DNA from: Chitinophaga pinensis
GTDB taxonomy: Bacteria; Bacteroidota; Bacteroidia; UKL13-3
Assembly (NCBI GenBank): GCA_945873755.1
Contig: CAMCEM010000004.1
Location: 1-57,844 of the forward strand
DNA length: 57,844 bases
Reading direction: 5' to 3'
Shown here: piece after piece, positions 1-57,844 of the stretch
Layout: every line of letters begins with the position of its first letter
How positions within the stretch are numbered: the stretch's first letter is position 1
The notes under the pieces: generated by a model
The model's database searches: none
Told to the model about the DNA's origin: nothing
Seen by the model: only the letters and a program-made list of their open reading frames with translations
Made by a program: the position numbers and the translations under genes

Positions 1-637
1 CAGTTAACACAATTATAATTTCACTAAAATGTTTTTCTTCAATTAAAATTACAAATCTCTTCAAATCTATTTTTTCATTTAACGACATTTCGAAACCCGT
101 ACCACTTTTAAATACCCTGCTTAAAGCATAAACAAAATTTTCATTTTGGGCGTAACCATAAAGATATTTTGCTTTGCAAAAATGCTCAAAATTTTTAATT
201 AATTGTGCTACATTTTTATTTGAAAAGTGTAGAACGAAATTCTCTAAAATTTTAGTATCAATTTTTTCTAAATCATTATAAAATTGATGCGCTATAGCAA
301 TATTCGATTTAACTATAAGCCTGTCTAACAACATTTCGAAAAGTATATGCGCTAAAAACCATTTTCTTGGAATGTGGTATAATGAATTGTATTTACTTAA
401 CTCATATGCTATAATTTCGTTGTATTTTTTAAAAAAACTGGATGGATGGAAAATTTTATCGGCATTTAAATGAGCCATACACCCCAATTGCAATTGAGTT
501 TCAAATGGAGTTAATCCTTGTATTTCATTGTTAAATTTACGGGTATAATTCCGAGCAAAATCGGGTAAAAACAATGCACTATTAAAATAGAGATTGCCAG
601 GATGGTTATCAATATAATAATGTGATAGGTAGTTCAA
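1..637 (-). CDS. ACP phosphodiesterase-like protein (AcpH/DUF479-like); 3' end runs off the window
   Basis: Not in the ORF track. Manual minus-strand translation is open from a TTG at 637..635 (stop TAA 15 codons upstream) to the window edge: (M)NYLSHYYIDNHPGNLYFNSALFLPDFARNY...GCMAHLNADKIFHPSSFF...WFLAHILFEMLLDRL. The N-terminal MNxLxH and the H..D..FH pattern resemble AcpH. Confidence 0.4.
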   Translation of the reverse strand, partial: MNYLSHYYIDNHPGNLYFNSALFLPDFARNYTRKFNNEIQGLTPFETQLQLGCMAHLNADKIFHPSSFFKKYNEIIAYELSKYNSLYHIPRKWFLAHILFEMLLDRLIVKSNIAIAHQFYNDLEKIDTKILENFVLHFSNKNVAQLIKNFEHFCKAKYLYGYAQNENFVYALSRVFKSGTGFEMSLNEKIDLKRFVILIEEKHFSEIIIVLT

Positions 638-678
638 TTTTTTAGGTGTTTAGGGGTTTATGAGTTTAGGATGGTAAT

Positions 679-1077
679 TTAATGTTGCTCCATGTCGCTT
701 AGTTCCAACTCTAAAGCATTGGTCGAAATATTAATTTCAATTAACGAAAGTGTTAACGATGCTAAAAAAATAAGTAAACTTATGCCAAAAATTATTTGCG
801 CCTCAATGGTGTAGTTTACATAAAGCAAAGCCATGCAAAGCACACATAAAAATATACTTAATACTCCCAAGCCTTGCATGTATTTTATTAATTTAATGCG
901 CAACCTTAAGTTTTTTAGCTGTGCCATTACTATTTTTTCATTTTCCCTGTTTACTAAAAATTTAGTATGCAAGTTCCTTATTAAACCTGCTAATGCCAAA
1001 AACCTATTGGTATAAGCCAGCATTAATAAACTAATGGCGGGAAATAATATGGCAGGGGTGTTTAAAGTTAATTCCAT
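679..1077 (-). CDS. DUF2721-like small membrane protein
   Basis: 132 aa with three hydrophobic segments; AISLLMLAYTNRFLALAGLIRNLH matches the DUF2721 pattern. Confidence 0.5.
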   Translation of the reverse strand: MELTLNTPAILFPAISLLMLAYTNRFLALAGLIRNLHTKFLVNRENEKIVMAQLKNLRLRIKLIKYMQGLGVLSIFLCVLCMALLYVNYTIEAQIIFGISLLIFLASLTLSLIEINISTNALELELSDMEQH

Positions 1078-1251
1078 AAATAGCTTTTAAATGCAGTAAA
1101 AGTAAGATTAATGTTCAATACTTTAATAGAATTTTGAAATAATAAACTTTAAAGGAGCCTTACTTTTGTATTTAAATTGCTATACTGATTATTAAAATTG
1201 CGAGTATATTAAAATACATCCAAATTAAAATGAATAGTTTGCTTACAAACT

Positions 1252-1710
1252 TTATTCTATTATATACTCCTCGGCTTCTAATCCATCATTTTCTAACCTA
1301 ATAATGGTTTGGTGTTTGTGTGTTCCTATAATAATTGCTTCTGCAATAAAAAAACCATCGTCTTCTTCTACTAACACATCATCAATTTCAAATCCAATTA
1401 GGTTTCGCCAAGCATTGCCATTACTGGCATCGCGAGTTTGGTATTGCAAGCTTCCTTTAAATTCTATTTGTAAATTATAATTTAATAAAGCAATATCTAG
1501 TGATGGAACAGGAATAATCATATCATTTACATCATCTGCTTTTTGAAGAATCAATTTGGCTTCATCTTTAAATTGAAACTCAATATATTCCAAAAAGCTA
1601 AATATATCTTCCGGATTTGCCTTATTTACCCAAAAATGGTAATATACTTTTTCAAGTATTTTTCCTTCGGCACTTTTCAGCAATTTTAAGTGCTCATTGT
1701 TTAAATACAT
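1252..1710 (-). CDS. hypothetical acidic cytoplasmic protein
   Basis: 152 aa ORF with no signal peptide. It starts 4 nt after the purC stop, so it is probably co-transcribed. No motif recognised. Confidence 0.5.
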   Translation of the reverse strand: MYLNNEHLKLLKSAEGKILEKVYYHFWVNKANPEDIFSFLEYIEFQFKDEAKLILQKADDVNDMIIPVPSLDIALLNYNLQIEFKGSLQYQTRDASNGNAWRNLIGFEIDDVLVEEDDGFFIAEAIIIGTHKHQTIIRLENDGLEAEEYIIE

Positions 1711-1714
1711 AAAA

Positions 1715-2665
1715 TTAATTTGAAATTTTTTCTAATTCAGCAACAATTACTTTTTCCATATTGTCTTCAAAGTTATCGTAGCCGTTTTTTTCAAATTTTT
1801 TACCAGTAATATTTTGGTATAATTCAACATAACGATTTGTAATGCTTTCTATTAAATCGTCAGGAAAAATTGGCGCTGTAGCTCCTTCTTGTCCATGAAA
1901 ACCTTCGCTTATTAACCATTGGCGAACAAACTCTTTCGATAATTGTCGTTGGTTTTGGTCCCTTGCTTGAATTTCGTTGTAAGTATCGGCATAAAAATAA
2001 CGCGATGAGTCAGGAGTATGCACTTCATCCATTAAATAAATAGTGCCATTTTTATTTCCAAATTCGTATTTGGTATCAACTAAAATTAAACCTTGTTTTA
2101 AGGCAAAATCAGTCCCAAATGCATACAAATCACGGGTATATTTTTCTATTAGTTCAAAATCGGCAGCATTTACTAACCCTTTTTCAATAATTTCGGCTTT
2201 GCTTATATCTGTATCGTGCCCACTTGTAGCTTTTATGGTAGGAGTAATAATAGGAGTTTCAAACTTTTGATTCTCTATCATACCGTCAGGCATTTCAATA
2301 CCACAAATACTGCGTTTGCCACTTTTATATTCTCGCCATGCATGGCCAGTTAAATAACCTCTAATTACAATCTCTACTTGATAAGGAATGCATTTATGAC
2401 CAATTGTTACATTGGTATGCGGAGTTGAAATAATCCAATTAGGAACAATGTTTTTTGTTAATTCGAAAAAGAATGCAGCAGTTTGGTTAAGTACTTGTCC
2501 TTTGTAAGGTATTGCCTTGGTCATTACTACATCAAATGCCGATATTCTGTCGGTTGCAATCATAACCAAAACATCTTCATTTATATTGTATACATCTCTT
2601 ACTTTTCCTCTATAAAAATTTTTTTGCTTTGGAAAAAAGAAGTTTGTAGCTATTAAAGCTTTCAT
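1715..2665 (-). CDS. purC: phosphoribosylaminoimidazole-succinocarboxamide (SAICAR) synthase
   Basis: 316 aa; YRGKVRDVY, LVMIATDRISAFD and LILVDTKYEFG are typical of long-form PurC. Confidence 0.9.
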   Translation of the reverse strand: MKALIATNFFFPKQKNFYRGKVRDVYNINEDVLVMIATDRISAFDVVMTKAIPYKGQVLNQTAAFFFELTKNIVPNWIISTPHTNVTIGHKCIPYQVEIVIRGYLTGHAWREYKSGKRSICGIEMPDGMIENQKFETPIITPTIKATSGHDTDISKAEIIEKGLVNAADFELIEKYTRDLYAFGTDFALKQGLILVDTKYEFGNKNGTIYLMDEVHTPDSSRYFYADTYNEIQARDQNQRQLSKEFVRQWLISEGFHGQEGATAPIFPDDLIESITNRYVELYQNITGKKFEKNGYDNFEDNMEKVIVAELEKISN

Positions 2666-2806
2666 ATTTGTAATTTAAGTGAACTGCAATAATAAACTTT
2701 AAGTTTTTAAATAAACTTAAAAACTGCTTATTAAAATTTTTAAGTACTCAATTTTGAAAAATAAAAGTTAGTAAATTACTATTTATTAGTAATTTATAGT
2801 ACTATT

Positions 2807-3340
2807 TTAAAACATTAAATCAAATTCTTGTTTAATAAAAATCAATGCTTTATGAGTTGGCGTTTCAGTCATTTTTATTATTTCTTCAAAAATTGCTTTG
2901 CTTAAGTCAATTCCTACACAATTAGGGCCTAAATTAGCATAAGCAGTATTTATTAAATTAATCATTTCTTCCTTTACAACCCTAACCATTTGCCAACATT
3001 GAGTTGAAACATAAAGCTGTTGCGAAATATTATGGCTAAATTCTTGGTTTATGCTTGCTATTAACTCAATTTTTAATTGAGAAGCACTTATTCCAGGTTG
3101 GTGAATTCTTATAACTAAACTTTCAGGACTAATTCTTTCTATAAAAAGAATCATTCGTTCATAAGCCTGCAGTTTTAAGGGTAATAATGATTTGTCTTGT
3201 TCCTTTCGTAAATCAAGCATTCTCTTTTGGTACTTGTCGTCAAAAAAAGCTTTTTGTTGGTAGTAAACAACCAAAAATATGACTAATGCGGGCAATAAAT
3301 ATTTTATAAATTCTAAAAAAAACTGAAAACTTTCGTTCAT
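2807..3340 (-). CDS. hypothetical N-terminally membrane-anchored protein
   Basis: 177 aa with a single N-terminal TM segment (LLPALVIFLVVYY). No known motif recognised. Confidence 0.5.
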   Translation of the reverse strand: MNESFQFFLEFIKYLLPALVIFLVVYYQQKAFFDDKYQKRMLDLRKEQDKSLLPLKLQAYERMILFIERISPESLVIRIHQPGISASQLKIELIASINQEFSHNISQQLYVSTQCWQMVRVVKEEMINLINTAYANLGPNCVGIDLSKAIFEEIIKMTETPTHKALIFIKQEFDLMF

Positions 3341-3372
3341 AATTTGCTTATTAATTAATTTAAAAAGTAATG

Positions 3373-4227
3373 TTATTCCATTACATTTTCTTCTTTTTCT
3401 ATTGTTTCTTCAACTTCTTCCAATGGTATTTCATCTTCCGAATTTATAGCATGATCGATATTGAAATCTTCTTTTTCAATAACCGGTTCAAAATTGTAAT
3501 TTTTAACTAGTTCTAAGGTTTTTTCGGCAGCTTGCTGTTCCGCTTGCTTTTTATTTGTATGCTCCGAATTACCAAAATGAACATTGTTAATTATAGCACC
3601 TACTCTATAAATTTTTTGTTTGCCATGAGTTATTTCACTCACATCCATATCTAAACTTAAACCATTTTTCTGGGTAAATTCAATCAATCTACCTTTAAAA
3701 TTTTTTTCAGTTTGCTGTAATTTGTCTACGTCTATATGGTAGCGGAGTAGTTTTTCAATTATAAAATATTTCGATTTTTTAAAACCTTTATCTAAAAAAA
3801 TTGCACCAATGAAAGCTTCTAACGCATTGCCAAAAATACTGTTTCTAACATTAATGTTTTGCATGCTTTTTTTATCATACTCAACTAATTTGCTCAATCC
3901 AATTTTTAAAGCTAAGTCATTTAAACTAACCCTACTTACTATTTTTGAACGTAGTTCGGTTAAAAATCCTTCATCTTTGTAAGGATATTTTTTAAATAAA
4001 AATTCTGCAATAACAGCATTTAAAATAGCATCGCCCAAAAACTCCAATCTTTCATTACTATTTTTACTCCCATTTTGGTGTATTTTACTTGCAATTGAAT
4101 GGTGCCTTAACGATTGTTGGTAACAACTTAAGTTTATAGGAAATAATCCAGTAATCTGTTTTATTTTAAAATATAAAACACGATTATTTGAAAAATAATA
4201 TTTAAAAAGAGTAAAAAAAGAAACCAA
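3373..4227 (-). CDS. rnc: ribonuclease III
   Basis: RNase III signature ERLEFLGDAILNAVIAEFLF followed by a dsRBD-like region. There is an extra ~40 aa acidic C-terminal tail. Confidence 0.9.
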   Translation of the reverse strand: MVSFFTLFKYYFSNNRVLYFKIKQITGLFPINLSCYQQSLRHHSIASKIHQNGSKNSNERLEFLGDAILNAVIAEFLFKKYPYKDEGFLTELRSKIVSRVSLNDLALKIGLSKLVEYDKKSMQNINVRNSIFGNALEAFIGAIFLDKGFKKSKYFIIEKLLRYHIDVDKLQQTEKNFKGRLIEFTQKNGLSLDMDVSEITHGKQKIYRVGAIINNVHFGNSEHTNKKQAEQQAAEKTLELVKNYNFEPVIEKEDFNIDHAINSEDEIPLEEVEETIEKEENVME

Positions 4228-4229
4228 TT

Positions 4230-5483
4230 TTATTCTTCAAATTTCTTTATTATAACAGAAGCATTATGTCCGCCAAAGCCAAATGTATTACTTAATACCA
4301 CTTTTACTTCTTTGTGCTGAGCCTTATTAAATGTTAAATTTAATCTTTTATCAAATGCAGGATCATCGTTAAAGTGATTGATAGTTGGAGGAATAATTCC
4401 TTTATTAATGGCTAACAAACCTGCAATGGCTTCAATAGCTCCAGCTCCACCCAATAAGTGACCTGTCATTGATTTGGTAGAACTAATATTTAAATTAAAA
4501 GCATGTTCACCAAAAACGGTTTGTATTGCTTTTATTTCTTGCGGATCGCCAAGCGGTGTTGATGTTCCATGTACATTTACATAATCAATTTCTGAAGGTT
4601 GCATTCCTGCATCTAATAATGCTGCTTTCATAACATTGGCAGCGCCTATTCCTTCTGGATGTGGAGCTGTCATGTGATAAGCATCGGCTGTTGCTCCGTA
4701 ACCTACCATTTCGCCATAAATTTTAGCACCTCGGGCTTTTGCATGTTCTAATTCTTCTAAAATTAAAGCACCGGCACCTTCACCTAAAACAAATCCATCT
4801 CTATCCACATCAAATGGCCTAGAAGCTGTTTCAGGACTATCGTTTCTTTCAGATAAAGCTTTCATTGAATTAAAACCACCCATTGCGGCTTCATTAACTA
4901 CTGCTTCAGAGCCTCCAGTTAAAATCATATCGGCTCTATTTGATTGAATATACATAAATGCATCTCCAATTGCATTGGTGCTTGATGCACATGCCGAAAC
5001 AACTGCAAAATTAGGACCTCTAAAACCATACTTAATTGAAATTAAACCAGCAGCAATATCTGCAATCATCATTGGAATAAAGAAAGGACTGAAACGAGGT
5101 ACACCATCTCCTTTTGCAAAAGCAGTTACTTCGTCTAAAAAAGTTTTTAAGCCACCAATTCCTGATGCCCAAATAACTCCTACTCTATCTTTATTGATGG
5201 TTTCTAAATTTATGCCACTGTCAGTTACAGCTTCATCGCTGGTAACCATAGCAAATTGTGTAAATCTATCCATTCTCCTCGCATCTTTTTTGTCGAGAAA
5301 TTTATTTGGATCGAAATTTTTAACTTCGCAAGCAAATTTTGTTTTGAAATGGGTGGTATCAAATTGGGTAATAGGCGCACTGCCACTTACCCCATTTGAT
5401 AAACCATTCCAATACTCCTGCAAACTGTTACCTATCGGAGTTATTGCCCCGAGGCCAGTAATTACTACTCTGCGTTTATGCAT
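4230..5483 (-). CDS. fabF: beta-ketoacyl-ACP synthase II
   Basis: 417 aa; active-site Cys context VVSACASS; HGTSTPLGD; KSMTGHLLGGAG; NTFGFGGHN. Confidence 0.95.
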   Translation of the reverse strand: MHKRRVVITGLGAITPIGNSLQEYWNGLSNGVSGSAPITQFDTTHFKTKFACEVKNFDPNKFLDKKDARRMDRFTQFAMVTSDEAVTDSGINLETINKDRVGVIWASGIGGLKTFLDEVTAFAKGDGVPRFSPFFIPMMIADIAAGLISIKYGFRGPNFAVVSACASSTNAIGDAFMYIQSNRADMILTGGSEAVVNEAAMGGFNSMKALSERNDSPETASRPFDVDRDGFVLGEGAGALILEELEHAKARGAKIYGEMVGYGATADAYHMTAPHPEGIGAANVMKAALLDAGMQPSEIDYVNVHGTSTPLGDPQEIKAIQTVFGEHAFNLNISSTKSMTGHLLGGAGAIEAIAGLLAINKGIIPPTINHFNDDPAFDKRLNLTFNKAQHKEVKVVLSNTFGFGGHNASVIIKKFEE

Positions 5484-5533
5484 TTGAGATTAGTTTTGGG
5501 AGATGTTTGTTTTTAATTTTTTTTTAAAAGCAA

Positions 5534-5773
5534 TTATGCTTTTACATTTTGTTCAATGTAGCTAACAGCTTGTCCAACTGTTCCAATTTTTTCTGCTTGA
5601 TCATCAGGTATTGCAATATTAAATTCTTTTTCAAATTCCATAATAAGCTCAACAGTATCTAATGAATCTGCACCTAAGTCGTTTGTAAAACTTGCCTCGT
5701 CTGTAATTTCAGCTTCTTCAACACCAAGTTTATCCATGATGATGGTTTTTACTTTTCCTTTAATTTCTGACAT
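5534..5773 (-). CDS. acpP: acyl carrier protein
   Basis: 79 aa with the phosphopantetheine site [17 protein letters not shown]. Confidence 0.95.
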
Positions 5774-5999
5774 TTTAGTATAATTTAATTTTTAATGTGG
5801 TTGCAAATAAAGTGGTTTTTATCAAAAAAATAAACTTTTATATATTTTAATACGGTTTGTTTCTTACTAATTAGTTAATTATTAATTATCTATTTTTATA
5901 ATATTTAGCTTAAACAATTGATTTACTGAAATATTTTTGTTATTTTTTTAAAAAATTAATGTTAATAATATTTAAAAGTTTATGAAAAATATTTATCAG

Positions 6000-6644
6000 C
6001 TAAAGCTTTATTCCAAACGCCAAATCGCCTGCATCTCCTAATCCAGGAACTATATAACTATTTTCATTTAATTCATTATCAATATCAGCAACATATATAA
6101 TGGCTTCTGGAATTAATTTTTGAATGTTTTCAATTCCTTGTTTGCTTGCAATTAAACATGTTAATATTACTTTAGATGGAGTTCCATGCTTACAAAATGC
6201 TTTGTACGCCAAATACAAACTTTTACCAGTGGCTAACATTGGATCAACAATAATAAAGGTTCTATTTTCCAAATTTGGTGACGCCATATATTCAACAATT
6301 ACTTCAAAATCTTCTGGAGTTGAATGTTTTCTGTAAGCTGAAACAAATGCCGATTCTGACTCGTCAAAAAAATCGATAAAACCCTCGTGAAGTGCTAACC
6401 CGGCTCTTAAAATGCTGCCTATAACTGGTGGATTTTCCATAACTTTTGAAACATGGCTTGTTAAGGGCGTTTCAATTTTCTTATTAATATAAACTAGCGT
6501 TTTACTTATTTCATAAGCCATTATTTGAGCTACTCTAAATAAGTTTTTTCTAAACCTAAGCGAATCTTTCTGAATTTCTTTATCTCTTATTTGTGTTAAA
6601 TAATGAAGTATTAAAGAATTGTTTTCAGATAAATTAATAACCAT
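6000..6644 (-). CDS. upp: uracil phosphoribosyltransferase
   Basis: 214 aa; PRPP-binding IIVDPMLATGKS; C-terminal YIVPGLGDAGD. Confidence 0.9.
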   Translation of the reverse strand: MVINLSENNSLILHYLTQIRDKEIQKDSLRFRKNLFRVAQIMAYEISKTLVYINKKIETPLTSHVSKVMENPPVIGSILRAGLALHEGFIDFFDESESAFVSAYRKHSTPEDFEVIVEYMASPNLENRTFIIVDPMLATGKSLYLAYKAFCKHGTPSKVILTCLIASKQGIENIQKLIPEAIIYVADIDNELNENSYIVPGLGDAGDLAFGIKL

Positions 6645-6651
6645 AAAATTA

Positions 6652-7839
6652 CTATTTTATTATTGGCGTTTTATAAACTTTAACTGAATCTGTTTTTATA
6701 GCAGTAGTTTTAGTTTTTAAAATTGGTTTTATAGCCTTAATTTGGTATTTTAACCTGTCTTGTTTTGTTAAAGTTCTAACTTTTAAAATACTATCTATAG
6801 CATTTTGATTTTTATTTATTGGTAAATTATTATTTGTTACCTGTACCATTGGTATTGGGTCGGTTAAATCGGTAGGAAAAATTCTAACACCATAATCACT
6901 TCCACCTTTCAACATAGGTGCAACAGCTATTTGACTGTATCTTTTTAGGAAAGTTAAGCCTCTTGCATTGTATTTTTGGTTCGATATACTTTCAATTAAT
7001 TTACCTGTTAGTACTTCCCATATTTTTACACTTCCATCGTTACAACCAGTAGCGCAATATTTGCTATCGAAACTAAATGCAACAGAAGTAACTTTCCAGC
7101 AATCAACATTTAATTTAAACAATTCTTTTCCTGTTTTCAAATCCCAAATTCTTGCGCTTTTATCATTACTTCCACTTAATAAATAAAGTTGATTTGGACT
7201 AATTTCAATTGCATTTATTGCATCGGTATGTCCAATAAATGATCGTTGTACTTGACTATTTGCTACATTTAAAACATTAATTATTGGATCTTGCCCGCCC
7301 ACAAAAACTGTTTTTGGATCATAGCTCATTGCTAATGTATTAACAGGGCCATTATTTTTAAGTTCTCTCAATTTTTTTTGTGTATCAATACTCCAAATAA
7401 TTATTTTTCCTTCATCATCTCCACTAAATACTACCCTTCCACTATTATCGAACATTAAAGCATTTATGTTTGAAACATGTCCATCGGCAGCAACCAACAT
7501 TTTAGTTTTTTTAAAAGTACTATCAAAAATATTTACTACAAAATCGTTTGATGCACTTGCTAATAAACTACCTTGCTTATTAAACTTTAAAGTATTTATC
7601 TGCGCTCGGTGAGCATTAGGAATTGATTTAATCAATTTAAAGGTAGTATCGCCTGAGTAAAAGTTTATAGAATTATCCCAACCTGCTGATGCTAAAATAT
7701 TGTATTTTAATGAAAAAGCTACTGCGTTTACATCATTGTTATGACCGGGTAAAATTAAATATGGCTCTGAAATTTGCTTTTGAGCAAATATAAAACCTGA
7801 AAAAAGTAAAAATAATAAAACTACAATGGTTCTTTTCAT
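6652..7839 (-). CDS. secreted WD40-repeat protein
   Basis: Signal peptide MKRTIVVLLFLLFSGFIFAQ. Repeated WD-like units: SAGWDNSINFY, SASNDFVVNIFD, SGDDEGKIIIW, SGSNDKSARIWD, TGCNDGSVKIWE. Confidence 0.8.
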   Translation of the reverse strand: MKRTIVVLLFLLFSGFIFAQKQISEPYLILPGHNNDVNAVAFSLKYNILASAGWDNSINFYSGDTTFKLIKSIPNAHRAQINTLKFNKQGSLLASASNDFVVNIFDSTFKKTKMLVAADGHVSNINALMFDNSGRVVFSGDDEGKIIIWSIDTQKKLRELKNNGPVNTLAMSYDPKTVFVGGQDPIINVLNVANSQVQRSFIGHTDAINAIEISPNQLYLLSGSNDKSARIWDLKTGKELFKLNVDCWKVTSVAFSFDSKYCATGCNDGSVKIWEVLTGKLIESISNQKYNARGLTFLKRYSQIAVAPMLKGGSDYGVRIFPTDLTDPIPMVQVTNNNLPINKNQNAIDSILKVRTLTKQDRLKYQIKAIKPILKTKTTAIKTDSVKVYKTPIIK

Positions 7840-7921
7840 GAAATGATTATACTGTATAAATGTTGCAAATTAATATTATTATCGAAAAAAGTTTAATTTT
7901 AAATAAAAACCCAAAAAATAA

Positions 7922-8563
7922 TTATTTATTGTATTTGGGAAACGACTTACAAAATTGAACTAAATTACAACTATTACACTTAGGTGAACGAGCAGTACAA
8001 GTATACCTTCCATGTAATATTAACCAATGGTGGGCAACAGCAATAAATTCTTCCGGAATATTTTTAACCAATTCTTTTTCAGTTTGTAAAGGCGTTTTTG
8101 AATTTGTTGTTAATCCTAATCGGTTACTTACCCTAAACACATGTGTATCAACCGCCATACTTGGCTGATTAAAGATAACAGATGTAATTACATTGGCTGT
8201 TTTTCTTCCTACTCCGGGTAATTTTATCAAATCTTCTGTGGTTTCAGGAACTTGATTATTAAAATTACTAACTAACATTTTGGCCATGCCAATTAAATGC
8301 TTGCTTTTATTACTTGGATAACTTACAGATTTTATATAAAAAAAAACTTCATCAAATTCAGCTTCTGCTAATTTTTGTGGTGTTGGAAATGCTTTAAATA
8401 ATTCTGGTGTTATTAAATTTATTCTTTTATCGGTACACTGAGCAGATAAAATTACAGCAATTAAAAGCTGAAAAGGGTTTTCGTAATTTAACTCTGTTTC
8501 GGCAATTGGCTGATTGGTTTTAAAATAATTTATAACTTGTTCATAACGATCTTTCTTTTTCAT
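7922..8563 (-). CDS. nth: endonuclease III
   Basis: HhH-GPD motif LPGVGRKTANVI...VDTHVFRV; C-terminal Fe-S cysteine cluster CTARSPKCNSCNLVQFC. Confidence 0.9.
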   Translation of the reverse strand: MKKKDRYEQVINYFKTNQPIAETELNYENPFQLLIAVILSAQCTDKRINLITPELFKAFPTPQKLAEAEFDEVFFYIKSVSYPSNKSKHLIGMAKMLVSNFNNQVPETTEDLIKLPGVGRKTANVITSVIFNQPSMAVDTHVFRVSNRLGLTTNSKTPLQTEKELVKNIPEEFIAVAHHWLILHGRYTCTARSPKCNSCNLVQFCKSFPKYNK

Positions 8564-8655
8564 ACATTAAAAATTGAAATTTATTTAAAAAAATACATTC
8601 TAATTAACATAACCATTAAGCTATTGTTTATTATTGCTCCAAAATAAAACAAAAC

Positions 8656-9171
8656 ATGAAAATTATTTTAACTATTTTACTTATTGTAACTTTTAATTAT
8701 TCAACAATTGCTCAGGAAAATACTGACAGTTTAATGAATGCGTTTATTCCAGCAAAAAAAACCGCAGTTTATTATAAAAACAAAACCATTCAATTTAAAA
8801 CAAACGATAGTATAAATCCTGATTATGAAATTATTGCAGGAAAAGCATTGGTTTTTGATTATGATTATCATAGTAAAGATATAATTAGCATGTCGGATGA
8901 TGAAGTGTCGGAAAAAATATTATTTGAAGTGAAACCAAAAAGTAAAAGTTTTTATATAGCAGATAAAAAACTAACTCAAGCGCATTTAATGTTTATGCAA
9001 AGTTGTTTTTGCATGGATGCTGGAAACTATGTAATTAAAAGTGGTTTTATTAATGGAACTAAAATTAGCAATAATACTTGGAAAGTAAAGTTTAAATTTA
9101 CCTACGTAGCACGCAATACTAAAAATAAAGTAACAAAAAACTTTACAATTAAATTTAAATTAGCAAAGTAA
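8656..9171 (+). CDS. hypothetical secreted protein
   Basis: 171 aa; signal peptide MKIILTILLIVTFNYSTIAQ. No recognised domain. Confidence 0.5.
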   Translation: MKIILTILLIVTFNYSTIAQENTDSLMNAFIPAKKTAVYYKNKTIQFKTNDSINPDYEIIAGKALVFDYDYHSKDIISMSDDEVSEKILFEVKPKSKSFYIADKKLTQAHLMFMQSCFCMDAGNYVIKSGFINGTKISNNTWKVKFKFTYVARNTKNKVTKNFTIKFKLAK

Positions 9172-9660
9172 ATGATTGAAAATATAGCGTTTACAATTAA
9201 AAAAGCTACTATCAATGATTGCAAAACTATATTAGAATTAATATTTGATATAGCTCAATACGAAAACCTTTCGGAGGAAGTAATAAATACGAGAGAAAAA
9301 ATTGAAACTTATTTGTTTGGCGATAAAAAATTTGCTGAATGTTTCTTAGCATTTGAAAATGAAATTCCAGTTGGGTTTTCATTATTTTTTCACAATTACA
9401 GCACTTTTGTAGGTAAGCCCGGTATATATCTTGAAGATTTATTTGTAAAAGAACAATTCAGGGGAAAAGGTTACGGTAAAAAACTTCTAATTAATTTAAT
9501 TAAAGTGGCCAAAGATAGAAACTGTGGAAGAGTGGAATGGAGTGTGCTTGATTGGAATAAACCTGCAATTAATTTTTATGAAAGTTTAGGTGCCGAACCT
9601 ATGAAAGGTTGGACTGTTTATAGACTCAATGAACAAAAAATTGAATTATTAGCAAATTAA
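9172..9660 (+). CDS. GNAT family N-acetyltransferase
   Basis: 162 aa; acetyl-CoA binding motif QFRGKGYGKKLL. It starts on the base after the upstream stop. Confidence 0.8.
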   Translation: MIENIAFTIKKATINDCKTILELIFDIAQYENLSEEVINTREKIETYLFGDKKFAECFLAFENEIPVGFSLFFHNYSTFVGKPGIYLEDLFVKEQFRGKGYGKKLLINLIKVAKDRNCGRVEWSVLDWNKPAINFYESLGAEPMKGWTVYRLNEQKIELLAN

Positions 9661-9662
9661 AA

Positions 9663-10142
9663 ATGGTTATTGATATTTATACTGATGGTTCGGCAAGAGG
9701 TAACCCAGGAAATGGGGGTTATGGTATAGTTTTAACCAGTGGAAATTTCAGAAAAGAACTTTCGGCAGGTTACCGGTTAACAACTAATAACCGCATGGAG
9801 TTATTGGCAGTTATTGTGGCATTGCAACAATTAAAAAAACCAAACATGCAAGTAAATATTTATACTGATAGTAAATATGTGTGCGATGCCATTGAAAAGA
9901 AATGGGTTTTTGGCTGGAAACAAAAAAACTTTGCAGGCAAAAAAAATGGTGATTTATGGAACGAGTTTTTGAAAATATATGCCCAACACCAAGTAAAAAT
10001 GCATTGGGTAAAAGGTCATGCAGGCCACCCGGGAAATGAACGATGTGATGTATTGGCAACAGAAGCTGCCGATAATAAAACAAATTTGTTAATTGATGTA
10101 GTTTACGAACAACTACAAAAATCAGAAAATGGGTTATTGTAA
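9663..10142 (+). CDS. rnhA: ribonuclease HI
   Basis: IYTDGSARGNPGNGGYG, NNRMELLAV, IYTDSKYV and HWVKGHAGHPGNERCDVLA. Confidence 0.9.
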   Translation: MVIDIYTDGSARGNPGNGGYGIVLTSGNFRKELSAGYRLTTNNRMELLAVIVALQQLKKPNMQVNIYTDSKYVCDAIEKKWVFGWKQKNFAGKKNGDLWNEFLKIYAQHQVKMHWVKGHAGHPGNERCDVLATEAADNKTNLLIDVVYEQLQKSENGLL

Positions 10143-10258
10143 TTTTTCGTTACATTTAGATATTTATCTTTGTCAGAGTATTTTGTAGTTTTTATGATAC
10201 ATTTATATTGATTATTTTTATAATCATTTCTGTTAAATTTGTTTTCAAAATTTGAAAA

Positions 10259-10471
10259 ATGAAAGTAATACTTGATATAAAAGAAATTAGAATTCCTTTT
10301 TTTATGGAACTAGTTAAAAGTCTTGACTATATAAGTGTTGCAAAAGAAATTAAAAATGAACAGAAAGGTCGTTTTATTGAGGAAATGGCAGAAGCATTTA
10401 ATGATGTAAAACTTCATGAACAAGGAAAGATTAAACTAAAATCAGCAAAAAGTCTTTTAGATGAGCTTTAA
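10259..10471 (+). CDS. putative type II antitoxin (partner of the degraded RelE/ParE-like toxin)
   Basis: 70 aa; overlaps the downstream toxin start by 11 nt. The C-terminal KLKSAKSLLDEL pattern is typical of small Bacteroidota antitoxins. Confidence 0.5.
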   Translation: MKVILDIKEIRIPFFMELVKSLDYISVAKEIKNEQKGRFIEEMAEAFNDVKLHEQGKIKLKSAKSLLDEL

Positions 10472-10789
10472 TATAATTGCAACTGAGCCTTTTTCAAGAA
10501 AACTTAAAAAATTAGCTAAAAAATACCGTTCACTAAAAGAAGATTTACTACCACTTTTAAATGAACTAGAAACTAATCCAACATTAGGAGTTCCTCTCGG
10601 AAAAGATTGTTATAAAATACGTTTATCTTTTTCGTCAAAAAGTAAAGTAAAAGCGGTGGCGCTTGAGTAATTACTTATGTTAAAGTTATGAATAAATCAG
10701 TATTTTTGATGGATATTTTCGACAAATCAGAACAAACAAATATTACTGAAAAAGAATTGATTATGTTGATTGAAATTTTAGCAGAATAG
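10461..10789 (+). pseudogene. RelE/ParE-family toxin remnant (frameshift plus in-frame TGA)
   Basis: The track ORF ends ...IRLSFSSKSKVKAVALE*. Shifting frame at about 10644-10650 gives KSGGA-TGA(10664..10666)-VITYVKVMNKSVFLMDIFDKSEQTNITEKELIMLIEILAE*. This is the expected KSGGARVITY core and C-terminus of this toxin family. Confidence 0.65.
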
Positions 10790-10870
10790 GTTTTTTTACT
10801 CTATTTGTTTAAAGAAAGAAAAATGAGTATTATATTTAATGTTATTGTATTTAAAACATAAATTTTTTAT

Positions 10871-11974
10871 CTATTTATTAGGCAAATAAGTTATTATCTG
10901 CTTAAAAACTGTTGTTTCGTAAGTTTCCTTTTCTTCTCCTTTAGTTGTGTTCATTATTAACTGTTTGTGCGTTAAGCTAGTCCAATTATTTTGATTATCA
11001 TAGTGAAAATCAAAGGACAGAAAAAGTTTTTTTTCTTCATTGAAATAGCTGACAGATAATAAATTATTGCTGCTATCATATGTTTTTTGAATTCTTCTAG
11101 TTTCTTTTCCTTTTTTAGTTAAGCTACTAATTGTTAGTTCTAAACCTTTCGTGTTGTAAGTTATTATTTTATCTATATATCCATCTGGGCTTTCTTGTCC
11201 AATATAAAAGAATTTTTTAGTATTTGAGTTACTATCGGAACAAATTGTTTCTGAATATAATTTTCCATTCACAAACTTTTTTTTATTTATCTCAACATTA
11301 TTTTTATCGTAAGAAATAATATCTTTTTCAATACGACCACCAGTGTATTTATATTCGCGTAAACTTGTTTCAATTTTACCGACATATTCTCCTTTGTTAT
11401 TATATGTTATTTGGATTTCCCTAGTCCCATATTCTTCACTTATATCTGTTTCAAAAGTTAATTTCCCGAGGTTATTATATTGGTATATAATATTTTTTGT
11501 TGGATAACCATTTTCGTTATAGTAAACTTTAGAAATAACCAAACCTTTATTGTTAAGTTTAGAAATCGTTGCAAAATTAAGATGGTTTGGCTCATCTGCC
11601 ACAACAGTACCTTCTTCTTCAGTAACTTCTTTGTATCTTCCAACCTTAAATCTTTTAACAAATTCTTCAATATTTTCGCAATTACAGCTAAATTCATAAA
11701 TGCTATCCGCTTTATAAATTGTTTTAAACCTTTGTTGTTTTGAACTTCTATAACCCCAATTAAAACTATATAGTTTTTTGCTTTTAATTCTACTTTTGGA
11801 ATCAAACTGCGCATCTTCAATTAGCAATTCCTTTTCTACATTTACTAGCAACCTTTTATAACTACCTATTTGACCCATTAATGGCGGTACATGTTGTAAG
11901 TTACTTATTTGGCAAGCTACTTTAAGGCTGTACAGTATAATAGGTATTATAATTATTAGTTTAGTTGTTTTCAT
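10871..11974 (-). CDS. hypothetical secreted protein with short internal Y-N/D-x-x-G repeats
   Basis: 367 aa with a signal peptide. Recurrent YNNLGK / YNNKGE / YDKNNVE / YNTKGLE / YDSSNNL units. Confidence 0.5.
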   Translation of the reverse strand: MKTTKLIIIIPIILYSLKVACQISNLQHVPPLMGQIGSYKRLLVNVEKELLIEDAQFDSKSRIKSKKLYSFNWGYRSSKQQRFKTIYKADSIYEFSCNCENIEEFVKRFKVGRYKEVTEEEGTVVADEPNHLNFATISKLNNKGLVISKVYYNENGYPTKNIIYQYNNLGKLTFETDISEEYGTREIQITYNNKGEYVGKIETSLREYKYTGGRIEKDIISYDKNNVEINKKKFVNGKLYSETICSDSNSNTKKFFYIGQESPDGYIDKIITYNTKGLELTISSLTKKGKETRRIQKTYDSSNNLLSVSYFNEEKKLFLSFDFHYDNQNNWTSLTHKQLIMNTTKGEEKETYETTVFKQIITYLPNK

Positions 11975-12109
11975 TTAATTAAAATTTAAAACAAAAATAG
12001 TTTTATGCACCATAAATAAAATAGTATTATTTTGTTTAGATTAAGTACTTTTCAAAATTGTTTAAAAACACATTATATTTTTAGCACAATTATTGAATAT
12101 ATTGCTACC

Positions 12110-14008
12110 ATGTTTAAAAATAACTTATTCATTGTATTTCTGTTTTTAAGTTTTTCTGCTTTAGCACAAGAAAAACCTTTTACATCTACTCAAAATAAAA
12201 AAGCAGATAAATTTTTTAATCAAGCACTCGAAAATTTTACTTTACAAAATTTTGGAGAAGCAATTTCATTGTGTAATAAAGCCATACAATTAGATCCAAA
12301 ATATATTGATGCTCACATGCTTTTAGCTGATTTGTATGAAAAAAATGAACAGCTAGATAAATCGCAAATTTTATACAGAAACTTAGTAAACATAAATCCT
12401 GATTTCCCTCTTAGTTACTTGGGTTTAGCTAGTTTTTTATTCGAGAATGCAAAGTATGATAGTGCTCAAATTAATATTAAAAAGTTTGTTCAATATCCTG
12501 ATTGGTTTGCCCGAAAACAAGTTGGACTAAAGCTTGAGAAAAGTATTGATTTTGCTGTAAATGCAATTAAAAACCCTGTTCCGTATAAACCAATAAATTT
12601 GGGAAATAAAATAAATTCAATTTACGATGATTATTTTCCTGTAATCACTGCTGATGGACAAACATTTTTATTTACAAGAAATTTAGGCGATAGAAGAACA
12701 GGCAATGAAGATTTTTTTATAAGTAAAAAAGTAGGTGATGAATATACTTTAGCAAAATCGATAGGAAACCCAGTGAATACAGAGCAAAATGAAGGAACAG
12801 CTTCAATTAGTGCGGATGGGCAATACATTTTTTATACTTCGTGTAGTGTTGAAACCAGTTGCGATATTTTATTGAGTGTGCTTGACGGATTAGATTGGAG
12901 TGTGCCTAAAAACTTAGGAACTCCTGTAAATACAAGAAGTTGGGAATCGCAACCAAGTGTTTCGTATAATGGTAGAACTGTTTACTTTGCAAGTAGTAGG
13001 CCAGGAGGATTTGGCGGAAGTGATATATGGATGACAAGTTATAACAATGGAAAATGGTCGCCACCAATGAACTTAGGACCAGAAATAAATACTGATGGCG
13101 AAGAGCAATATCCATTCATATCGATGGATGATAAAACCTTTTATTTTGTTAGTAATGGCCATCCAGGAATGGGCGGATTTGATATTTTTACTAGTAAAAG
13201 AAATTCAAGTAGTGGTAAATGGCAAACTGCCAAAAACATTGGTTACCCTATAAATACCAACGAAGATGAACAAAGTTTTAGCATAACTAGCAATGGAACA
13301 AATGCATTAATATCATCGGCTAAAAGTGGTGGTTTTGGTGGTTTAGATATCTACCAGTTTGAACTATATGAAGAAGCAAGACCTGAAATAACTGGTTATG
13401 TAAAAGGTACTGTTTACGATGCTGTGAAAAAAAATAAGCTTTCAGCAAAATTAGAATTAATTGATTTGGCTACTAAAAAAACTATTATTGAATCACGTTC
13501 TAATAAAACTTCAGGTGATTTTTTATTGAGCTTACAAGGCAATAAAAACTATGCATTAAATGTAAGTTTAGCAGGCTATATGTTTTATTCCGAAAATTTT
13601 AGTTTAAAAGACCAAACCAATATTGATCCTTTATTTTTAGATGTTCCTTTAATACCAATATCAGCAGGAGCTACAGTAGTTTTAAAAAACATTTTCTTTG
13701 AAACTGGTAAATTTGATTTAAAGCCAGAATCAACTGCTGAATTAGATAAATTAGTTCAGTTTTTGGTAGTGAATCCTAAATTAAAAATAGAAATTGGCGG
13801 GCATACCGATAACCAAGGTAAAAAATTAGATAATACTGCATTATCAAATAATCGTGCAAAATCGGTTTACGATTATTTAATTGCTAACAAAATTGAAGCA
13901 GCAAGATTAACATTTAAAGGTTATGCTGATTCAAAGCCAATAAATGATAATTTAACTGAACAAAACAGAAGCAAAAACAGAAGAACAGAATTTAAAATAA
14001 CACCATAA
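12110..14008 (+). CDS. OmpA-family protein with N-terminal TPR and TolB-like beta-propeller repeats
   Basis: The start was moved to the ATG at 12110, which gives the signal peptide MFKNNLFIVFLFLSFSALAQ. Repeated S.DG...(Y/F)F.S units. C-terminal OmpA motif GHTDNQG...LSNNRAKSV...NRRTEF. Confidence 0.85.
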   Translation: MFKNNLFIVFLFLSFSALAQEKPFTSTQNKKADKFFNQALENFTLQNFGEAISLCNKAIQLDPKYIDAHMLLADLYEKNEQLDKSQILYRNLVNINPDFPLSYLGLASFLFENAKYDSAQINIKKFVQYPDWFARKQVGLKLEKSIDFAVNAIKNPVPYKPINLGNKINSIYDDYFPVITADGQTFLFTRNLGDRRTGNEDFFISKKVGDEYTLAKSIGNPVNTEQNEGTASISADGQYIFYTSCSVETSCDILLSVLDGLDWSVPKNLGTPVNTRSWESQPSVSYNGRTVYFASSRPGGFGGSDIWMTSYNNGKWSPPMNLGPEINTDGEEQYPFISMDDKTFYFVSNGHPGMGGFDIFTSKRNSSSGKWQTAKNIGYPINTNEDEQSFSITSNGTNALISSAKSGGFGGLDIYQFELYEEARPEITGYVKGTVYDAVKKNKLSAKLELIDLATKKTIIESRSNKTSGDFLLSLQGNKNYALNVSLAGYMFYSENFSLKDQTNIDPLFLDVPLIPISAGATVVLKNIFFETGKFDLKPESTAELDKLVQFLVVNPKLKIEIGGHTDNQGKKLDNTALSNNRAKSVYDYLIANKIEAARLTFKGYADSKPINDNLTEQNRSKNRRTEFKITP

Positions 14009-14015
14009 AATATTT

Positions 14016-14423
14016 ATGTTTACTAGCAAAACAACAATTAGAGTAAGGTATTCAGAAACTGATAAAATGGGAGTTGTTTACCATGGTAATTACGCACAAT
14101 ACCTTGAAGTAGCAAGAACTGATGCTTTGCGACAAGTAGGTTTAACTTATAAAAGTTTTGAAGAAAATGGTATAATGATGCCTGTTTTAAGTTTGAACTG
14201 TAAGTTTTTAAAATCGGCATTTTACGATGATGAATTAACTATAATTACAACAATAAAAACATTGCCTACTATTAGAATTCATTTTTTTTACGAAATATTC
14301 AATCCTCAAAACGAACTAATAACAACTGCCGAAGTTGAATTGGTAAACATTGACATGAAAACAAACAAACTTACTAAAGCACCAACAGTTTTAATTGATG
14401 CATTGAAACCTTTTTTTAAATAG
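14016..14423 (+). CDS. acyl-CoA thioesterase (YbgC/4HBT hotdog family)
   Basis: 135 aa; RVRYSETDKMGVVYHGNY is the family's N-terminal catalytic motif. Confidence 0.8.
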   Translation: MFTSKTTIRVRYSETDKMGVVYHGNYAQYLEVARTDALRQVGLTYKSFEENGIMMPVLSLNCKFLKSAFYDDELTIITTIKTLPTIRIHFFYEIFNPQNELITTAEVELVNIDMKTNKLTKAPTVLIDALKPFFK

Positions 14424-14440
14424 AAATATCCTTCTTAATT

Positions 14441-15496
14441 CTAAAAATTTGCGTTAATAGTTTCTATAACAAAATCAGAAGCAGATTTAAAACTTCCAAT
14501 AGGTTTTATATAATCTTGCAAGCCATTTTGTGTAAATAAATTTATTAAATCAGGTTGGTTTGATGGATTAATACTAATTAATAAACCGCCACTTGTTTGA
14601 GGGTCGTTTAATATTTGAAATGCTTTCATGTTGTTTAAGCCTGTTACTTTCTTTTCATAAGCATTCCAATTTCTATAAGTGTTATCGGGAATTATATTTT
14701 TAGCTAAATAACTATCTATAAAATCAAAATAAGGAACATGATTCCAATTTATTTCAGCAGTTAAATTTGCACCTTCAGCCATTTCTATTAAATGTCCTAA
14801 AAGACCAAATCCAGTAATATCAGTAATTGCAGACACGCCTTTAAGCAAAGAAAGCTCGTAACCAATGCTGTTTAACTTGCACATACTTTTTATACAAGTC
14901 AATTCATGTTGTTCGTTTTCTATTAAGCCTCGTTTAATGGCTGTGCCAATAATTCCTGTACCTAAAGGTTTTGTTAAAAACAATAAATCTCCTTTTTGGG
15001 CAGAACTATTTTTTTTAATATTTTTTGTATCAACTATTCCATTCACTGCTAAACCAAACATGGGTTCTAAACTATCAATGCTGTGTCCACCAGCAATTGG
15101 AATATTAGCTTGGCTGCAAACAAATTGAGCACCTTCAATTACTTTTGAAGCCAATTCTAATGATAATTTATCAATTGGCCAACCCAAAATTGCATTTGCA
15201 AAAATTGGCTTCCCTCCCATTGCATATACATCGCTTATTGCATTGGTAGCTGCTATTCGTCCAAAATCAAAAGCATCATCTACAATAGGCATAAAAAAAT
15301 CGACAGTGCTAACTAATGATTGCCCATTTCCTAAATCCCAAACTGCTGCATCGTCATTGTTATTGTTACCAACTAATAAGTTTTTAAACAAAACACTTGT
15401 TTTGTTTTTACTTAAAATTTGTTCTAGTTTATCGGGTGCAATTTTACAGCCACAGCCAGCACCATGACTATATTGAGTTAGTTTAATAGTTGTCAT
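14441..15496 (-). CDS. selD: selenide, water dikinase (selenophosphate synthetase), Cys type
   Basis: N-terminus KLTQYSHGAGCGCKIAP is nearly identical to the E. coli SelD active-site loop. AIR-synthase-like fold at 351 aa. Confidence 0.9.
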   Translation of the reverse strand: MTTIKLTQYSHGAGCGCKIAPDKLEQILSKNKTSVLFKNLLVGNNNNDDAAVWDLGNGQSLVSTVDFFMPIVDDAFDFGRIAATNAISDVYAMGGKPIFANAILGWPIDKLSLELASKVIEGAQFVCSQANIPIAGGHSIDSLEPMFGLAVNGIVDTKNIKKNSSAQKGDLLFLTKPLGTGIIGTAIKRGLIENEQHELTCIKSMCKLNSIGYELSLLKGVSAITDITGFGLLGHLIEMAEGANLTAEINWNHVPYFDFIDSYLAKNIIPDNTYRNWNAYEKKVTGLNNMKAFQILNDPQTSGGLLISINPSNQPDLINLFTQNGLQDYIKPIGSFKSASDFVIETINANF

Positions 15497-16107
15497 TTAA
15501 AATTTGTTATATCAAGTACATTTTCACAAAATTCGTATTCGTATAATTGGTTACTAGCAACTATAATGGTACATTTATTATTTATTATTTGAATACATTT
15601 TTTATACCATATAATCCCTGCTTCATCAAAATTACTACAAGGTTCATCTAACAACAAAAGATTGCATTGCGTTGCAAATGCTAAAATAAGCTTTGCCCTT
15701 TGTTTCATTCCACTCGAAAAGTTTTTTATTAACTTATGCTTATGTTCAAATAAATTTGATTCTGTTATCAATTGATTTAAATCTAATTCACTTCTTGTTG
15801 ACTTTATATTAAAATGAAAATCAATAACTTCTTGTAAAGTAAGTTCTTCTGGAAGTTCTAAATATGGCGATGCAAAAGCCATGTGAGTTTGTGTATTTTC
15901 TTCAATTAAATTATTGTTTAAATAATAATTTATTTCACCGTTGCTAAAAGTATTGTAGTTATATATTATTTGTATTAAAGTTGATTTCCCACTTCCATTA
16001 TACCCGGTAATTGCATACGATTGGTTAGCTTCAAATACAAAATCGAGGTTGGAGAAAATGATTTGTTTATTAAATTTTTTAGTTAATTTTTTTAAAACTA
16101 TTTGCAT
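15493..16107 (-). CDS. ABC-type ATPase with no adjacent permease
   Basis: Walker A GYNGSGKS, signature FSSGMKQR, Walker B LLLLDEP. The start was trimmed to MQIVLKKL (16107). Its stop overlaps the selD start as ATGA. Confidence 0.8.
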   Translation of the reverse strand: MQIVLKKLTKKFNKQIIFSNLDFVFEANQSYAITGYNGSGKSTLIQIIYNYNTFSNGEINYYLNNNLIEENTQTHMAFASPYLELPEELTLQEVIDFHFNIKSTRSELDLNQLITESNLFEHKHKLIKNFSSGMKQRAKLILAFATQCNLLLLDEPCSNFDEAGIIWYKKCIQIINNKCTIIVASNQLYEYEFCENVLDITNFK

Positions 16108-16111
16108 TATA

Positions 16112-16693
16112 TTATTTAATTTTATCACTCTCCCACTGCGCTGCAACATTACTCAATTCATTGAACCATTCTGTTCCAAATTTTCTAATTAAAGGTATTT
16201 TTAAAAACTGGAATACTGCTAATTTATGTTCATCGCCAAGTTTACAAGCAGGTTTACAAATATCCCATTTATGGTAATTAACTGCATCGTAGTTGCCTAC
16301 TTTACTAATTCTAATTGGATATAAGTGGCACGACAAAGGCTTTTGAATACTTGATTTACCTGCTTTTGAAGCCTGTTCTATACCACATTTTAAAGTTCCA
16401 TCGCTTTCTTTAATTGAAAAATTACATGCCCCTGATGGAAGACAAGTTGTAACTAAATCGCCATCGATGTCTTTTTCCCAAATTCCTTTTTTATTTATTT
16501 CATTAATCGATTCAGCACTTAAGAAAGGTAAAATATTTGAAAGTTCTGCTTCTATGGTTTCAATTTCTTCCTCTGTTAAAGGTGCACCAAAATCGCCTTC
16601 AATACAGCAAGCACCTTTGCAAGCAGACAAATTGCAAATAAAATTTTTTTCTAAAATATCCTCCGAAATGATTGTATTGTCAAGTAATATCAT
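16112..16693 (-). CDS. DUF3109-like cysteine-rich protein
   Basis: 193 aa; CNLSACKGACCIEGDFGAPLTEEE plus further Cys pairs. Its stop lies 4 nt upstream of the ABC ATPase start. Confidence 0.6.
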   Translation of the reverse strand: MILLDNTIISEDILEKNFICNLSACKGACCIEGDFGAPLTEEEIETIEAELSNILPFLSAESINEINKKGIWEKDIDGDLVTTCLPSGACNFSIKESDGTLKCGIEQASKAGKSSIQKPLSCHLYPIRISKVGNYDAVNYHKWDICKPACKLGDEHKLAVFQFLKIPLIRKFGTEWFNELSNVAAQWESDKIK

Positions 16694-16749
16694 AAATTGA
16701 TATCAAAAATAATATTTACAAACACTTAACCTTTACTTTTAATAATTAA

Positions 16750-17160
16750 CTAATAAAAGTCCTTTTGTTTTTTTATTTTACTTACTAAAAAACCTAATAA
16801 TGAAAATGGTATATAAACAAATATACTTAATACATTAAATAGCATAGGGCCCGGATTGAATAAACCGCCTATTGCCAATGCCAAACCAACAATTAAAGCA
16901 GGATAAATTTGTTTTCTATCGGATGATAAAGTTGCAACTACACCGCCCATAAATGCACCAATTGCGTAACACAATGCTTCTTAAGTAAAAGCATAGTATG
17001 GTAGCTCACTAATGTGTTTATTAATTTCATCTAAATTATTTAAATCAATATTTGTAGGGGTGGGAAAAAATTTATATATTATTTGTTCCAAAGGTAAAAT
17101 AATGATTGCCGCAATTAAAATTCCAGAAAAAACAGAAAAAATATACTTGAAATATTTCAT
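16750..17160 (-). pseudogene. small membrane protein interrupted by an in-frame TAA
   Basis: Manual translation from the ATG at 17160 gives MKYFKYIFSVFSGILIAAIIILPLEQ...ELPYYAFT-TAA(16983..16981)-EALCYAIGAFMGGVVATL...VSKIKKQKDFY. It is one continuous frame of about 136 codons with 3-4 hydrophobic segments. Confidence 0.55.
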
Positions 17161-17193
17161 TTTAAACTAGTTTAAGTTAAAACAAATAAACAG

Positions 17194-18501
17194 CTATTCT
17201 TTTAAAAATTTATAAATAACTGTTTTATTACTTGATTTTATTTTTAAGAAATATAACCCATTACTTAAATTAGTTACGTTTATTTTGTTATTAATTACAT
17301 CTATATCTTGTATATTTCCTAATAGTGAAACAATTGAAATGGATAACTCTAAACCTAGAGGATTGTCAATTATCAATTCGTTTTTTGATGGATTTGGATA
17401 AAAAGTTAAATTCTCCTTTAAATTGATTGTATTGTCAACATTAGTTTTATTACACATAACAGCATTTAGTTTTTGCCATATTTGATTACAAAAAAGTGTA
17501 GGCACTTCTCCAAAATTTGTTGGCGCATCGCCCATTCTAACTACAACCAAACCTTTACTTTTTGAAACACTTACTATTTGGCCGTTTTTACCAATTCCTG
17601 CAAACATATCGGCAGGAGCTTGTGGCGCGTAACTTCCGGGTATAACTGTTTGCAAGGTTGGAACCATGTAAGAAGCTTTTCCATTTAACCACCACAAATA
17701 ACCATACGAAAGATTTAAATTTTGAGAAGTGTTGACCATTTTATTAATATAATCGGTATCATTTAAAATAGCTTCATTTCCCCATTTACAATTATTTTGA
17801 AAAAGCAATCCAAACCTAGCCATGTTCCTGGGTTTACTATAGAATACATTGTCGTTATTATTATAATACCATAATCCGTAAATACCGGTTTTTATTGATA
17901 ACTTTTGAGAAGTATAATTATTTATTGTAACTGAAGTAGCATTTGTAATTACTTTTTCTAATAAAGTGTAGGGTGCATTGTGGTAAGCCCATCTTGTTCC
18001 AACATTTGCTTTAAAAATTAAACATTTTTTATCGGTACAATGGTTATCAATTACTCCATCGTCCAAGCCCGTTGTCATTGTTAAATGGCTTAAAATACTC
18101 ATTTTATTTTCTTGTTGTTCGGTACAATCTGTCCAACCTTTTCCTAAATATTTTGAAGAGGTATCTGTAATTTTTAAGTAACCCTCTTCTTGTGCTTTGC
18201 CAATTAAAAGCGAAGTAATGGTTTTACCAGCCGATGCCCAATACCAAATGCTGTCTTTAGTAAAAGTGTTAAAATATTTTTCAAGTACTATTTTTCCATC
18301 TTTTAAAACTATAAAAGCTTTTGAATTTTCTTTTTCTAAAAAATTATACAACGAATCAATTTCGGGTAAACACCAACCCAACGATGAGGGCGAAACAGTG
18401 TCCCAATTAGCATTGAAACTTAAAGGAGGGAAATATATTTGTTGTGCATTTAATTTAACAAAACCCGCATAAAATAATAGAAGTAAAAATATTTTTTTCA
18501 T
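17194..18501 (-). CDS. beta-lactamase-fold serine hydrolase with a T9SS C-terminal sorting domain
   Basis: Signal peptide; SxxK motif WASAGKT. The C-terminus FYPNPSKNELII...NGLYFLKIKS is T9SS CTD-like. Confidence 0.75.
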   Translation of the reverse strand: MKKIFLLLLFYAGFVKLNAQQIYFPPLSFNANWDTVSPSSLGWCLPEIDSLYNFLEKENSKAFIVLKDGKIVLEKYFNTFTKDSIWYWASAGKTITSLLIGKAQEEGYLKITDTSSKYLGKGWTDCTEQQENKMSILSHLTMTTGLDDGVIDNHCTDKKCLIFKANVGTRWAYHNAPYTLLEKVITNATSVTINNYTSQKLSIKTGIYGLWYYNNNDNVFYSKPRNMARFGLLFQNNCKWGNEAILNDTDYINKMVNTSQNLNLSYGYLWWLNGKASYMVPTLQTVIPGSYAPQAPADMFAGIGKNGQIVSVSKSKGLVVVRMGDAPTNFGEVPTLFCNQIWQKLNAVMCNKTNVDNTINLKENLTFYPNPSKNELIIDNPLGLELSISIVSLLGNIQDIDVINNKINVTNLSNGLYFLKIKSSNKTVIYKFLKE

Positions 18502-18546
18502 TTAATTTTTTGTAATAAGACTTAAATAAATGAATTAGGTTTAATT

Positions 18547-19194
18547 TTATTCAACAATTATACTATCAAAGTCAAATTTATATAAAAGGTCCATTGGAGA
18601 ATTTTTGTAAATAGTGATTAAGTCTTTTAATATTCCGTTTTTTAAACCATAAACACAACCGTGTAATACAGGATATTCGCTATTTCTCCACGAATTTTGT
18701 ACAATTGATGTTTTAGCCAAATTATTTACCTGCTCTATTATATTAAATTCAACCAAAGCATCTGTTTTTTCATCCACATTTTCATATTTATCAAGCTCAT
18801 TAAAATGCAATCTATACACATCTTTAATGTTCCTTAACCATTTGTTTAATAAACCAAAATGGTGATTGGTAATAGCTGCTTTTACTCCCCCGCATCCATA
18901 ATGACCACAAACTATTATATGTTTTACTTTTAAAACCTCTACTGCATATTTTAAAACGCTCAACATATTTAAATCGGTATTTACTACCAAGTTTGCAATG
19001 TTACGGTGTACAAATATTTCACCAGGCTCAGTATTAGTAACTTCATTGGCAGGAACCCTGCTATCAGAACATCCAATCCATAAAAACTCAGGCTTTTGTA
19101 ATTCAGCTAAATGTATAAAATAGTTTTCATCTTGGTCTATCTTTTCTGTTACCCACGATTTGTTTTGGAGTAATAATTTTTCGTATTCATTCAT
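18547..19194 (-). CDS. beta-class carbonic anhydrase
   Basis: CSDSRVPA and VCGHYGCGG zinc-ligand motifs; 215 aa. Confidence 0.9.
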   Translation of the reverse strand: MNEYEKLLLQNKSWVTEKIDQDENYFIHLAELQKPEFLWIGCSDSRVPANEVTNTEPGEIFVHRNIANLVVNTDLNMLSVLKYAVEVLKVKHIIVCGHYGCGGVKAAITNHHFGLLNKWLRNIKDVYRLHFNELDKYENVDEKTDALVEFNIIEQVNNLAKTSIVQNSWRNSEYPVLHGCVYGLKNGILKDLITIYKNSPMDLLYKFDFDSIIVE

Positions 19195-19200
19195 TATTTT

Positions 19201-20733
19201 TTACTTTTTTTTAAAATAAGTATTTGGACTTGAAATAGTAGTTTTTTTATCGATTGTAATATTTTGGTGAGGAGCCATTTCTATAAACTCATCTATTACT
19301 TCTATTATATCTAAATCAATAAACAATGCACCCGAACCATCAATGATTACATATGCCCCTTTGGGTATTTTTTCTAAATGGTTTCTAAGAACTGCTTTAT
19401 ATACAAATGAAACATTTCCTTTTAGTTTTATTAAATAATTTTCATTGTCTTTAATTAATGTAATGGTACGTTTATAACTATTTTTTACTATAAAATAAAT
19501 AGACACACATAAACCAACCAAAACCCCAATTAATAAATCGGTAAAAACTATGGCAATAACTGTAAGAATAAATGGTAAAAATTGAGAAAATCCTTTACCA
19601 AATATATTTTTATATAATGATGGCTTAGTTAGTTTATAGCCAACAAATAACAATAAAATAGCTAAGCTTGATAATGGAATTTGATTTAAGAATTTAGTAA
19701 ATAAAAGTACACAAACCAACAAAAGCAAACCGTGTAAAATAGCTGATACTTTGCTTTTGGCACCTGCAACTATATTTGCACTGCTACGAACAATAACTGC
19801 AGTTACAGGTAAGCCACCAAATAAAGCTGATGCAGAGTTTCCAATTCCTTGGGCTACCAATTCTTTACTAGTTGGTGTTATTCGTTTAAAAGGGTCTAAC
19901 TTATCGGTTGCTTCTATGCTTAACAATGTTTCTAAACTTGCTACAATTGCAATTTTAAATGCAATTATTATAACACCAAACTCTGCCATCCGAGAAAAGT
20001 TAGGTGAGTTAAAATTTTTACTATCAATTAAATTGGGTATTTGCACCAAATGCTCGCTTTCTAAAGCATAATTAGGAAAGAAATTATTAATTAAAACACT
20101 GCTTAAAGTTCCTAATAATACTGCTAATAACGATACTGGAACTAACTTAAATAGTTTATATTTTTTTAATTTAGTATATTCACCTAAAAACAGAATTGAA
20201 AAGGTAATTAAAGCAATAATAATAGCAGTAGTATTAAATCTGTCAAAAATATTTAATAGCTCGCTAAAAGTATTTTGATGATCGAGTTGATTAAATGATT
20301 CATCCCCTTCAAAATCTACATCGTACCCAACCGCATGAGGCAATTGTTTAAAAATTAAAATAATGCCAATTGCAGCCAACATTCCTTTAATAACTGATGA
20401 GGGAACAAAATTTCCTATAATTCCTGCTCCTAAAAAACCAATAATAATTTGAATAATTCCAGCAATTAACAAAGCTGATAAAAATAAATCGAAACTACCT
20501 AACACTTGAATTGAAGTTAAAACTATAGTAGTTAATCCGGCTGCGGGACCACTCACACTCGTATGTGAACCACTAATTAATCCAACAATTATTCCACCAA
20601 AAATACCTGAAATTATTCCTGAAGCAAGTGGCGCACCTGATGCCAATGAAATACCTAAACACAATGGTAAAGCTACAAAAAAAACTACTATTGATGCAGA
20701 TAAGTCGGCTACAAAATTTTCTTTTTTAAACAT
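19201..20733 (-). CDS. SulP-family anion (bicarbonate/sulfate) transporter
   Basis: 510 aa; many TM segments followed by a C-terminal STAS-like domain. Lies directly upstream of the carbonic anhydrase. Confidence 0.85.
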   Translation of the reverse strand: MFKKENFVADLSASIVVFFVALPLCLGISLASGAPLASGIISGIFGGIIVGLISGSHTSVSGPAAGLTTIVLTSIQVLGSFDLFLSALLIAGIIQIIIGFLGAGIIGNFVPSSVIKGMLAAIGIILIFKQLPHAVGYDVDFEGDESFNQLDHQNTFSELLNIFDRFNTTAIIIALITFSILFLGEYTKLKKYKLFKLVPVSLLAVLLGTLSSVLINNFFPNYALESEHLVQIPNLIDSKNFNSPNFSRMAEFGVIIIAFKIAIVASLETLLSIEATDKLDPFKRITPTSKELVAQGIGNSASALFGGLPVTAVIVRSSANIVAGAKSKVSAILHGLLLLVCVLLFTKFLNQIPLSSLAILLLFVGYKLTKPSLYKNIFGKGFSQFLPFILTVIAIVFTDLLIGVLVGLCVSIYFIVKNSYKRTITLIKDNENYLIKLKGNVSFVYKAVLRNHLEKIPKGAYVIIDGSGALFIDLDIIEVIDEFIEMAPHQNITIDKKTTISSPNTYFKKK

Positions 20734-20924
20734 ATTCTCTTCAAATATATTGATTGGCTTCGGTAAAAAAAATGAATCCTAAATCATTATACGTTATTAC
20801 CCCTTTTAACAACCATTATTTTGCCACATCCCAACAACTATCAGAATTCACAGAAAACAAAGATTTACTTTAACACTTTGCGCTGTTTTATTCCCCACAG
20901 ATTAAGCTTACTACTCAAGCGCCA

Positions 20925-20956
20925 TTGTTGGTGTTTAAGCGAAGCGTCACCAACAA
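20925..20956. repeat. hairpin repeat family C, copy 1 (TTGTTGGTG-N14-CACCAACAA)
   Basis: ttgttggtgtttaagcgaagcgtcaccaacaa. A second copy lies at 29951..29983. Confidence 0.8.
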
Positions 20957-21284
20957 CTTTGCCACAGATTACAAAGAAAAAAAAGCCCCCCGAAGAAGCT
21001 TTAGTAAATACTTTTCCCGAATACTGTCCGTTGTTGAATCCACTGACTAACAAAAGCTATCTAAATTGTTGGTTATAGCATTTTTTTCTTCTTTCTTTTT
21101 CCATTGCTACTTCGACTCCGCTCAGTATAAATTCCAAAGAAACAAAAAAGCTAGACCATCAAAAGCTACCTCCCCGCTAGGCTTGAAGCACGGCCCGCTT
21201 GATGGTCAGGCCAACGCTCGCCACATTTTCATCAATTTAGTAAATAATTGGCATTTGAATTTTTATTTATAGCTTTTTAAAAAA

Positions 21285-21348
21285 GTGCGGGAACAATTCC
21301 CCCTTGTGAATTGGACTTGTGCGATAGCGAAGGGGGTTGGGGGATGTT
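21285..21348 (+). repeat. GC-rich repeat family A, solitary copy
   Basis: gtgcgggaacaattcccccttgtg...gcgaagggggttgggggatgtt aligns with the units at 29641..29702 and 29780..29841. It has an internal CCCCCTT/AAGGGGG stem. Confidence 0.8.
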
Positions 21349-21690
21349 TTGAAATGCCTGTTTTCCACCATTGTTGTTGTTTTAAAAAAGCTACCATTTA
21401 CTTTTTTACTTAATCAACTAATTATTAGAAAAAAAACAACATAGATTCATAGATTACATAGTTTAAACGCTACGTTTTCTATTTTTCTATGTGGTTCAAG
21501 TTTTTTAAACAAGGTCACATAGCATTGCAATATCATTTTATATTGATTTATGGTTGGTGTATCATCATCCTTAGGTATGTAAGAACTTGATAAGAATATT
21601 TTTTTTCAAAAGCATTCAACTGACAACTATCAACAAGCAACTATCAAGTAAAAAATTATAATTGCATTTAACTTAAAAATTACTAACATT

Positions 21691-22938
21691 ATGGCTATTA
21701 TAAAACCTTTTGCAGCATTGCGTCCAGCTAAAGATAAAGTTGCGCAAGTTTCGGCTCCAAGTTACGATAGTAGTTTGCGTGAACTTTCAACACATGAAAT
21801 ATTAAAAAACCCATACAGTTATTTGCATGTGGTAAAGCCTTATTTACACTTTAAAGGTGAAAAGAAAAACCCACTTAAGCATTTCCCTTTGGGCTTGGAA
21901 TATTTGAACAAATTTAAAAGTGATCAGGTTTTAATTAAAGATAAATCGCCATGTTTTTATGTATATAGAATTATAAAAGGCAGTGTGGCTTATACTTCGT
22001 TAATTGCCTCTGCTGCTATTGATGATTATAACAATAATGTAATTTTAAAACACGAAAATACACTTACCGAAAAGCAAAATGAATTGGCCGAACACATTGA
22101 GTTTTATAGTGGGTTAGGAAACCCAGTATTGCTTACTTACCCCGACAATGATGACATAGAAGAGGTAATTAACAGAACTATTTTAGGTCATGCTCCTGAA
22201 TATAATTTTATTAGTCAAGACCAATTGAAACATAATTTATGGCCTATAAGCAATGAAGCTGATTTGCTTAAAATAGAAAATGCTTTTGCAGCAATTGATA
22301 AATTATACATAGCCGATGGGCACCACAGAAGTGCTGGCTGCGCTACTTATACTGAAACCATGCGAGCTAAATATCCTAATTACAATGGCAGCGAACTATT
22401 TAATTTTTATCCTGTTTGTTTAATTCCTTTTAACAAATTATACATTTACGAATACCACAGATTAATTAAAGACGAAGTTATTGTAAACAGTGAAGATTTT
22501 TTATCGAAATTGAGTGCCTTTTTTAATATTTACCCAAGTGGACACATACCAATTCAGCCATTAAAAAATCGTGAGTTTGGCATTTATTTTAACAACGATG
22601 CATTTGTTATAAATTTAAAACCTGAATTTGAAAGTAAATTAAAAGGAACTTTAGAATTGCTTGATGTTAGCATTGTGGAAGAATTTATTCTAAAACGTAT
22701 TTTTAATATTACAGATAGTAAAACTGATAAACGCTTGAGCTTTTTGGATGGCAGCAGGGGTTTATTACCGTTACAAAGCGCTGTTGATAGTGGCGATTTT
22801 GATTTGGCAATTACTTTGTTTCCAACAAGCATAGCAGAGGTAAAGCAAATAGCAGATGAACAATTAATAATGCCTCCAAAATCGACATGGATAGAACCTA
22901 AAATAAGAACTGGATTGATTATTTATGAAACTATTTAA
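21691..22938 (+). CDS. DUF1015 family protein
   Basis: 415 aa; N-terminal MAIIKPFAALRP...SAPSYD and LYIADGHHRSA are typical of DUF1015. Confidence 0.8.
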   Translation: MAIIKPFAALRPAKDKVAQVSAPSYDSSLRELSTHEILKNPYSYLHVVKPYLHFKGEKKNPLKHFPLGLEYLNKFKSDQVLIKDKSPCFYVYRIIKGSVAYTSLIASAAIDDYNNNVILKHENTLTEKQNELAEHIEFYSGLGNPVLLTYPDNDDIEEVINRTILGHAPEYNFISQDQLKHNLWPISNEADLLKIENAFAAIDKLYIADGHHRSAGCATYTETMRAKYPNYNGSELFNFYPVCLIPFNKLYIYEYHRLIKDEVIVNSEDFLSKLSAFFNIYPSGHIPIQPLKNREFGIYFNNDAFVINLKPEFESKLKGTLELLDVSIVEEFILKRIFNITDSKTDKRLSFLDGSRGLLPLQSAVDSGDFDLAITLFPTSIAEVKQIADEQLIMPPKSTWIEPKIRTGLIIYETI

Positions 22939-22941
22939 TTT

Positions 22942-22967
22942 GGCTGCTGGCAACTAGCTTCTGGCTT
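22942..22967 (+). repeat. repeat family B (26-mer identical to 29858..29883)
   Basis: ggctgctggcaactagcttctggctt occurs twice, exactly and in the same orientation. Confidence 0.9.
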
Positions 22968-23072
22968 GGTTAAGGTTATCAAACTTTTAATGCTGCAATC
23001 AAACTTCATCGTCATCCAAATGAAGTCGAAGGACAACATTCATAATTCATTCACGCCTTGCGTGATAAAAAT

Positions 23073-23678
23073 TCAGCATTCATAATTCAAAAACTTATTA
23101 TGCAATGAAACAATTTGTTCAATAATTGAATCTTGTTCATTGTTTTTAATTTCAAAATTGGCTTTGGCTAATTTTTCTTCTTGAGTCATTTGGTTTTTCA
23201 TTCGGGCTTCCACTTCTTGCTTTGTAATATTATCACGTTGCATGGTTCGCCTTATTCTATCGTCAATTGGGGCAGTAACTACTATAAATTTATCAATATT
23301 TTTATAGCTTTCAGTTTCAAACATTAAAGCCGCTTCTTTTATAATATAAGGTGCTTTATTCTCTTTTTGTTGTAATAACCAAACATCAAAATCAGCAAAA
23401 ACTATAGGATGAACACATTGATTTAATTCTTGCAAAAGTTGTTTGTTTTCAAATACTATTTTCGAAATAAGGGTTCGGTTCAATGTTCCTTTCTCAGTAT
23501 AACTTTCGTTTCCAAAAAGTAATTTTACTTTACTAATAATTGTAGCATTGGTTACCATAAGGTATTTAGCCCTTTCATCAGCATTATAAATTGGAACACC
23601 TAGTTGATTAAATATTTTACATATAATTGATTTACCTGAACCTATACTACCTGTAACACCTATTTTTAACATATTCAA
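23073..23678 (-). CDS. coaE: dephospho-CoA kinase
   Basis: 201 aa; P-loop IGVTGSIGSGKS at the N-terminus. Confidence 0.85.
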   Translation of the reverse strand: MNMLKIGVTGSIGSGKSIICKIFNQLGVPIYNADERAKYLMVTNATIISKVKLLFGNESYTEKGTLNRTLISKIVFENKQLLQELNQCVHPIVFADFDVWLLQQKENKAPYIIKEAALMFETESYKNIDKFIVVTAPIDDRIRRTMQRDNITKQEVEARMKNQMTQEEKLAKANFEIKNNEQDSIIEQIVSLHNKFLNYEC

Positions 23679-23852
23679 ATTAAATAAAAAATGGTTTGAT
23701 TTTGATTATTAAGTAATATTTATTTTAAAACAAATTGACACCTTATAAAAGATTTATTTTAATTTAAGGAAAACCAAAATTGAAACTCCATAGGAGTTTA
23801 ATATAAATATCCATCAGTGAAATTGATGATGTTATAGACAAATTAATAATAC

Positions 23853-23909
23853 AAAACCCCGAAAATCTTCACGAACGCCAAATGCATTTATGAAGATTTT
23901 CGGGGTTTT
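23853..23909 (-). terminator. long perfect hairpin downstream of yajC
   Basis: aaaaccccgaaaatcttca (23853..23871) pairs perfectly with tgaagattttcggggtttt (23891..23909). That is a 19 bp stem flanked by A/T runs on both sides. Confidence 0.65.
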
Positions 23910-24028
23910 GAGAAGAGGTTTACGATCATTTTTTCAACGGGTTAAACCAGTTGCTATGATAAAAACATTCTTATGTAACGCTTTAATTTATAAATTAGCT
24001 TTTGACTATTTTATAAATACAATTGGTA

Positions 24029-24352
24029 TTACTTAGTTTCTTCTTTTTTTGCAGGATTAAGCGCTACAGTTGCTTCCATGCTTACTGCACTTCTGTTAAT
24101 TCTTAATTTTGTTCCTTCACTTTCAATAATTAGGTAGGTTTCGTTAACTTCAGTTACTTTAGCTTGTATGCCACCTAAAGTTACTATTTTGTCGCCTTTA
24201 GCTATCGAATCAACTAATTTTTTCTGCTCTTTTTGTTTCTTCATTTGAGGTCGAATCATAAAGAAATAAAAAATTGCAATCATTGGAACAAAAAATATCA
24301 ATTGTTCCCATCCGCCACCTTTTGCAGCCGTTTGTAATAATGTAAAATTCAT
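24029..24352 (-). CDS. yajC: preprotein translocase subunit YajC
   Basis: 107 aa; single TM segment, then FFMIRPQMKKQKE...GDKIVTLGGI. Confidence 0.85.
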   Translation of the reverse strand: MNFTLLQTAAKGGGWEQLIFFVPMIAIFYFFMIRPQMKKQKEQKKLVDSIAKGDKIVTLGGIQAKVTEVNETYLIIESEGTKLRINRSAVSMEATVALNPAKKEETK

Positions 24353-24379
24353 GTTTGTGTTTATTTTTTTTATTGGTTG

Positions 24380-24859
24380 TTAATGTGTGTTTGGTTTTAC
24401 TTGTTCTCCACTTTTTGGCGTTACTTCTCCTTTTACAAGTAAAGCAGTATTGGTAGGTGTTGTATTTGCGGTAACCGTTACCGATTTCTCGGCATGGTTA
24501 GGTTTACCCTCGCTATTAAAAGTTACATCTATTTCGCCCGATGCTCCTGGTGCTATTGGTTCTTTTGGCCAACTAGGTACTGTGCAACCACAACTTGCAT
24601 TAGCACTTGTTATTAGTAATGGATTTTTACCTGTGTTCTTAAATTTAAATTTGTGGTTAACTATATCACCTTCTTTAATAGTTCCAAAATCATAAATGTT
24701 TTGATCAAATGTAATTTCAGTTACATTGGTATTTTCGGCATTTGGATTTTCTGGCGATGCAGGGTTGTTTACTAAATCAGTTCCTGCTTGGCTGCCACTG
24801 TTGCTATTTCCGCACGAAATAGCCATTAAAATAATTGTTGAAATAAAAAACTTTTTCAT
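24380..24859 (-). CDS. DUF1573 domain lipoprotein
   Basis: Lipoprotein signal ending ISC; YDFGTIKEGDIVNHKFKFKNTGKNPLLI...ASCGCTVPSWPKEPI. Confidence 0.8.
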   Translation of the reverse strand: MKKFFISTIILMAISCGNSNSGSQAGTDLVNNPASPENPNAENTNVTEITFDQNIYDFGTIKEGDIVNHKFKFKNTGKNPLLITSANASCGCTVPSWPKEPIAPGASGEIDVTFNSEGKPNHAEKSVTVTANTTPTNTALLVKGEVTPKSGEQVKPNTH

Positions 24860-24882
24860 GTATAATTTATAATTTTTAAATG

Positions 24883-25827
24883 TTATTCTACTAAGCCTCT
24901 TCCAGTTTTCAAAATTTTATTTTGCTCTCTTAATCCTATTTGTATTTTATCTAAAACACCATTCATAAATGTATGGCTGTTGGGACTGCTGTATAATTTA
25001 GCTATTTCTAAATACTCATTGATACTTACTTTAACAGGTATTTGATTAAAATTTAATATTTCGCAAGTAGCCATTTTCATTAAAAGCATATCAACTGTTG
25101 CAATTCTATCAGCATCCCAGTTTTGAGTTTTAACTGCTATTAAGTTAGTTAGTTCATCATCTTGCTCCAATGTGTTTAAAAACAAATCAGATACAAATTG
25201 TGTGTCTTCCGCTTTATCGTTGTAAAATCCTGGCAGTATTTCGGCTTTTTTATTTTGTTTAATAGAAGAAAGTGTTTTTTGAAATGCAATTAAAACCATC
25301 ACGTCATCATCTTCCCAATTTATAAAATGCTCTTCTAAATAATGATTAAAAACTTCACTATCTGCAATCAACGATTCTATAATTTCAAGTATAATTTGTT
25401 TTTCGGCAAATACTGAAGAATCGCCTTCTTTTGATGCAATTAAAAGAGTATCAATTACTTTTAATTCTGCCAATATTTGTCTGAAAAAAGAAGAACTATC
25501 TGTCCAATCTATTTTTTGATTCTTTATTTTTTCTTGTAAAAATGTATCGTTTTCAAATAATTCAATCACTGCATTATTGTACAATACTTCTAAAAAAGCC
25601 AACTGTTCTGGCTGTGGAATATGTTTGGTATGCTGGTACTCAATTTCTTTACCAATAAAAAACTTAAATTCAATTAAAAACGACAGTAGAAAAACATACA
25701 CTTCATATGCTTTGTCAAGCGATTTTAATAAGTTTTTTTGAGCTATAGTTCTACTTATTGATTGATCTTGCTTGTAAGCATACAATGCTTGAAAAGTTTT
25801 TATTCTTAAAAATCGTCTAAATAGCAT
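24883..25827 (-). CDS. nusB: transcription antitermination factor NusB (long Bacteroidota form)
   Basis: 314 aa; N-terminal RIKTFQALYAY. The C-terminal NusB core is DRIATVDMLLMKMATCE...EYLEIAKLYSSPNSHTFMNGVLDKI. Confidence 0.75.
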   Translation of the reverse strand: MLFRRFLRIKTFQALYAYKQDQSISRTIAQKNLLKSLDKAYEVYVFLLSFLIEFKFFIGKEIEYQHTKHIPQPEQLAFLEVLYNNAVIELFENDTFLQEKIKNQKIDWTDSSSFFRQILAELKVIDTLLIASKEGDSSVFAEKQIILEIIESLIADSEVFNHYLEEHFINWEDDDVMVLIAFQKTLSSIKQNKKAEILPGFYNDKAEDTQFVSDLFLNTLEQDDELTNLIAVKTQNWDADRIATVDMLLMKMATCEILNFNQIPVKVSINEYLEIAKLYSSPNSHTFMNGVLDKIQIGLREQNKILKTGRGLVE

Positions 25828-25918
25828 AGCTATTATTTTTGTTTGTAAGCTAATTTAAATTTATAAGTAAGTTAGGTTTAGCAATACAATTTTTTAAAAT
25901 TACCTAAAGAACTTTTTT

Positions 25919-25955
25919 GAAACAACAAGTAATAAAAATTATTACTTGTTGTTTT
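25919..25955. terminator. 14-15 bp perfect hairpin 10 nt downstream of the dehydrogenase stop
   Basis: aacaacaagtaata (25921..25934) pairs with tattacttgttgtt (25940..25953). The T-run lies on the plus-strand side, so orientation is ambiguous. Confidence 0.45.
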
Positions 25956-25965
25956 TATTATTTTA

Positions 25966-27033
25966 TTAATAAGTAGAACCTACACGCATTATATCATGAA
26001 TACGCTTTTCGGCTAATTCAGTAGCAGCTTTTTGAGTATGTACTTTATCTGCAATCGATTTTTTAAAGATAGCTAAAGTAGTATCATAAATTTTTTCGGT
26101 GTTACTAAATGCTGTTTCGCGGTTATAACCAATATGTTCTTGATAAACATTAATTAATCCACCTGCATTTATTAAAAAATCGGGCGCATAAGCAATTCCT
26201 TTATCCATTAACATTGGTCCATGAATATTTTCATCAGCCAACTGATTGTTTGCTGCCCCAGCAATTACCTTGCATCTTAATTTGTTTATATTTACCGAGT
26301 CTAAAATAGCACCCAATGCACATGGAGCAAATACATCCACGTCTAAGCCATAAATATCATCGCCACTTACTACAGTTGCGCCAAATTCTTTACTGTATTT
26401 TTTTAGGGTATCTTCGTTTATATCTGTAATAAACAACTCAGCTCCTTCTTTATGCAAGTATTCAATTAAATGGCCACCTACTTTTCCAATTCCTTGTACC
26501 GCTATTTTTTTACCAGCTAAACTATCAGAACCAAAAACATGGTTTACAGCTGCTTTCATGCCTACAAATACACCATAAGCAGTAACAGGACTAGGATCTC
26601 CTCCTCCTCCCATGCTTTCAGGTAAACCTACCACATGGTCTGTTTCCATGTTTACATATTCCATATCGCGGGTAGTGGTGTTTACATCTTCGGCAGTAAT
26701 GTATTTACCATTCAAATTTTCAACAAAACGGCCAAACTTACGCATTAACGCTTCGGTTTTAAGGGTTTTGGCATCGCCAATAATTACTGCTTTAGCACCT
26801 CCTAAATTTAATCCAGAAATGGATGCTTTGTAAGTCATTCCCCTACTTAAACGCAACACATCGTTAACTGCATCGGCCTCGCTAGTATAATTCCAAACAC
26901 GCGTTCCTCCTAAGCCAGGACCTAAAACTGTATTGTGGATTGCTATAATAGCCTTTAATCCAGTGTATTCATCCTGACAAAATACTATTTGTTCATGATC
27001 GTGTTTTTGTAATTGTGCAAAAATATCTGACAT
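25966..27033 (-). CDS. Leu/Val/Phe-type amino-acid dehydrogenase
   Basis: The start was trimmed to MSDIFAQL (27033). LGPGLGGTRVW, catalytic-Lys region GGAKAVI, and Rossmann motif VQGIGKVGG. Confidence 0.85.
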   Translation of the reverse strand: MSDIFAQLQKHDHEQIVFCQDEYTGLKAIIAIHNTVLGPGLGGTRVWNYTSEADAVNDVLRLSRGMTYKASISGLNLGGAKAVIIGDAKTLKTEALMRKFGRFVENLNGKYITAEDVNTTTRDMEYVNMETDHVVGLPESMGGGGDPSPVTAYGVFVGMKAAVNHVFGSDSLAGKKIAVQGIGKVGGHLIEYLHKEGAELFITDINEDTLKKYSKEFGATVVSGDDIYGLDVDVFAPCALGAILDSVNINKLRCKVIAGAANNQLADENIHGPMLMDKGIAYAPDFLINAGGLINVYQEHIGYNRETAFSNTEKIYDTTLAIFKKSIADKVHTQKAATELAEKRIHDIMRVGSTY

Positions 27034-27189
27034 AATTTTGGGTTTAAAAGGCTGCAAAAGTAAATTTATTTTCCATATTTCATAATACCTTAAACTATTA
27101 CTTTTAAAACACATTATCAACCTCAATTTTTTTAGCATTTCAATTGGCTTCATCAACTATTTTATTGTTATATTTTATATATTTGACAA

Positions 27190-27372
27190 ATGATTAAGCA
27201 TGTTAAAAAATTTAATTTAGGGGAAGAACCAGAAACTGATTTGGAATATTGGCTTACCAAAACACCAATTGAAAGATTAGCAGCACTCGAAAAAATGAGA
27301 CAGAATTATATAACGTTTTTTTTAAATGGAAATAAGCCACGATTTCAAAGAATTTATACAGTTGTTAAATAA
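27190..27372 (+). CDS. small conserved protein, candidate partner of the downstream nucleotidyltransferase
   Basis: 60 aa; the ...TPIERLAALEKMRQ...RFQRIYTVVK ending recurs in small Bacteroidota ORFs. Overlaps the next gene by 47 nt. Confidence 0.45.
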   Translation: MIKHVKKFNLGEEPETDLEYWLTKTPIERLAALEKMRQNYITFFLNGNKPRFQRIYTVVK

Positions 27373-27781
27373 AAACAATGTAAAATATTTAGTTGTTGGG
27401 GGTTATGCAGTAGCAATGCATGGATTTCCACGATATACTGGAGATATAGATTTTTGGATAAAACCAGAAAAGGAAAACGCTGAAAAACTTGTCAAAACTT
27501 TATTTGAATTTGGTTTTGGAAGTTTAGATATTAATATAAATGATTTTACAAAAGAAAACTCAATTGTTCAACTTGGATTTCCACCCGAAAGGATTGATTT
27601 AATTACTTCTGTTGACGGTTTATTTTTCGAAGATTGTTGGAAACATAGAAAAGAAGTTGTTACAGAAGAAATATTAATTGATTATATTTCATTGCGTCAT
27701 TTAAGAATAAATAAAGCTGCTTCAGGAAGAGATAAAGATATTTTGGATTTAAAAAATTTACCAAAAGAAAAAAATAATTAA
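27326..27781 (+). CDS. minimal nucleotidyltransferase-fold protein
   Basis: 151 aa; FKEFIQLLNKNNVKYLVVGGYAVAMHG...TGDIDFWI and C-terminal KAASGRDKDILDLKNL. Confidence 0.6.
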   Translation: MEISHDFKEFIQLLNKNNVKYLVVGGYAVAMHGFPRYTGDIDFWIKPEKENAEKLVKTLFEFGFGSLDININDFTKENSIVQLGFPPERIDLITSVDGLFFEDCWKHRKEVVTEEILIDYISLRHLRINKAASGRDKDILDLKNLPKEKNN

Positions 27782-27785
27782 ATAA

Positions 27786-29456
27786 ATGAAAAAAATAAAA
27801 TTAATAATCATTTTAGCATTTGCTATTTCATTCAACCTATCAGCACAAAATGGAATAGTAGTTGATGATTTTATTTATACCAATAAAAAACCTATTGAAC
27901 GAAAGGTAAGCAGTGTGGTAAGTCATGTAACTGTATTTAATACACAAGCACAAGTTACCCGAACAGCAAAAGTAAACTTAGAAGCTGGTGTGTTCAATAT
28001 TGTTTTCGATAAACTTTCGCCATACATAAACATGAATAGTTTAGAGGTAAAAGCCAATGCAGGATTAACCATTTTGTCTGTAAGTAACAGAAACGATTTT
28101 TTGAATAAAAACGAAAAACCAAACGACATTTTACTGTTAGAAGATTCACTAACAAGCATCAATGCAGCACTTGCCGATTTTAAAGCAGATAAAGAAACCA
28201 TTGTTCACCAAAAAGATTTGATGCTTGCCAACAGAAATGTGGCAAGTAACCAAACTGGAGTAAAAGCCGATGACTTGGATGATTTAATGGAACTTTATAG
28301 AAAAAAGTTAGACGATTTTAAAGTAAATTGGTTTAGGTTAAGTAATTTAGAAACTAAATATTATGGTTATAAGTACCAAGTAGAGCAACAATTAGCAGCT
28401 TACAACAATGGTAAATTGACTTTAAACAATGAGGTTATTTTAACAATAAAAGCTGAAAATAATATTCAAAATGCACAAATAGATTTAAGTTATTTGGTTG
28501 GAAACGTAAGCTGGCAGCCATTTTACGATATTAGAATAAAAGACAATAAAAGCAATGTTCAGTTTTTTTTAAAAGCCAATATTACCCAAAGCACTGGCGA
28601 AGATTGGAACAATGTAAACCTAAAACTAACCACTGCTAACCCTGCTGAAGGTGGCATAAAACCTGAATTGCAAACTAATTGGTTGGGGTTTGGTAAAAAA
28701 ATTATTCCAGCTATGCTTGCTTCAAGAAAATATTTGAGAAATAGAAGCCAACAATCTCTTTCATTAGAAGATACAAAGGAGGAAGAAATGTTAAAAAAAT
28801 TATCAGGAGTTAATTCATCAGAATATAAGTATTTAGATGTTTCTCAAAACATGTTTAATACAGAATTTGAAACTAACATTGCTTATACCATTCCAAGCGA
28901 TAACCAAAACCACCAAGTGGATTTGACCAGTTTTGCTCAAAGTGCTATTTATGGTTATTCGGTAGTGCCAAAATTAAACAAAGAAGTGTTTGTAACTGCG
29001 CAAGTTTTAGCCAACGATTTAATCAATCAAATTAGCGGAGAAGCCAATGTGTATTATGATGGCACATTTACCGGAAAAACATTTATTAGTCCAACAGCCA
29101 ACGATACTTTATTGCTTACTTTAGGAAAAGACAAACGCATACAAGTAGAAAGAATTAAGCTGAAAGATTTTAGTTCTAAATCATTATTTGGCTCTACAAA
29201 AAAGGAACAAACTACTTATGAAATAAAGGTAAAAAACACACATAAAGACACCATAACTTTAACCATTGAAGATCAAATTCCAGTATCGAACAACAGCGAA
29301 ATAGAAGTGAAATTATTGGAATACCAAGGCGCTACCTACGATGTAAATACAGGCAAATTAACTTGGAAAATGGAATTGAAAGCCGATGAAAGTAAATCTG
29401 TAAAATTTAGTTTTGAAGTAAAGCATCCAAAAGACAAACAGTTAACGGGATATTAG
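27786..29456 (+). CDS. DUF4139/DUF4140 (MuiA-like) secreted protein
   Basis: 556 aa with a signal peptide. VTVFNTQAQVTRTAKVNLEAGVFNIVFDKLSPYINMNSLEV matches the DUF4140 N-terminus. Confidence 0.7.
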   Translation: MKKIKLIIILAFAISFNLSAQNGIVVDDFIYTNKKPIERKVSSVVSHVTVFNTQAQVTRTAKVNLEAGVFNIVFDKLSPYINMNSLEVKANAGLTILSVSNRNDFLNKNEKPNDILLLEDSLTSINAALADFKADKETIVHQKDLMLANRNVASNQTGVKADDLDDLMELYRKKLDDFKVNWFRLSNLETKYYGYKYQVEQQLAAYNNGKLTLNNEVILTIKAENNIQNAQIDLSYLVGNVSWQPFYDIRIKDNKSNVQFFLKANITQSTGEDWNNVNLKLTTANPAEGGIKPELQTNWLGFGKKIIPAMLASRKYLRNRSQQSLSLEDTKEEEMLKKLSGVNSSEYKYLDVSQNMFNTEFETNIAYTIPSDNQNHQVDLTSFAQSAIYGYSVVPKLNKEVFVTAQVLANDLINQISGEANVYYDGTFTGKTFISPTANDTLLLTLGKDKRIQVERIKLKDFSSKSLFGSTKKEQTTYEIKVKNTHKDTITLTIEDQIPVSNNSEIEVKLLEYQGATYDVNTGKLTWKMELKADESKSVKFSFEVKHPKDKQLTGY

Positions 29457-29493
29457 CAATTGGCATCTTGCATTAGGCAAATAATCTTCAAAA

Positions 29494-29900
29494 GTCGCGG
29501 TAGCAATTCCCTCTTGAGCGCTTACTTTACGAGGAAAAGGATGCCGAAAGTTTTCGGTATGGGGATGTTTTTTTAACTGGCATAAGGCTGCTGACAACTA
29601 GCAAATGATCAATTGCCGTTAGGCCAACGGAAAGAAAAAGGTGCGGGAAATATTCCCCCTTGTGCGCTGAAATTGTTTGGGGAAGGGGGTTAGTGGGATG
29701 TTTTTTTAACAGGCATAAAGCTGCTGACAACTAGCAAATGATCAATTGCCGTTAGGCTTTAGCCAACGGAAAGAAAAAGGTGCGGGAAATATTCCCCCTT
29801 GTGCGCTGGAATTGTGTGGCGAAGGGGGTTAGGGGGATGTTATTTGAACTTGCAAAAGGCTGCTGGCAACTAGCTTCTGGCTTTTAGCAAATGATTGAAT
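29494..29900 (+). repeat. tandem array, about 2.5-3 units with a 139-147 bp period (family A core plus linker)
   Basis: Family A cores lie at 29494..29568 (degenerate), 29641..29702 and 29780..29841. They are separated by near-identical linkers tttttaacNggcataaRgctgctgacaactagcaaatgatcaattgccgttagg...gccaacggaaagaaaaag. Confidence 0.85.
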
Positions 29901-29950
29901 GAGGAAAGAAAGCAACTCGCATTATGTAATTTGCAATATGTAATTTCGCC

Positions 29951-29983
29951 CTTGTTGGTGTTTAGCAAAGCGTCACCAACAAG
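29951..29983. repeat. hairpin repeat family C, copy 2
   Basis: cttgttggtgtttagcaaagcgtcaccaacaag; a 10 bp stem. Homologous to 20925..20956. Confidence 0.8.
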
Positions 29984-30152
29984 AACACATGTAGTTATTT
30001 TAAAACAAATGAATATAATTGTAAAAGCAAAAACGCTAACTAGTTACGCAAAGCCAATTAAATCTGAGTGGATTGGGGGAGGTTTTATTTAAAAACATTC
30101 AGAGATAAGTAAGTTAGGTGCAACCATGTGAATCAGATAGTCATAATATATA

Positions 30153-30716
30153 ATGAATAAAACAATCTTTATAATATTTTACTTCTTAACCGTAATGCCA
30201 ATATACGGTCAAAATCAATTTCCTAAATTTACCTATCAGTCAGTTTATGGGGACACCATTTCAAATAAAACATTATTAAATAAATCAACATTAATTGTTG
30301 TGGGACACATATCATGTCCAGGAATGTTATTTTTAATTAGAGACATTCAGAAAGCTAACATAGATACAGTTCAAATTATTCTATTGTTAGAGAACACAAA
30401 GGAGCAAGTTCTAGCATTCAACTTAAATGACACCAATGACATTTGGGGTCTTCAAAGACACAGTTTCAGAATTAAGCCAATAGAATTTCCTACAGTAACT
30501 TTCTGTGATAAAGAAAAACTTGGTAAAAAACATGACGGAACTTTTATAATAAAATCACAGTGTAATAAACTAAAAATTAAATATGGAGCATTTGAGGTTC
30601 CAAAAATATATGCTATTAATAACTACGGACAAATTATTAGCAAGCAGACAGGTTGGTACTATAAGTTGACAGATCCGAAAAAAAACATTTTGCAACTTTT
30701 TAAAACAAAACAATGA
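30153..30716 (+). CDS. hypothetical secreted protein
   Basis: 187 aa; signal peptide MNKTIFIIFYFLTVMPIYGQ; ends in TGA. No firm domain call. Confidence 0.45.
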   Translation: MNKTIFIIFYFLTVMPIYGQNQFPKFTYQSVYGDTISNKTLLNKSTLIVVGHISCPGMLFLIRDIQKANIDTVQIILLLENTKEQVLAFNLNDTNDIWGLQRHSFRIKPIEFPTVTFCDKEKLGKKHDGTFIIKSQCNKLKIKYGAFEVPKIYAINNYGQIISKQTGWYYKLTDPKKNILQLFKTKQ

Positions 30717-30886
30717 CAACAAAGAGAATGTCAGCACCTAAAACGAATTTGACAAAAGTGGTGGTTCAATTCACCTCAAACACATTTGTGTTTAATCATC
30801 CGCCAATTGTCGGACTCCTTATCAACATTTGTAAAAAAAATCGCCTCCTTCACCAAGCGCAAAAACATTAAATCATTCCTAATTAA

Positions 30887-33343
30887 TTACAGTGCATCCA
30901 CATCAATTTGAACAATTAATTGATTGAAAATTTTGTTTTCATACAGTTTTGCAATTTGCTGTTTTATATAGCTTTTTAGCGAAGGAAGTCTTTTATCACC
31001 CCTATCTATTTTTACTAAAAACTCTTTTATATAATAATTCCTAATTCTACTTACATAAGGGTTTGCTGGCCCAAGTAAATTATGCCCAAAAGTATTATTC
31101 AATAACGAATGCAATAAATTTGCAGCTTCTTCGCAATATTTATAATCTTTATGCCTTAAATTTATTTTAATTATTCTCTCAAATGGAGGGAATAAAAACT
31201 GCGCCCTGTCTTGTATTTCTCTGTTATAAAGTGTTTCAAAATCGTGGTCAATTACCGATAAAATAACAGGATGATTTGGTGAACTAGTTTGTATAACTAC
31301 TCTGCCTTGTTTATTGCGCCTTCCTCCCCTGCCACTCACTTGTTCTATTAGTTGAAATGCCCTTTCATTGGCTCTAAAATCAGGAAAAAACAGTAACTGG
31401 TCTGCATTTATTACGCCTACTAAAGTTACATTATCAAAATCCAATCCTTTAGTAACCATTTGCGTCCCAATCATTATGTCAAATTTATGTTCTGCAAAAT
31501 CTTTAATAATTGTTTCATGCCCATTCTTGCTCTTGGTAGTATCTTGGTCGAACCTAGATACACGAGCAGTTGGAAACAAAATAGCCAATTCATCTTCAAT
31601 TTTCTCCGTTCCAAAACCTTTAAAGCTCAATGTGTTGCTTCCGCAAGCCGAACAAACATCGGGTAGTTTTTGAGTAAAGCCACAGTAATGGCATTTTAAT
31701 GAATCAATAAATTTATGGTAGGTTAAACTTATATCGCAATTTTGGCATTTTGGTAACCATTGGCAATTGTCACATTCATAAATTGGACTATATCCTCTTC
31801 GGTTTTGAAATAAAATAACTTGTTCGTTTTTTGCTAACGTTTGCTTTATTTCATTCACTAAAATGGAGGTAAAATTACCTTGAATGGTTTTAGCCTTTTT
31901 TTCCTCAGCTATATTAGCTGTAATTATTTTGGGCAATTCTATTTCACCATGACGGGTATTTAAATTTACCAAACCAAACAAACCTTTTTTAGCGTTAAAA
32001 TAGCTTTCAAAACTGGGTGTTGCACTTCCTAAAACCAACTTAGCATTGTATATTTTACTCAATACTACCGCAGAGTCTCGGGCATGGTACCTGGGTGCAG
32101 GCTCATTTTGCTTAAAAGTAGTTTCGTGCTCTTCATCAACTATGGTTAGGCCTAAATTTGCAAAAGGTAAAAAAATAGCACTCCTCGCTCCTATTACTAT
32201 TTTAATTTCATTGCTTTTTACTTTATTCCAAATTTCGACACGTTCATTGTCGCCAATTCTGTTATGGAATGCAACACATTTTTCGCCAAAATATTTTCTT
32301 ATTCTATGTATTATTTGTGAAGTAATTGCTATTTCGGGCAAAAGATATAAAACTTGCTTTCCTTCGTTTAAAGCCTGTTCAATTAACCGAACATAAACAT
32401 GTGTTTTTCCGCTTGAAGTAACACCTTTTAATAGCACCACATCGGTTGTTTCAAAGTGTTTGTTTATTTCATTTAACGCAATATGCTGATCGTTGTTTAA
32501 CTCAAAAGTTTCAATCTTGTGTTTATCAAACAATATTCTATCTACTGCTATTTCATATTCTTCAAAAACCCCATTTTTTACCAGTGTTTGAATGGCAGAA
32601 GCACTAATATTTTCTTTTTTTAGTAAGTCTGCTTTTAAAACTACCGGTTTTTGTTGTTTTAAATGCAAATAAGAAAGTAAAGCAGTTAGCTGTTTTTCCT
32701 TTTTTTCTAATAAATCAAATAGGAGTTTTACGTTTTCTTCGTTGTTTTCGTAGGTGTTTGTAAGTTTTATACAAACTACAAGCTTTTCCTTGTACTTATT
32801 CTTAATGTCTTCATTTATAATAATTGCTTCTTTTATAACTAAGCTTTTTATATAAGGTAATACATTTTTTAAATTTAAAATTTGCTGAATATTTTCTACT
32901 GTTAATTCATGCTGCACAGAAAGTGCTTCAATTATTAAAAACTCTTTATCATCAAGCGGAGTTGCTGCATCAAATTCAGGGTTGGCAATAATTTTACTTG
33001 CACTTTGTAGCTTAAGCATTGCTGGTAAAGCTGCTTGCATTACATCGCCCATGTTGCACAAATAATATTCGCTAATCCATTTCCAAAATTTTAATTGTTG
33101 TATAAAAATAATGGGCTCATCATCTAAAATAGATAAAATATATTTTGCAGTATAATCTTTAGGTGGAATGCTGTGAACATTGGCAATTATGGCTGAATAA
33201 ACTTTGCTTTTTCCAAACTGAACCGAAACTCTTTTACCTAATTCTATTTGGTCAGTTATTTCGTCAGCAACCCTATAAGTATATAATTTTGGAACATATA
33301 AAGGCAGTATAACATCAACAAATGTTGCAAACGATTCGCTCAT
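30887..33343 (-). CDS. priA: primosomal protein N' (replication restart helicase)
   Basis: 818 aa; Walker A GVTSSGKT, DEEH box, cysteine-rich insertion CDNCQWLPKCQNCDISLTYH...CHYCG...CSACGS. Confidence 0.9.
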   Translation of the reverse strand: MSESFATFVDVILPLYVPKLYTYRVADEITDQIELGKRVSVQFGKSKVYSAIIANVHSIPPKDYTAKYILSILDDEPIIFIQQLKFWKWISEYYLCNMGDVMQAALPAMLKLQSASKIIANPEFDAATPLDDKEFLIIEALSVQHELTVENIQQILNLKNVLPYIKSLVIKEAIIINEDIKNKYKEKLVVCIKLTNTYENNEENVKLLFDLLEKKEKQLTALLSYLHLKQQKPVVLKADLLKKENISASAIQTLVKNGVFEEYEIAVDRILFDKHKIETFELNNDQHIALNEINKHFETTDVVLLKGVTSSGKTHVYVRLIEQALNEGKQVLYLLPEIAITSQIIHRIRKYFGEKCVAFHNRIGDNERVEIWNKVKSNEIKIVIGARSAIFLPFANLGLTIVDEEHETTFKQNEPAPRYHARDSAVVLSKIYNAKLVLGSATPSFESYFNAKKGLFGLVNLNTRHGEIELPKIITANIAEEKKAKTIQGNFTSILVNEIKQTLAKNEQVILFQNRRGYSPIYECDNCQWLPKCQNCDISLTYHKFIDSLKCHYCGFTQKLPDVCSACGSNTLSFKGFGTEKIEDELAILFPTARVSRFDQDTTKSKNGHETIIKDFAEHKFDIMIGTQMVTKGLDFDNVTLVGVINADQLLFFPDFRANERAFQLIEQVSGRGGRRNKQGRVVIQTSSPNHPVILSVIDHDFETLYNREIQDRAQFLFPPFERIIKINLRHKDYKYCEEAANLLHSLLNNTFGHNLLGPANPYVSRIRNYYIKEFLVKIDRGDKRLPSLKSYIKQQIAKLYENKIFNQLIVQIDVDAL

Positions 33344-33356
33344 TAAATCTTTTTAT

Positions 33357-33815
33357 CTATATTCCAAACTGAGAAAAATGATGTTCAATATGTTTGTAAT
33401 ACATATTACTCCACTCGTTTGCATTCATTTTTCCTACCGAATTACTTTCTCTTCCTTCATAATACTCTCTTCCATTGTTTTGGCTTTCTAAAATATTATC
33501 AATCAAACTTTTTTTCTCTTTTTCAAAATCTTTTTCACTTGAAATTAGAAACAAAGGAGCAGTTCTTGAATTTTTTTTATATGGCTTTTCGTTTACTAAA
33601 ATTGGTTTCAAAAACAATTTTAGCATAAACTTCATCAATGCAGGTGTTTCAGATTTTATTTTACCTGAGTCAATATCGTAAGCCACATTTAAATGTGCTA
33701 ACATTTGAGCAGCATTCATTTTACCCCACAATGGTTGAGTTGTGTTAGTTAAATGATTTAATCTACTTAAAATTGATTCAGTTGTTTTTGTTTCAAAAAT
33801 ACTTGGTAATGCCAT
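33357..33815 (-). CDS. DUF1569 (DinB-like) protein
   Basis: 152 aa; WGKMNAAQMLAHLNVAYD and C-terminal YKHIEHHFSQFG. Confidence 0.65.
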   Translation of the reverse strand: MALPSIFETKTTESILSRLNHLTNTTQPLWGKMNAAQMLAHLNVAYDIDSGKIKSETPALMKFMLKLFLKPILVNEKPYKKNSRTAPLFLISSEKDFEKEKKSLIDNILESQNNGREYYEGRESNSVGKMNANEWSNMYYKHIEHHFSQFGI

Positions 33816-33837
33816 ATTTATTTTGGGGTTTAAAGAA

Positions 33838-33876
33838 ATAAAAAGGCAAATATAACTAAATACATTTGCCCTTTTT
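33838..33876 (-). terminator. intrinsic terminator after the 672 aa T9SS cargo gene
   Basis: ggcaaat (33845..33851) pairs with atttgcc (33864..33870). The stem is extended by A/T runs on both sides. Confidence 0.55.
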
Positions 33877-33913
33877 AAATAGATTATTTTTGTTTTATAA
33901 ATTTAATATTGAT

Positions 33914-35932
33914 TTAAAATAACAAGATTTTTTTAACAATTACACCTTCATTATTTGAAATATTTAAAATATAAATGCCTTTATTTTGATTGGTTAAATC
34001 AATTTTAAAATCAGTTCTATTTTTTTCTATTTTTAAATTTAAAACCTCTTTTCCATTCAGTTCAGTTATTGAAACCAATGATTCAAAGCTTTGATTGTTA
34101 TAAACTTTTACATTAAATATTCCATTTGATGGATTTGGAAATATTTCTAAATCTAAGTTGTTTTTTGAAACCTTACTTATTGAATTGGTAGTATGGTTAA
34201 TTTTAACAAAACCAGCTCCACCAGTGTTATAATAACTTCCCGAAGGAGTAGTTTCTAATTTAATAGCTTTAACTGCATAGGTAAAAGTACCATTATTAAA
34301 GTTTTGATTGTCTACAAAAAAAGTATCGCTTACAGTATTTACATTTAGTTTACTGTAAATATTATTTATTGTATCCACCCTATAAATGGCGTATCCATCT
34401 ATATTTCCTTGAACTGAGCTCCAGTTTAAAAACACGTAATTAGATTTACTTTCAGCATTTACTTGATTTACTGTTCCTATGTTTCTCATTTTTAAAGTAG
34501 GATCGCCCATTAAAGCAATATGAACAGAATTACTAGAGCTATTGAAGCCACCATTAAAATAAAAATTGGTATTGTTTTGAGTAATTTTAGCACCATAACC
34601 AATATTCATTCCTAAACCCATGTGGTGAACAAACCATTTTGGAATTCCGCCCCAAAAACTAGCCAAAGAAGATTGAGCCAATGGCGCTTTTAAAAAATTA
34701 TTTGCTATATCCCAATCGCCAAAATAACTACCTGATAGTATAGTGAAGATATTATTAAACGAATCGTTTACAAAATTTGAAGTACTACCAATACCATTAC
34801 AAGAAGTATAACTACCTGCACCACAGCCATAACTCCACAAATACGATCCGTTTTTTTGAGAAACCATATAATCCCTATTGTTAAAAATACTATCACTTTT
34901 TATTAAAGTTGAAAAATTATTGTAACCAGTTGATGAAAGGTTTAATGAAGTAAAATTATCATCAATCAAAGCCCTTTCGATTACTTGTGTTTTTCCAGTT
35001 CGCCAATTATTATTTCTGTTTAAATAATTTATTGTTAAAAGCGTATCCGACTTATTAAAGCTACTCATTCCAAAAAAATCGATTCTTCCAAGTTCTAAAT
35101 CAATATAGTTTGGAATTTTAGTTTGGTCAAATTTCCCATCATCAGGTAAATTGTGATGTCTTGTTTGAGTTCCTGTAGTACAAGTTACATTATTATCTGT
35201 CCAGCCAGTATTTATCATATCGGCATAATACACATCGGCAGGCCAAGCACCGGTATGGTTTCCGCTTCCTTCCACATGTCCATCAGGCGGTGGTGCTTCG
35301 CCTAATGATGAAAAAAAGCCAGAGTATGGAACAGGTACATGCCCAATAATAAATAACGACTTCACTTTTCTGTTTAAACTTGTGTATGTTGATGTTATTC
35401 TATTTTTAATATTAATTACATTTTCTTTTCTTCCGGCATACACTACAACTACTTTATAACCTTCATTTTTTAAATTATTAACTAATTGTTGAATTTGAGC
35501 AGCAACAGGAATAATAAAATTGCTATCAATTAATAAAATTAAACCATCAAAAACCCTCGGCTCTTTTAGTTTATTACCTGCATAAATGTATCCTAAACCA
35601 TCAGTAGCATTGCTTGCGCTTATTTTGGCTACGGTGTATTCAAAAGCTTCACCTTCTTTAACCAAGCTATCAGTAAATCCGTTTGTGTTACCAGCAACAG
35701 TGGCATATGGTAAAGTTCCCCATTCTTCTGTACTTAAGGAAGCTCTTTTATAAATTTCGTACCTGCCGTTAAAATTTAATTGTGGCCAATTTATTCTAAT
35801 TCCATTTGCGCCAATAGCAGTTGAATTAATCATTAAAGCCTGATTTTTGCCTGTTTGACTGTAACTTGAAATACTAAAAGTTAGTAGAATTAAAAGTAAA
35901 AATTTGTGTTTCATTTTATTTTTTTTTGTCAA
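33914..35932 (-). CDS. large secreted protein with a T9SS C-terminal sorting domain
   Basis: 672 aa with a signal peptide. C-terminus IFPNPSNGIFNVKV...KGIYILNISN...KKILLF. The body domain was not recognised. Confidence 0.7.
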   Translation of the reverse strand: MTKKNKMKHKFLLLILLTFSISSYSQTGKNQALMINSTAIGANGIRINWPQLNFNGRYEIYKRASLSTEEWGTLPYATVAGNTNGFTDSLVKEGEAFEYTVAKISASNATDGLGYIYAGNKLKEPRVFDGLILLIDSNFIIPVAAQIQQLVNNLKNEGYKVVVVYAGRKENVINIKNRITSTYTSLNRKVKSLFIIGHVPVPYSGFFSSLGEAPPPDGHVEGSGNHTGAWPADVYYADMINTGWTDNNVTCTTGTQTRHHNLPDDGKFDQTKIPNYIDLELGRIDFFGMSSFNKSDTLLTINYLNRNNNWRTGKTQVIERALIDDNFTSLNLSSTGYNNFSTLIKSDSIFNNRDYMVSQKNGSYLWSYGCGAGSYTSCNGIGSTSNFVNDSFNNIFTILSGSYFGDWDIANNFLKAPLAQSSLASFWGGIPKWFVHHMGLGMNIGYGAKITQNNTNFYFNGGFNSSSNSVHIALMGDPTLKMRNIGTVNQVNAESKSNYVFLNWSSVQGNIDGYAIYRVDTINNIYSKLNVNTVSDTFFVDNQNFNNGTFTYAVKAIKLETTPSGSYYNTGGAGFVKINHTTNSISKVSKNNLDLEIFPNPSNGIFNVKVYNNQSFESLVSITELNGKEVLNLKIEKNRTDFKIDLTNQNKGIYILNISNNEGVIVKKILLF

Positions 35933-36039
35933 ATATATAAATCTTTACATAAGTTGATATTAAATATATTATTTAATAAAAAACAATTTTTGCCTAATTT
36001 GAGTTAGATTGCAAATTCATATTTAATATAAATAATACA

Positions 36040-36234
36040 ATGCAAGAAGGAACAGTTAAGTTTTTTGATGAAACAAAAGGCTTTGGATTTATTACAACAG
36101 AAGACGGTGGTGAAGATATTTTCGTACATTCAACGGGCTTAATCGACAGAATAAAAGATAACGATAAAGTACAATTTGAAACAGAAAGAGGAAAAAAAGG
36201 TATTAACGCTGTACAAGTTCAAACAGTTAGATAA
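36040..36234 (+). CDS. cold-shock domain protein (copy 1)
   Basis: 64 aa; GTVKFFDETKGFGFI (RNP1) and DIFVH (RNP2). Confidence 0.9.
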   Translation: MQEGTVKFFDETKGFGFITTEDGGEDIFVHSTGLIDRIKDNDKVQFETERGKKGINAVQVQTVR

Positions 36235-36244
36235 TGCTCTAAAT

Positions 36245-36279
36245 AAAAAAAAAGCAAGTATTTTACTTGCTTTTTTTTT
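36245..36279 (+). terminator. intrinsic terminator of csp copy 1
   Basis: gcaagta / tacttgc stem followed by a T9 run. Confidence 0.7.
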
Positions 36280-36331
36280 ATTTCAAATATTTTAACATAC
36301 TTTGCGAACTCAAAATTAATAAAATAATACA

Positions 36332-36526
36332 ATGCAAGAAGGAACAGTGAAGTTTTTTAATGAAACAAAAGGCTTCGGATTTATTTCACCAGCAGGTGGA
36401 GGAGAAGACATTTTCGTACATTCATCAGGTTTAATAGACAGGATTAGAGAAAACGACAAAGTAGAATTTGAAACTGAAAGAGGAAAAAAAGGTATCAATG
36501 CTGTACAAGTAAAGGTAGCTAGATAA
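36332..36526 (+). CDS. cold-shock domain protein (copy 2)
   Basis: 64 aa and highly similar to copy 1, with identical aataatacaatgcaagaaggaacagt around the start codon. Confidence 0.9.
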   Translation: MQEGTVKFFNETKGFGFISPAGGGEDIFVHSSGLIDRIRENDKVEFETERGKKGINAVQVKVAR

Positions 36527-36548
36527 TATTCTAATTTTAATTCAATTT

Positions 36549-36582
36549 AAAAGCTGATAAAGAAATTTATCAGCTTTTTTTT
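36549..36582 (+). terminator. intrinsic terminator of csp copy 2
   Basis: aaaagctgataaa / tttatcagctttt stem followed by a T-run. Confidence 0.75.
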
Positions 36583-36593
36583 GTATTGTATGA

Positions 36594-36671
36594 GTTCCTT
36601 CTTCCGCTTTAGCGGAATCAGGATGACGTTCCCGCACATTCTGTAACAAACGTCATGCTGAGGAACGAAGC
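36594..36671 (+). repeat. structured repeat family F, copy 1 (downstream flank of the GIY-YIG gene)
   Basis: gttccttc...tcaggatgacgttcccgcacatt, followed by its inverted partner aacgtcatgctgaggaac. A nested ttccgc/gcggaa hairpin is present. Confidence 0.8.
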
Positions 36672-36688
36672 ATCTTTAAGAGAAAAGC

Positions 36689-36976
36689 TTACATGCTCAA
36701 AAATTTCCATTCAGCATTGAATGAATTGATTAAGTCAATTTTCTTTTTTCTTGTCCAACCCTTTAATTCTTTTTCTCTTTTAATAGCTTGGTTTATATCT
36801 ATAAACTCTTCAAAATAAACTAGGTTATAACAATTATACTTTCCTGCAAAACTACTTTTAATTGTCTTAGCATCTGTTTCATGTTCGTTCATTCGCCTTA
36901 CAATATCATTAGTTACACCAATGTACAAAACAGATTTATTTGGATTAGTTGTTATATAAACATAAGATTTTTGCAT
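36689..36976 (-). CDS. small GIY-YIG (URI-domain) nuclease family protein
   Basis: 95 aa; YVYITTN...VLYIGVTNDIVRRMNEH...NLVYFEEF...AIKREKELKGW. Confidence 0.85.
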   Translation of the reverse strand: MQKSYVYITTNPNKSVLYIGVTNDIVRRMNEHETDAKTIKSSFAGKYNCYNLVYFEEFIDINQAIKREKELKGWTRKKKIDLINSFNAEWKFLSM

Positions 36977-36995
36977 TTCAATATTTACTTATAAA

Positions 36996-37033
36996 GTTCC
37001 TTCGCTACACTCAGGATGACGTTCCCGCACATT
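36996..37033 (+). repeat. repeat family F, copy 2 (upstream flank of the GIY-YIG gene)
   Basis: gttccttcgctacactcaggatgacgttcccgcacatt. It shares the exact 24-mer tcaggatgacgttcccgcacatt with 36618..36640 (also 24 nt), in the same orientation. Confidence 0.85.
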
Positions 37034-37070
37034 TTTAAGTCAAAAAGTAGCAAGAAATTTCTTTAAAATT

Positions 37071-39731
37071 CTACCAAAGTTCATATGTTTTTTGTCCCAA
37101 CAACTTTGCTTTCTCTATTGCAGCTTGTAAGCCATTTACATCGTTACCACCAGCAGTGGCATAAAATGGTTGTCCACCGCCACCACCTTTAATTTCTTTG
37201 GCCAATTCTTTTACAATATTTCCTGCATGCAATCCTTTTTCTTTAACTAAGTTATCGCTAATGATAACGCTCAACATGGGTTTTTCGTTTAACACACAAC
37301 CCAACACACAGAATAAATTTTCTACTTCGGTTTTTAGTTGAAAAGAAAGGTTTTTCAATTGTTCGGCATTGGATATAGTTATTTGTTGAATTAAAACATT
37401 AACACCATTCGAATTTCGAATTTCGGATTTAATATTTGTTTTGATTGCAATTGTTTTTTCATTTTCAAATACCTCTAACTTTTTTAACAAATCAGCTTTT
37501 TCACCGATTAATTGTTCTACAGATTTTAAAATATCTTTTGAGCTAAAAGTCTTTTCTAAACTTTCAACAGCCAACTGCCATCCATCAACAAGTTCTTGTG
37601 CAGCATCTGCAGTAATGGCTTCAATCCTGCGCACTCCAGCAGCCACCGCAGCTTCACTTACTATTTTAAATAATCCAATTTGACCAGTAGCTTTTACATG
37701 CGTTCCTCCGCAAAGTTCACGACTGAAATGTTCATCAAAAGTGATAACACGAACTGAATCGCCATATTTTTCTCCAAAAAGCATCATGGCACCCAATGTT
37801 TTTGCTTCTTCTATTGGAACACTTCTGCGTTCATCTAAACTAATATTTTCACGTATTTTTTGATTTACAATTTGCTCTACTTTGGCTATCTCTTCTTTAG
37901 TCATGGCCGAAAAATGTGAAAAGTCGAAACGTAAATTTCCGTTGTTAACCAAACTTCCTTTTTGTGCCACATGCGTTCCTAAAACTTGACGTAAAGCCGC
38001 ATGCAATAAATGCGTTGCTGAGTGGTTATTTTCAGTTAATTTACGTTTGGCAGTATCAACCGAAGCAGTAAAAATGGCTTCCACATTTTCGGGCAATGAT
38101 TCAGTAAAATGAATGATTAAATTGTTCTCTTTTTTGGTATCAATAATTTCTACTTTTTCGTTGATATTTCCAATAAAACCTGTATCGCCAATTTGCCCAC
38201 CACCTTCAGGATAAAAAGGTGTTTGGTTAAATACCAATTGGTAACTTTCTTTACCTTTGGCTTTTACTTTTCGGTATTTTGTAATTTGAATTTCAGCTTC
38301 AGTTTGATCGTAACCAAGAAAAATGGTTTGGGTTTGTTGTGTAGACGTTGCATGCAACGTCTCTAACCAATCATCTGTGGTTAATTCGGTTGCTTTTCGT
38401 GAACGTGCTTTTTGGTTTTGTAATTCGATTTCAAAACCTGCTTCATCTACAACTAAATTTTTTTCTGAAGCAATTAATTTTGTTAAATCTAGTGGAAAAC
38501 CAAAAGTATCATACAATTCAAAAACAATTTTACCATCTAAATTAGTAATATTATCTAATTTACGAATTCCATTTTCCAACGTCCTCAAAAAACTAACTTC
38601 TTCTTCTCTGATCACCTTACTTACAAAATCTTTTTGAGCAAATAATTCAGGGAAAACGTTTTTAAAACTATCGGCAATTAGCAAAGCCAATTGACACATA
38701 AAAGGTTCTTTAATGCCTAAAAACTGGAATTGGTAACGAACTGCTCTGCGTAAAATTCTGCGTATTACATAACCAGCACCATTATTACTTGGCAATTGTC
38801 CATCGGCAATGGCAAAACTAATGGCGCGAATATGATCGGCCATTACACGCATGGCTATATCTTGTCTGCGCTCGACATGACTAACGTTTTCATCCTCTGA
38901 AGCAGAAAAATTGTATTTAAATCCAGAATATTTTTCAATGAATTGAATGGTTGGTACAAAAACATCGGTATCGTAGTTACTGGTTTTCCCTTCAATGGCA
39001 CGCACCAAACGTTCAAAACCCATTCCTGTATCTACGTGTTGCGCAGGTAATTTTTCTAAGCTTCCATCTGTTTTGCGGTTAAATTCCATGAACACATTGT
39101 TCCAAATTTCGATCACTTGCGGGTGGTCGTTATTTACCAATATTTTTCCATCAACCAAAGCACGTTCAGCGTCTGGTCGTAAGTCAATATGAATTTCAGA
39201 GCACGGGCCACAAGGGCCAGTGTCGCCCATTTCCCAAAAATTATCTTTTTTGTTTCCGTTTAAAATTCGGTCTTCGGCAATGTATAATTTCCAATTATCA
39301 AATGCTTCTTGGTCAAAGGCTAAACCTTCTTTGGCATCGCCTTCAAAAACAGTTACGTAAAGTCTATCTTTTGGAAGTTTATATACATCCACCAATAATT
39401 CCCAAGCCCATTCAATGGCTTCTTTTTTAAAGTAATCGCCAAAGCTCCAATTGCCCAACATTTCAAACATGGTATGGTGATAGGTGTCCACGCCAACTTC
39501 TTCTAAATCGTTGTGCTTTCCACTTACTCGCAAACATTTTTGAGTATCAACTACACGTTTGTATTTAGGAGTTTCATTGCCCAAAAACCAATCTTTAAAT
39601 TGATTCATTCCTGCGTTGGTAAACATTAAAGTAGGGTCGTTTTTAACAACTATGGGTGCCGAAGGAACTCTGGTATGTCCTTTACTTTCAAAAAAACTTA
39701 AAAATTGTTCGCGTATATCTGCTGAAGTCAT
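37071..39731 (-). CDS. alaS: alanine--tRNA ligase
   Basis: 886 aa; [28 protein letters not shown], editing-domain HSATHLLH, C-terminal GGGGGQP. Confidence 0.95.
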
Positions 39732-39861
39732 GTAATTATAAAAAATCTAATGTTATTATGCTAAAAAATTACTTAATTTTAATATTTTCGCCTCTTGTAT
39801 TTATTAAAAATAGTATTGAAACAAGTTTCAATATAAATATTTTTTATTCGTAACTAAAAGC

Positions 39862-40827
39862 TTGGCAAAGATAAAATACTTTTACAATCCAAATAAATTA
39901 GACTTTGAAAAAGTTAGAACAAATTTTACCACAATAATTTGGCGAATTTTTGGCTTTTTGTCAGCGTCTATTGTTGCCGGTGCTATAATGGTTATGGCGC
40001 TTTATAGTTTTATTGATTCGCCTAAAGAAAAAATACTTCAAAGAGAAAATAAACAATATAAAGAACAGTTAAATAGATTACAAGCCCGTGTAAGTGAATT
40101 AAGTATGGTGCTTGGCGAATTGCAAGACCGCGATGCAAAAATATATAGAACTATTTTTGAAGCTGATCCTATTTCATTTAAACCTAAGTTTAATCCTAGC
40201 GATAGAAAATACCGATTGGCTGAAGGATTTAATGATGCAGAAATTATAAATGATTTAAATAATAAAGTTGAAAAAATTACCAGTTTGGTTGAATTGCAAT
40301 CAAAATCGTTTGATGAATTAAAAAAGTTAGCCGATAGTAAATCTGATTTCTTGGCTTCGATTCCTGCTATTCAACCCATAGCAAATAAAGATTTAAAACG
40401 CATTGCTTCGGGATTTGGTTATAGAATTCATCCTATTTATAAAACTACCAAATTCCACTCAGGCATAGATTTTACTGCACCTACAAGAACCCCAGTTTAT
40501 GCAACAGGAAATGGTACCATCATTTTTGCAAAGTATGAAGGAAGAGGATATGGAAACCATATTATAATCAATCATGGTTTTGGATACAAAAGTTTATATG
40601 GGCACTTAAGCAGCATTGAGGTGTATGAACGACAAAAGGTAAAAAGAGGAGAACTGATTGGTTATGTAGGTAACACAGGAACTTCAACAGCCCCACATTT
40701 ACATTATGAAGTTGAAAAAGGAGTTAAAAAAGTGAATCCAATTAATTATTTCTTTAACGATATCAGCGAAGCCGATTATGAGGCAATAAGAGATATTTCT
40801 GCTAGACCAACCCAATCATTCGATTAG
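39862..40827 (+). CDS. M23 family metallopeptidase
   Basis: TTG start, N-terminal TM segment, coiled-coil. HSGIDFTAP...GNTGTSTAPHLHYEV. Confidence 0.85.
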   Translation: MAKIKYFYNPNKLDFEKVRTNFTTIIWRIFGFLSASIVAGAIMVMALYSFIDSPKEKILQRENKQYKEQLNRLQARVSELSMVLGELQDRDAKIYRTIFEADPISFKPKFNPSDRKYRLAEGFNDAEIINDLNNKVEKITSLVELQSKSFDELKKLADSKSDFLASIPAIQPIANKDLKRIASGFGYRIHPIYKTTKFHSGIDFTAPTRTPVYATGNGTIIFAKYEGRGYGNHIIINHGFGYKSLYGHLSSIEVYERQKVKRGELIGYVGNTGTSTAPHLHYEVEKGVKKVNPINYFFNDISEADYEAIRDISARPTQSFD

Positions 40828-40866
40828 TAACTGTATTGTAAATATTACAGTTATTAATTTTTTTTT
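40828..40866 (+). terminator. intrinsic terminator after the M23 peptidase gene
   Basis: taactgta (40828..40835) pairs with tacagtta (40846..40853), followed by a T-run. Confidence 0.55.
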
Positions 40867-40939
40867 AAATAAATTTAATAAATACTTGGTTTTTAACATT
40901 TTTTAATCGTTAATTTGTTTAATCAATTACACCAACGGT

Positions 40940-41566
40940 ATGAAAAAGTTACTAATCATTTTTACAATTATTTTAATTGGCAAATTTTCGATAGCAGAAA
41001 ATTGCAAAGTTGAGTTTAATTTTCTACTAAAAAACAAAAATTGGAAACCAACTATTTCATCAATAGTAAATGGAATAATTTATGTAGATGTAGAAAGTGA
41101 AAACGACAGTTTAATAATTCAATTAAATAAAGAAATTAACTGTAATAATACACTTGCAAATGTTTATTTAGATGAAACTAAAGTACCTGTTTCACCAAAA
41201 GGAAATGAAATAAAAACAACTTCAAATGGTGGTTTGTACAAAATTGAAATTATTGGCCCAGGTAGTAGTGAGTGGTTTAAAATATTTGTAAGAGTTACTA
41301 AACCAACTGTTGTAAAAAACACTGTTCCATTAGTTTTAGTTCATATTTACCCAAACCCTGCAACAACTAATTTTTTTGTAGAAAATGCCGCACAAGTAGA
41401 AACAATAAAAATATATGACATAACTGGAGCTGTGGTTTTAGTAGTTGAAAATTCTTTTAGAAAAGATATTTTAGATATTGACATTGCTAAATTACCAGCA
41501 GGTCAGTATTTTTTAGCTTTACAAAACGATAAAACAAAAATTACAAAAAAGTTAGTGAAATTATAA
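40940..41566 (+). CDS. small secreted protein with a T9SS C-terminal sorting domain
   Basis: 208 aa with a signal peptide. IYPNPATTNFFVEN...AGQYFLALQN...KKLVKL. Confidence 0.7.
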   Translation: MKKLLIIFTIILIGKFSIAENCKVEFNFLLKNKNWKPTISSIVNGIIYVDVESENDSLIIQLNKEINCNNTLANVYLDETKVPVSPKGNEIKTTSNGGLYKIEIIGPGSSEWFKIFVRVTKPTVVKNTVPLVLVHIYPNPATTNFFVENAAQVETIKIYDITGAVVLVVENSFRKDILDIDIAKLPAGQYFLALQNDKTKITKKLVKL

Positions 41567-41583
41567 CAAGGAATTTTAACCAC

Positions 41584-41619
41584 AAAAAAGCGCTGAATTT
41601 TTAATTTAGCGCTTTTTTT
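41584..41619 (+). terminator. intrinsic terminator
   Basis: agcgctgaatt / aatttagcgct stem (one mismatch) followed by a T7 run. Confidence 0.65.
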
Positions 41620-41629
41620 ATTATCAATT

Positions 41630-41825
41630 GCATCCGTCAAAGTCTCGTTGGTGGAAACTATTATTGAGCCTCTGGCTTTTATAATTAATTGTAATTAAAA
41701 ATTATAGTCATTGCCAGAGGCAATTTAATAGTCCTCACCAACCAGAGGTTGGCGAGTGCTATGAAACACCGCGCATCCGCCAACGTCTCGTTGGTGGAAA
41801 CTATTTTGAGCTTCTAGCTCAGCTT
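41630..41825 (+). repeat. repeat family D: two direct ~50 nt copies around an internal palindromic spacer
   Basis: gcatccgtcaaagtctcgttggtggaaactattattgagcctctggc (41630..) aligns with gcatccgccaacgtctcgttggtggaaactattttgagcttctagc (41773..). Between them are gcctctggc/gccagaggc and ccaacc-aga-ggttgg hairpins. Confidence 0.8.
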
Positions 41826-41898
41826 TAACACTACATATTTAAACTTACAGGGCAGACACATAGGTCTGCCCCAACAGGCTGCCCCAACAGGTCAGCCC

Positions 41899-43227
41899 CT
41901 ACGAGGCTTCTTCAATTTTAACTTTAATTTTCTTTAGCTTTTCGTTTTTAACTTTAGCCAATACATCGCGTACTTTTTTACGGTTAATAGAAACATATGA
42001 CGAATGATCTAAAATGGTTATTAAACCTAAGTCCTCTCCTATTAATTCGCCTTTTTTCATAAATAACCCTGCTATGTCGCCTTTGCTAATTTTATCTTTT
42101 TTACCTGCGCTTATGTAAATGCACTCAAAGGTAGGCGGAGGTGGTAGTTTCATTTCTTCGGGAAGTGTTATTTCCTTAAATTCTTTTTTGTGCATATAAA
42201 CAGGCAAAGTTTCATCTTCTGCCAGTATTAGATAAGCCTCTCCATCGGCATGCATTCGAGCTGTGCGCCCATTGCGGTGTGTAAACTCTTCTAAATGAAC
42301 AGGCATTTGGTAATGCACCACATGTTTTATTTCGGGAATATCTAATCCACGGGCAGCCAAGTCGGTTGCTATTAGTACATTGCAAGCACCCCCTCTAAAT
42401 TTAATTAAATTTTTTTCTCTATCAATTTGTTCTAAATCGCCATGAAATACGCCATGTGCAAATCGGTATTTATCCAAAACCGCACTAATTCTGTTTACTG
42501 CATCTTTGTGGTTACAAAACACTAAACAAACTTCTTGGTTAAAACCTGCAATTAAACGCATTAAAGTTTCTACTTTTTCAGTACTTTCTGTTTTTAGTAA
42601 GTTAAGCTTCAGTTTCGATTCTACTTCTTGGTGCTGGTAATCCAATGTTTCAACACTTAAAAAAGGTAAAAACTTAGGCAATTCTGCAAGTCTAGTGGCT
42701 GATGTTAAAATATGGCTTTGGGTTTTATTTAATGAAAAGAAAATGGTTTTTAACTGTTCGTGAAAACCCATTTGTAACGATTTATCAAACTCATCTAAAA
42801 CCACATAATGAATGGTTGAAGGGTCGAACGATTGGCGTTCAATATGATCGGCCAAGCGGCCAGGTGTGCCAATAATTACTGCGGGTGCTTCGCTTAAACT
42901 GTTCTGTTCAATTTTAAATGAATGACCACCATAGCAGCAAGTGGCTTTAAAATTGGTTTTCATGGCTTTAAAAACAGTTTCTATTTGTATAGAAAGCTCG
43001 CGCGATGGAGCAACAATTAAAGCTTGAACTCCTTTTTTGTCAGCTTGTAAAGTATTAAGCACTGGTATCAAAAACGACAATGTTTTACCCGAACCCGTTG
43101 GTGCAATAACCATTAAATTTTTACTGCTTGCCGCCTTTTCAATTACCTCCTCTTGCATTTGGTTAAAATTTTCAATTCCTAAATTTGATAATATAGTTGC
43201 GTAAGTGGTATTTAAATTATTTTGCAT
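41899..43227 (-). CDS. DEAD-box-type ATP-dependent RNA helicase with a DbpA-like C-terminal RNA-binding domain
   Basis: APTGSGKT, VVLDEFD (motif II), TSAT, HRNGRTAR. The C-terminus GKKDKISKGDIAGLF...VSINRKK is DbpA-like. Confidence 0.85.
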   Translation of the reverse strand: MQNNLNTTYATILSNLGIENFNQMQEEVIEKAASSKNLMVIAPTGSGKTLSFLIPVLNTLQADKKGVQALIVAPSRELSIQIETVFKAMKTNFKATCCYGGHSFKIEQNSLSEAPAVIIGTPGRLADHIERQSFDPSTIHYVVLDEFDKSLQMGFHEQLKTIFFSLNKTQSHILTSATRLAELPKFLPFLSVETLDYQHQEVESKLKLNLLKTESTEKVETLMRLIAGFNQEVCLVFCNHKDAVNRISAVLDKYRFAHGVFHGDLEQIDREKNLIKFRGGACNVLIATDLAARGLDIPEIKHVVHYQMPVHLEEFTHRNGRTARMHADGEAYLILAEDETLPVYMHKKEFKEITLPEEMKLPPPPTFECIYISAGKKDKISKGDIAGLFMKKGELIGEDLGLITILDHSSYVSINRKKVRDVLAKVKNEKLKKIKVKIEEAS

Positions 43228-43326
43228 GGCGCGAAGGTAAGGGAATAAGGTGTTGATTGGTTTAATTGTTGATTTTTGACCGTTATTGGTATCCTTAATC
43301 TGCTGCTTTTAATTTATAAGCCAAAC

Positions 43327-43443
43327 AAAAAACCGTCTGACGCCTTCCATACTCAATTAATTTCCTCAATCGTCTGACGGTGTGTTAATAAAAAACCGTC
43401 TGACGCATTTCCTGCTCAATTCCTTTGCCCAATCGTCTGACGG
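43327..43443 (-). repeat. 63 bp tandem duplication (x2) of a terminator-like unit; four copies of the palindromic motif CGTC-N-GACG
   Basis: Units lie at 43327..43380 and 43390..43443. On the minus strand each reads CCGTCAGACG-loop-GCGTCAGACGG-TTTTTT. The motif occurs at 43334, 43371, 43397 and 43434. Confidence 0.8.
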
Positions 43444-43446
43444 TAG

Positions 43447-44067
43447 TTACTTTAACCTATAAGCCAAACCAATAACCCAAGTATTATTTAACCCTCCGGT
43501 ATTGTTACTTATGTTTAATATACCAGTTTGATATTGCCCATATAGCGCCCATTTTTTATAACATATAGTAGCACTTAAAATTCCGCCCATATCCAAATTG
43601 TTATATTTATGCTCTTGTTCGTGGCTCAGGTAATAATGCTGTGGGTTTGTAAATGCTGAAAACAAATAACCGCCATAAGCACCGGCACCTAATAATATAT
43701 TAGTGGGGCCGCTAAATTGGTGATTATAATTTAATACCACAGGCAATTGCACATAATGCAAATACACATTTTCAGTGTAGGAAAGAACTTTTTCGCCTAC
43801 TGCATTTGTGTAAATTACCTCTCTGGCTGAACCTTTGCGCACATAACTTAAACCAACATGGGTGTAAAATTTAGCATTCCATTTAGTTTGTAAATGAGTA
43901 CCCATTTCAAGCCCTGTTAAGGCTTGGTTAAATATGCTATTATTACTTAAATTATTTTGGGTAACACCCATCTTTACAAAAAGATGGGTGTTTTTAAAAA
44001 GGCTGTCAAGCTTTTGCGCTTGGGCTTGCATGGCAATAAAGCAGCTAAGTATAAATAAGGGTTTCAT
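43447..44067 (-). CDS. small outer-membrane beta-barrel (porin-family) protein
   Basis: 206 aa; signal peptide ...AMQAQAQ. Alternating aromatic/Gly strands; C-terminal ...VIGLAYRLK. Confidence 0.6.
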   Translation of the reverse strand: MKPLFILSCFIAMQAQAQKLDSLFKNTHLFVKMGVTQNNLSNNSIFNQALTGLEMGTHLQTKWNAKFYTHVGLSYVRKGSAREVIYTNAVGEKVLSYTENVYLHYVQLPVVLNYNHQFSGPTNILLGAGAYGGYLFSAFTNPQHYYLSHEQEHKYNNLDMGGILSATICYKKWALYGQYQTGILNISNNTGGLNNTWVIGLAYRLK

Positions 44068-44068
44068 G

Positions 44069-46249
44069 CTATTTGGCTATAATAAGTTTTTTGGTTTCGG
44101 AGTAACCATTACTAGCATTTAATGTAACTAAATATACTCCAGCAGCCAAATCTTGTGTGTTAATAGTTTCTTGATTATTACCTGTAATATTAACACTTTT
44201 AACAAAAGTACCTGCTAAATTATAAATATTAATACTTTCACCTATTGCTCCGTTTAATTGGAATAGTACAGTTGCAATATCATTGGCAGGGTTAGGGTAA
44301 ATTTTAAAGGTGATTTGATGCTGTTGTTGCTTGTTTTTTAATTCGTTTAGATTTTGTGGTGGAGAAGTTTTAGAAAGTGAAATATTTCCTTTATACTTAC
44401 TATTTAATCCGCTACAAAATGTTCTTATTTCGTCTTCATTTGTTACCAAGCCATGATTATCATAACTGCAAGGCGGGTTATCAGCTAAATCAAAAACTTG
44501 AAGTGTTACTTCTCCTCCAATAGGTATTATTTCGTATTCGGTAGAAATTGTTATTTCTTCTCCAGCTTCGTAAATACTAGAGCCATTAAGAATATTCATA
44601 TTACCATCTTTAAATGTAATTAATTTTTTTGCGTATGTATTAGTAGTAGATGTAATTGATACAGAATTAAAATTTAATTCTGGTTGATGAATTGATGCCA
44701 TGGTGTAACGGTATGCACTATAACCTTGAGTAAAGGTATTGAAATTATACTCTTCACTACCACCAATAATACTAGATTCGATTGGATAGGTAAACATGTG
44801 AACCGCTCTGTTTGGACTTTCATCTTTACCCAACTCTTTCGACTCTAAAACTAACATAACGCATAATTCAAGCTCTTTAGGTAAAATAACATTACTTGTT
44901 CTTACAACCGCAGGCTCAAAATCTATAGTATTAGTTGAAATAGAAGTAAAATCAATTAATGTAACCAATTTTTCAATACATGATGCTGGTAAATATGGAG
45001 ATTGCAAATAGTATTCTGTTCCATTTGGCAAATCTTTTGAATGTCTAATTTCCCAATTTAAATTTTCAATGTATTTTGCATTTGATGGTAATTGATGTTT
45101 CATACGCAATGCAAATAATACACGAGTATTATCCATGTTTGGCTTAATGGCAGGGTTTATACTGTATTTAATATCATTTTCTAATCTTAAGCCAATTTCA
45201 TGTCTATCAGTTATTTTTTCTCTATCAATCCCATTATTTTCACCTTCTACCGGCCCTCCGCCTAGCGAAAATACACGTGTATTACTAAATTTATAATAAA
45301 CTTGAATTTTTGGCTTGTAATACAGTGCAAATACACCCAAATGCTCGTTATACAATGGGTATTTGGGGGTGTTAATCAAATCAAATGTGTTAGTATTTAA
45401 ACTACCAGGATTTCCAAATATTGTTCTTTCTACCCTATCATGGTCGGTAAGTGTTCCCTCTATTCTCATTTCACCTTGAATTACGCTTGGCATACCCGGC
45501 ATTTTTGCTTCTTCTTTTAAGCGACTTGCATAATAATCGGTATATTTACCCGCAGCCATACCGCCATAAATAACAGCTTCAAGAATATCTTTACTTTTAG
45601 TAGCTCCCAAGGCTGTTCCACCTATCAATATTGATTTCATTTTAGCAGCTAAAAAGGCTTTGCCACCTGTGGCAATGTATGCCCCTACTGTTAGTGCTGT
45701 GCTCCAAGCTTTTATTTTATCTGCATCTTGCTTTTCCATTTTGTAGGCTTTCATCCGCTTGTCGTAATCGGCTGCTAGAGTGTTTACATTTTTATAAATA
45801 AGTGCCCCAGCCTTTATTTCGTTTATATCGTTTTTATAATCCATAGAACTTAAAAAAGTAGGATCTAGTACAGCAGTGTTTAGGCCTCCCTTTAAATAAT
45901 CAATTGGGGTACTAGTACCAATAAATCTACCATATAGTTTTATGTCTGATGTTTCCACAAATTCTACCAAAACTTCTATTCGGCTATCAAAATCACAAAC
46001 ACAAGGGTCATAAGCCATTTTAAAATCGCCATAAAACCACCTATTATAGGAATTAGGATGTGTGGAACTAGATACCAGCTCGGTTACAGTTGTATATTGA
46101 TCCAAAGCTTGAGCCTTGGCAGTATTGTTGCTAAATGTAATTGCCTTGTTAAAGCCGTCTTGAAATTTCAAAATAACATTGGCTACATCGTAACCTACTA
46201 TATTAGCCATGGTAAACACCCTAAGGGTAGATTCGAATTTATTGTACAA
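44069..46249 (-). CDS. large T9SS-CTD protein lacking its own signal peptide (probable C-terminal part of a split cargo gene)
   Basis: 726 aa with a TTG start in the track. CTD: KIYPNPANDIATV...AGVYLVTLNASNGYSETKKLIIAK. Same frame as 46292..46684, separated only by a TGA and 14 open codons. Confidence 0.7.
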   Translation of the reverse strand: MYNKFESTLRVFTMANIVGYDVANVILKFQDGFNKAITFSNNTAKAQALDQYTTVTELVSSSTHPNSYNRWFYGDFKMAYDPCVCDFDSRIEVLVEFVETSDIKLYGRFIGTSTPIDYLKGGLNTAVLDPTFLSSMDYKNDINEIKAGALIYKNVNTLAADYDKRMKAYKMEKQDADKIKAWSTALTVGAYIATGGKAFLAAKMKSILIGGTALGATKSKDILEAVIYGGMAAGKYTDYYASRLKEEAKMPGMPSVIQGEMRIEGTLTDHDRVERTIFGNPGSLNTNTFDLINTPKYPLYNEHLGVFALYYKPKIQVYYKFSNTRVFSLGGGPVEGENNGIDREKITDRHEIGLRLENDIKYSINPAIKPNMDNTRVLFALRMKHQLPSNAKYIENLNWEIRHSKDLPNGTEYYLQSPYLPASCIEKLVTLIDFTSISTNTIDFEPAVVRTSNVILPKELELCVMLVLESKELGKDESPNRAVHMFTYPIESSIIGGSEEYNFNTFTQGYSAYRYTMASIHQPELNFNSVSITSTTNTYAKKLITFKDGNMNILNGSSIYEAGEEITISTEYEIIPIGGEVTLQVFDLADNPPCSYDNHGLVTNEDEIRTFCSGLNSKYKGNISLSKTSPPQNLNELKNKQQQHQITFKIYPNPANDIATVLFQLNGAIGESINIYNLAGTFVKSVNITGNNQETINTQDLAAGVYLVTLNASNGYSETKKLIIAK

Positions 46250-46291
46250 TATAAAACATGGAAACTGTGGTCTTGATGATTGGTTTACAGG

Positions 46292-46684
46292 TCAATTATC
46301 TAATCCTTTACCAAAACCACGGTATATTAACTCCCAACCGTCTTGTGGGCTAAAATCAATTACTGAAGTATCGTATGGAGAAGGTTTAAACGGAAAAAAA
46401 TTTTGCGCCCAAGGATTAGGAACTGCATTATTTAAGCCATCAAAAGGAAATCCTAAAAAATCGGCTTCTGTTAAAGCAGTTTGTGGGTCATCTACCATCC
46501 AGTTAAATGTATTGCGCATATCTGGTCTTTGGGTATTTTTATTTTGAGGCGGCAAATTGCCCCTTTGGTCTCCAGTATTGGTTGGTGGAGGGTAAGTAGC
46601 AATAATTTCATCATCGCATTGTGCCCACGTGGGGGTATTAATGCCAACTAGTAACATCAATACCAATAATTTTAAATTTTTCAT
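46292..46684 (-). CDS. signal-peptide-bearing 130 aa ORF (probable N-terminal part of the split cargo gene)
   Basis: The start was trimmed to MKNLKLLVLMLLVGINTPTWAQ (ATG at 46684). Ends ...GWELIYRGFGKGLDN-TGA (46294..46292). Confidence 0.6.
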   Translation of the reverse strand: MKNLKLLVLMLLVGINTPTWAQCDDEIIATYPPPTNTGDQRGNLPPQNKNTQRPDMRNTFNWMVDDPQTALTEADFLGFPFDGLNNAVPNPWAQNFFPFKPSPYDTSVIDFSPQDGWELIYRGFGKGLDN

Positions 46685-46700
46685 ATTTGTAAATTTTAGT

Positions 46701-47486
46701 TTATTTAATTTTAGTCCCTCTAAATAGGTGTAAGGTACTGTCTCTACTCCATTGTTTATATTGCACATATATAGAATCTGTATTATCTGGCAGTTTACAA
46801 ATAACATCAAACAAATTGCACCGCGGTGTCATTACGCCATTGGGAAAAAAAGTACGTACATTTACCTCCCAAGGTGTGTATTGTCTATAACCCAATGTCC
46901 CTCCAGATATATAGGCAGTACAATCATTAAAACCAGTAAAAGTATTATACTCAAAGCCACTTGGACTAACGTATTTACTTATTTGAACGGTTACAGGTAG
47001 CTTTTCATTTTTGGTAGATATACCTTTAAATATGCCATACATAGGCATAATATTGGTATCGTTTCTATCCACAAAATATAACATCCTTTCAATTGTGTCT
47101 AACCCATCATCAAATGGAAAACATAATTTGTTTGGTTTTTTTTGTACAATTAGCCTAATGCGCTTTGGTGTTCTGCTTGCACTAAAATCAATGGTAAACG
47201 ATTTGCCATAGCGAGGTTCTGTCTCAGTTCCAATATTCCAAGTGTAGCTTTGTGCCGTAGAATCTAATGCAGTAAATCTTACAGAATTCATAATACTTGT
47301 ATCAGTATCATAATATTTCCAAAAGTTATCTAAACGGGTATCATCCGAATATTCTTCCATAACAAAAGTAGCTTTTATTTCCTTTTGTCCATCGCATGGG
47401 TTTATTGGTGCAATTTCCTCTTTGGGGTTGCAGGCAAAGGGTATAATAAGTAAGGCTGTTATTAGCTTTAAGAATGTATTTTTCAT
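46701..47486 (-). CDS. hypothetical lipoprotein
   Basis: 261 aa; lipobox-like LLIIPFAC. No recognised domain. Confidence 0.55.
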   Translation of the reverse strand: MKNTFLKLITALLIIPFACNPKEEIAPINPCDGQKEIKATFVMEEYSDDTRLDNFWKYYDTDTSIMNSVRFTALDSTAQSYTWNIGTETEPRYGKSFTIDFSASRTPKRIRLIVQKKPNKLCFPFDDGLDTIERMLYFVDRNDTNIMPMYGIFKGISTKNEKLPVTVQISKYVSPSGFEYNTFTGFNDCTAYISGGTLGYRQYTPWEVNVRTFFPNGVMTPRCNLFDVICKLPDNTDSIYVQYKQWSRDSTLHLFRGTKIK

Positions 47487-47496
47487 AACAAAAAAA

Positions 47497-48258
47497 TTAT
47501 TCGGCTAATTTAGCTTTTAAAGCATCAATTTCTTTTTGTTGTTGTAAAATATATAAAGTTAATTCTTCTACTTTTTCTAATAATATTACTTGCATTTCGC
47601 CAACATCAATTTGTTTATTGTTAGCTTCTACTTCGGCTAGGCTTGGCACATTTGGCAAGTGGTGGTATTTTGCTATAAATGTTTCTAATTCTGGTAAAGT
47701 TTTTAGTTTATAATTTTTATCAAAAACATAATCAGCAAATGGGTTTTGAAGTGTAACTATTACTTTTCTGGCAGATAAATAACCGTTGGCATTTACTTTA
47801 AATAAATCTTGTGTGGCATTTTTAAAAAGAATTTGTTCTTCGGTAATGGTAAAAAAGTTGCGGTTATTACTATTTATAAAAAAACCAATAGAAGGGTGAA
47901 TAATACCATTGGTATTTAAAGTCATGCTTCCGGCAGTTTGCACTTTAAAAGCATCTCCAGGGCTTGTTCCAGTTCTTTTTAAGCTTAACGTACCTCCATT
48001 TACAATTAAATTACCATAAACATCTGCTCTTCCATGGTCCACACTAAAGTTTAAATTAAAGGCAGAACCTGTATTTGTAAATACATTAAACATTGCTGGT
48101 TGAGGTGGGCTTCCAGGTAACCCTGATACCACCACTCCAGCAATATTTACTTGGTTACTGGTACTTAAAATACCGCTTGTAGGGCCAGTCCATTGGGCTT
48201 GGCTTTTAAAAATAAAGGTTAATAACCCTAGGCTAAGTAATAATAATTTTCTTTTCAT
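47497..48258 (-). CDS. secreted protein with a tail-fibre-like C-terminal coiled-coil module
   Basis: 253 aa; signal peptide ...FKSQAQ; Gly/Asn-rich beta-strand body. C-terminus FADYVFDKNYKLKTLPELETFIAKYHHLPNVPSLAEVE...LLEKVEELTLYILQQQKEIDALKAKLAE. Confidence 0.55.
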   Translation of the reverse strand: MKRKLLLLSLGLLTFIFKSQAQWTGPTSGILSTSNQVNIAGVVVSGLPGSPPQPAMFNVFTNTGSAFNLNFSVDHGRADVYGNLIVNGGTLSLKRTGTSPGDAFKVQTAGSMTLNTNGIIHPSIGFFINSNNRNFFTITEEQILFKNATQDLFKVNANGYLSARKVIVTLQNPFADYVFDKNYKLKTLPELETFIAKYHHLPNVPSLAEVEANNKQIDVGEMQVILLEKVEELTLYILQQQKEIDALKAKLAE

Positions 48259-48422
48259 TGTTAGTTGTTTTTTAGTTTTATTTTTTTTTAGTTATTTGAT
48301 AAAGCAAACATTAAAACTAAAAATACAATTTCCAACAAAAACTACCTGTCTATTTTGGACAGTATGTTTTTATAGGTAATTTAGTTTATTATTTATACAA
48401 TTGCTTTTCTTTATGTTTTAAA

Positions 48423-48785
48423 ATGAAAAACCAAATAATTGTAAAAAAGTTAGGAGTTGGAATAAGGGCGTTGCGTAAAATAAGGGGTGTAAAGGTGGCT
48501 GTTTTGGCCAAAAAGCTTGATTTTGATAGCGTAGAAGCATATTTAAAACTAGAAAGAGGCGAAAGAAAAGAAATTGGTATTGTGCAACTCTTAATTATTT
48601 GCGAAGAGTTAAATTGTTCAATATCTAATATTTTTATTTTATCGGGTTTAGCTGATGACCTGTTTAGTAAAGACATTACCACTTGGAGTCAATTTCTTGA
48701 TTCGCTAGAAGATGTACCTTTTGATAGAAAAGAAAAAATTTTGGAACTATTAAATACTTTAAATTTATCGCCAAATGTTACATAG
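48423..48785 (+). CDS. XRE-family helix-turn-helix transcriptional regulator
   Basis: 120 aa; LGVGIRALRKIRGVKVAVLAKKLDFDSVEAYLKLERGERK...LLIICEELNCSISNIF. Divergent from the 43447..48258 cluster. Confidence 0.65.
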   Translation: MKNQIIVKKLGVGIRALRKIRGVKVAVLAKKLDFDSVEAYLKLERGERKEIGIVQLLIICEELNCSISNIFILSGLADDLFSKDITTWSQFLDSLEDVPFDRKEKILELLNTLNLSPNVT

Positions 48786-48860
48786 GGTTAATTAATTTCA
48801 TAAGTTAAATATTGACAACATAAAATTATTTATTTAATGTTGTTGCATATTAATTGAAAC

Positions 48861-49283
48861 ATGAAAGACATTACAAAAACTTATACCAATAACGAAATTA
48901 CCATAGTTTGGAAATCTTCCATGTGTATTCACTCTCGAAATTGTTTTAATGGCTTAGGGCAAGTATTTAATCCTGCTGAACGCCCTTGGATAAAACCAGA
49001 AAACGCAAAAACAGAAACTTTAATGTCACAAATAAACAAGTGCCCTAGTGGTGCGTTGAGTTATTACAAGAACGATGAAGCAAAAACCGAAAACATAGAG
49101 GTAGAAACAATTGCAGAAATATCAGAAAACGGACCTTTGTTGCTATATGGAAACATTACTGTTAAACACAATAATGGAACTGTAGAACAAAAAAACAAAG
49201 TGACTGCTTTTTGCAGGTGCGGTGCATCAAACAATAAACCTTACTGCGATGGAACGCACCGAAAAATTGACTTTAAAGGGTAA
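48861..49283 (+). CDS. iron-sulfur protein: divergent 4Fe-4S mono-cluster domain plus CDGSH zinc-finger-type domain
   Basis: C-terminal CRCGASNNKPYCDGTH (CDGSH motif). N-terminal Cys ligands CIHSRNC...CPSGAL. Confidence 0.7.
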   Translation: MKDITKTYTNNEITIVWKSSMCIHSRNCFNGLGQVFNPAERPWIKPENAKTETLMSQINKCPSGALSYYKNDEAKTENIEVETIAEISENGPLLLYGNITVKHNNGTVEQKNKVTAFCRCGASNNKPYCDGTHRKIDFKG

Positions 49284-49292
49284 TAAGGTGTT

Positions 49293-50201
49293 TTGGAAAA
49301 TAAAAAACACTTAATTAGCATAGTTGGGCCAACCGCAGTAGGAAAAACAGCAATGGCCATTCAATTGGCAAAGCATTTTAATACCGTTATTATTTCAGCC
49401 GATAGTCGTCAGTTTTACAAAGAAATAAGCATTGGCACAGCCAAACCCAGTTTGGAAGAATTAAATCTAGTACCACATTACTTTATTAATAATAAAAGTG
49501 TATCCGAAACCTATTCAGCAGGTGATTTTGAAAAAGATACTTTGTTAAAACTACAAGAATTATTTAAAGAAAATGATATCGTTATTTTAGTTGGTGGAAG
49601 CGGTTTATATATAAAAGCACTTTGGGATGGATTGGATGATTTGCCTAAAGAAAACATTGCTTTGCGTAATGAATTACATAACGAATTTAAAACTAATGGA
49701 ATAGAATATTTACAAAACAGACTTTTTAAAACTAATCCCGAAAAGTTGGGAAGTTTAGATGCAATGAATCCGCAAAGATTGATGCGTGCTATTGAAATAG
49801 CTGAGCTGAGCGAATCCAATGTTTTTATTCCTCAAAAAGCGATTCGCCCTTTCCAAAACATAAAAATATGTTTGAATAAAGAAAGGGAAATACTCTACAA
49901 CGATATTAATAATAGGGTTGATGGAATGATAGCGAATGGATTAATAAATGAGTGCGAAAAAATGAGTCTGTTTAGAGATAAATATGCTTTAAAAACGGTT
50001 GGGTATACTGAAATATTTGACTATTTCGATAATAAACATTCCCTGCAAAAAGCCATTGAACTAATAAAACAGCACACTCGAAACTATGCAAAAAGGCAAA
50101 TTACATGGTTTAAGCGAGAAGAAGACCTTGAATGGTTTGAGCCAAATGAAACAGAAAAAATAATAGATTTTGTAAATAAAAAACTAGGTAAAAAAGTCTG
50201 A
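49293..50201 (+). CDS. miaA: tRNA dimethylallyltransferase
   Basis: TTG start; P-loop GPTAVGKT; SADSRQFYKEISIGTAKP; 302 aa. Confidence 0.9.
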   Translation: MENKKHLISIVGPTAVGKTAMAIQLAKHFNTVIISADSRQFYKEISIGTAKPSLEELNLVPHYFINNKSVSETYSAGDFEKDTLLKLQELFKENDIVILVGGSGLYIKALWDGLDDLPKENIALRNELHNEFKTNGIEYLQNRLFKTNPEKLGSLDAMNPQRLMRAIEIAELSESNVFIPQKAIRPFQNIKICLNKEREILYNDINNRVDGMIANGLINECEKMSLFRDKYALKTVGYTEIFDYFDNKHSLQKAIELIKQHTRNYAKRQITWFKREEDLEWFEPNETEKIIDFVNKKLGKKV

Positions 50202-50250
50202 AATTTTATTAGTTTTGCGCTTCAAAAAAATAAATTATCTTTAATTAAAT

Positions 50251-50985
50251 ATGCTCGAATTTTTAAGCACTCCTGAGGCCTGGTTAAGTTTATTTACACT
50301 TACCATTTTAGAAATTGTATTAGGTGTTGATAATATTATATTTATATCAATAATAACTAGTAAACTTCCAAAGCAACAACAACTAAAAGGCCGCAGATTA
50401 GGTTTGTTTTTAGCTTTATTTATCCGAATTGTTTTATTGGCTTTTATAAATAAAATTGTACACGATTTAACTGACGAAATAATAAATATTTTAGGTATTG
50501 GATTTAGCTGGAGAGATATAATTTTATTATCGGGAGGAGTATTTTTATTATACAAAAGTGGAATAGAAATATATGAAAAGCTTGAAAAAGTAGAAAATGA
50601 AATTTCATCCAAATCATACAAATCGTTTTGGAATGTGGTTATGCAAGTTATAGTAATAGATATAGTATTTTCATTCGATAGTATTTTAACAGCCGTTGCC
50701 ATTTCTGACCACATAGAAATTATGGTTATAGCGGTTATTATATCTATGGTTGTTATGATGATATTTGCTCAAAAAGTTGGAGATTTTATTAACGACAATC
50801 CTTCTATGAAAATATTGGCATTGGCATTTTTAGTAATGATAGGTGGCTTATTAACTGTAGAAGCTTTTGATGTTCATGTAGAAAAATCGTACATATATTT
50901 TGCATTGGCATTTAGTATTTTAGTTGAAATGTTAAATTTAAGGTATCGTAAAAACATACAAAGCGGTAAAATTAAACATCATTAA
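50251..50985 (+). CDS. TerC-family integral membrane protein
   Basis: 244 aa, multi-TM; LEIVLGVDNIIFISI and FSFDSILTAVAIS motifs. Confidence 0.8.
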   Translation: MLEFLSTPEAWLSLFTLTILEIVLGVDNIIFISIITSKLPKQQQLKGRRLGLFLALFIRIVLLAFINKIVHDLTDEIINILGIGFSWRDIILLSGGVFLLYKSGIEIYEKLEKVENEISSKSYKSFWNVVMQVIVIDIVFSFDSILTAVAISDHIEIMVIAVIISMVVMMIFAQKVGDFINDNPSMKILALAFLVMIGGLLTVEAFDVHVEKSYIYFALAFSILVEMLNLRYRKNIQSGKIKHH

Positions 50986-51005
50986 TATTTCTTTAAATTA
51001 AATTC

Positions 51006-51863
51006 ATGCAATTACTAAACGGTAACCTAGTTTCAAAACAAATAAAACTAGAAATAAAAAAAGAAGTAGATGAACTAATTGCTAAAGGAATTAAACGACC
51101 GCATTTAGCAGCAATTTTAGTAGGAAACGATGGCGCAAGTATAACCTATGTTGCTGCAAAAGAAAAAGATTGCAAAGAAGTTGGATTTGATTCAACAGTG
51201 CTGAAATTTAATGAATCAATTACAGAAGCTGAATTGCTCAATGAAGTTGAGAAAATAAATGCAAATACCGAAATAGATGGACTAATAGTTCAACTGCCTT
51301 TACCAAAACATATTAACGAAAAAAAAATAACTGAAACCATAAGTTGGAAAAAAGATGTAGATGGCTTTCATCCATACAATGTAGGGTTAATGTTTAAAGG
51401 CTTGCCGTGTTTTTTACCTGCAACTCCCTATGGCGTTATTAAGTTATTAGAACATTATAATATTGATACAACAGGTAAAAACTGTGTGGTTATTGGTAGA
51501 AGCGATATTGTAGGTAAACCTATGAGCGCCTTAATGTTAAATAAAAACTGTACTGTTACCATTTGCCACAGTAAAACTGTTGATATGAGTTCATTTACTC
51601 AAAAAGCTGATATTATTATTGCTGCAGTTGGGATTCCCAATTATTTAAAAGCTGAAATGATAAAAGAAGGTGCTATTGTAATTGATGTTGGCATTACAAG
51701 GGTTAACGATGAATCGGAAAAAGGATATAAGCTTATTGGAGATGTAGACTTTGAAAATGTATCGAAAAAAGCCGCTTTTATAACTCCTGTTCCTGGAGGT
51801 GTTGGACCTATGACAAGGGTTGCTTTGTTACTAAACACATTACTTTCAGTAAAAACAAATTAA
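51006..51863 (+). CDS. folD: bifunctional methylenetetrahydrofolate dehydrogenase/cyclohydrolase
   Basis: 285 aa; GLIVQLPLP, DVDGFHP, VVIGRSDIVGKP, PVPGGVGPMT. Confidence 0.95.
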   Translation: MQLLNGNLVSKQIKLEIKKEVDELIAKGIKRPHLAAILVGNDGASITYVAAKEKDCKEVGFDSTVLKFNESITEAELLNEVEKINANTEIDGLIVQLPLPKHINEKKITETISWKKDVDGFHPYNVGLMFKGLPCFLPATPYGVIKLLEHYNIDTTGKNCVVIGRSDIVGKPMSALMLNKNCTVTICHSKTVDMSSFTQKADIIIAAVGIPNYLKAEMIKEGAIVIDVGITRVNDESEKGYKLIGDVDFENVSKKAAFITPVPGGVGPMTRVALLLNTLLSVKTN

Positions 51864-51870
51864 TAATATT

Positions 51871-53070
51871 TTGAAAAAACTTTCTTTAGTTCTTTTATTG
51901 CTTCCTTCTATTCTTTTTAGTCAAGTTGTACCCAAATACGGGAACGATACTTTATTAGACATTGGAACTTGGAATGTTGAATGGTTTGGCGATTTAACAA
52001 ATGGACCTAGCGATGAAACGCAACAGTTTGATAATGTAAAAAATATTATTAATAAAACTGATATTGATATTTGGGGGATTGAAGAAATGAGTAATACTAC
52101 TAGCTTTAACTCTTTAATTTCAGCTTTGCCACTTTACGGTGGAGTTAACAGCACATTTTCGTTAACGCAAAAAATGAGTTTGCTTTATAAAAAAAGTATG
52201 TTTAACTTTATTAGTGCTGAACAAATTTTAACAACAAGTAATTACGACTTTGCAAGCCGACCACCTTTATTGGTAAAGCTTTCAACCAAAGGCGACAGTA
52301 TAAATATTGACACATTATTTATTATAGTTGTTCATTTAAAAGCCAATAGCGAATCGAACTCGACAGGAAAATTAGAATCGTATAATAGAAGAAAAAGAGC
52401 TGCAGATGCTTTAAAGATATATATTGAAAATACTTTATTGAATAAAAAATATATAGTGCTTGGTGATTGGAACGACCGATTGGATTTTTCAATTCATAAT
52501 GGAATTGATACAACGCCTTTTAAACAATTGTTAAATGCCAATTATAATTTTATAACTAAACCATTAGCAGACGCAGGTAAAAGAAGTTACGCCTTCTCTG
52601 ATGGTTTTATAGACCATATAATGGTTTCACCAAGAATTGATTCTTTTTATGTAAAACAAAGTGCAACGGTACTCGATAATTTAGGTCAGTTCGTTAACAA
52701 TTACAGCAGCACTACTTCCGATCATTATCCTGTATTTGGTAGGTTTTTATTCAATAAAATTAAATATACCACTCCTATTGATACTATTCCAACCGATACT
52801 ATAAAAGATACATCAAGAACAAGTATTAGTTATAGTGTAAAAGCTATTAATAATTTTACTGTATATCCAAATCCTTTTGAAAATTATTTTACAATAAAAA
52901 CAGAAAATTTAAATAACGATTTAGTTGAAATTTACTCCCCAATTGGTAATTTGATTTACTCTAAATTATTAAACAAAAATGAAACCGAAATAAATTTAAA
53001 AGATTTTCAAACCGGATTATATATTATTTGTTTTAAAGGAAAATATTATAAAATATTAAAAAACCAATGA
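51871..53070 (+). CDS. endonuclease/exonuclease/phosphatase (EEP) family protein with a T9SS C-terminal sorting domain
   Basis: TTG start and signal peptide. GTWNVEWFG, VVHLKA, LGDWND, SDHYPV. CTD: VYPNPFENYFTIK...GLYIICF. Confidence 0.8.
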   Translation: MKKLSLVLLLLPSILFSQVVPKYGNDTLLDIGTWNVEWFGDLTNGPSDETQQFDNVKNIINKTDIDIWGIEEMSNTTSFNSLISALPLYGGVNSTFSLTQKMSLLYKKSMFNFISAEQILTTSNYDFASRPPLLVKLSTKGDSINIDTLFIIVVHLKANSESNSTGKLESYNRRKRAADALKIYIENTLLNKKYIVLGDWNDRLDFSIHNGIDTTPFKQLLNANYNFITKPLADAGKRSYAFSDGFIDHIMVSPRIDSFYVKQSATVLDNLGQFVNNYSSTTSDHYPVFGRFLFNKIKYTTPIDTIPTDTIKDTSRTSISYSVKAINNFTVYPNPFENYFTIKTENLNNDLVEIYSPIGNLIYSKLLNKNETEINLKDFQTGLYIICFKGKYYKILKNQ

Positions 53071-53100
53071 AAGTTGGTTTTTGTAAACCATTCATTTTTT
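53066..53100 (+). terminator. compound hairpin plus T-run between convergent genes
   Basis: aatgaa-ag-ttggttt-ttgt-aaacca-ttcatt followed by tttttt. Confidence 0.55.
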
Positions 53101-53105
53101 ATAAA

Positions 53106-54395
53106 TTAGTTTTTCTTTGGAGTAACTTTCAAAATTACTTCTTCAATTTTAGCACTGCTCGATTTTTGAATAATAAATTCAAATTGATCAATATTTAACT
53201 TTTCACCTTCTTGTGGAATGTCTTCATGATTGGCAGTGATAAAACCGCCTAAAGTATTGTATTCTCCTTCTGGTATATCAAGTTCGTATTTGGTGTTTAA
53301 ATGATAAATTTCTAATCTCCCAGAAAAAAGGTATTCGTTTTCGCCAATTACTTTTTCGGTTAACGATTCAATGTCGTGTTCATCGTCTATTTCTCCAAAA
53401 ATTTCTTCCATTACATCTTCAATAGTAACAATACCAGCTGTTCCGCCAAGTTCATTAACAACTAAAGCAATACTTTTTCTGGTTTTACTAAATCTATTCA
53501 AAACATCCATAACCGAAGTTGTTGCAGGAACAATTTCTATTGGAAACACAATTTCTTTAATTGTTTCTACTTTTTTAAATATTTCTTTTTGATGCACATA
53601 ACCAATAATATTATCAGATGTTCCACCATAAACCAATATTTTAGACAAACCAGTTTGAACAAATTTATCGTACAGTGCTTCGGGCGTTTCAGTAATATCT
53701 ATTAATTCTAAATCAGTTCTTGGAGTCATGCAATCACGTACCTTCAAGCTCGAAAAATCTAATGCATTTTTAAACATTTCGGTGTCTACTTCTACATCAT
53801 CTTCCAGGTCGTTATCGTTTACTTGATTGATGTAATCATCTAAATCAATTTTTGAAAAAACAGGTGTGGTTTCAGTATATTTTATTTTTAAAAATGCATT
53901 TAAAATAAATTTAGAAAGCCAAATAATAACATGAACTATTGGCCAAAAAATATAATAAAATATAAGAAAAGGTAATGCTAATACTTGTAAAACTAAATCA
54001 GGATTTATGCGAAATAAAACCTTAGGTAAAAACTCGGCAGTAAATAAAACTATTAATGTGGAGATTATGGTTTGAGCTAATAAAAGTAAGAATTTATGTT
54101 CGGCAAAATAAGGCGAAACACCCAGTAAAAAAGGGTCAAGAATTTTTGCCATGTAAATACCATAAATAACTAAACCAATGTTGTTGCCAACAAGAGTAGT
54201 ACTTATAAACTTTGATGGATTATTTACAAAATTAGATAAAATATTTGCAGTAACACTTCCTTGTTTACTTTTTAATTCTATTAAAAGTTTATTGGAAGAA
54301 ATAAAAGCAATTTCGGTTCCTGCAAAAAATGCTGAAAATAAAATACTTAATAAAATTATAACCGAGTTGCTATCCATTGTTTTATAATAGTGCAA
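53106..54395 (-). CDS. CNNM/DUF21-CBS-CorC_HlyC family membrane protein (GldE-like)
   Basis: 429 aa: N-terminal four TM segments (DUF21), then a CBS pair, then a C-terminal CorC/HlyC transporter-associated domain. The true start may be the MDSNS Met 6 codons in. Confidence 0.75.
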   Translation of the reverse strand: MHYYKTMDSNSVIILLSILFSAFFAGTEIAFISSNKLLIELKSKQGSVTANILSNFVNNPSKFISTTLVGNNIGLVIYGIYMAKILDPFLLGVSPYFAEHKFLLLLAQTIISTLIVLFTAEFLPKVLFRINPDLVLQVLALPFLIFYYIFWPIVHVIIWLSKFILNAFLKIKYTETTPVFSKIDLDDYINQVNDNDLEDDVEVDTEMFKNALDFSSLKVRDCMTPRTDLELIDITETPEALYDKFVQTGLSKILVYGGTSDNIIGYVHQKEIFKKVETIKEIVFPIEIVPATTSVMDVLNRFSKTRKSIALVVNELGGTAGIVTIEDVMEEIFGEIDDEHDIESLTEKVIGENEYLFSGRLEIYHLNTKYELDIPEGEYNTLGGFITANHEDIPQEGEKLNIDQFEFIIQKSSSAKIEEVILKVTPKKN

Positions 54396-54463
54396 TTATA
54401 ATAAAAATAGAAATAAGAATAGCAGTTTAAAAATTGCTTTTTAAACATATTGATTGTATAAAA

Positions 54464-55165
54464 CTATTCGGAAAACTTATATCCAACTCCTTTTACAGTG
54501 CCTAATAAATCATCTCCTATTTTTTCTCTGATTTTTCTAATATGAACATCAATAGTTCTATCACCAACAATCACTTCATCGCCCCACACTTTTTCTAAAA
54601 TACTTTCTCTTTTAAATACTTTTCCTGGCTTACTTGCTAATAAATAAAGTAATTCAAACTCTTTGCGAGCTAATTGTATTTTTTCTTTGCCTCTGTAAAC
54701 TAAAAAGGTTTCTCTATCAATAATTAAACCTTTAACATTTAGTTTTATATTTTCAACTTCATTTTCGGAAGACGAACCTTTATCTTTTCTTCGTAAAATT
54801 GCTGAAATACGAGTTAATAATAATTTTGGTTTTATAGGCTTTGCAATATAATCATCAGCACCAGCATCAAAGCCTGCAAGTTCGCTGTATTCCTCTGCCC
54901 TTGCAGTTAAAAAAACAACAAAAGAACTATTAGTTAATGGGTTTGATTTTAATTGTTGACAAGCTTGAATACCATCCATCTGCGGCATCATTACATCCAT
55001 TAATATTAAATCAGGCTTAATTTTTTTTGCTTGTTCAATGGCTTCTAGGCCATTGTTAGCTAAATAAACATCGTAACCTTCTTTTTTTAAATTATATTCA
55101 ATAAACTCTTGAATATCTTTCTCATCATCCACAACTAAAACTTTATATTGTTTTTTGTCTTTCAT
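54464..55165 (-). CDS. OmpR/PhoB-type response regulator
   Basis: Receiver domain VLVVDDEKDI...LILMDVMMPQMDG...LTAR. C-terminal winged helix ...RTIDVHIRKIREKI...VKGVGYKF. Confidence 0.85.
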   Translation of the reverse strand: MKDKKQYKVLVVDDEKDIQEFIEYNLKKEGYDVYLANNGLEAIEQAKKIKPDLILMDVMMPQMDGIQACQQLKSNPLTNSSFVVFLTARAEEYSELAGFDAGADDYIAKPIKPKLLLTRISAILRRKDKGSSSENEVENIKLNVKGLIIDRETFLVYRGKEKIQLARKEFELLYLLASKPGKVFKRESILEKVWGDEVIVGDRTIDVHIRKIREKIGDDLLGTVKGVGYKFSE

Positions 55166-55241
55166 ATCAAGCGATATTATTTTTTTTCAATTGCAATATT
55201 AGTTATATTAATGTTAGTTAATTATTAACTTTAAAGGTATT

Positions 55242-56141
55242 TTATTTTAAAATAATTTGCTTAAAATCTAATGCATAGCCTGTAAATGAGCCAATAGCTC
55301 CTTTTACATTTGAATTTACTGCACCAGGAGTGGCAAATGGCCCAGTATTATTGTCGGCTCTTCCAAATGATTGCCAAAATAAAAACTCTTTTCTGCCAAT
55401 GTGCGAAAAGTAAATATTCAGTGTATCGTTTTGATTAAAGGGACTAAAAAACTCATAAGGCCTTGTGCCATTATTTAAATATTGGTCATCGAAAGTTCTA
55501 AACGAATTACATGCACCCCATCCAAATAAAATTGAATCGGGACTAACATTTACTGCCATTCTGTAATTATTATTTTCTGGTCCATCGTAAAACCAAAATT
55601 TAAAAAATGCCCTGTCAACAGTATCGTTTTCACGTTTAGGTTCTATCCTATATTCAAAACTATCAATTGGAATTAGTTTTGGAATAAATGTATTTGAAGT
55701 AATAATTTTAGCTCCGTTGGCAATTGATATTTCTAATTTATAAGGTGTATTTAATTTACCAACTAAATCAATCGGATTCATGTATACACCAGAAAAAGGT
55801 CCTAAAATACTATCGAGTGCAGGAATTAATTTTGAAATAGTATCAACTGAATATAATTTAATTCTGTCAGCAATATTGTAAATGGTATCTTTTCCAATAA
55901 TAATTCCCGGAGTTATGTAAACTTCTGCATCTTTTACTCCATTTAGCGATAAATCAGGCTTAAAATAATCGATTGTAGTGCTAATAAAAACATAGTTTAA
56001 CAGTGGAAAACGTGAGTTAATACTTGCTTCTACCACATACTGCGGAGTGCTTGGTGGCAAATCAATGTCAATTTCTTTTTCGCAAGCAATAACTAAAACA
56101 ATTGCAATAAATAGAATGGTTAAGTTTTTAATTTTTTTCAT
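55242..56141 (-). CDS. DUF4249-like lipoprotein (partner of the upstream TonB-dependent receptor)
   Basis: 299 aa; lipoprotein signal ...VIAC. It sits 3 nt after the receptor stop, which is the usual DUF4249 arrangement. Confidence 0.6.
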   Translation of the reverse strand: MKKIKNLTILFIAIVLVIACEKEIDIDLPPSTPQYVVEASINSRFPLLNYVFISTTIDYFKPDLSLNGVKDAEVYITPGIIIGKDTIYNIADRIKLYSVDTISKLIPALDSILGPFSGVYMNPIDLVGKLNTPYKLEISIANGAKIITSNTFIPKLIPIDSFEYRIEPKRENDTVDRAFFKFWFYDGPENNNYRMAVNVSPDSILFGWGACNSFRTFDDQYLNNGTRPYEFFSPFNQNDTLNIYFSHIGRKEFLFWQSFGRADNNTGPFATPGAVNSNVKGAIGSFTGYALDFKQIILK

Positions 56142-56144
56142 TTT

Positions 56145-57844
56145 TTAAAATTTAAAATTCCATGAAACAGATGGCAAAATTGGAAATAAATATACCATGT
56201 ATGCCTTTACTTCTAACTTATCAATGTCGGGTAAAAAGTAAATAAAGTATGGATTTGCTCGGTTGTAAATATTGTAAATACTAAAGTTCCAAGAACTTTC
56301 CCATGTTTTTGTTTTTTTATTTATATAAACAAAACTCAAGTCAGCCCTGTGGTATGCAGGTAATCTAAAAGCATTTATTTTGTCATACACATCAATAAAA
56401 GTAAACTTTGGTTCATTATCAATTGGATCATATCCTATTCTATATGCATAGCGCGAGGTAGGTAATGTTACTGCGTTTCCTGTTCCATAAACAAAAACCA
56501 AAGTAGCCGACCATTTTTTATTTATTGTATAACTTATAACTGTTGAAAAATCGTGTGTTCTGTCGTACCTAAAAAAATAGGCTTCACCTTTATTTAATTG
56601 ATCAAATTGCCTATAAGCCCTACTCCAAGTATAACCAATCCAACCATTCCACCTACCTGCTTTTTTCTTTACATATAATTCTAATCCGTATGCTTCACCT
56701 TTTCCAAAAACCATTTCGTTTTCTAAATTAGCATTTAAAAACAACCTCGAAAATGGCTTAAATTCAATTTGGTTATCCATTTTTTTATAATACGCCTCCG
56801 CACTTGCCTCGTATCGGTTATTTTTAAAATTTCTAAAATACCCCATTGCCCATTGGTTGGCTTCTTGAGGCTTTACTTTTGCAGAACTAGGAATCCATAA
56901 ATCGACAGGAAGTTGAGCACCACTTGTGGTGGCTAAGTGAATAAACTGATAAGTAAGCGTATATGATGCTTTAATTGAAGACTCCTCATTTATTAAATAA
57001 TTTACATTTAAACGAGGTTCTAATCTGGGATAAAAAGCAATGCTTTCATTGAAACCATATTTTACTGATTCACCGGTTTTTAAATTTTGATCATCAAAAA
57101 TATCTTGAGTAAAAGGCCCAACTCTATTAAATGCAACTCCACGTAAGCCAGCATTTATGCTCCAACGGTAGTTTATTTGCCATTCGTCTAATGCATAAAC
57201 GGCAAATTCATGGGCATATTGTTTACTTATTTCTTCGTTAAACGAAATGGTGCCTGATGAACCACTAGCAATACCTGGAGTAAATGTATGAAAAATATAA
57301 TTAGCGCCAAATTTTATTAAATGTTTATCGGCAGCATACCAAGTAAAATCCGATTTTAAGTTCCAATCGTTTAAACCTGAACGAACACTGAAGCCATTAG
57401 AAGCAAATTTAAAATCGTTATATAAATCGTATCGATTATATATCAATGAAGTATTGCAAAATAATTTTGGTTTAAAAATATGGTTCCATCTCAAAGTTGC
57501 AGTTGCATTTCCCCATCCAAAATCTAGGTTAACCAATTTATTGGTAGGACTTGTAAAATTTAAAACATCTCTTCCAAAATACGAAGACAAGTAAATTTTA
57601 TCTTTAGTACCAATTTGCCAATTTATCTTTAAATTTAAATCGTAAAAGTAATAGGCGTTTCCTTTGGCTTCATTAGGTAAAAAAGGCCGAGCCAAAATAT
57701 CAATATATGTTCTTCGGCCAGCAACTAAAAAGCTACTTTTACCTTTTTTTATAGGCCCTTCGGTACTAAACCGCGAAGCTATTAAACCTACACCCCCATT
57801 ATACTCGTACTTTTGGTTATTGCCTTCGCGCATGCTTACGTTTA
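56145..57844 (-). CDS. TonB-dependent receptor, C-terminal barrel portion (5' end outside the window)
   Basis: The frame is open to the window edge (..NVSMREGNNQ..). Alternating beta-strand pattern with a C-terminal ...SVSWNFKF aromatic terminus. Confidence 0.8.
   Translation of the reverse strand, partial: NVSMREGNNQKYEYNGGVGLIASRFSTEGPIKKGKSSFLVAGRRTYIDILARPFLPNEAKGNAYYFYDLNLKINWQIGTKDKIYLSSYFGRDVLNFTSPTNKLVNLDFGWGNATATLRWNHIFKPKLFCNTSLIYNRYDLYNDFKFASNGFSVRSGLNDWNLKSDFTWYAADKHLIKFGANYIFHTFTPGIASGSSGTISFNEEISKQYAHEFAVYALDEWQINYRWSINAGLRGVAFNRVGPFTQDIFDDQNLKTGESVKYGFNESIAFYPRLEPRLNVNYLINEESSIKASYTLTYQFIHLATTSGAQLPVDLWIPSSAKVKPQEANQWAMGYFRNFKNNRYEASAEAYYKKMDNQIEFKPFSRLFLNANLENEMVFGKGEAYGLELYVKKKAGRWNGWIGYTWSRAYRQFDQLNKGEAYFFRYDRTHDFSTVISYTINKKWSATLVFVYGTGNAVTLPTSRYAYRIGYDPIDNEPKFTFIDVYDKINAFRLPAYHRADLSFVYINKKTKTWESSWNFSIYNIYNRANPYFIYFLPDIDKLEVKAYMVYLFPILPSVSWNFKF

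Follow-up and report, generated by a model that had tools for sequence, protein, structure and literature searches.

A block of four minus-strand envelope genes and a divergent regulator gene in Chitinophaga pinensis is one copy of a widespread, conserved and uncharacterised Bacteroidota gene module. The window, by which we mean the whole stretch of DNA analysed, comprises 57,844 nt of assembly GCA_945873755.1 (contig CAMCEM010000004.1, positions 1–57,844 of the forward strand). The block is laid out within it as follows.

43324..43444, minus strand: two tandem 58-nt repeats with a period of 63, downstream of the barrel gene
43447..44067, minus strand: small outer-membrane β-barrel gene, 206 aa (PF13568 OMP_b-brl_2; Sec signal), a member of the variable cassette
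44069..46684, minus strand: T9SS cargo gene, 871 codons with one in-frame stop, of a Pfam-dark family
44069..46249, minus strand: downstream part of the cargo ORF, 726 aa
44078..44302, minus strand: type A C-terminal T9SS sorting domain (CTD) of the cargo (PF18962, E 2.6e-15; TIGR04183, E 1.5e-13)
46292..46294, minus strand: in-frame TGA at cargo codon 131
46292..46810, minus strand: upstream part of the cargo ORF, with an ATG at 46684
46701..47486, minus strand: lipoprotein gene, 261 aa, with a Cys19 lipobox followed by N-P-K-E-E
47497..48258, minus strand: gene for a fibre-like secreted protein, 253 aa, with a Sec signal and Gln at +1
48259..48422, no strand: AT-rich divergent spacer of 164 nt, a candidate promoter/operator region
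48423..48785, plus strand: divergent gene for an XRE/Cro-C1-like HTH protein, 120 aa (HTH_3 weak; phrog_8, E 1e-4; PADLOC HTH_VI, E 1e-4)

Re-computation of the ORFs, dyad and repeats placed the five genes, their 1–42-nt gaps, the spacer and the duplicated hairpin repeats where a preliminary description had put them. The intergenic gaps in the minus-strand block are 1, 16 and 10 nt, and 42 nt separate the two cargo ORFs. These ORFs, the ‘split’ cargo of the earlier description, form a single gene, its two same-frame parts divided by one TGA. Signal peptides and the lipobox were identified by visual inspection.

Of the 41 loci across Bacteroidota that could be evaluated, about 34 have the lipoprotein gene next to the cargo gene; a fibre gene precedes this pair in about 26 of 35, and the genes flanking the module are unrelated from locus to locus. 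Of the distant fibre homologues, three were chosen at random, and each is the first gene of a T9SS-cargo operon; in two of these (L050 and L052) the cargo is of the same family, and L050 repeats the order fibre–lipoprotein–cargo–barrel. Homologues of the fibre, lipoprotein and cargo genes are co-localised in dozens of Bacteroidota genomes rather than scattered, and the module proteins matched no housekeeping family or fold. The barrel is limited to the window’s clade and L003, L045, L047 and L050, and the divergent XRE gene to the window’s clade, L048 and L051; in L051, the downstream genes match none of the lipoprotein, cargo and barrel profiles used. As a whole, the preliminary description is partly supported: its self-contained module recurs as fibre–lipoprotein–cargo amid unrelated flanks, but the conserved core is two to three genes, and the five-gene architecture belongs to some lineages, to which the barrel and the divergent XRE gene are confined. 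The dN/dS values of the module genes (0.15–0.25) indicate purifying selection. Metatranscriptome contigs, which are assembled from mixed strains and may include DNA, span the fibre gene and the fibre–lipoprotein junction.

In the fibre-like protein, a β-rich shaft is followed by a C-terminal domain of three helices that is conserved (approximately residues 159–253, nt 47500–47784). It has no Pfam, NCBIfam, PHROG or PADLOC family match, and no Pfam match (Peptidase_S74, PF13884, included) was found in it or in 18 homologues. Searched against BFVD, its structural model retrieves phage tail-fibre and intramolecular-chaperone proteins (E 1.3e-4 to 1e-2, probability up to 0.99, TM <0.3); against the PDB, every match has E > 0.05 and a low TM score. 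These searches suggest a weak resemblance to chaperone-bearing phage tail fibres, so that the label ‘tail-fibre-like’ keeps weak-to-moderate structural backing but gains none from sequence. Like Peptidase_S74 phage fibres such as endosialidase and the T5 L-shaped fibre, which dominate its Foldseek matches, the protein pairs a β-rich shaft of variable length with a conserved C-terminal helical domain, and in L048 the fibre slot is occupied by a genuine Peptidase_S74 protein. Unlike those fibres, it lacks the Pfam S74 match and the Ser-Asp-x-x-x-Lys cleavage motif, aligns to the L048 protein by hhalign only over the last helix (31% probability), and carries a Sec signal within a cellular T9SS operon without phage genes. 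This Sec signal is its sole export signal, which by itself does not explain outer-membrane crossing. That the block is what remains of a prophage or tailocin tail-fibre module, or that unrelated envelope genes lie together by chance, is largely refuted by the neighbourhood conservation, and we consider it very improbable. Phage tail fibres are the best structural matches of the fibre model, but the called genes of relatives’ loci include no other phage genes, the PHROGs match is confined to the HTH protein, more than 40 genomes preserve the arrangement, its T9SS sorting domain and lipobox included, and dN/dS is about 0.2.

The lipobox cysteine of the lipoprotein, Cys19, is invariant in 41 family members, the window’s P-F-A-C being slightly atypical by eye. 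Surface-exposed lipoproteins of Bacteroidota carry K-(D/E)2 or Q-A-(D/E)2 just after the cysteine (PMC5080379), and the window’s C-N-P-K-E-E fits the first of these patterns. At least two acidic residues occur within the six positions after the cysteine in 20 of the 26 members parsed by pattern, and the CNPKEE group was read by eye. The N-terminal half of the protein is conserved and the C-terminal half variable; a PKD-like resemblance of the former is weak and not significant (E 0.095), and no Pfam, NCBIfam, PHROG or PADLOC family matches the window’s protein. Several loci hold extra lipoprotein copies (two in L005/L007, three in L023, additional ones in L034, L035 and L050). In the Mfa1 fimbriae of Porphyromonas gingivalis, lipoprotein pilins are combined with the T9SS-dependent Mfa5. 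The module likewise encodes a lipoprotein precursor together with a CTD-bearing protein; the Mfa1 products assemble into one surface appendage, as is proposed for those of the module. It differs in that its lipoprotein lacks a FimA/Mfa family match, its cargo lacks a von Willebrand domain and a fibre gene is present. A type V (FimA/Mfa) pilus is not supported, as a search of all 41 members of the lipoprotein family gave no match to a pilin family.

The cargo family shares the motifs DGWEL, ILYNK, AYDPCVC and YP.YNE.LGVFAL, and its C terminus in the window scores well above the cut-offs for a type A CTD (PF18962, 56.9 bits against 27; TIGR04183, 50.5 bits against 23). In a modelled homologue, the CTD superposes on 8glk_D with a TM score of 0.83, and the remaining model contains β sandwiches, a Gly/Ala-rich helical insert of low confidence and a short β helix. 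Searches of Pfam, NCBIfam, PADLOC, PDB sequences and Foldseek yielded no toxin, MACPF or enzyme domain, leaving the ‘secreted effector’ of the preliminary description without domain-level support. In the sprCDBF-type operons of Flavobacterium johnsoniae, a T9SS cargo is encoded among accessory envelope genes, type B CTD cargo being found with PorP/SprF barrels. The module resembles these operons in that the cargo gene is embedded among dedicated accessory envelope proteins, with a small outer-membrane barrel encoded immediately downstream. In contrast, the module CTD is type A (TIGR04183), the cargo (about 870 aa) is unrelated to SprB, the barrel is a PF13568 protein present in some lineages only, and the accessory genes encode a tail-fibre-like protein and a surface-type lipoprotein, both of unnamed families. 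A PorP/SprF cargo-partner barrel was rejected, since PF13568 is the sole barrel match and the CTD is not type B.

TGA is an ordinary stop codon in the window, and the stop at codon 131 cuts the cargo signal peptide (MKNLKLLVLMLLVGINTPTWA followed by Q, by eye) off from the CTD. The closest cargo homologue has Gly at this position. A 99%-identical strain from another lake metagenome (run X1) has GGA (Gly) at the same codon and two more metagenomes (runs X2 and X4) have TGA; the stop is therefore a real, segregating nonsense allele, a natural polymorphism in lake populations. Intact homologues carry the Sec signal and the CTD of a T9SS cargo on one polypeptide, and in the window these two elements are separated. 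Because the GGA-to-TGA change parts the signal peptide from the remaining protein, cargo export has, as read from the gene, probably been lost here, and with its cargo nonsense-mutated the module is probably defective in this genome. Cargo genes are independently disrupted in 10 of about 45 loci, showing that their natural inactivation is recurrent.

The barrel matches PF13568 OMP_b-brl_2 over profile positions 3–174 of 175 (47.5 bits, cut-off 27). The repeats beyond it (43324–43381 and 43387–43444) are 84% identical, and each contains the stem ACCGTCAGACG...CGTCAGACGG followed by T6 and terminates in CGTCAGACGGTTTTT. They fold as long-looped hairpins of about −15 kcal/mol (z −1.7 to −2.3), neither being called by a simple terminator scan; comparable repeats occur in L001, L005 and L007. 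These terminator-like hairpins form the left-hand boundary of the variable region. At the other end of the block, the whole 164-nt spacer is conserved at 94–100% identity in relatives that share about 84% nucleotide identity in the flanking genes, which makes it a candidate promoter/operator region. The dyad CTGTC-N7-GACAG lies within it at 48346–48362; a 5-bp dyad alone is not significant. The XRE protein scores 20.0 bits against HTH_3 (E 7e-4), below the cut-off of 23, and also matches HTH_26 weakly.

Comparison of the window with L005 shows that a lipoprotein–cargo–barrel cassette has been exchanged between closely related strains. Nucleotide identity is 98% over 47352–56257 and about 96% over 41769–43450, but falls to 55–80% across the barrel and is lost across the cargo and the mature lipoprotein. 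At the protein level, the fibre is 97% and the XRE protein 93% identical, compared with 65% for the barrel, 35–40% for the lipoprotein and 24% for the cargo; the fibre thus stays 97% identical among strains with differing cassettes. For the barrel, dS is 1.47, against 0.14 for a neighbouring helicase gene. One breakpoint lies in the lipoprotein leader, the first 45 or so codons of the lipoprotein gene (47352–47486) belonging to the conserved flank, and the other falls at, or close to, the repeats or the CTD. The L001 cargo is 28% identical overall and 74% identical to the window’s in the CTD region, making the CTD a recombination anchor. Cargo alleles are 24–25% identical along their full length, with core motifs conserved end to end. 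In another lineage, L034 and L038 present a like pattern (fibre 72%, lipoprotein 20%, cargo 19%). Over 136 locus pairs, lipoprotein and cargo identities correlate with a Spearman coefficient of 0.28, and fibre identity correlates with neither.

We tentatively propose, with a confidence a little short of even, that the module builds a strain-variable, T9SS-dependent cell-surface structure. The four minus-strand genes would form one operon driven from the conserved spacer, which the divergent XRE protein may control through the dyad. All four products carry predicted Sec signals. After acylation at Cys19, the lipoprotein would be flipped to the outer face under the direction of its K-E-E export signal, the cargo would pass the outer membrane by T9SS through its type A CTD, to be retained at the surface or released, and the barrel would insert into the outer membrane. 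The C-terminal helical domain of the fibre might mediate trimerisation, as in phage tail fibres that carry intramolecular chaperones. A surface destination is predicted from the type A CTD, the lipoprotein K-E-E and the OMP_b-brl_2 barrel. The lipoprotein, cargo and barrel would then be allele-matched partners and the fibre a conserved scaffold, with phages, grazers or cell–cell recognition as candidate selective agents.

The main rival is that the cargo is a T9SS-exported, strain-specific antibacterial or pore-forming effector, against which the lipoprotein gives self-protection, the barrel, as in BSAP loci, being perhaps a receptor allele that resists it and the conserved fibre serving in targeting; we regard this as unlikely. 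Co-varying cassettes, extra lipoproteins and repeated cargo loss fit toxin and immunity equally well. The lipoprotein, cargo and barrel are swapped as a unit between near-identical strains, and the lipoprotein and cargo are exchanged together, as is expected of a toxin and its partner gene; the lipoprotein usually stays intact where the cargo is disrupted, the loci of relatives contain inserted toxin–antitoxin and Abi genes, and the cargo’s Gly/Ala-rich insert is partly hydrophobic and lies between two long strands. However, this insert is not conserved in distant cargo members, divergence runs along the whole cargo rather than swapping a C-terminal toxin domain on a conserved carrier, the domain searches were negative, and the lipoprotein, at about 260 aa, is large, is encoded upstream of the cargo and bears a surface-export-type signal. 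A literature search gave no T9SS toxin–immunity precedent like the module. Among Bacteroidota antagonism loci, those of TANFOR polymorphic toxins (PMC7073777) and BSAPs (PMC12853789) likewise set strain-variable cassettes beside conserved genes, with co-varying neighbours, an adjacent outer-membrane barrel that varies with the secreted protein and extra partner-gene copies similar to orphan copies. In contrast to these loci, the module has no TANFOR, MACPF or toxin domain, its variation covers the whole protein and not a swapped toxin tip, and its partner gene is situated upstream, with a product predicted to point outwards. A related reading, which we hold to be distinctly unlikely, is T9SS-dependent strain discrimination or antagonism, in which the fibre would hold or target an allele-specific effector, possibly membrane-inserting through the Gly/Ala-rich insert, and the protection or identification of self would fall to the matching lipoprotein and barrel. 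If so, the swapping of cassettes and the repeated loss of the effector would be the outcome of an arms race between freshwater Bacteroidota.

We consider it improbable that the module is a nutrient- or substrate-binding accessory set, in which a surface lipoprotein works with a T9SS-secreted binding or degrading protein, as glycan-binding lipoproteins do with secreted enzymes. Polysaccharides are frequent targets of tail-fibre-like proteins with S74 chaperones, the module’s β-sandwich, β-helix and weakly PKD-like domains are common in carbohydrate-binding proteins, and some loci adjoin glycoside hydrolase or TonB-dependent receptor genes. Against this, no catalytic or CBM family was matched, SusC/D or CAZyme genes are not consistent in the flanks, and strain-level cassette swapping with frequent inactivation would be unusual for a nutrient system. 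With regard to T9SS more generally, the window encodes other CTD proteins, and in L050 the module has a gldN gene nearby.

The ORF list of the window reproduced the gene layout put forward in the preliminary description, namely a block of genes on the minus strand facing a single divergent gene:

43324–43444: duplicated 58-nt repeats, folding as long-looped hairpins followed by U-tracts
43447–44067, minus strand: barrel gene, matching PF13568 (OMP_b-brl_2)
44069–46249 and 46292–46684 (or –46810), minus strand: two cargo ORFs, with a C terminus matching PF18962 and TIGR04183
46701–47486, minus strand: lipoprotein gene, no family match
47497–48258, minus strand: fibre-like gene, no family match
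48346–48362: dyad CTGTC-N7-GACAG in the 164-nt divergent spacer
48423–48785, plus strand: HTH (XRE) gene, 120 aa, with an HTH_3 match below the cut-off

Pfam and NCBIfam matches among these components are limited to the barrel and the cargo sorting domain. The latter, a type A C-terminal T9SS sorting domain (CTD), bears out the earlier assignment of the cargo to T9SS, and the dyad and the duplicated terminator-like repeats are present as described. The view that, export signals apart, none of the four structural proteins has a nameable domain holds for the lipoprotein and the fibre, but not for the barrel, and the divergent XRE-type ORF resembles HTH_3 at a score under the cut-off. PHROGs and PADLOC searches of the four structural proteins, an Rfam scan of the entire window and Pfam searches of 41 lipoprotein and 18 fibre homologues gave nothing informative. 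Sequence searches of the PDB, by single protein or by profile, matched the CTD alone, besides non-significant tail-fibre and PKD matches.

We collected the contexts of fibre and cargo homologues, scanned a single genome from each species in addition, and ran HMMs made from the four protein families over all ORFs of the resulting loci. About 45 distinct loci (numbered here with an L prefix) were found across Bacteroidota, in Chitinophagia, Cytophagia, Flavobacteriia and others. Two of the carriers are in culture and open the module to testing: Agaribacillus aureus BMA12, with fibre, lipoprotein and cargo, and Chitinophaga rupis DSM 21039, with lipoprotein and cargo. As the idea of a self-contained module implied, the homologues are co-localised: a lipoprotein homologue directly adjoins the cargo in about 34 of the 41 loci that could be evaluated, about 26 of 35 have a fibre homologue ahead of it, and the flanking housekeeping genes are unrelated. 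Three distant fibre homologues, chosen randomly, all head a T9SS-cargo operon; L052 carries a T9SS cargo directly behind the fibre, and L050 repeats the fibre–lipoprotein–cargo–barrel order and adds a second lipoprotein–cargo pair. The core of the module is thus the lipoprotein–cargo pair with the fibre gene in front. The barrel is found in the window's clade, L003, L045, L047 and L050, and the divergent XRE gene in the window's clade, L048 and L051. Eight other loci have small divergent ORFs upstream, none of which encodes an HTH protein. Without its CTD, the cargo family comprises 782 representative clusters (50% identity) at E ≤ 1e-3, and the fibre query returned 2808 matches. At L051 (5441–12181), a fibre homologue with 33% identity and a divergent 120-aa HTH_3 gene head a different operon, which encodes several barrel-like proteins and a cargo of 710 aa whose sorting domain is CHU_C-like (type B). 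None of the downstream genes is recognised by the profiles for lipoprotein, cargo or barrel. T9SS modules of more than one kind may therefore be headed by the fibre gene.

The predicted fibre structure (pLDDT 84) has a β-rich shaft and three C-terminal helices. Its matches in the PDB are all phage fibres, none of them significant; among those in BFVD (E 1e-4 to 1e-2), tail fibres that carry intramolecular-chaperone or Peptidase_S74 domains predominate. At L048 the fibre slot is occupied by a protein that has a genuine PF13884 domain; comparison of its C-terminal domain with that of the window fibre did not establish sequence homology. That the whole block is a phage remnant or a chance juxtaposition of genes seems to us very improbable. 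In the lipoprotein, the lipobox cysteine is invariant, further cysteines and the N-terminal half are conserved, and an acidic K-E-E motif matches the Bacteroidota surface-export signal (PMC5080379). Its resemblance to PKD domains is non-significant, and a substrate-binding role for the module is one of the less likely readings, although a better candidate than a phage remnant. For the cargo, we modelled an intact homologue, P0123 (pTM 0.72), which is predicted to consist of β-sandwich domains, a short β-helix and the CTD, with a Gly/Ala-rich helical insert, modelled at low confidence, separating two strands of 20 residues. Foldseek, run against the PDB with the entire cargo model, returned only the CTD and generic β-sandwiches (cohesin, arrestin, mu-homology), and no MACPF, aerolysin or enzyme fold.

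Comparison with the close relatives L005 and L007 revealed a swappable cassette of lipoprotein, cargo and barrel. Nucleotide identity is 98% rightwards of 47352 over 8.9 kb and about 96% leftwards of 43450, whereas it is only 55–80% in the barrel and undetectable in the cargo and mature lipoprotein; amino acid identities are 97% (fibre), 93% (XRE), 65% (barrel), 35–40% (lipoprotein) and 24% (cargo). Between the window and L005, the barrel has a dS of 1.47, and the fibre and the helicase gene to either side have 0.09–0.14. In another sample, an RNA contig departs from the window exactly at 47352. The window and L001 cargos share their CTD (74% amino acid and 92% nucleotide identity) and are 28% identical over the remainder, which places the breakpoints in conserved leader and tail segments. 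Cassette and fibre are also decoupled in other lineages (L034/L038 and L020/L032), and in a comparison of 136 locus pairs the identity of the lipoprotein correlates with that of the cargo, and fibre identity with neither. Within an allele class, dN/dS is 0.16–0.23, indicating purifying selection, and at about 0.2 no gene-wide positive selection is seen. The diversity is that of old allele classes shuffled by recombination, not of rapid point mutation. The barrel of the strain in metagenome run X1, which has the same cargo allele, is unlike that of the window over a stretch of 412 nt and equal length (43537–43948), which suggests mosaic recombination inside the barrel as well. Further genes lie in or beside the module in some relatives. 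A 58-aa gene and a neighbour stand between cargo and barrel in L001 (12705–13230), L005 (13831–14287) and L007 (8142–8598), the neighbour having a PIN domain in L001 and being truncated (97–107 aa), with no PIN call, in L005 and L007; L001 also carries AbiEii and DUF6922 next to the XRE gene (6491–7367). The window has neither pair, and its cargo–barrel gap is 1 nt.

The split in the window cargo was confirmed: both ORFs are in the same frame, separated by a single TGA at 46292–46294, and the signal peptide is severed from the remainder of the protein. Intact homologues of 847–871 aa span this position, which is Gly in the closest of them (89% identical). In two lake metagenomes, X2 and X4, contigs match 46111–46383 without any difference, TGA included, which rules out an assembly error. 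The X1 strain, with two differences in the 301 bases examined (46150–46450), has C for A at 46294 (plus strand), giving GGA (Gly). TGA terminates four of the 37 long ORFs in the window, which together with the GGA of this near-identical strain rules out recoding or an alternative genetic code. The TGA is therefore a real, recent nonsense allele segregating in natural populations, and the cargo gene was functional until recently, given the intact homologues, the GGA strain and the ordinary use of TGA as a stop.

In ten loci the cargo carries an independent lesion: the window, L001 and L015 have a nonsense codon, and L005, L047, L018, L023, L026, L029 and L041 a frameshift or split. Assembly errors could lie behind some of the frameshifts; the window lesion is verified. 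Homopolymer-slippage phase variation was rejected as a general cause, since a long tract (A8) is present only in L041, and elsewhere the cause is a nonsense substitution or a frameshift in a short run. Where the cargo is broken, the lipoprotein has usually stayed intact; that of L001, however, has an in-frame TAA (8774–9592). The barrel of L003 (12617–13258) is split into 138 and 65 aa.

We class the module with T9SS cargo operons that have dedicated outer-membrane accessories. T9SS cargo proteins are numerous; to our knowledge, dedicated multi-protein assemblies are known for few of them. The best-supported reading, which we favour tentatively, is that of a surface complex that varies between strains, depends on the T9SS and has the fibre as conserved scaffold. 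Its main rival, a secreted toxin against which the lipoprotein (and barrel) would give self-protection, accounts equally well for the behaviour of the cassette, the extra lipoprotein copies and the loss of cargo, but the family and fold searches found no toxin domain, and the position and predicted orientation of the partner gene are unusual for an immunity gene; we consider it rather unlikely. The rest of the probability we assign to functions outside the readings weighed. The literature searched held no match to a described T9SS–fibre–lipoprotein module or T9SS toxin–immunity pair. A matched cassette exchanged among closely related lake strains behind a conserved fibre gene, repeated cargo knock-out and a segregating nonsense allele are signs of inter-organism conflict, possibly driven by phage or grazer pressure or by strain recognition. 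Whichever reading proves right, the module would represent a T9SS-dependent surface structure or weapon of a new class and explain a common ‘hypothetical’ operon of environmental genomes.

Relatives keep 94–100% identity in the divergent spacer, against about 84% in its coding flanks. The dyad sits within this spacer, where the relatives vary little; the L048 spacer has a different inverted repeat, of 10 bp. In metatranscriptomes, contigs extend over the start of the fibre gene with 17 nt upstream and span the fibre–lipoprotein junction, lending weak support to expression and co-transcription.

Other T9SS-related genes lie elsewhere in the window. A 208-aa protein (40940–41566, plus strand) has a type A sorting domain and no further recognisable domain, and is conserved in the corresponding place in L001; a further CTD match falls in a protein encoded at 33914–35932 (minus strand). 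A 399-aa ORF (51871–53070, plus strand) probably encodes a T9SS-secreted nuclease or phosphatase, because the proteins encoded at the equivalent position in L001 and L005 have Exo_endo_phos and Por_Secre_tail domains. Between convergent genes, a 16-bp near-perfect inverted repeat (41584–41618) looks like a bidirectional terminator, and two 33-nt direct repeats, 143 nt apart, lie at 41630–41805, with related copies in the relatives.

Follow-up and report, generated by a model that had tools for sequence, protein, structure and literature searches.

The stretch of DNA analysed here, to which we refer as the window, is 57,844 nucleotides long, and its minus strand carries between positions 46684 and 44069 (46684..44069) one frame of 872 codons that, on direct reading, contains a single internal stop. 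Gene callers give two products for this frame, P0059 (130 aa) and P0001 (713 aa), the second of which begins at ATG 46210. The features of the locus are as follows.

46701..47486, minus strand: intact upstream gene of a putative lipoprotein, 261 aa (...IPFAC/NPKEE...)
46295..46684, minus strand: upstream piece of 130 codons, with the signal peptide and the first part of the N-terminal domain (MKNLKLLVLMLLVGINTPTWAQ...GKGLDN)
46622..46684, minus strand: Sec signal peptide, aa 1-21, MKNLKLLVLMLLVGINTPTWA, from sequence reading
46310..46357, minus strand: conserved motif DFSPQDGWELIYRGFG, aa 110-125, directly upstream of the TGA
46292..46294, minus strand: in-frame TGA, codon 131, the lesion, in the context GAT AAT TGA CCT, with C as the next base
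46250..46291, minus strand: 14 open codons, PVNQSSRPQFPCFI, from the TGA to the mechanical ORF start, leading from a variable loop into the next conserved strand
44069..46249, minus strand: downstream piece of 726 codons including the stop codon, with the protein body and the sorting domain
46214..46258, minus strand: conserved motif CFILYNKFESTLRVF, aa 143-157, directly downstream of the TGA
45995..46012, minus strand: family signature YDPCVC, aa 225-230, with D226, C228 and C230 invariant
44078..44302, minus strand: T9SS type-A C-terminal sorting domain (CTD), aa 795-869, by PF18962 and TIGR04183

An earlier note on this DNA had placed the frame, the TGA and the 14 codons at these same coordinates, and reading of the sequence confirmed all of them; the TTG at 46249, which the note had taken to be read as Leu, is Leu146 of the continuous frame and lies inside the motif CFILYNKFESTLRVF. 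Its description of the signal peptide as the only one holds within this pair of ORFs but not beyond it, as the N-termini of neighbouring ORFs (47497..48258, 46701..47486 and 43447..44067) are also signal-peptide-like or lipoprotein-like. At a GC content of 30.8% about 8% of random codons are stops, which by our own arithmetic gives an open stretch of 740 codons a p of about e^-60, and this, together with the homologs that are aligned across the junction, puts the continuity of the frame far beyond chance.

The two sorting signals of a T9SS cargo are found on opposite sides of the TGA. Judged from the sequence, signal peptidase I is likely to cleave between A21 and Q22, with a conserved Cys23 next, and the family conserves both Gln22 and Cys23 (at least 94% in 39 other members); a Gln exposed after the cleavage fits the Bacteroidetes Q-rule (PMC5837995). 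The sorting domain that the earlier note had recognised at the other end is real, being matched over aa 795-869 by PF18962 (56.5 bits, 3.4e-15, cut-off 27) and by TIGR04183 (50.1 bits, 1.9e-13, cut-off 23); the CTD of the predicted model superposes on the CTD structures of RemA and mirolase, its profile matches CTD chains in the PDB, and the same domain occurs on four other ORFs of the window (17194..18501, 33914..35932, 40940..41566 and 51871..53070). As encoded, no single product has both the signal peptide and the CTD, with the TGA of codon 131 standing between them. The gene resembles known type-A CTD cargo (RgpB, RemA, mirolase) in its Sec signal peptide with an exposed Gln and in its 75-residue Por_Secre_tail, and differs from it in an unmatched body and in the stop that separates the two signals.

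According to our analysis the gene belongs to a large, widespread, unnamed and uncharacterised family of Bacteroidota T9SS cargo, with 189 relatives among the GTDB species genomes. The members share a layout of signal peptide, conserved beta-rich body (DGWELI, FILYNK, YDPCxC) and type-A sorting domain. In the motif upstream of the TGA all 41 sequences compared have G116, W117 and E118, and a beta-strand is predicted at 117-123; the downstream motif has an invariant Y147 and N148, conservation of at least 90% at L146 and R155, and predicted strands at 143-148 and 153-159. The TGA falls within the variable loop that separates DGWELI from FILYNK; these are two of the family's best-conserved blocks, and their strands 117-123 and 143-148 are predicted to be consecutive, with a block pLDDT of 73-87. 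The 14-codon stretch PVNQSSRPQFPCFI differs among homologs in sequence and length and has an omega of about 0.8. For the body of about 770 residues no Pfam or NCBIfam match was found with the query, and none by Pfam with the 41 members; comparisons of its profile with PDB sequences and of the AF2 model with the PDB by Foldseek gave generic beta-sandwiches only, the model itself being moderately confident (pLDDT 68.7, with residues 246-410 below 50).

Every reasonably close homolog is one ORF, 850-870 aa long, aligned across the junction (E = 0), and the ones at 59, 49, 41 and 35% identity have 847-871 aa in a single ORF each and span 96-100% of the concatenated product. The upstream 130-codon piece aligns with the N-termini of the single-ORF homologs P0003-P0007, and for P0003 the start can be moved out to an in-frame ATG, which provides a normal signal peptide. 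Used alone as a query, the 130-aa piece matched nothing but the ORF of the window itself and a decay remnant of 89 aa. About 90% of the 72 motif-bearing loci in GTDB species genomes are open for 200-260 codons upstream of YDPCxC, which makes the unsplit state the norm. The closest relative, L001 (85% identical), has GGG (Gly) at the site of the TGA, and in other homologs the site is occupied by L, S, Y, Q, G, E or N and never by Cys; the TGA is private to the window sequence, and every relative has a sense codon there. The explanation ranked first in the earlier note, one cargo gene of about 870 aa with a recent nonsense change or a base-call error, is supported by this comparison of the concatenated product, and the pattern that it had named as contrary, relatives split at the same boundary, was looked for and did not appear.

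Selection has left the same trace on both sides of the stop. The Nei-Gojobori omega against L001 is 0.14 for the upstream part (129 codons) and 0.23 for the downstream part (724 codons), the flanking genes giving 0.165 and 0.134, and indels inside the gene are all multiples of 3, the 1-nt deletion of L001 itself excepted. Conservation reaches at least 85% in 39 other members at 54 residues, and the window gene keeps every one of them, 16 before the TGA and 38 after it. The window gene has 33 amino-acid changes specific to its lineage and L001 has 23, a difference that by our own binomial estimate is not significant. No sign of relaxed constraint was seen in the window gene, neither a raised dN/dS, nor lost conserved residues, nor a second lesion. 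Purifying selection on both halves and the complete set of conserved residues indicate that the lesion is very young; the absent relaxation is what a very young lesion would produce, and is expected equally of an error or of a tolerated read-through stop.

Lesions of the cargo gene are also found in relatives, including those at the same syntenic locus, where L001 lacks 1 nt near codon 45, L035 is frameshifted around codon 220 and has in addition a truncated extra copy, and L084-L087 retain only residues 20-87; this remnant allele is seen on 21 contigs, which come from many samples. In the rest of the family about 9 of 72 loci (about 12%) are disrupted, either by a frameshift or by one of the stop codons TAA, TAG and TGA. 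Taken together, the independent syntenic lesions and these broken loci show that decay is commonplace in this cargo family. The disrupted members L001, L035, L014, L024, L032, L061, L064, L065 and L073 resemble the window gene in carrying mostly a single frame-breaking lesion, and differ in its site and type, none of which is in common with the window. It is somewhat surprising under pure neutral decay that the nearest relatives, L001 and L035, both have young-looking lesions in the N-terminal quarter.

We consider it probable that this is one gene with a real and recent nonsense mutation, that is, a pseudogene of recent origin or, in the best case, a strong hypomorph. The change would be a point mutation in codon 131, in the variable surface loop, most simply from Gly GGA to TGA (G to T), GGA and GGT being the commonest Gly codons of the window. 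Ribosomes would then release a fragment of 130 residues that could be exported and would have no sorting domain, and starts further downstream (ATG 46210 or TTG 46249) would give a product without the signal peptide and without part of the first domain, which would have no access to the periplasm, where T9SS takes its cargo. As neither fragment would have both signals, the gene would be largely or wholly inactivated; the correctness of the base call, the ancestral codon and the fate of the two products are what we infer here. The UGA-C context is reportedly the weakest terminator context in E. coli, a result attributed to Poole et al. in 1995, from which Bacteroidota may differ, and for this reason a little full-length protein may arise by near-cognate readthrough. 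Scans of the locus found promoter-like sites near the shuffle expectation (with a sigma-70 consensus, which may not suit the phylum), and terminator-like sites around it pointed to nothing at the junction. The case is comparable to young pseudogenes and in-frame stops with dN/dS below 1 (Belinky et al. 2021, PMC7918605) and to the so-called pseudo-pseudogenes (PMC9122581), with which it shares a single premature stop and constrained flanks; like those lesions, which are short-lived on evolutionary timescales, that of the window is absent from relatives. It differs from both in that residual expression of the window gene may be supposed from its UGA-C context.

A second reading, which we find rather unlikely, is that the TGA is an artefact of sequencing, assembly or consensus, and that the organism, or most of its cells, has a sense codon such as GGA and an intact gene. 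A lone lesion in a gene otherwise perfectly conserved, with 54 of 54 residues kept and low omega on both sides, would be consistent with this, and so would the fact that the contig is apparently the sole record of the species, which leaves the base uncorroborated: exact-pattern and protein scans of metagenome contigs gave no second sample of the species, and the closest sequence in a collection of 5.8 billion proteins is 85% identical. A minority allele chosen by the assembler could also give the TGA. Against it, the lesion is a substitution rather than an indel in a homopolymer, and consensus errors are less often substitutions; moreover, genuine lesions of the cargo gene are frequent in relatives, the remnant allele with its 21 contigs among them. 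Still less probable in our view is a selected or programmed leaky readthrough, in which UGA-C would serve to throttle expression and a little functional full-length cargo would come from near-cognate decoding, typically as Trp. The context, reportedly weak in E. coli, would suit such a role, and so would the position of the stop, a variable loop that should accept any residue, and the purifying selection that persists downstream of it. It would also be in line with bacterial in-frame stops with dN/dS below 1, which are reported to be widespread, if short-lived (PMC7918605). Against it, low omega is expected of a young lesion anyway. The TGA is conserved in no relative, with GGG in the closest, which leaves programmed readthrough unsupported; no stimulatory structure was found, the MFE of -3.2 kcal/mol being weaker than that of 187 of 200 shuffles, and among the other broken members TAA and TAG are no less common than TGA, and frameshifts occur as well, which speaks of unspecific decay. 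Two separate functional genes, one for an exported protein of 130 aa and the other for a protein of 713-726 aa, are what the gene callers emit as P0059 and P0001, but this is a very improbable arrangement: the boundary is found in no relative and falls between two consecutive conserved predicted strands of one domain, and the downstream product would have a T9SS sorting domain without a signal peptide and would not be secretable by established T9SS biology (for the CTD requirement see PMC11285876).

Readings in which the TGA is a sense codon have next to no probability. Selenocysteine is brought to mind by the in-frame TGA and by a bona fide selD in the same window, which the earlier note had pointed out at 14441..15496 and which NF002098 confirms with 476 bits. 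This selD is the Cys form, its neighbours are not selA, selB or ybbB, and as selD also serves selenouridine synthesis, selD alone is no proof of Sec decoding (PMC4561486). Within the 57.8-kb window no selA, selB or tRNA-Sec was found, and ARAGORN and Rfam searches of the whole window returned no tRNA of any kind and no Rfam match. The likeness to bacterial selenoprotein genes (e.g. fdhF), namely an in-frame UGA with selD in the genome, ends there, as the window gene lacks the SECIS hairpin, the Cys/Sec alignment and the conservation of the UGA: the 76 nt from the TGA contain no SECIS-like hairpin (fold of -3.2 kcal/mol, z = +1.35), which agrees with the impression given in the earlier note, neither Cys nor Sec is aligned with it in homologs at what is an unconserved position, and the TGA is absent from all relatives. 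Selenocysteine, which the note had rightly put last, is therefore rejected. Equally remote is a genetic code with TGA as a sense codon (code 25, Gly; code 4, Trp), although Gly at the site in the nearest homolog and the AT-rich genome with 30.8% GC could be quoted in its favour. TGA ends 5 of 50 gene-like ORFs of the window, including miaA at its full profile length and an ABC ATPase gene whose TGA overlaps the start of selD, no other coding frame in the 57.8 kb is interrupted by TGA, and the lineage, judged from the multiple T9SS sorting domains, is Bacteroidota; codes 4 and 25 are rejected on the stop-codon usage of the window.

We conclude that the locus holds an ordinary young pseudogene or a base-call error, and not a selenocysteine codon or a recoded stop. 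For annotation this means that the entries P0059 (130 aa) and P0001 (713 aa) ought to become one, marked as a disrupted T9SS cargo gene, and should be counted neither as a small secreted protein with a signal-less CTD protein beside it, nor as a candidate for selenoproteins or recoding. The cargo family, with clear signature motifs, a lipoprotein partner conserved in the clade and an unusually high rate of disruption, could merit characterisation in a culturable host; intact homologs are found, for example, in Tenacibaculum, Flavobacterium and Chitinophaga rupis DSM 21039.

The partner is the putative lipoprotein gene at 46701..47486, which forms with the cargo gene a conserved two-gene module. 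The 261-aa protein has no Pfam or NCBIfam match, and its gene has an omega of 0.165. Its homologs lie directly upstream of a family member in L001 (81%), L084 (56%), L002 (55%) and L003 (56%), and also in L035, in two copies of about 35%. Independent lesions of the cargo (one nonsense, two frameshifts and one deletion to a remnant) occur in 4 of 6 lineages bearing the module, and in all four lineages with broken cargo the putative lipoprotein gene is intact and constrained. We may suggest, quite tentatively and as a reading that we ourselves hold to be doubtful, that the break in the window is one case of a recurrent, selected inactivation of the cargo at this module. If so, the pattern could come from a surface protein that carries a cost under some pressure, for instance as a receptor for phages or predators, or from a secreted toxin that is lost with its immunity-like lipoprotein partner kept; the UGA-C allele could then be a leaky and easily revertible 'off' state.

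On the minus strand, the cargo frame reads from 46684 to 44069 as 872 codons with a sole internal stop, the TGA at 46294..46292 (GAT AAT TGA CCT), and consists of the following parts.

Parts of the interrupted frame
130 codons before the TGA, minus strand: upstream piece, opening with a typical signal peptide, MKNLKLLVLMLLVGINTPTWA followed by QC
14 codons after the TGA, minus strand: open segment between the two ORFs
726 codons from a mechanical TTG "start" at 46249, minus strand: downstream ORF, the TTG being Leu146 of the continuous frame

The C-terminus is a T9SS type-A sorting domain (aa 795-869; PF18962, 56.5 bits; TIGR04183, 50.1 bits). The frame reading and these matches bear out every detail of the earlier note's picture, a signal-peptide ORF and a T9SS-CTD ORF in one frame parted by a single TGA, with the TTG read as Leu. 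At 30.8% GC, the open stretch of 740 codons cannot have arisen by chance.

When the concatenated product was searched against 5.8 billion proteins, the homologs found crossed the junction as single ORFs.

Single-ORF homologs spanning the junction
P0003: 59% identity, 96% coverage
P0004: 49% identity, 868 aa
P0005: 41% identity, 871 aa
P0006 and P0007: 35% identity, 100% coverage

The true start of P0003 is an in-frame ATG ten codons upstream of the called one, giving it a normal signal peptide. As sole query, the 130-aa piece brought up nothing but its own ORF in the window and a decay remnant of 89 aa; since it has no stand-alone relatives, the pattern that would speak for two genes, relatives consistently split at the same boundary, was not found. 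Two separate genes are thus very improbable, and the cargo frame is one gene. Scanning of GTDB species genomes gave 189 relatives across Bacteroidota, and among the 72 fetched loci bearing the YDPCxC motif, to which this count is limited, about 90% have an open frame of 200-260 codons leading up to it. In family alignments the TGA falls in a loop variable in sequence and length, flanked by two of the most conserved blocks.

Conserved blocks around the stop
Before the TGA, aa 110-125: DFxPEDGWELIxRGFG, with G116, W117 and E118 invariant
After the TGA, aa 142-157: PYFILYNKFxxTLRVF, with Y147 and N148 invariant

In the AlphaFold2 model, of mean pLDDT 68.7, the stop falls between predicted strands 117-123 and 143-148, both within blocks of pLDDT 73-87.

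As for the residue at the stop, the closest relative, the syntenic locus L001 (Logan SRR24908196; protein identity 85%), has GAC AAT GGG CCT, and distant homologs carry L, S, Y, Q, G, E or N, never Cys. Given this GGG and the dominance of GGA and GGT among the window's Gly codons, GGA to TGA, a G-to-T transversion, would be the simplest path to the stop. From a DNA alignment of the window with L001, omega and dS were estimated by Nei-Gojobori.

Selection between the window and L001
Upstream of the TGA: 129 codons, omega 0.14, dS 0.39
Downstream of the TGA: 724 codons, omega 0.23, dS 0.37
Flanking lipoprotein gene: 261 codons, omega 0.165, dS 0.66
Flanking outer-membrane barrel gene: 125 codons, omega 0.134, dS 1.19

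All cargo-gene indels between the two are multiples of three save one 1-nt deletion in L001. Of the 54 residues with at least 85% conservation in 39 other members (16 before the stop and 38 after), the window has lost none, and with P0003 as outgroup it has 33 lineage-specific amino-acid changes, L001 having 23. Neither omega, nor the conserved residues, nor the lineage-specific changes show prolonged relaxed constraint, and the lesion is either very young or not real. An artefact (base-call, assembly or minority allele) is rather unlikely. The favoured reading of the earlier note, one cargo gene with a recent nonsense change or base-call error, is supported by the single-ORF homologs, the GGG of L001, low omega on both sides and the 54 kept residues, and in our view the gene belongs to an uncharacterised family of T9SS cargo and is probably a young pseudogene created by a nonsense mutation.

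Decoding of the TGA as selenocysteine, ranked lowest in the earlier note, has a negligible probability: the 76 nt that begin with the TGA have a folding energy of only -3.2 kcal/mol, and 187 of 200 shuffled sequences fold better, in agreement with that note's failure to see a convincing SECIS hairpin; no homolog aligns Cys there or conserves the TGA; and no tRNA or Rfam family was found in the whole window. The selD reported at 14441..15496 (minus strand) is genuine (476 bits) and of the Cys form (GAGCGCK), but selD supports selenouridine besides Sec (PMC4561486). Next to it lie genes for a thioesterase, an ABC ATPase and DUF3109, with no selA, selB or ybbB nearby in the window; its ATG start and the TGA that ends the ABC-ATPase gene upstream (15493..16149, minus strand) overlap as ATGA. 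A code change making TGA sense is just as negligible, as TGA terminates 5 of 50 gene-like ORFs in the window, including miaA at full profile length, and interrupts no other coding frame there. Poole et al. are said to have found in 1995 that in E. coli no terminator context is weaker than UGA-C, so some adventitious readthrough is plausible, and the loop, being variable, should accept whichever residue is inserted. Readthrough maintained by selection is nevertheless quite improbable, the stop being unconserved in relatives and no structure lying downstream.

For the young pseudogene that we favour, the consequences would follow from T9SS secretion, in which the cargo must be exported by Sec and its C-terminal domain then recognised (PMC11285876). 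A Gln conserved in the family follows the predicted cleavage site, in keeping with the Bacteroidetes Q-rule (PMC5837995). Given the TGA, a 130-residue fragment would be exported without a sorting domain, while an internally initiated product would have this domain and lack the signal peptide and the first conserved strand of its own domain. Because no product would unite signal peptide and sorting domain, the gene would not function, or would be strongly throttled should UGA-C be leaky. The protein body matched no Pfam or NCBIfam domain, PDB sequence or PDB fold. Its aa 301-377 (45553..45784) make up a helical segment that is rich in Gly and Ala and in part hydrophobic (...TALTVGAYIATGGKAFLAAKMKSILIGGTALGA...GGMAAGKY...); four helices are predicted in it at very low confidence, and distant members conserve it poorly. 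A putative membrane-active role is conceivable.

A conserved lipoprotein gene precedes the cargo gene, and the pair is kept across lineages.

Lipoprotein identity to the window's 261-aa protein
L001: 81%
L084: 56%
L002: 55%
L003: 56%
L035: about 35% (two copies)

The cargo gene is intact in L002 and L003 and independently broken in L001, L035 and L084-L087. In L001 the 1-nt deletion, at 990-1010 (the counterpart of window ~46550), turns CCGCC into CC-CC around codon 45 and leaves a 63-aa signal-peptide ORF and an 818-aa body ORF, so that signal peptide and body are parted there too. L035, a Bacteroidia MAG contig, carries in tandem (623-6199) a lipoprotein, a truncated 335-aa copy, a second lipoprotein with an N-terminus identical to the first, and a copy frameshifted at about codon 220 into 232-aa and 734-aa ORFs, whose CTD is nearly identical to the window's and whose body is only ~25% identical. 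The 335-aa copy ends in ...IDAMKLQLDNK; its resemblance to the C-terminal end of the tail-fibre-like gene upstream suggests that recombination made a junction here. L084-L087 (~5001-5270) retain at the syntenic position only the 89-aa remnant (P0060), covering residues 20-87 of the family N-terminus, an allele that many samples share, on 21 contigs in all; the next gene encodes a large Sortilin-like T9SS protein. These recurrent independent lesions at a syntenic module with the partner lipoprotein gene retained are the sole mildly unusual feature. Directly upstream of the window's cargo gene lies a lipoprotein-like gene without family match (46701..47486, minus strand), preceded by a signal-peptide protein (47497..48258, minus strand). 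At the corresponding place in L002, two genes upstream of the cargo gene, lies a gene with a Peptidase_S74 (tail-spike chaperone) domain; the window's 253-aa protein does not match this L002 gene.

About 9 of 72 family loci are disrupted, most by a single lesion, in agreement with in-frame stops in bacterial genes being common yet short-lived (PMC7918605).

Disrupted family loci
Frameshifts: L014, L032, L061, L073
Stop codons: TGA in L024; TAA in L064; TAG and TAA in L065
Fragments: L027, L035

As all three stop codons occur among them, a TGA-specific cause is disfavoured, and the broken copies point to a family that is dispensable, often present in several copies and prone to decay. Two unrelated members in GTDB MAGs, L061 (~4096-4123) and L073 (~4377-4387), are frameshifted at about residues 130 and 160 of the nearest homolog; this closeness to the window's TGA loop may be coincidence.

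The genome is not in general decay, because the remaining window DNA is intact housekeeping: alaS, priA, miaA, a dbpA-like gene, selD, SulP with carbonic anhydrase, and a TonB receptor. Three stretches of 0.7-1.1 kb each (20733..21691, 29456..30153 and 35932..37071) hold no ORF of at least 120 aa, tRNA or Rfam match. Four other T9SS type-A CTD proteins are intact (17194..18501, 33914..35932, 40940..41566 and 51871..53070), one with a beta-lactamase fold, two without another domain and one of the endonuclease/exonuclease/phosphatase family.
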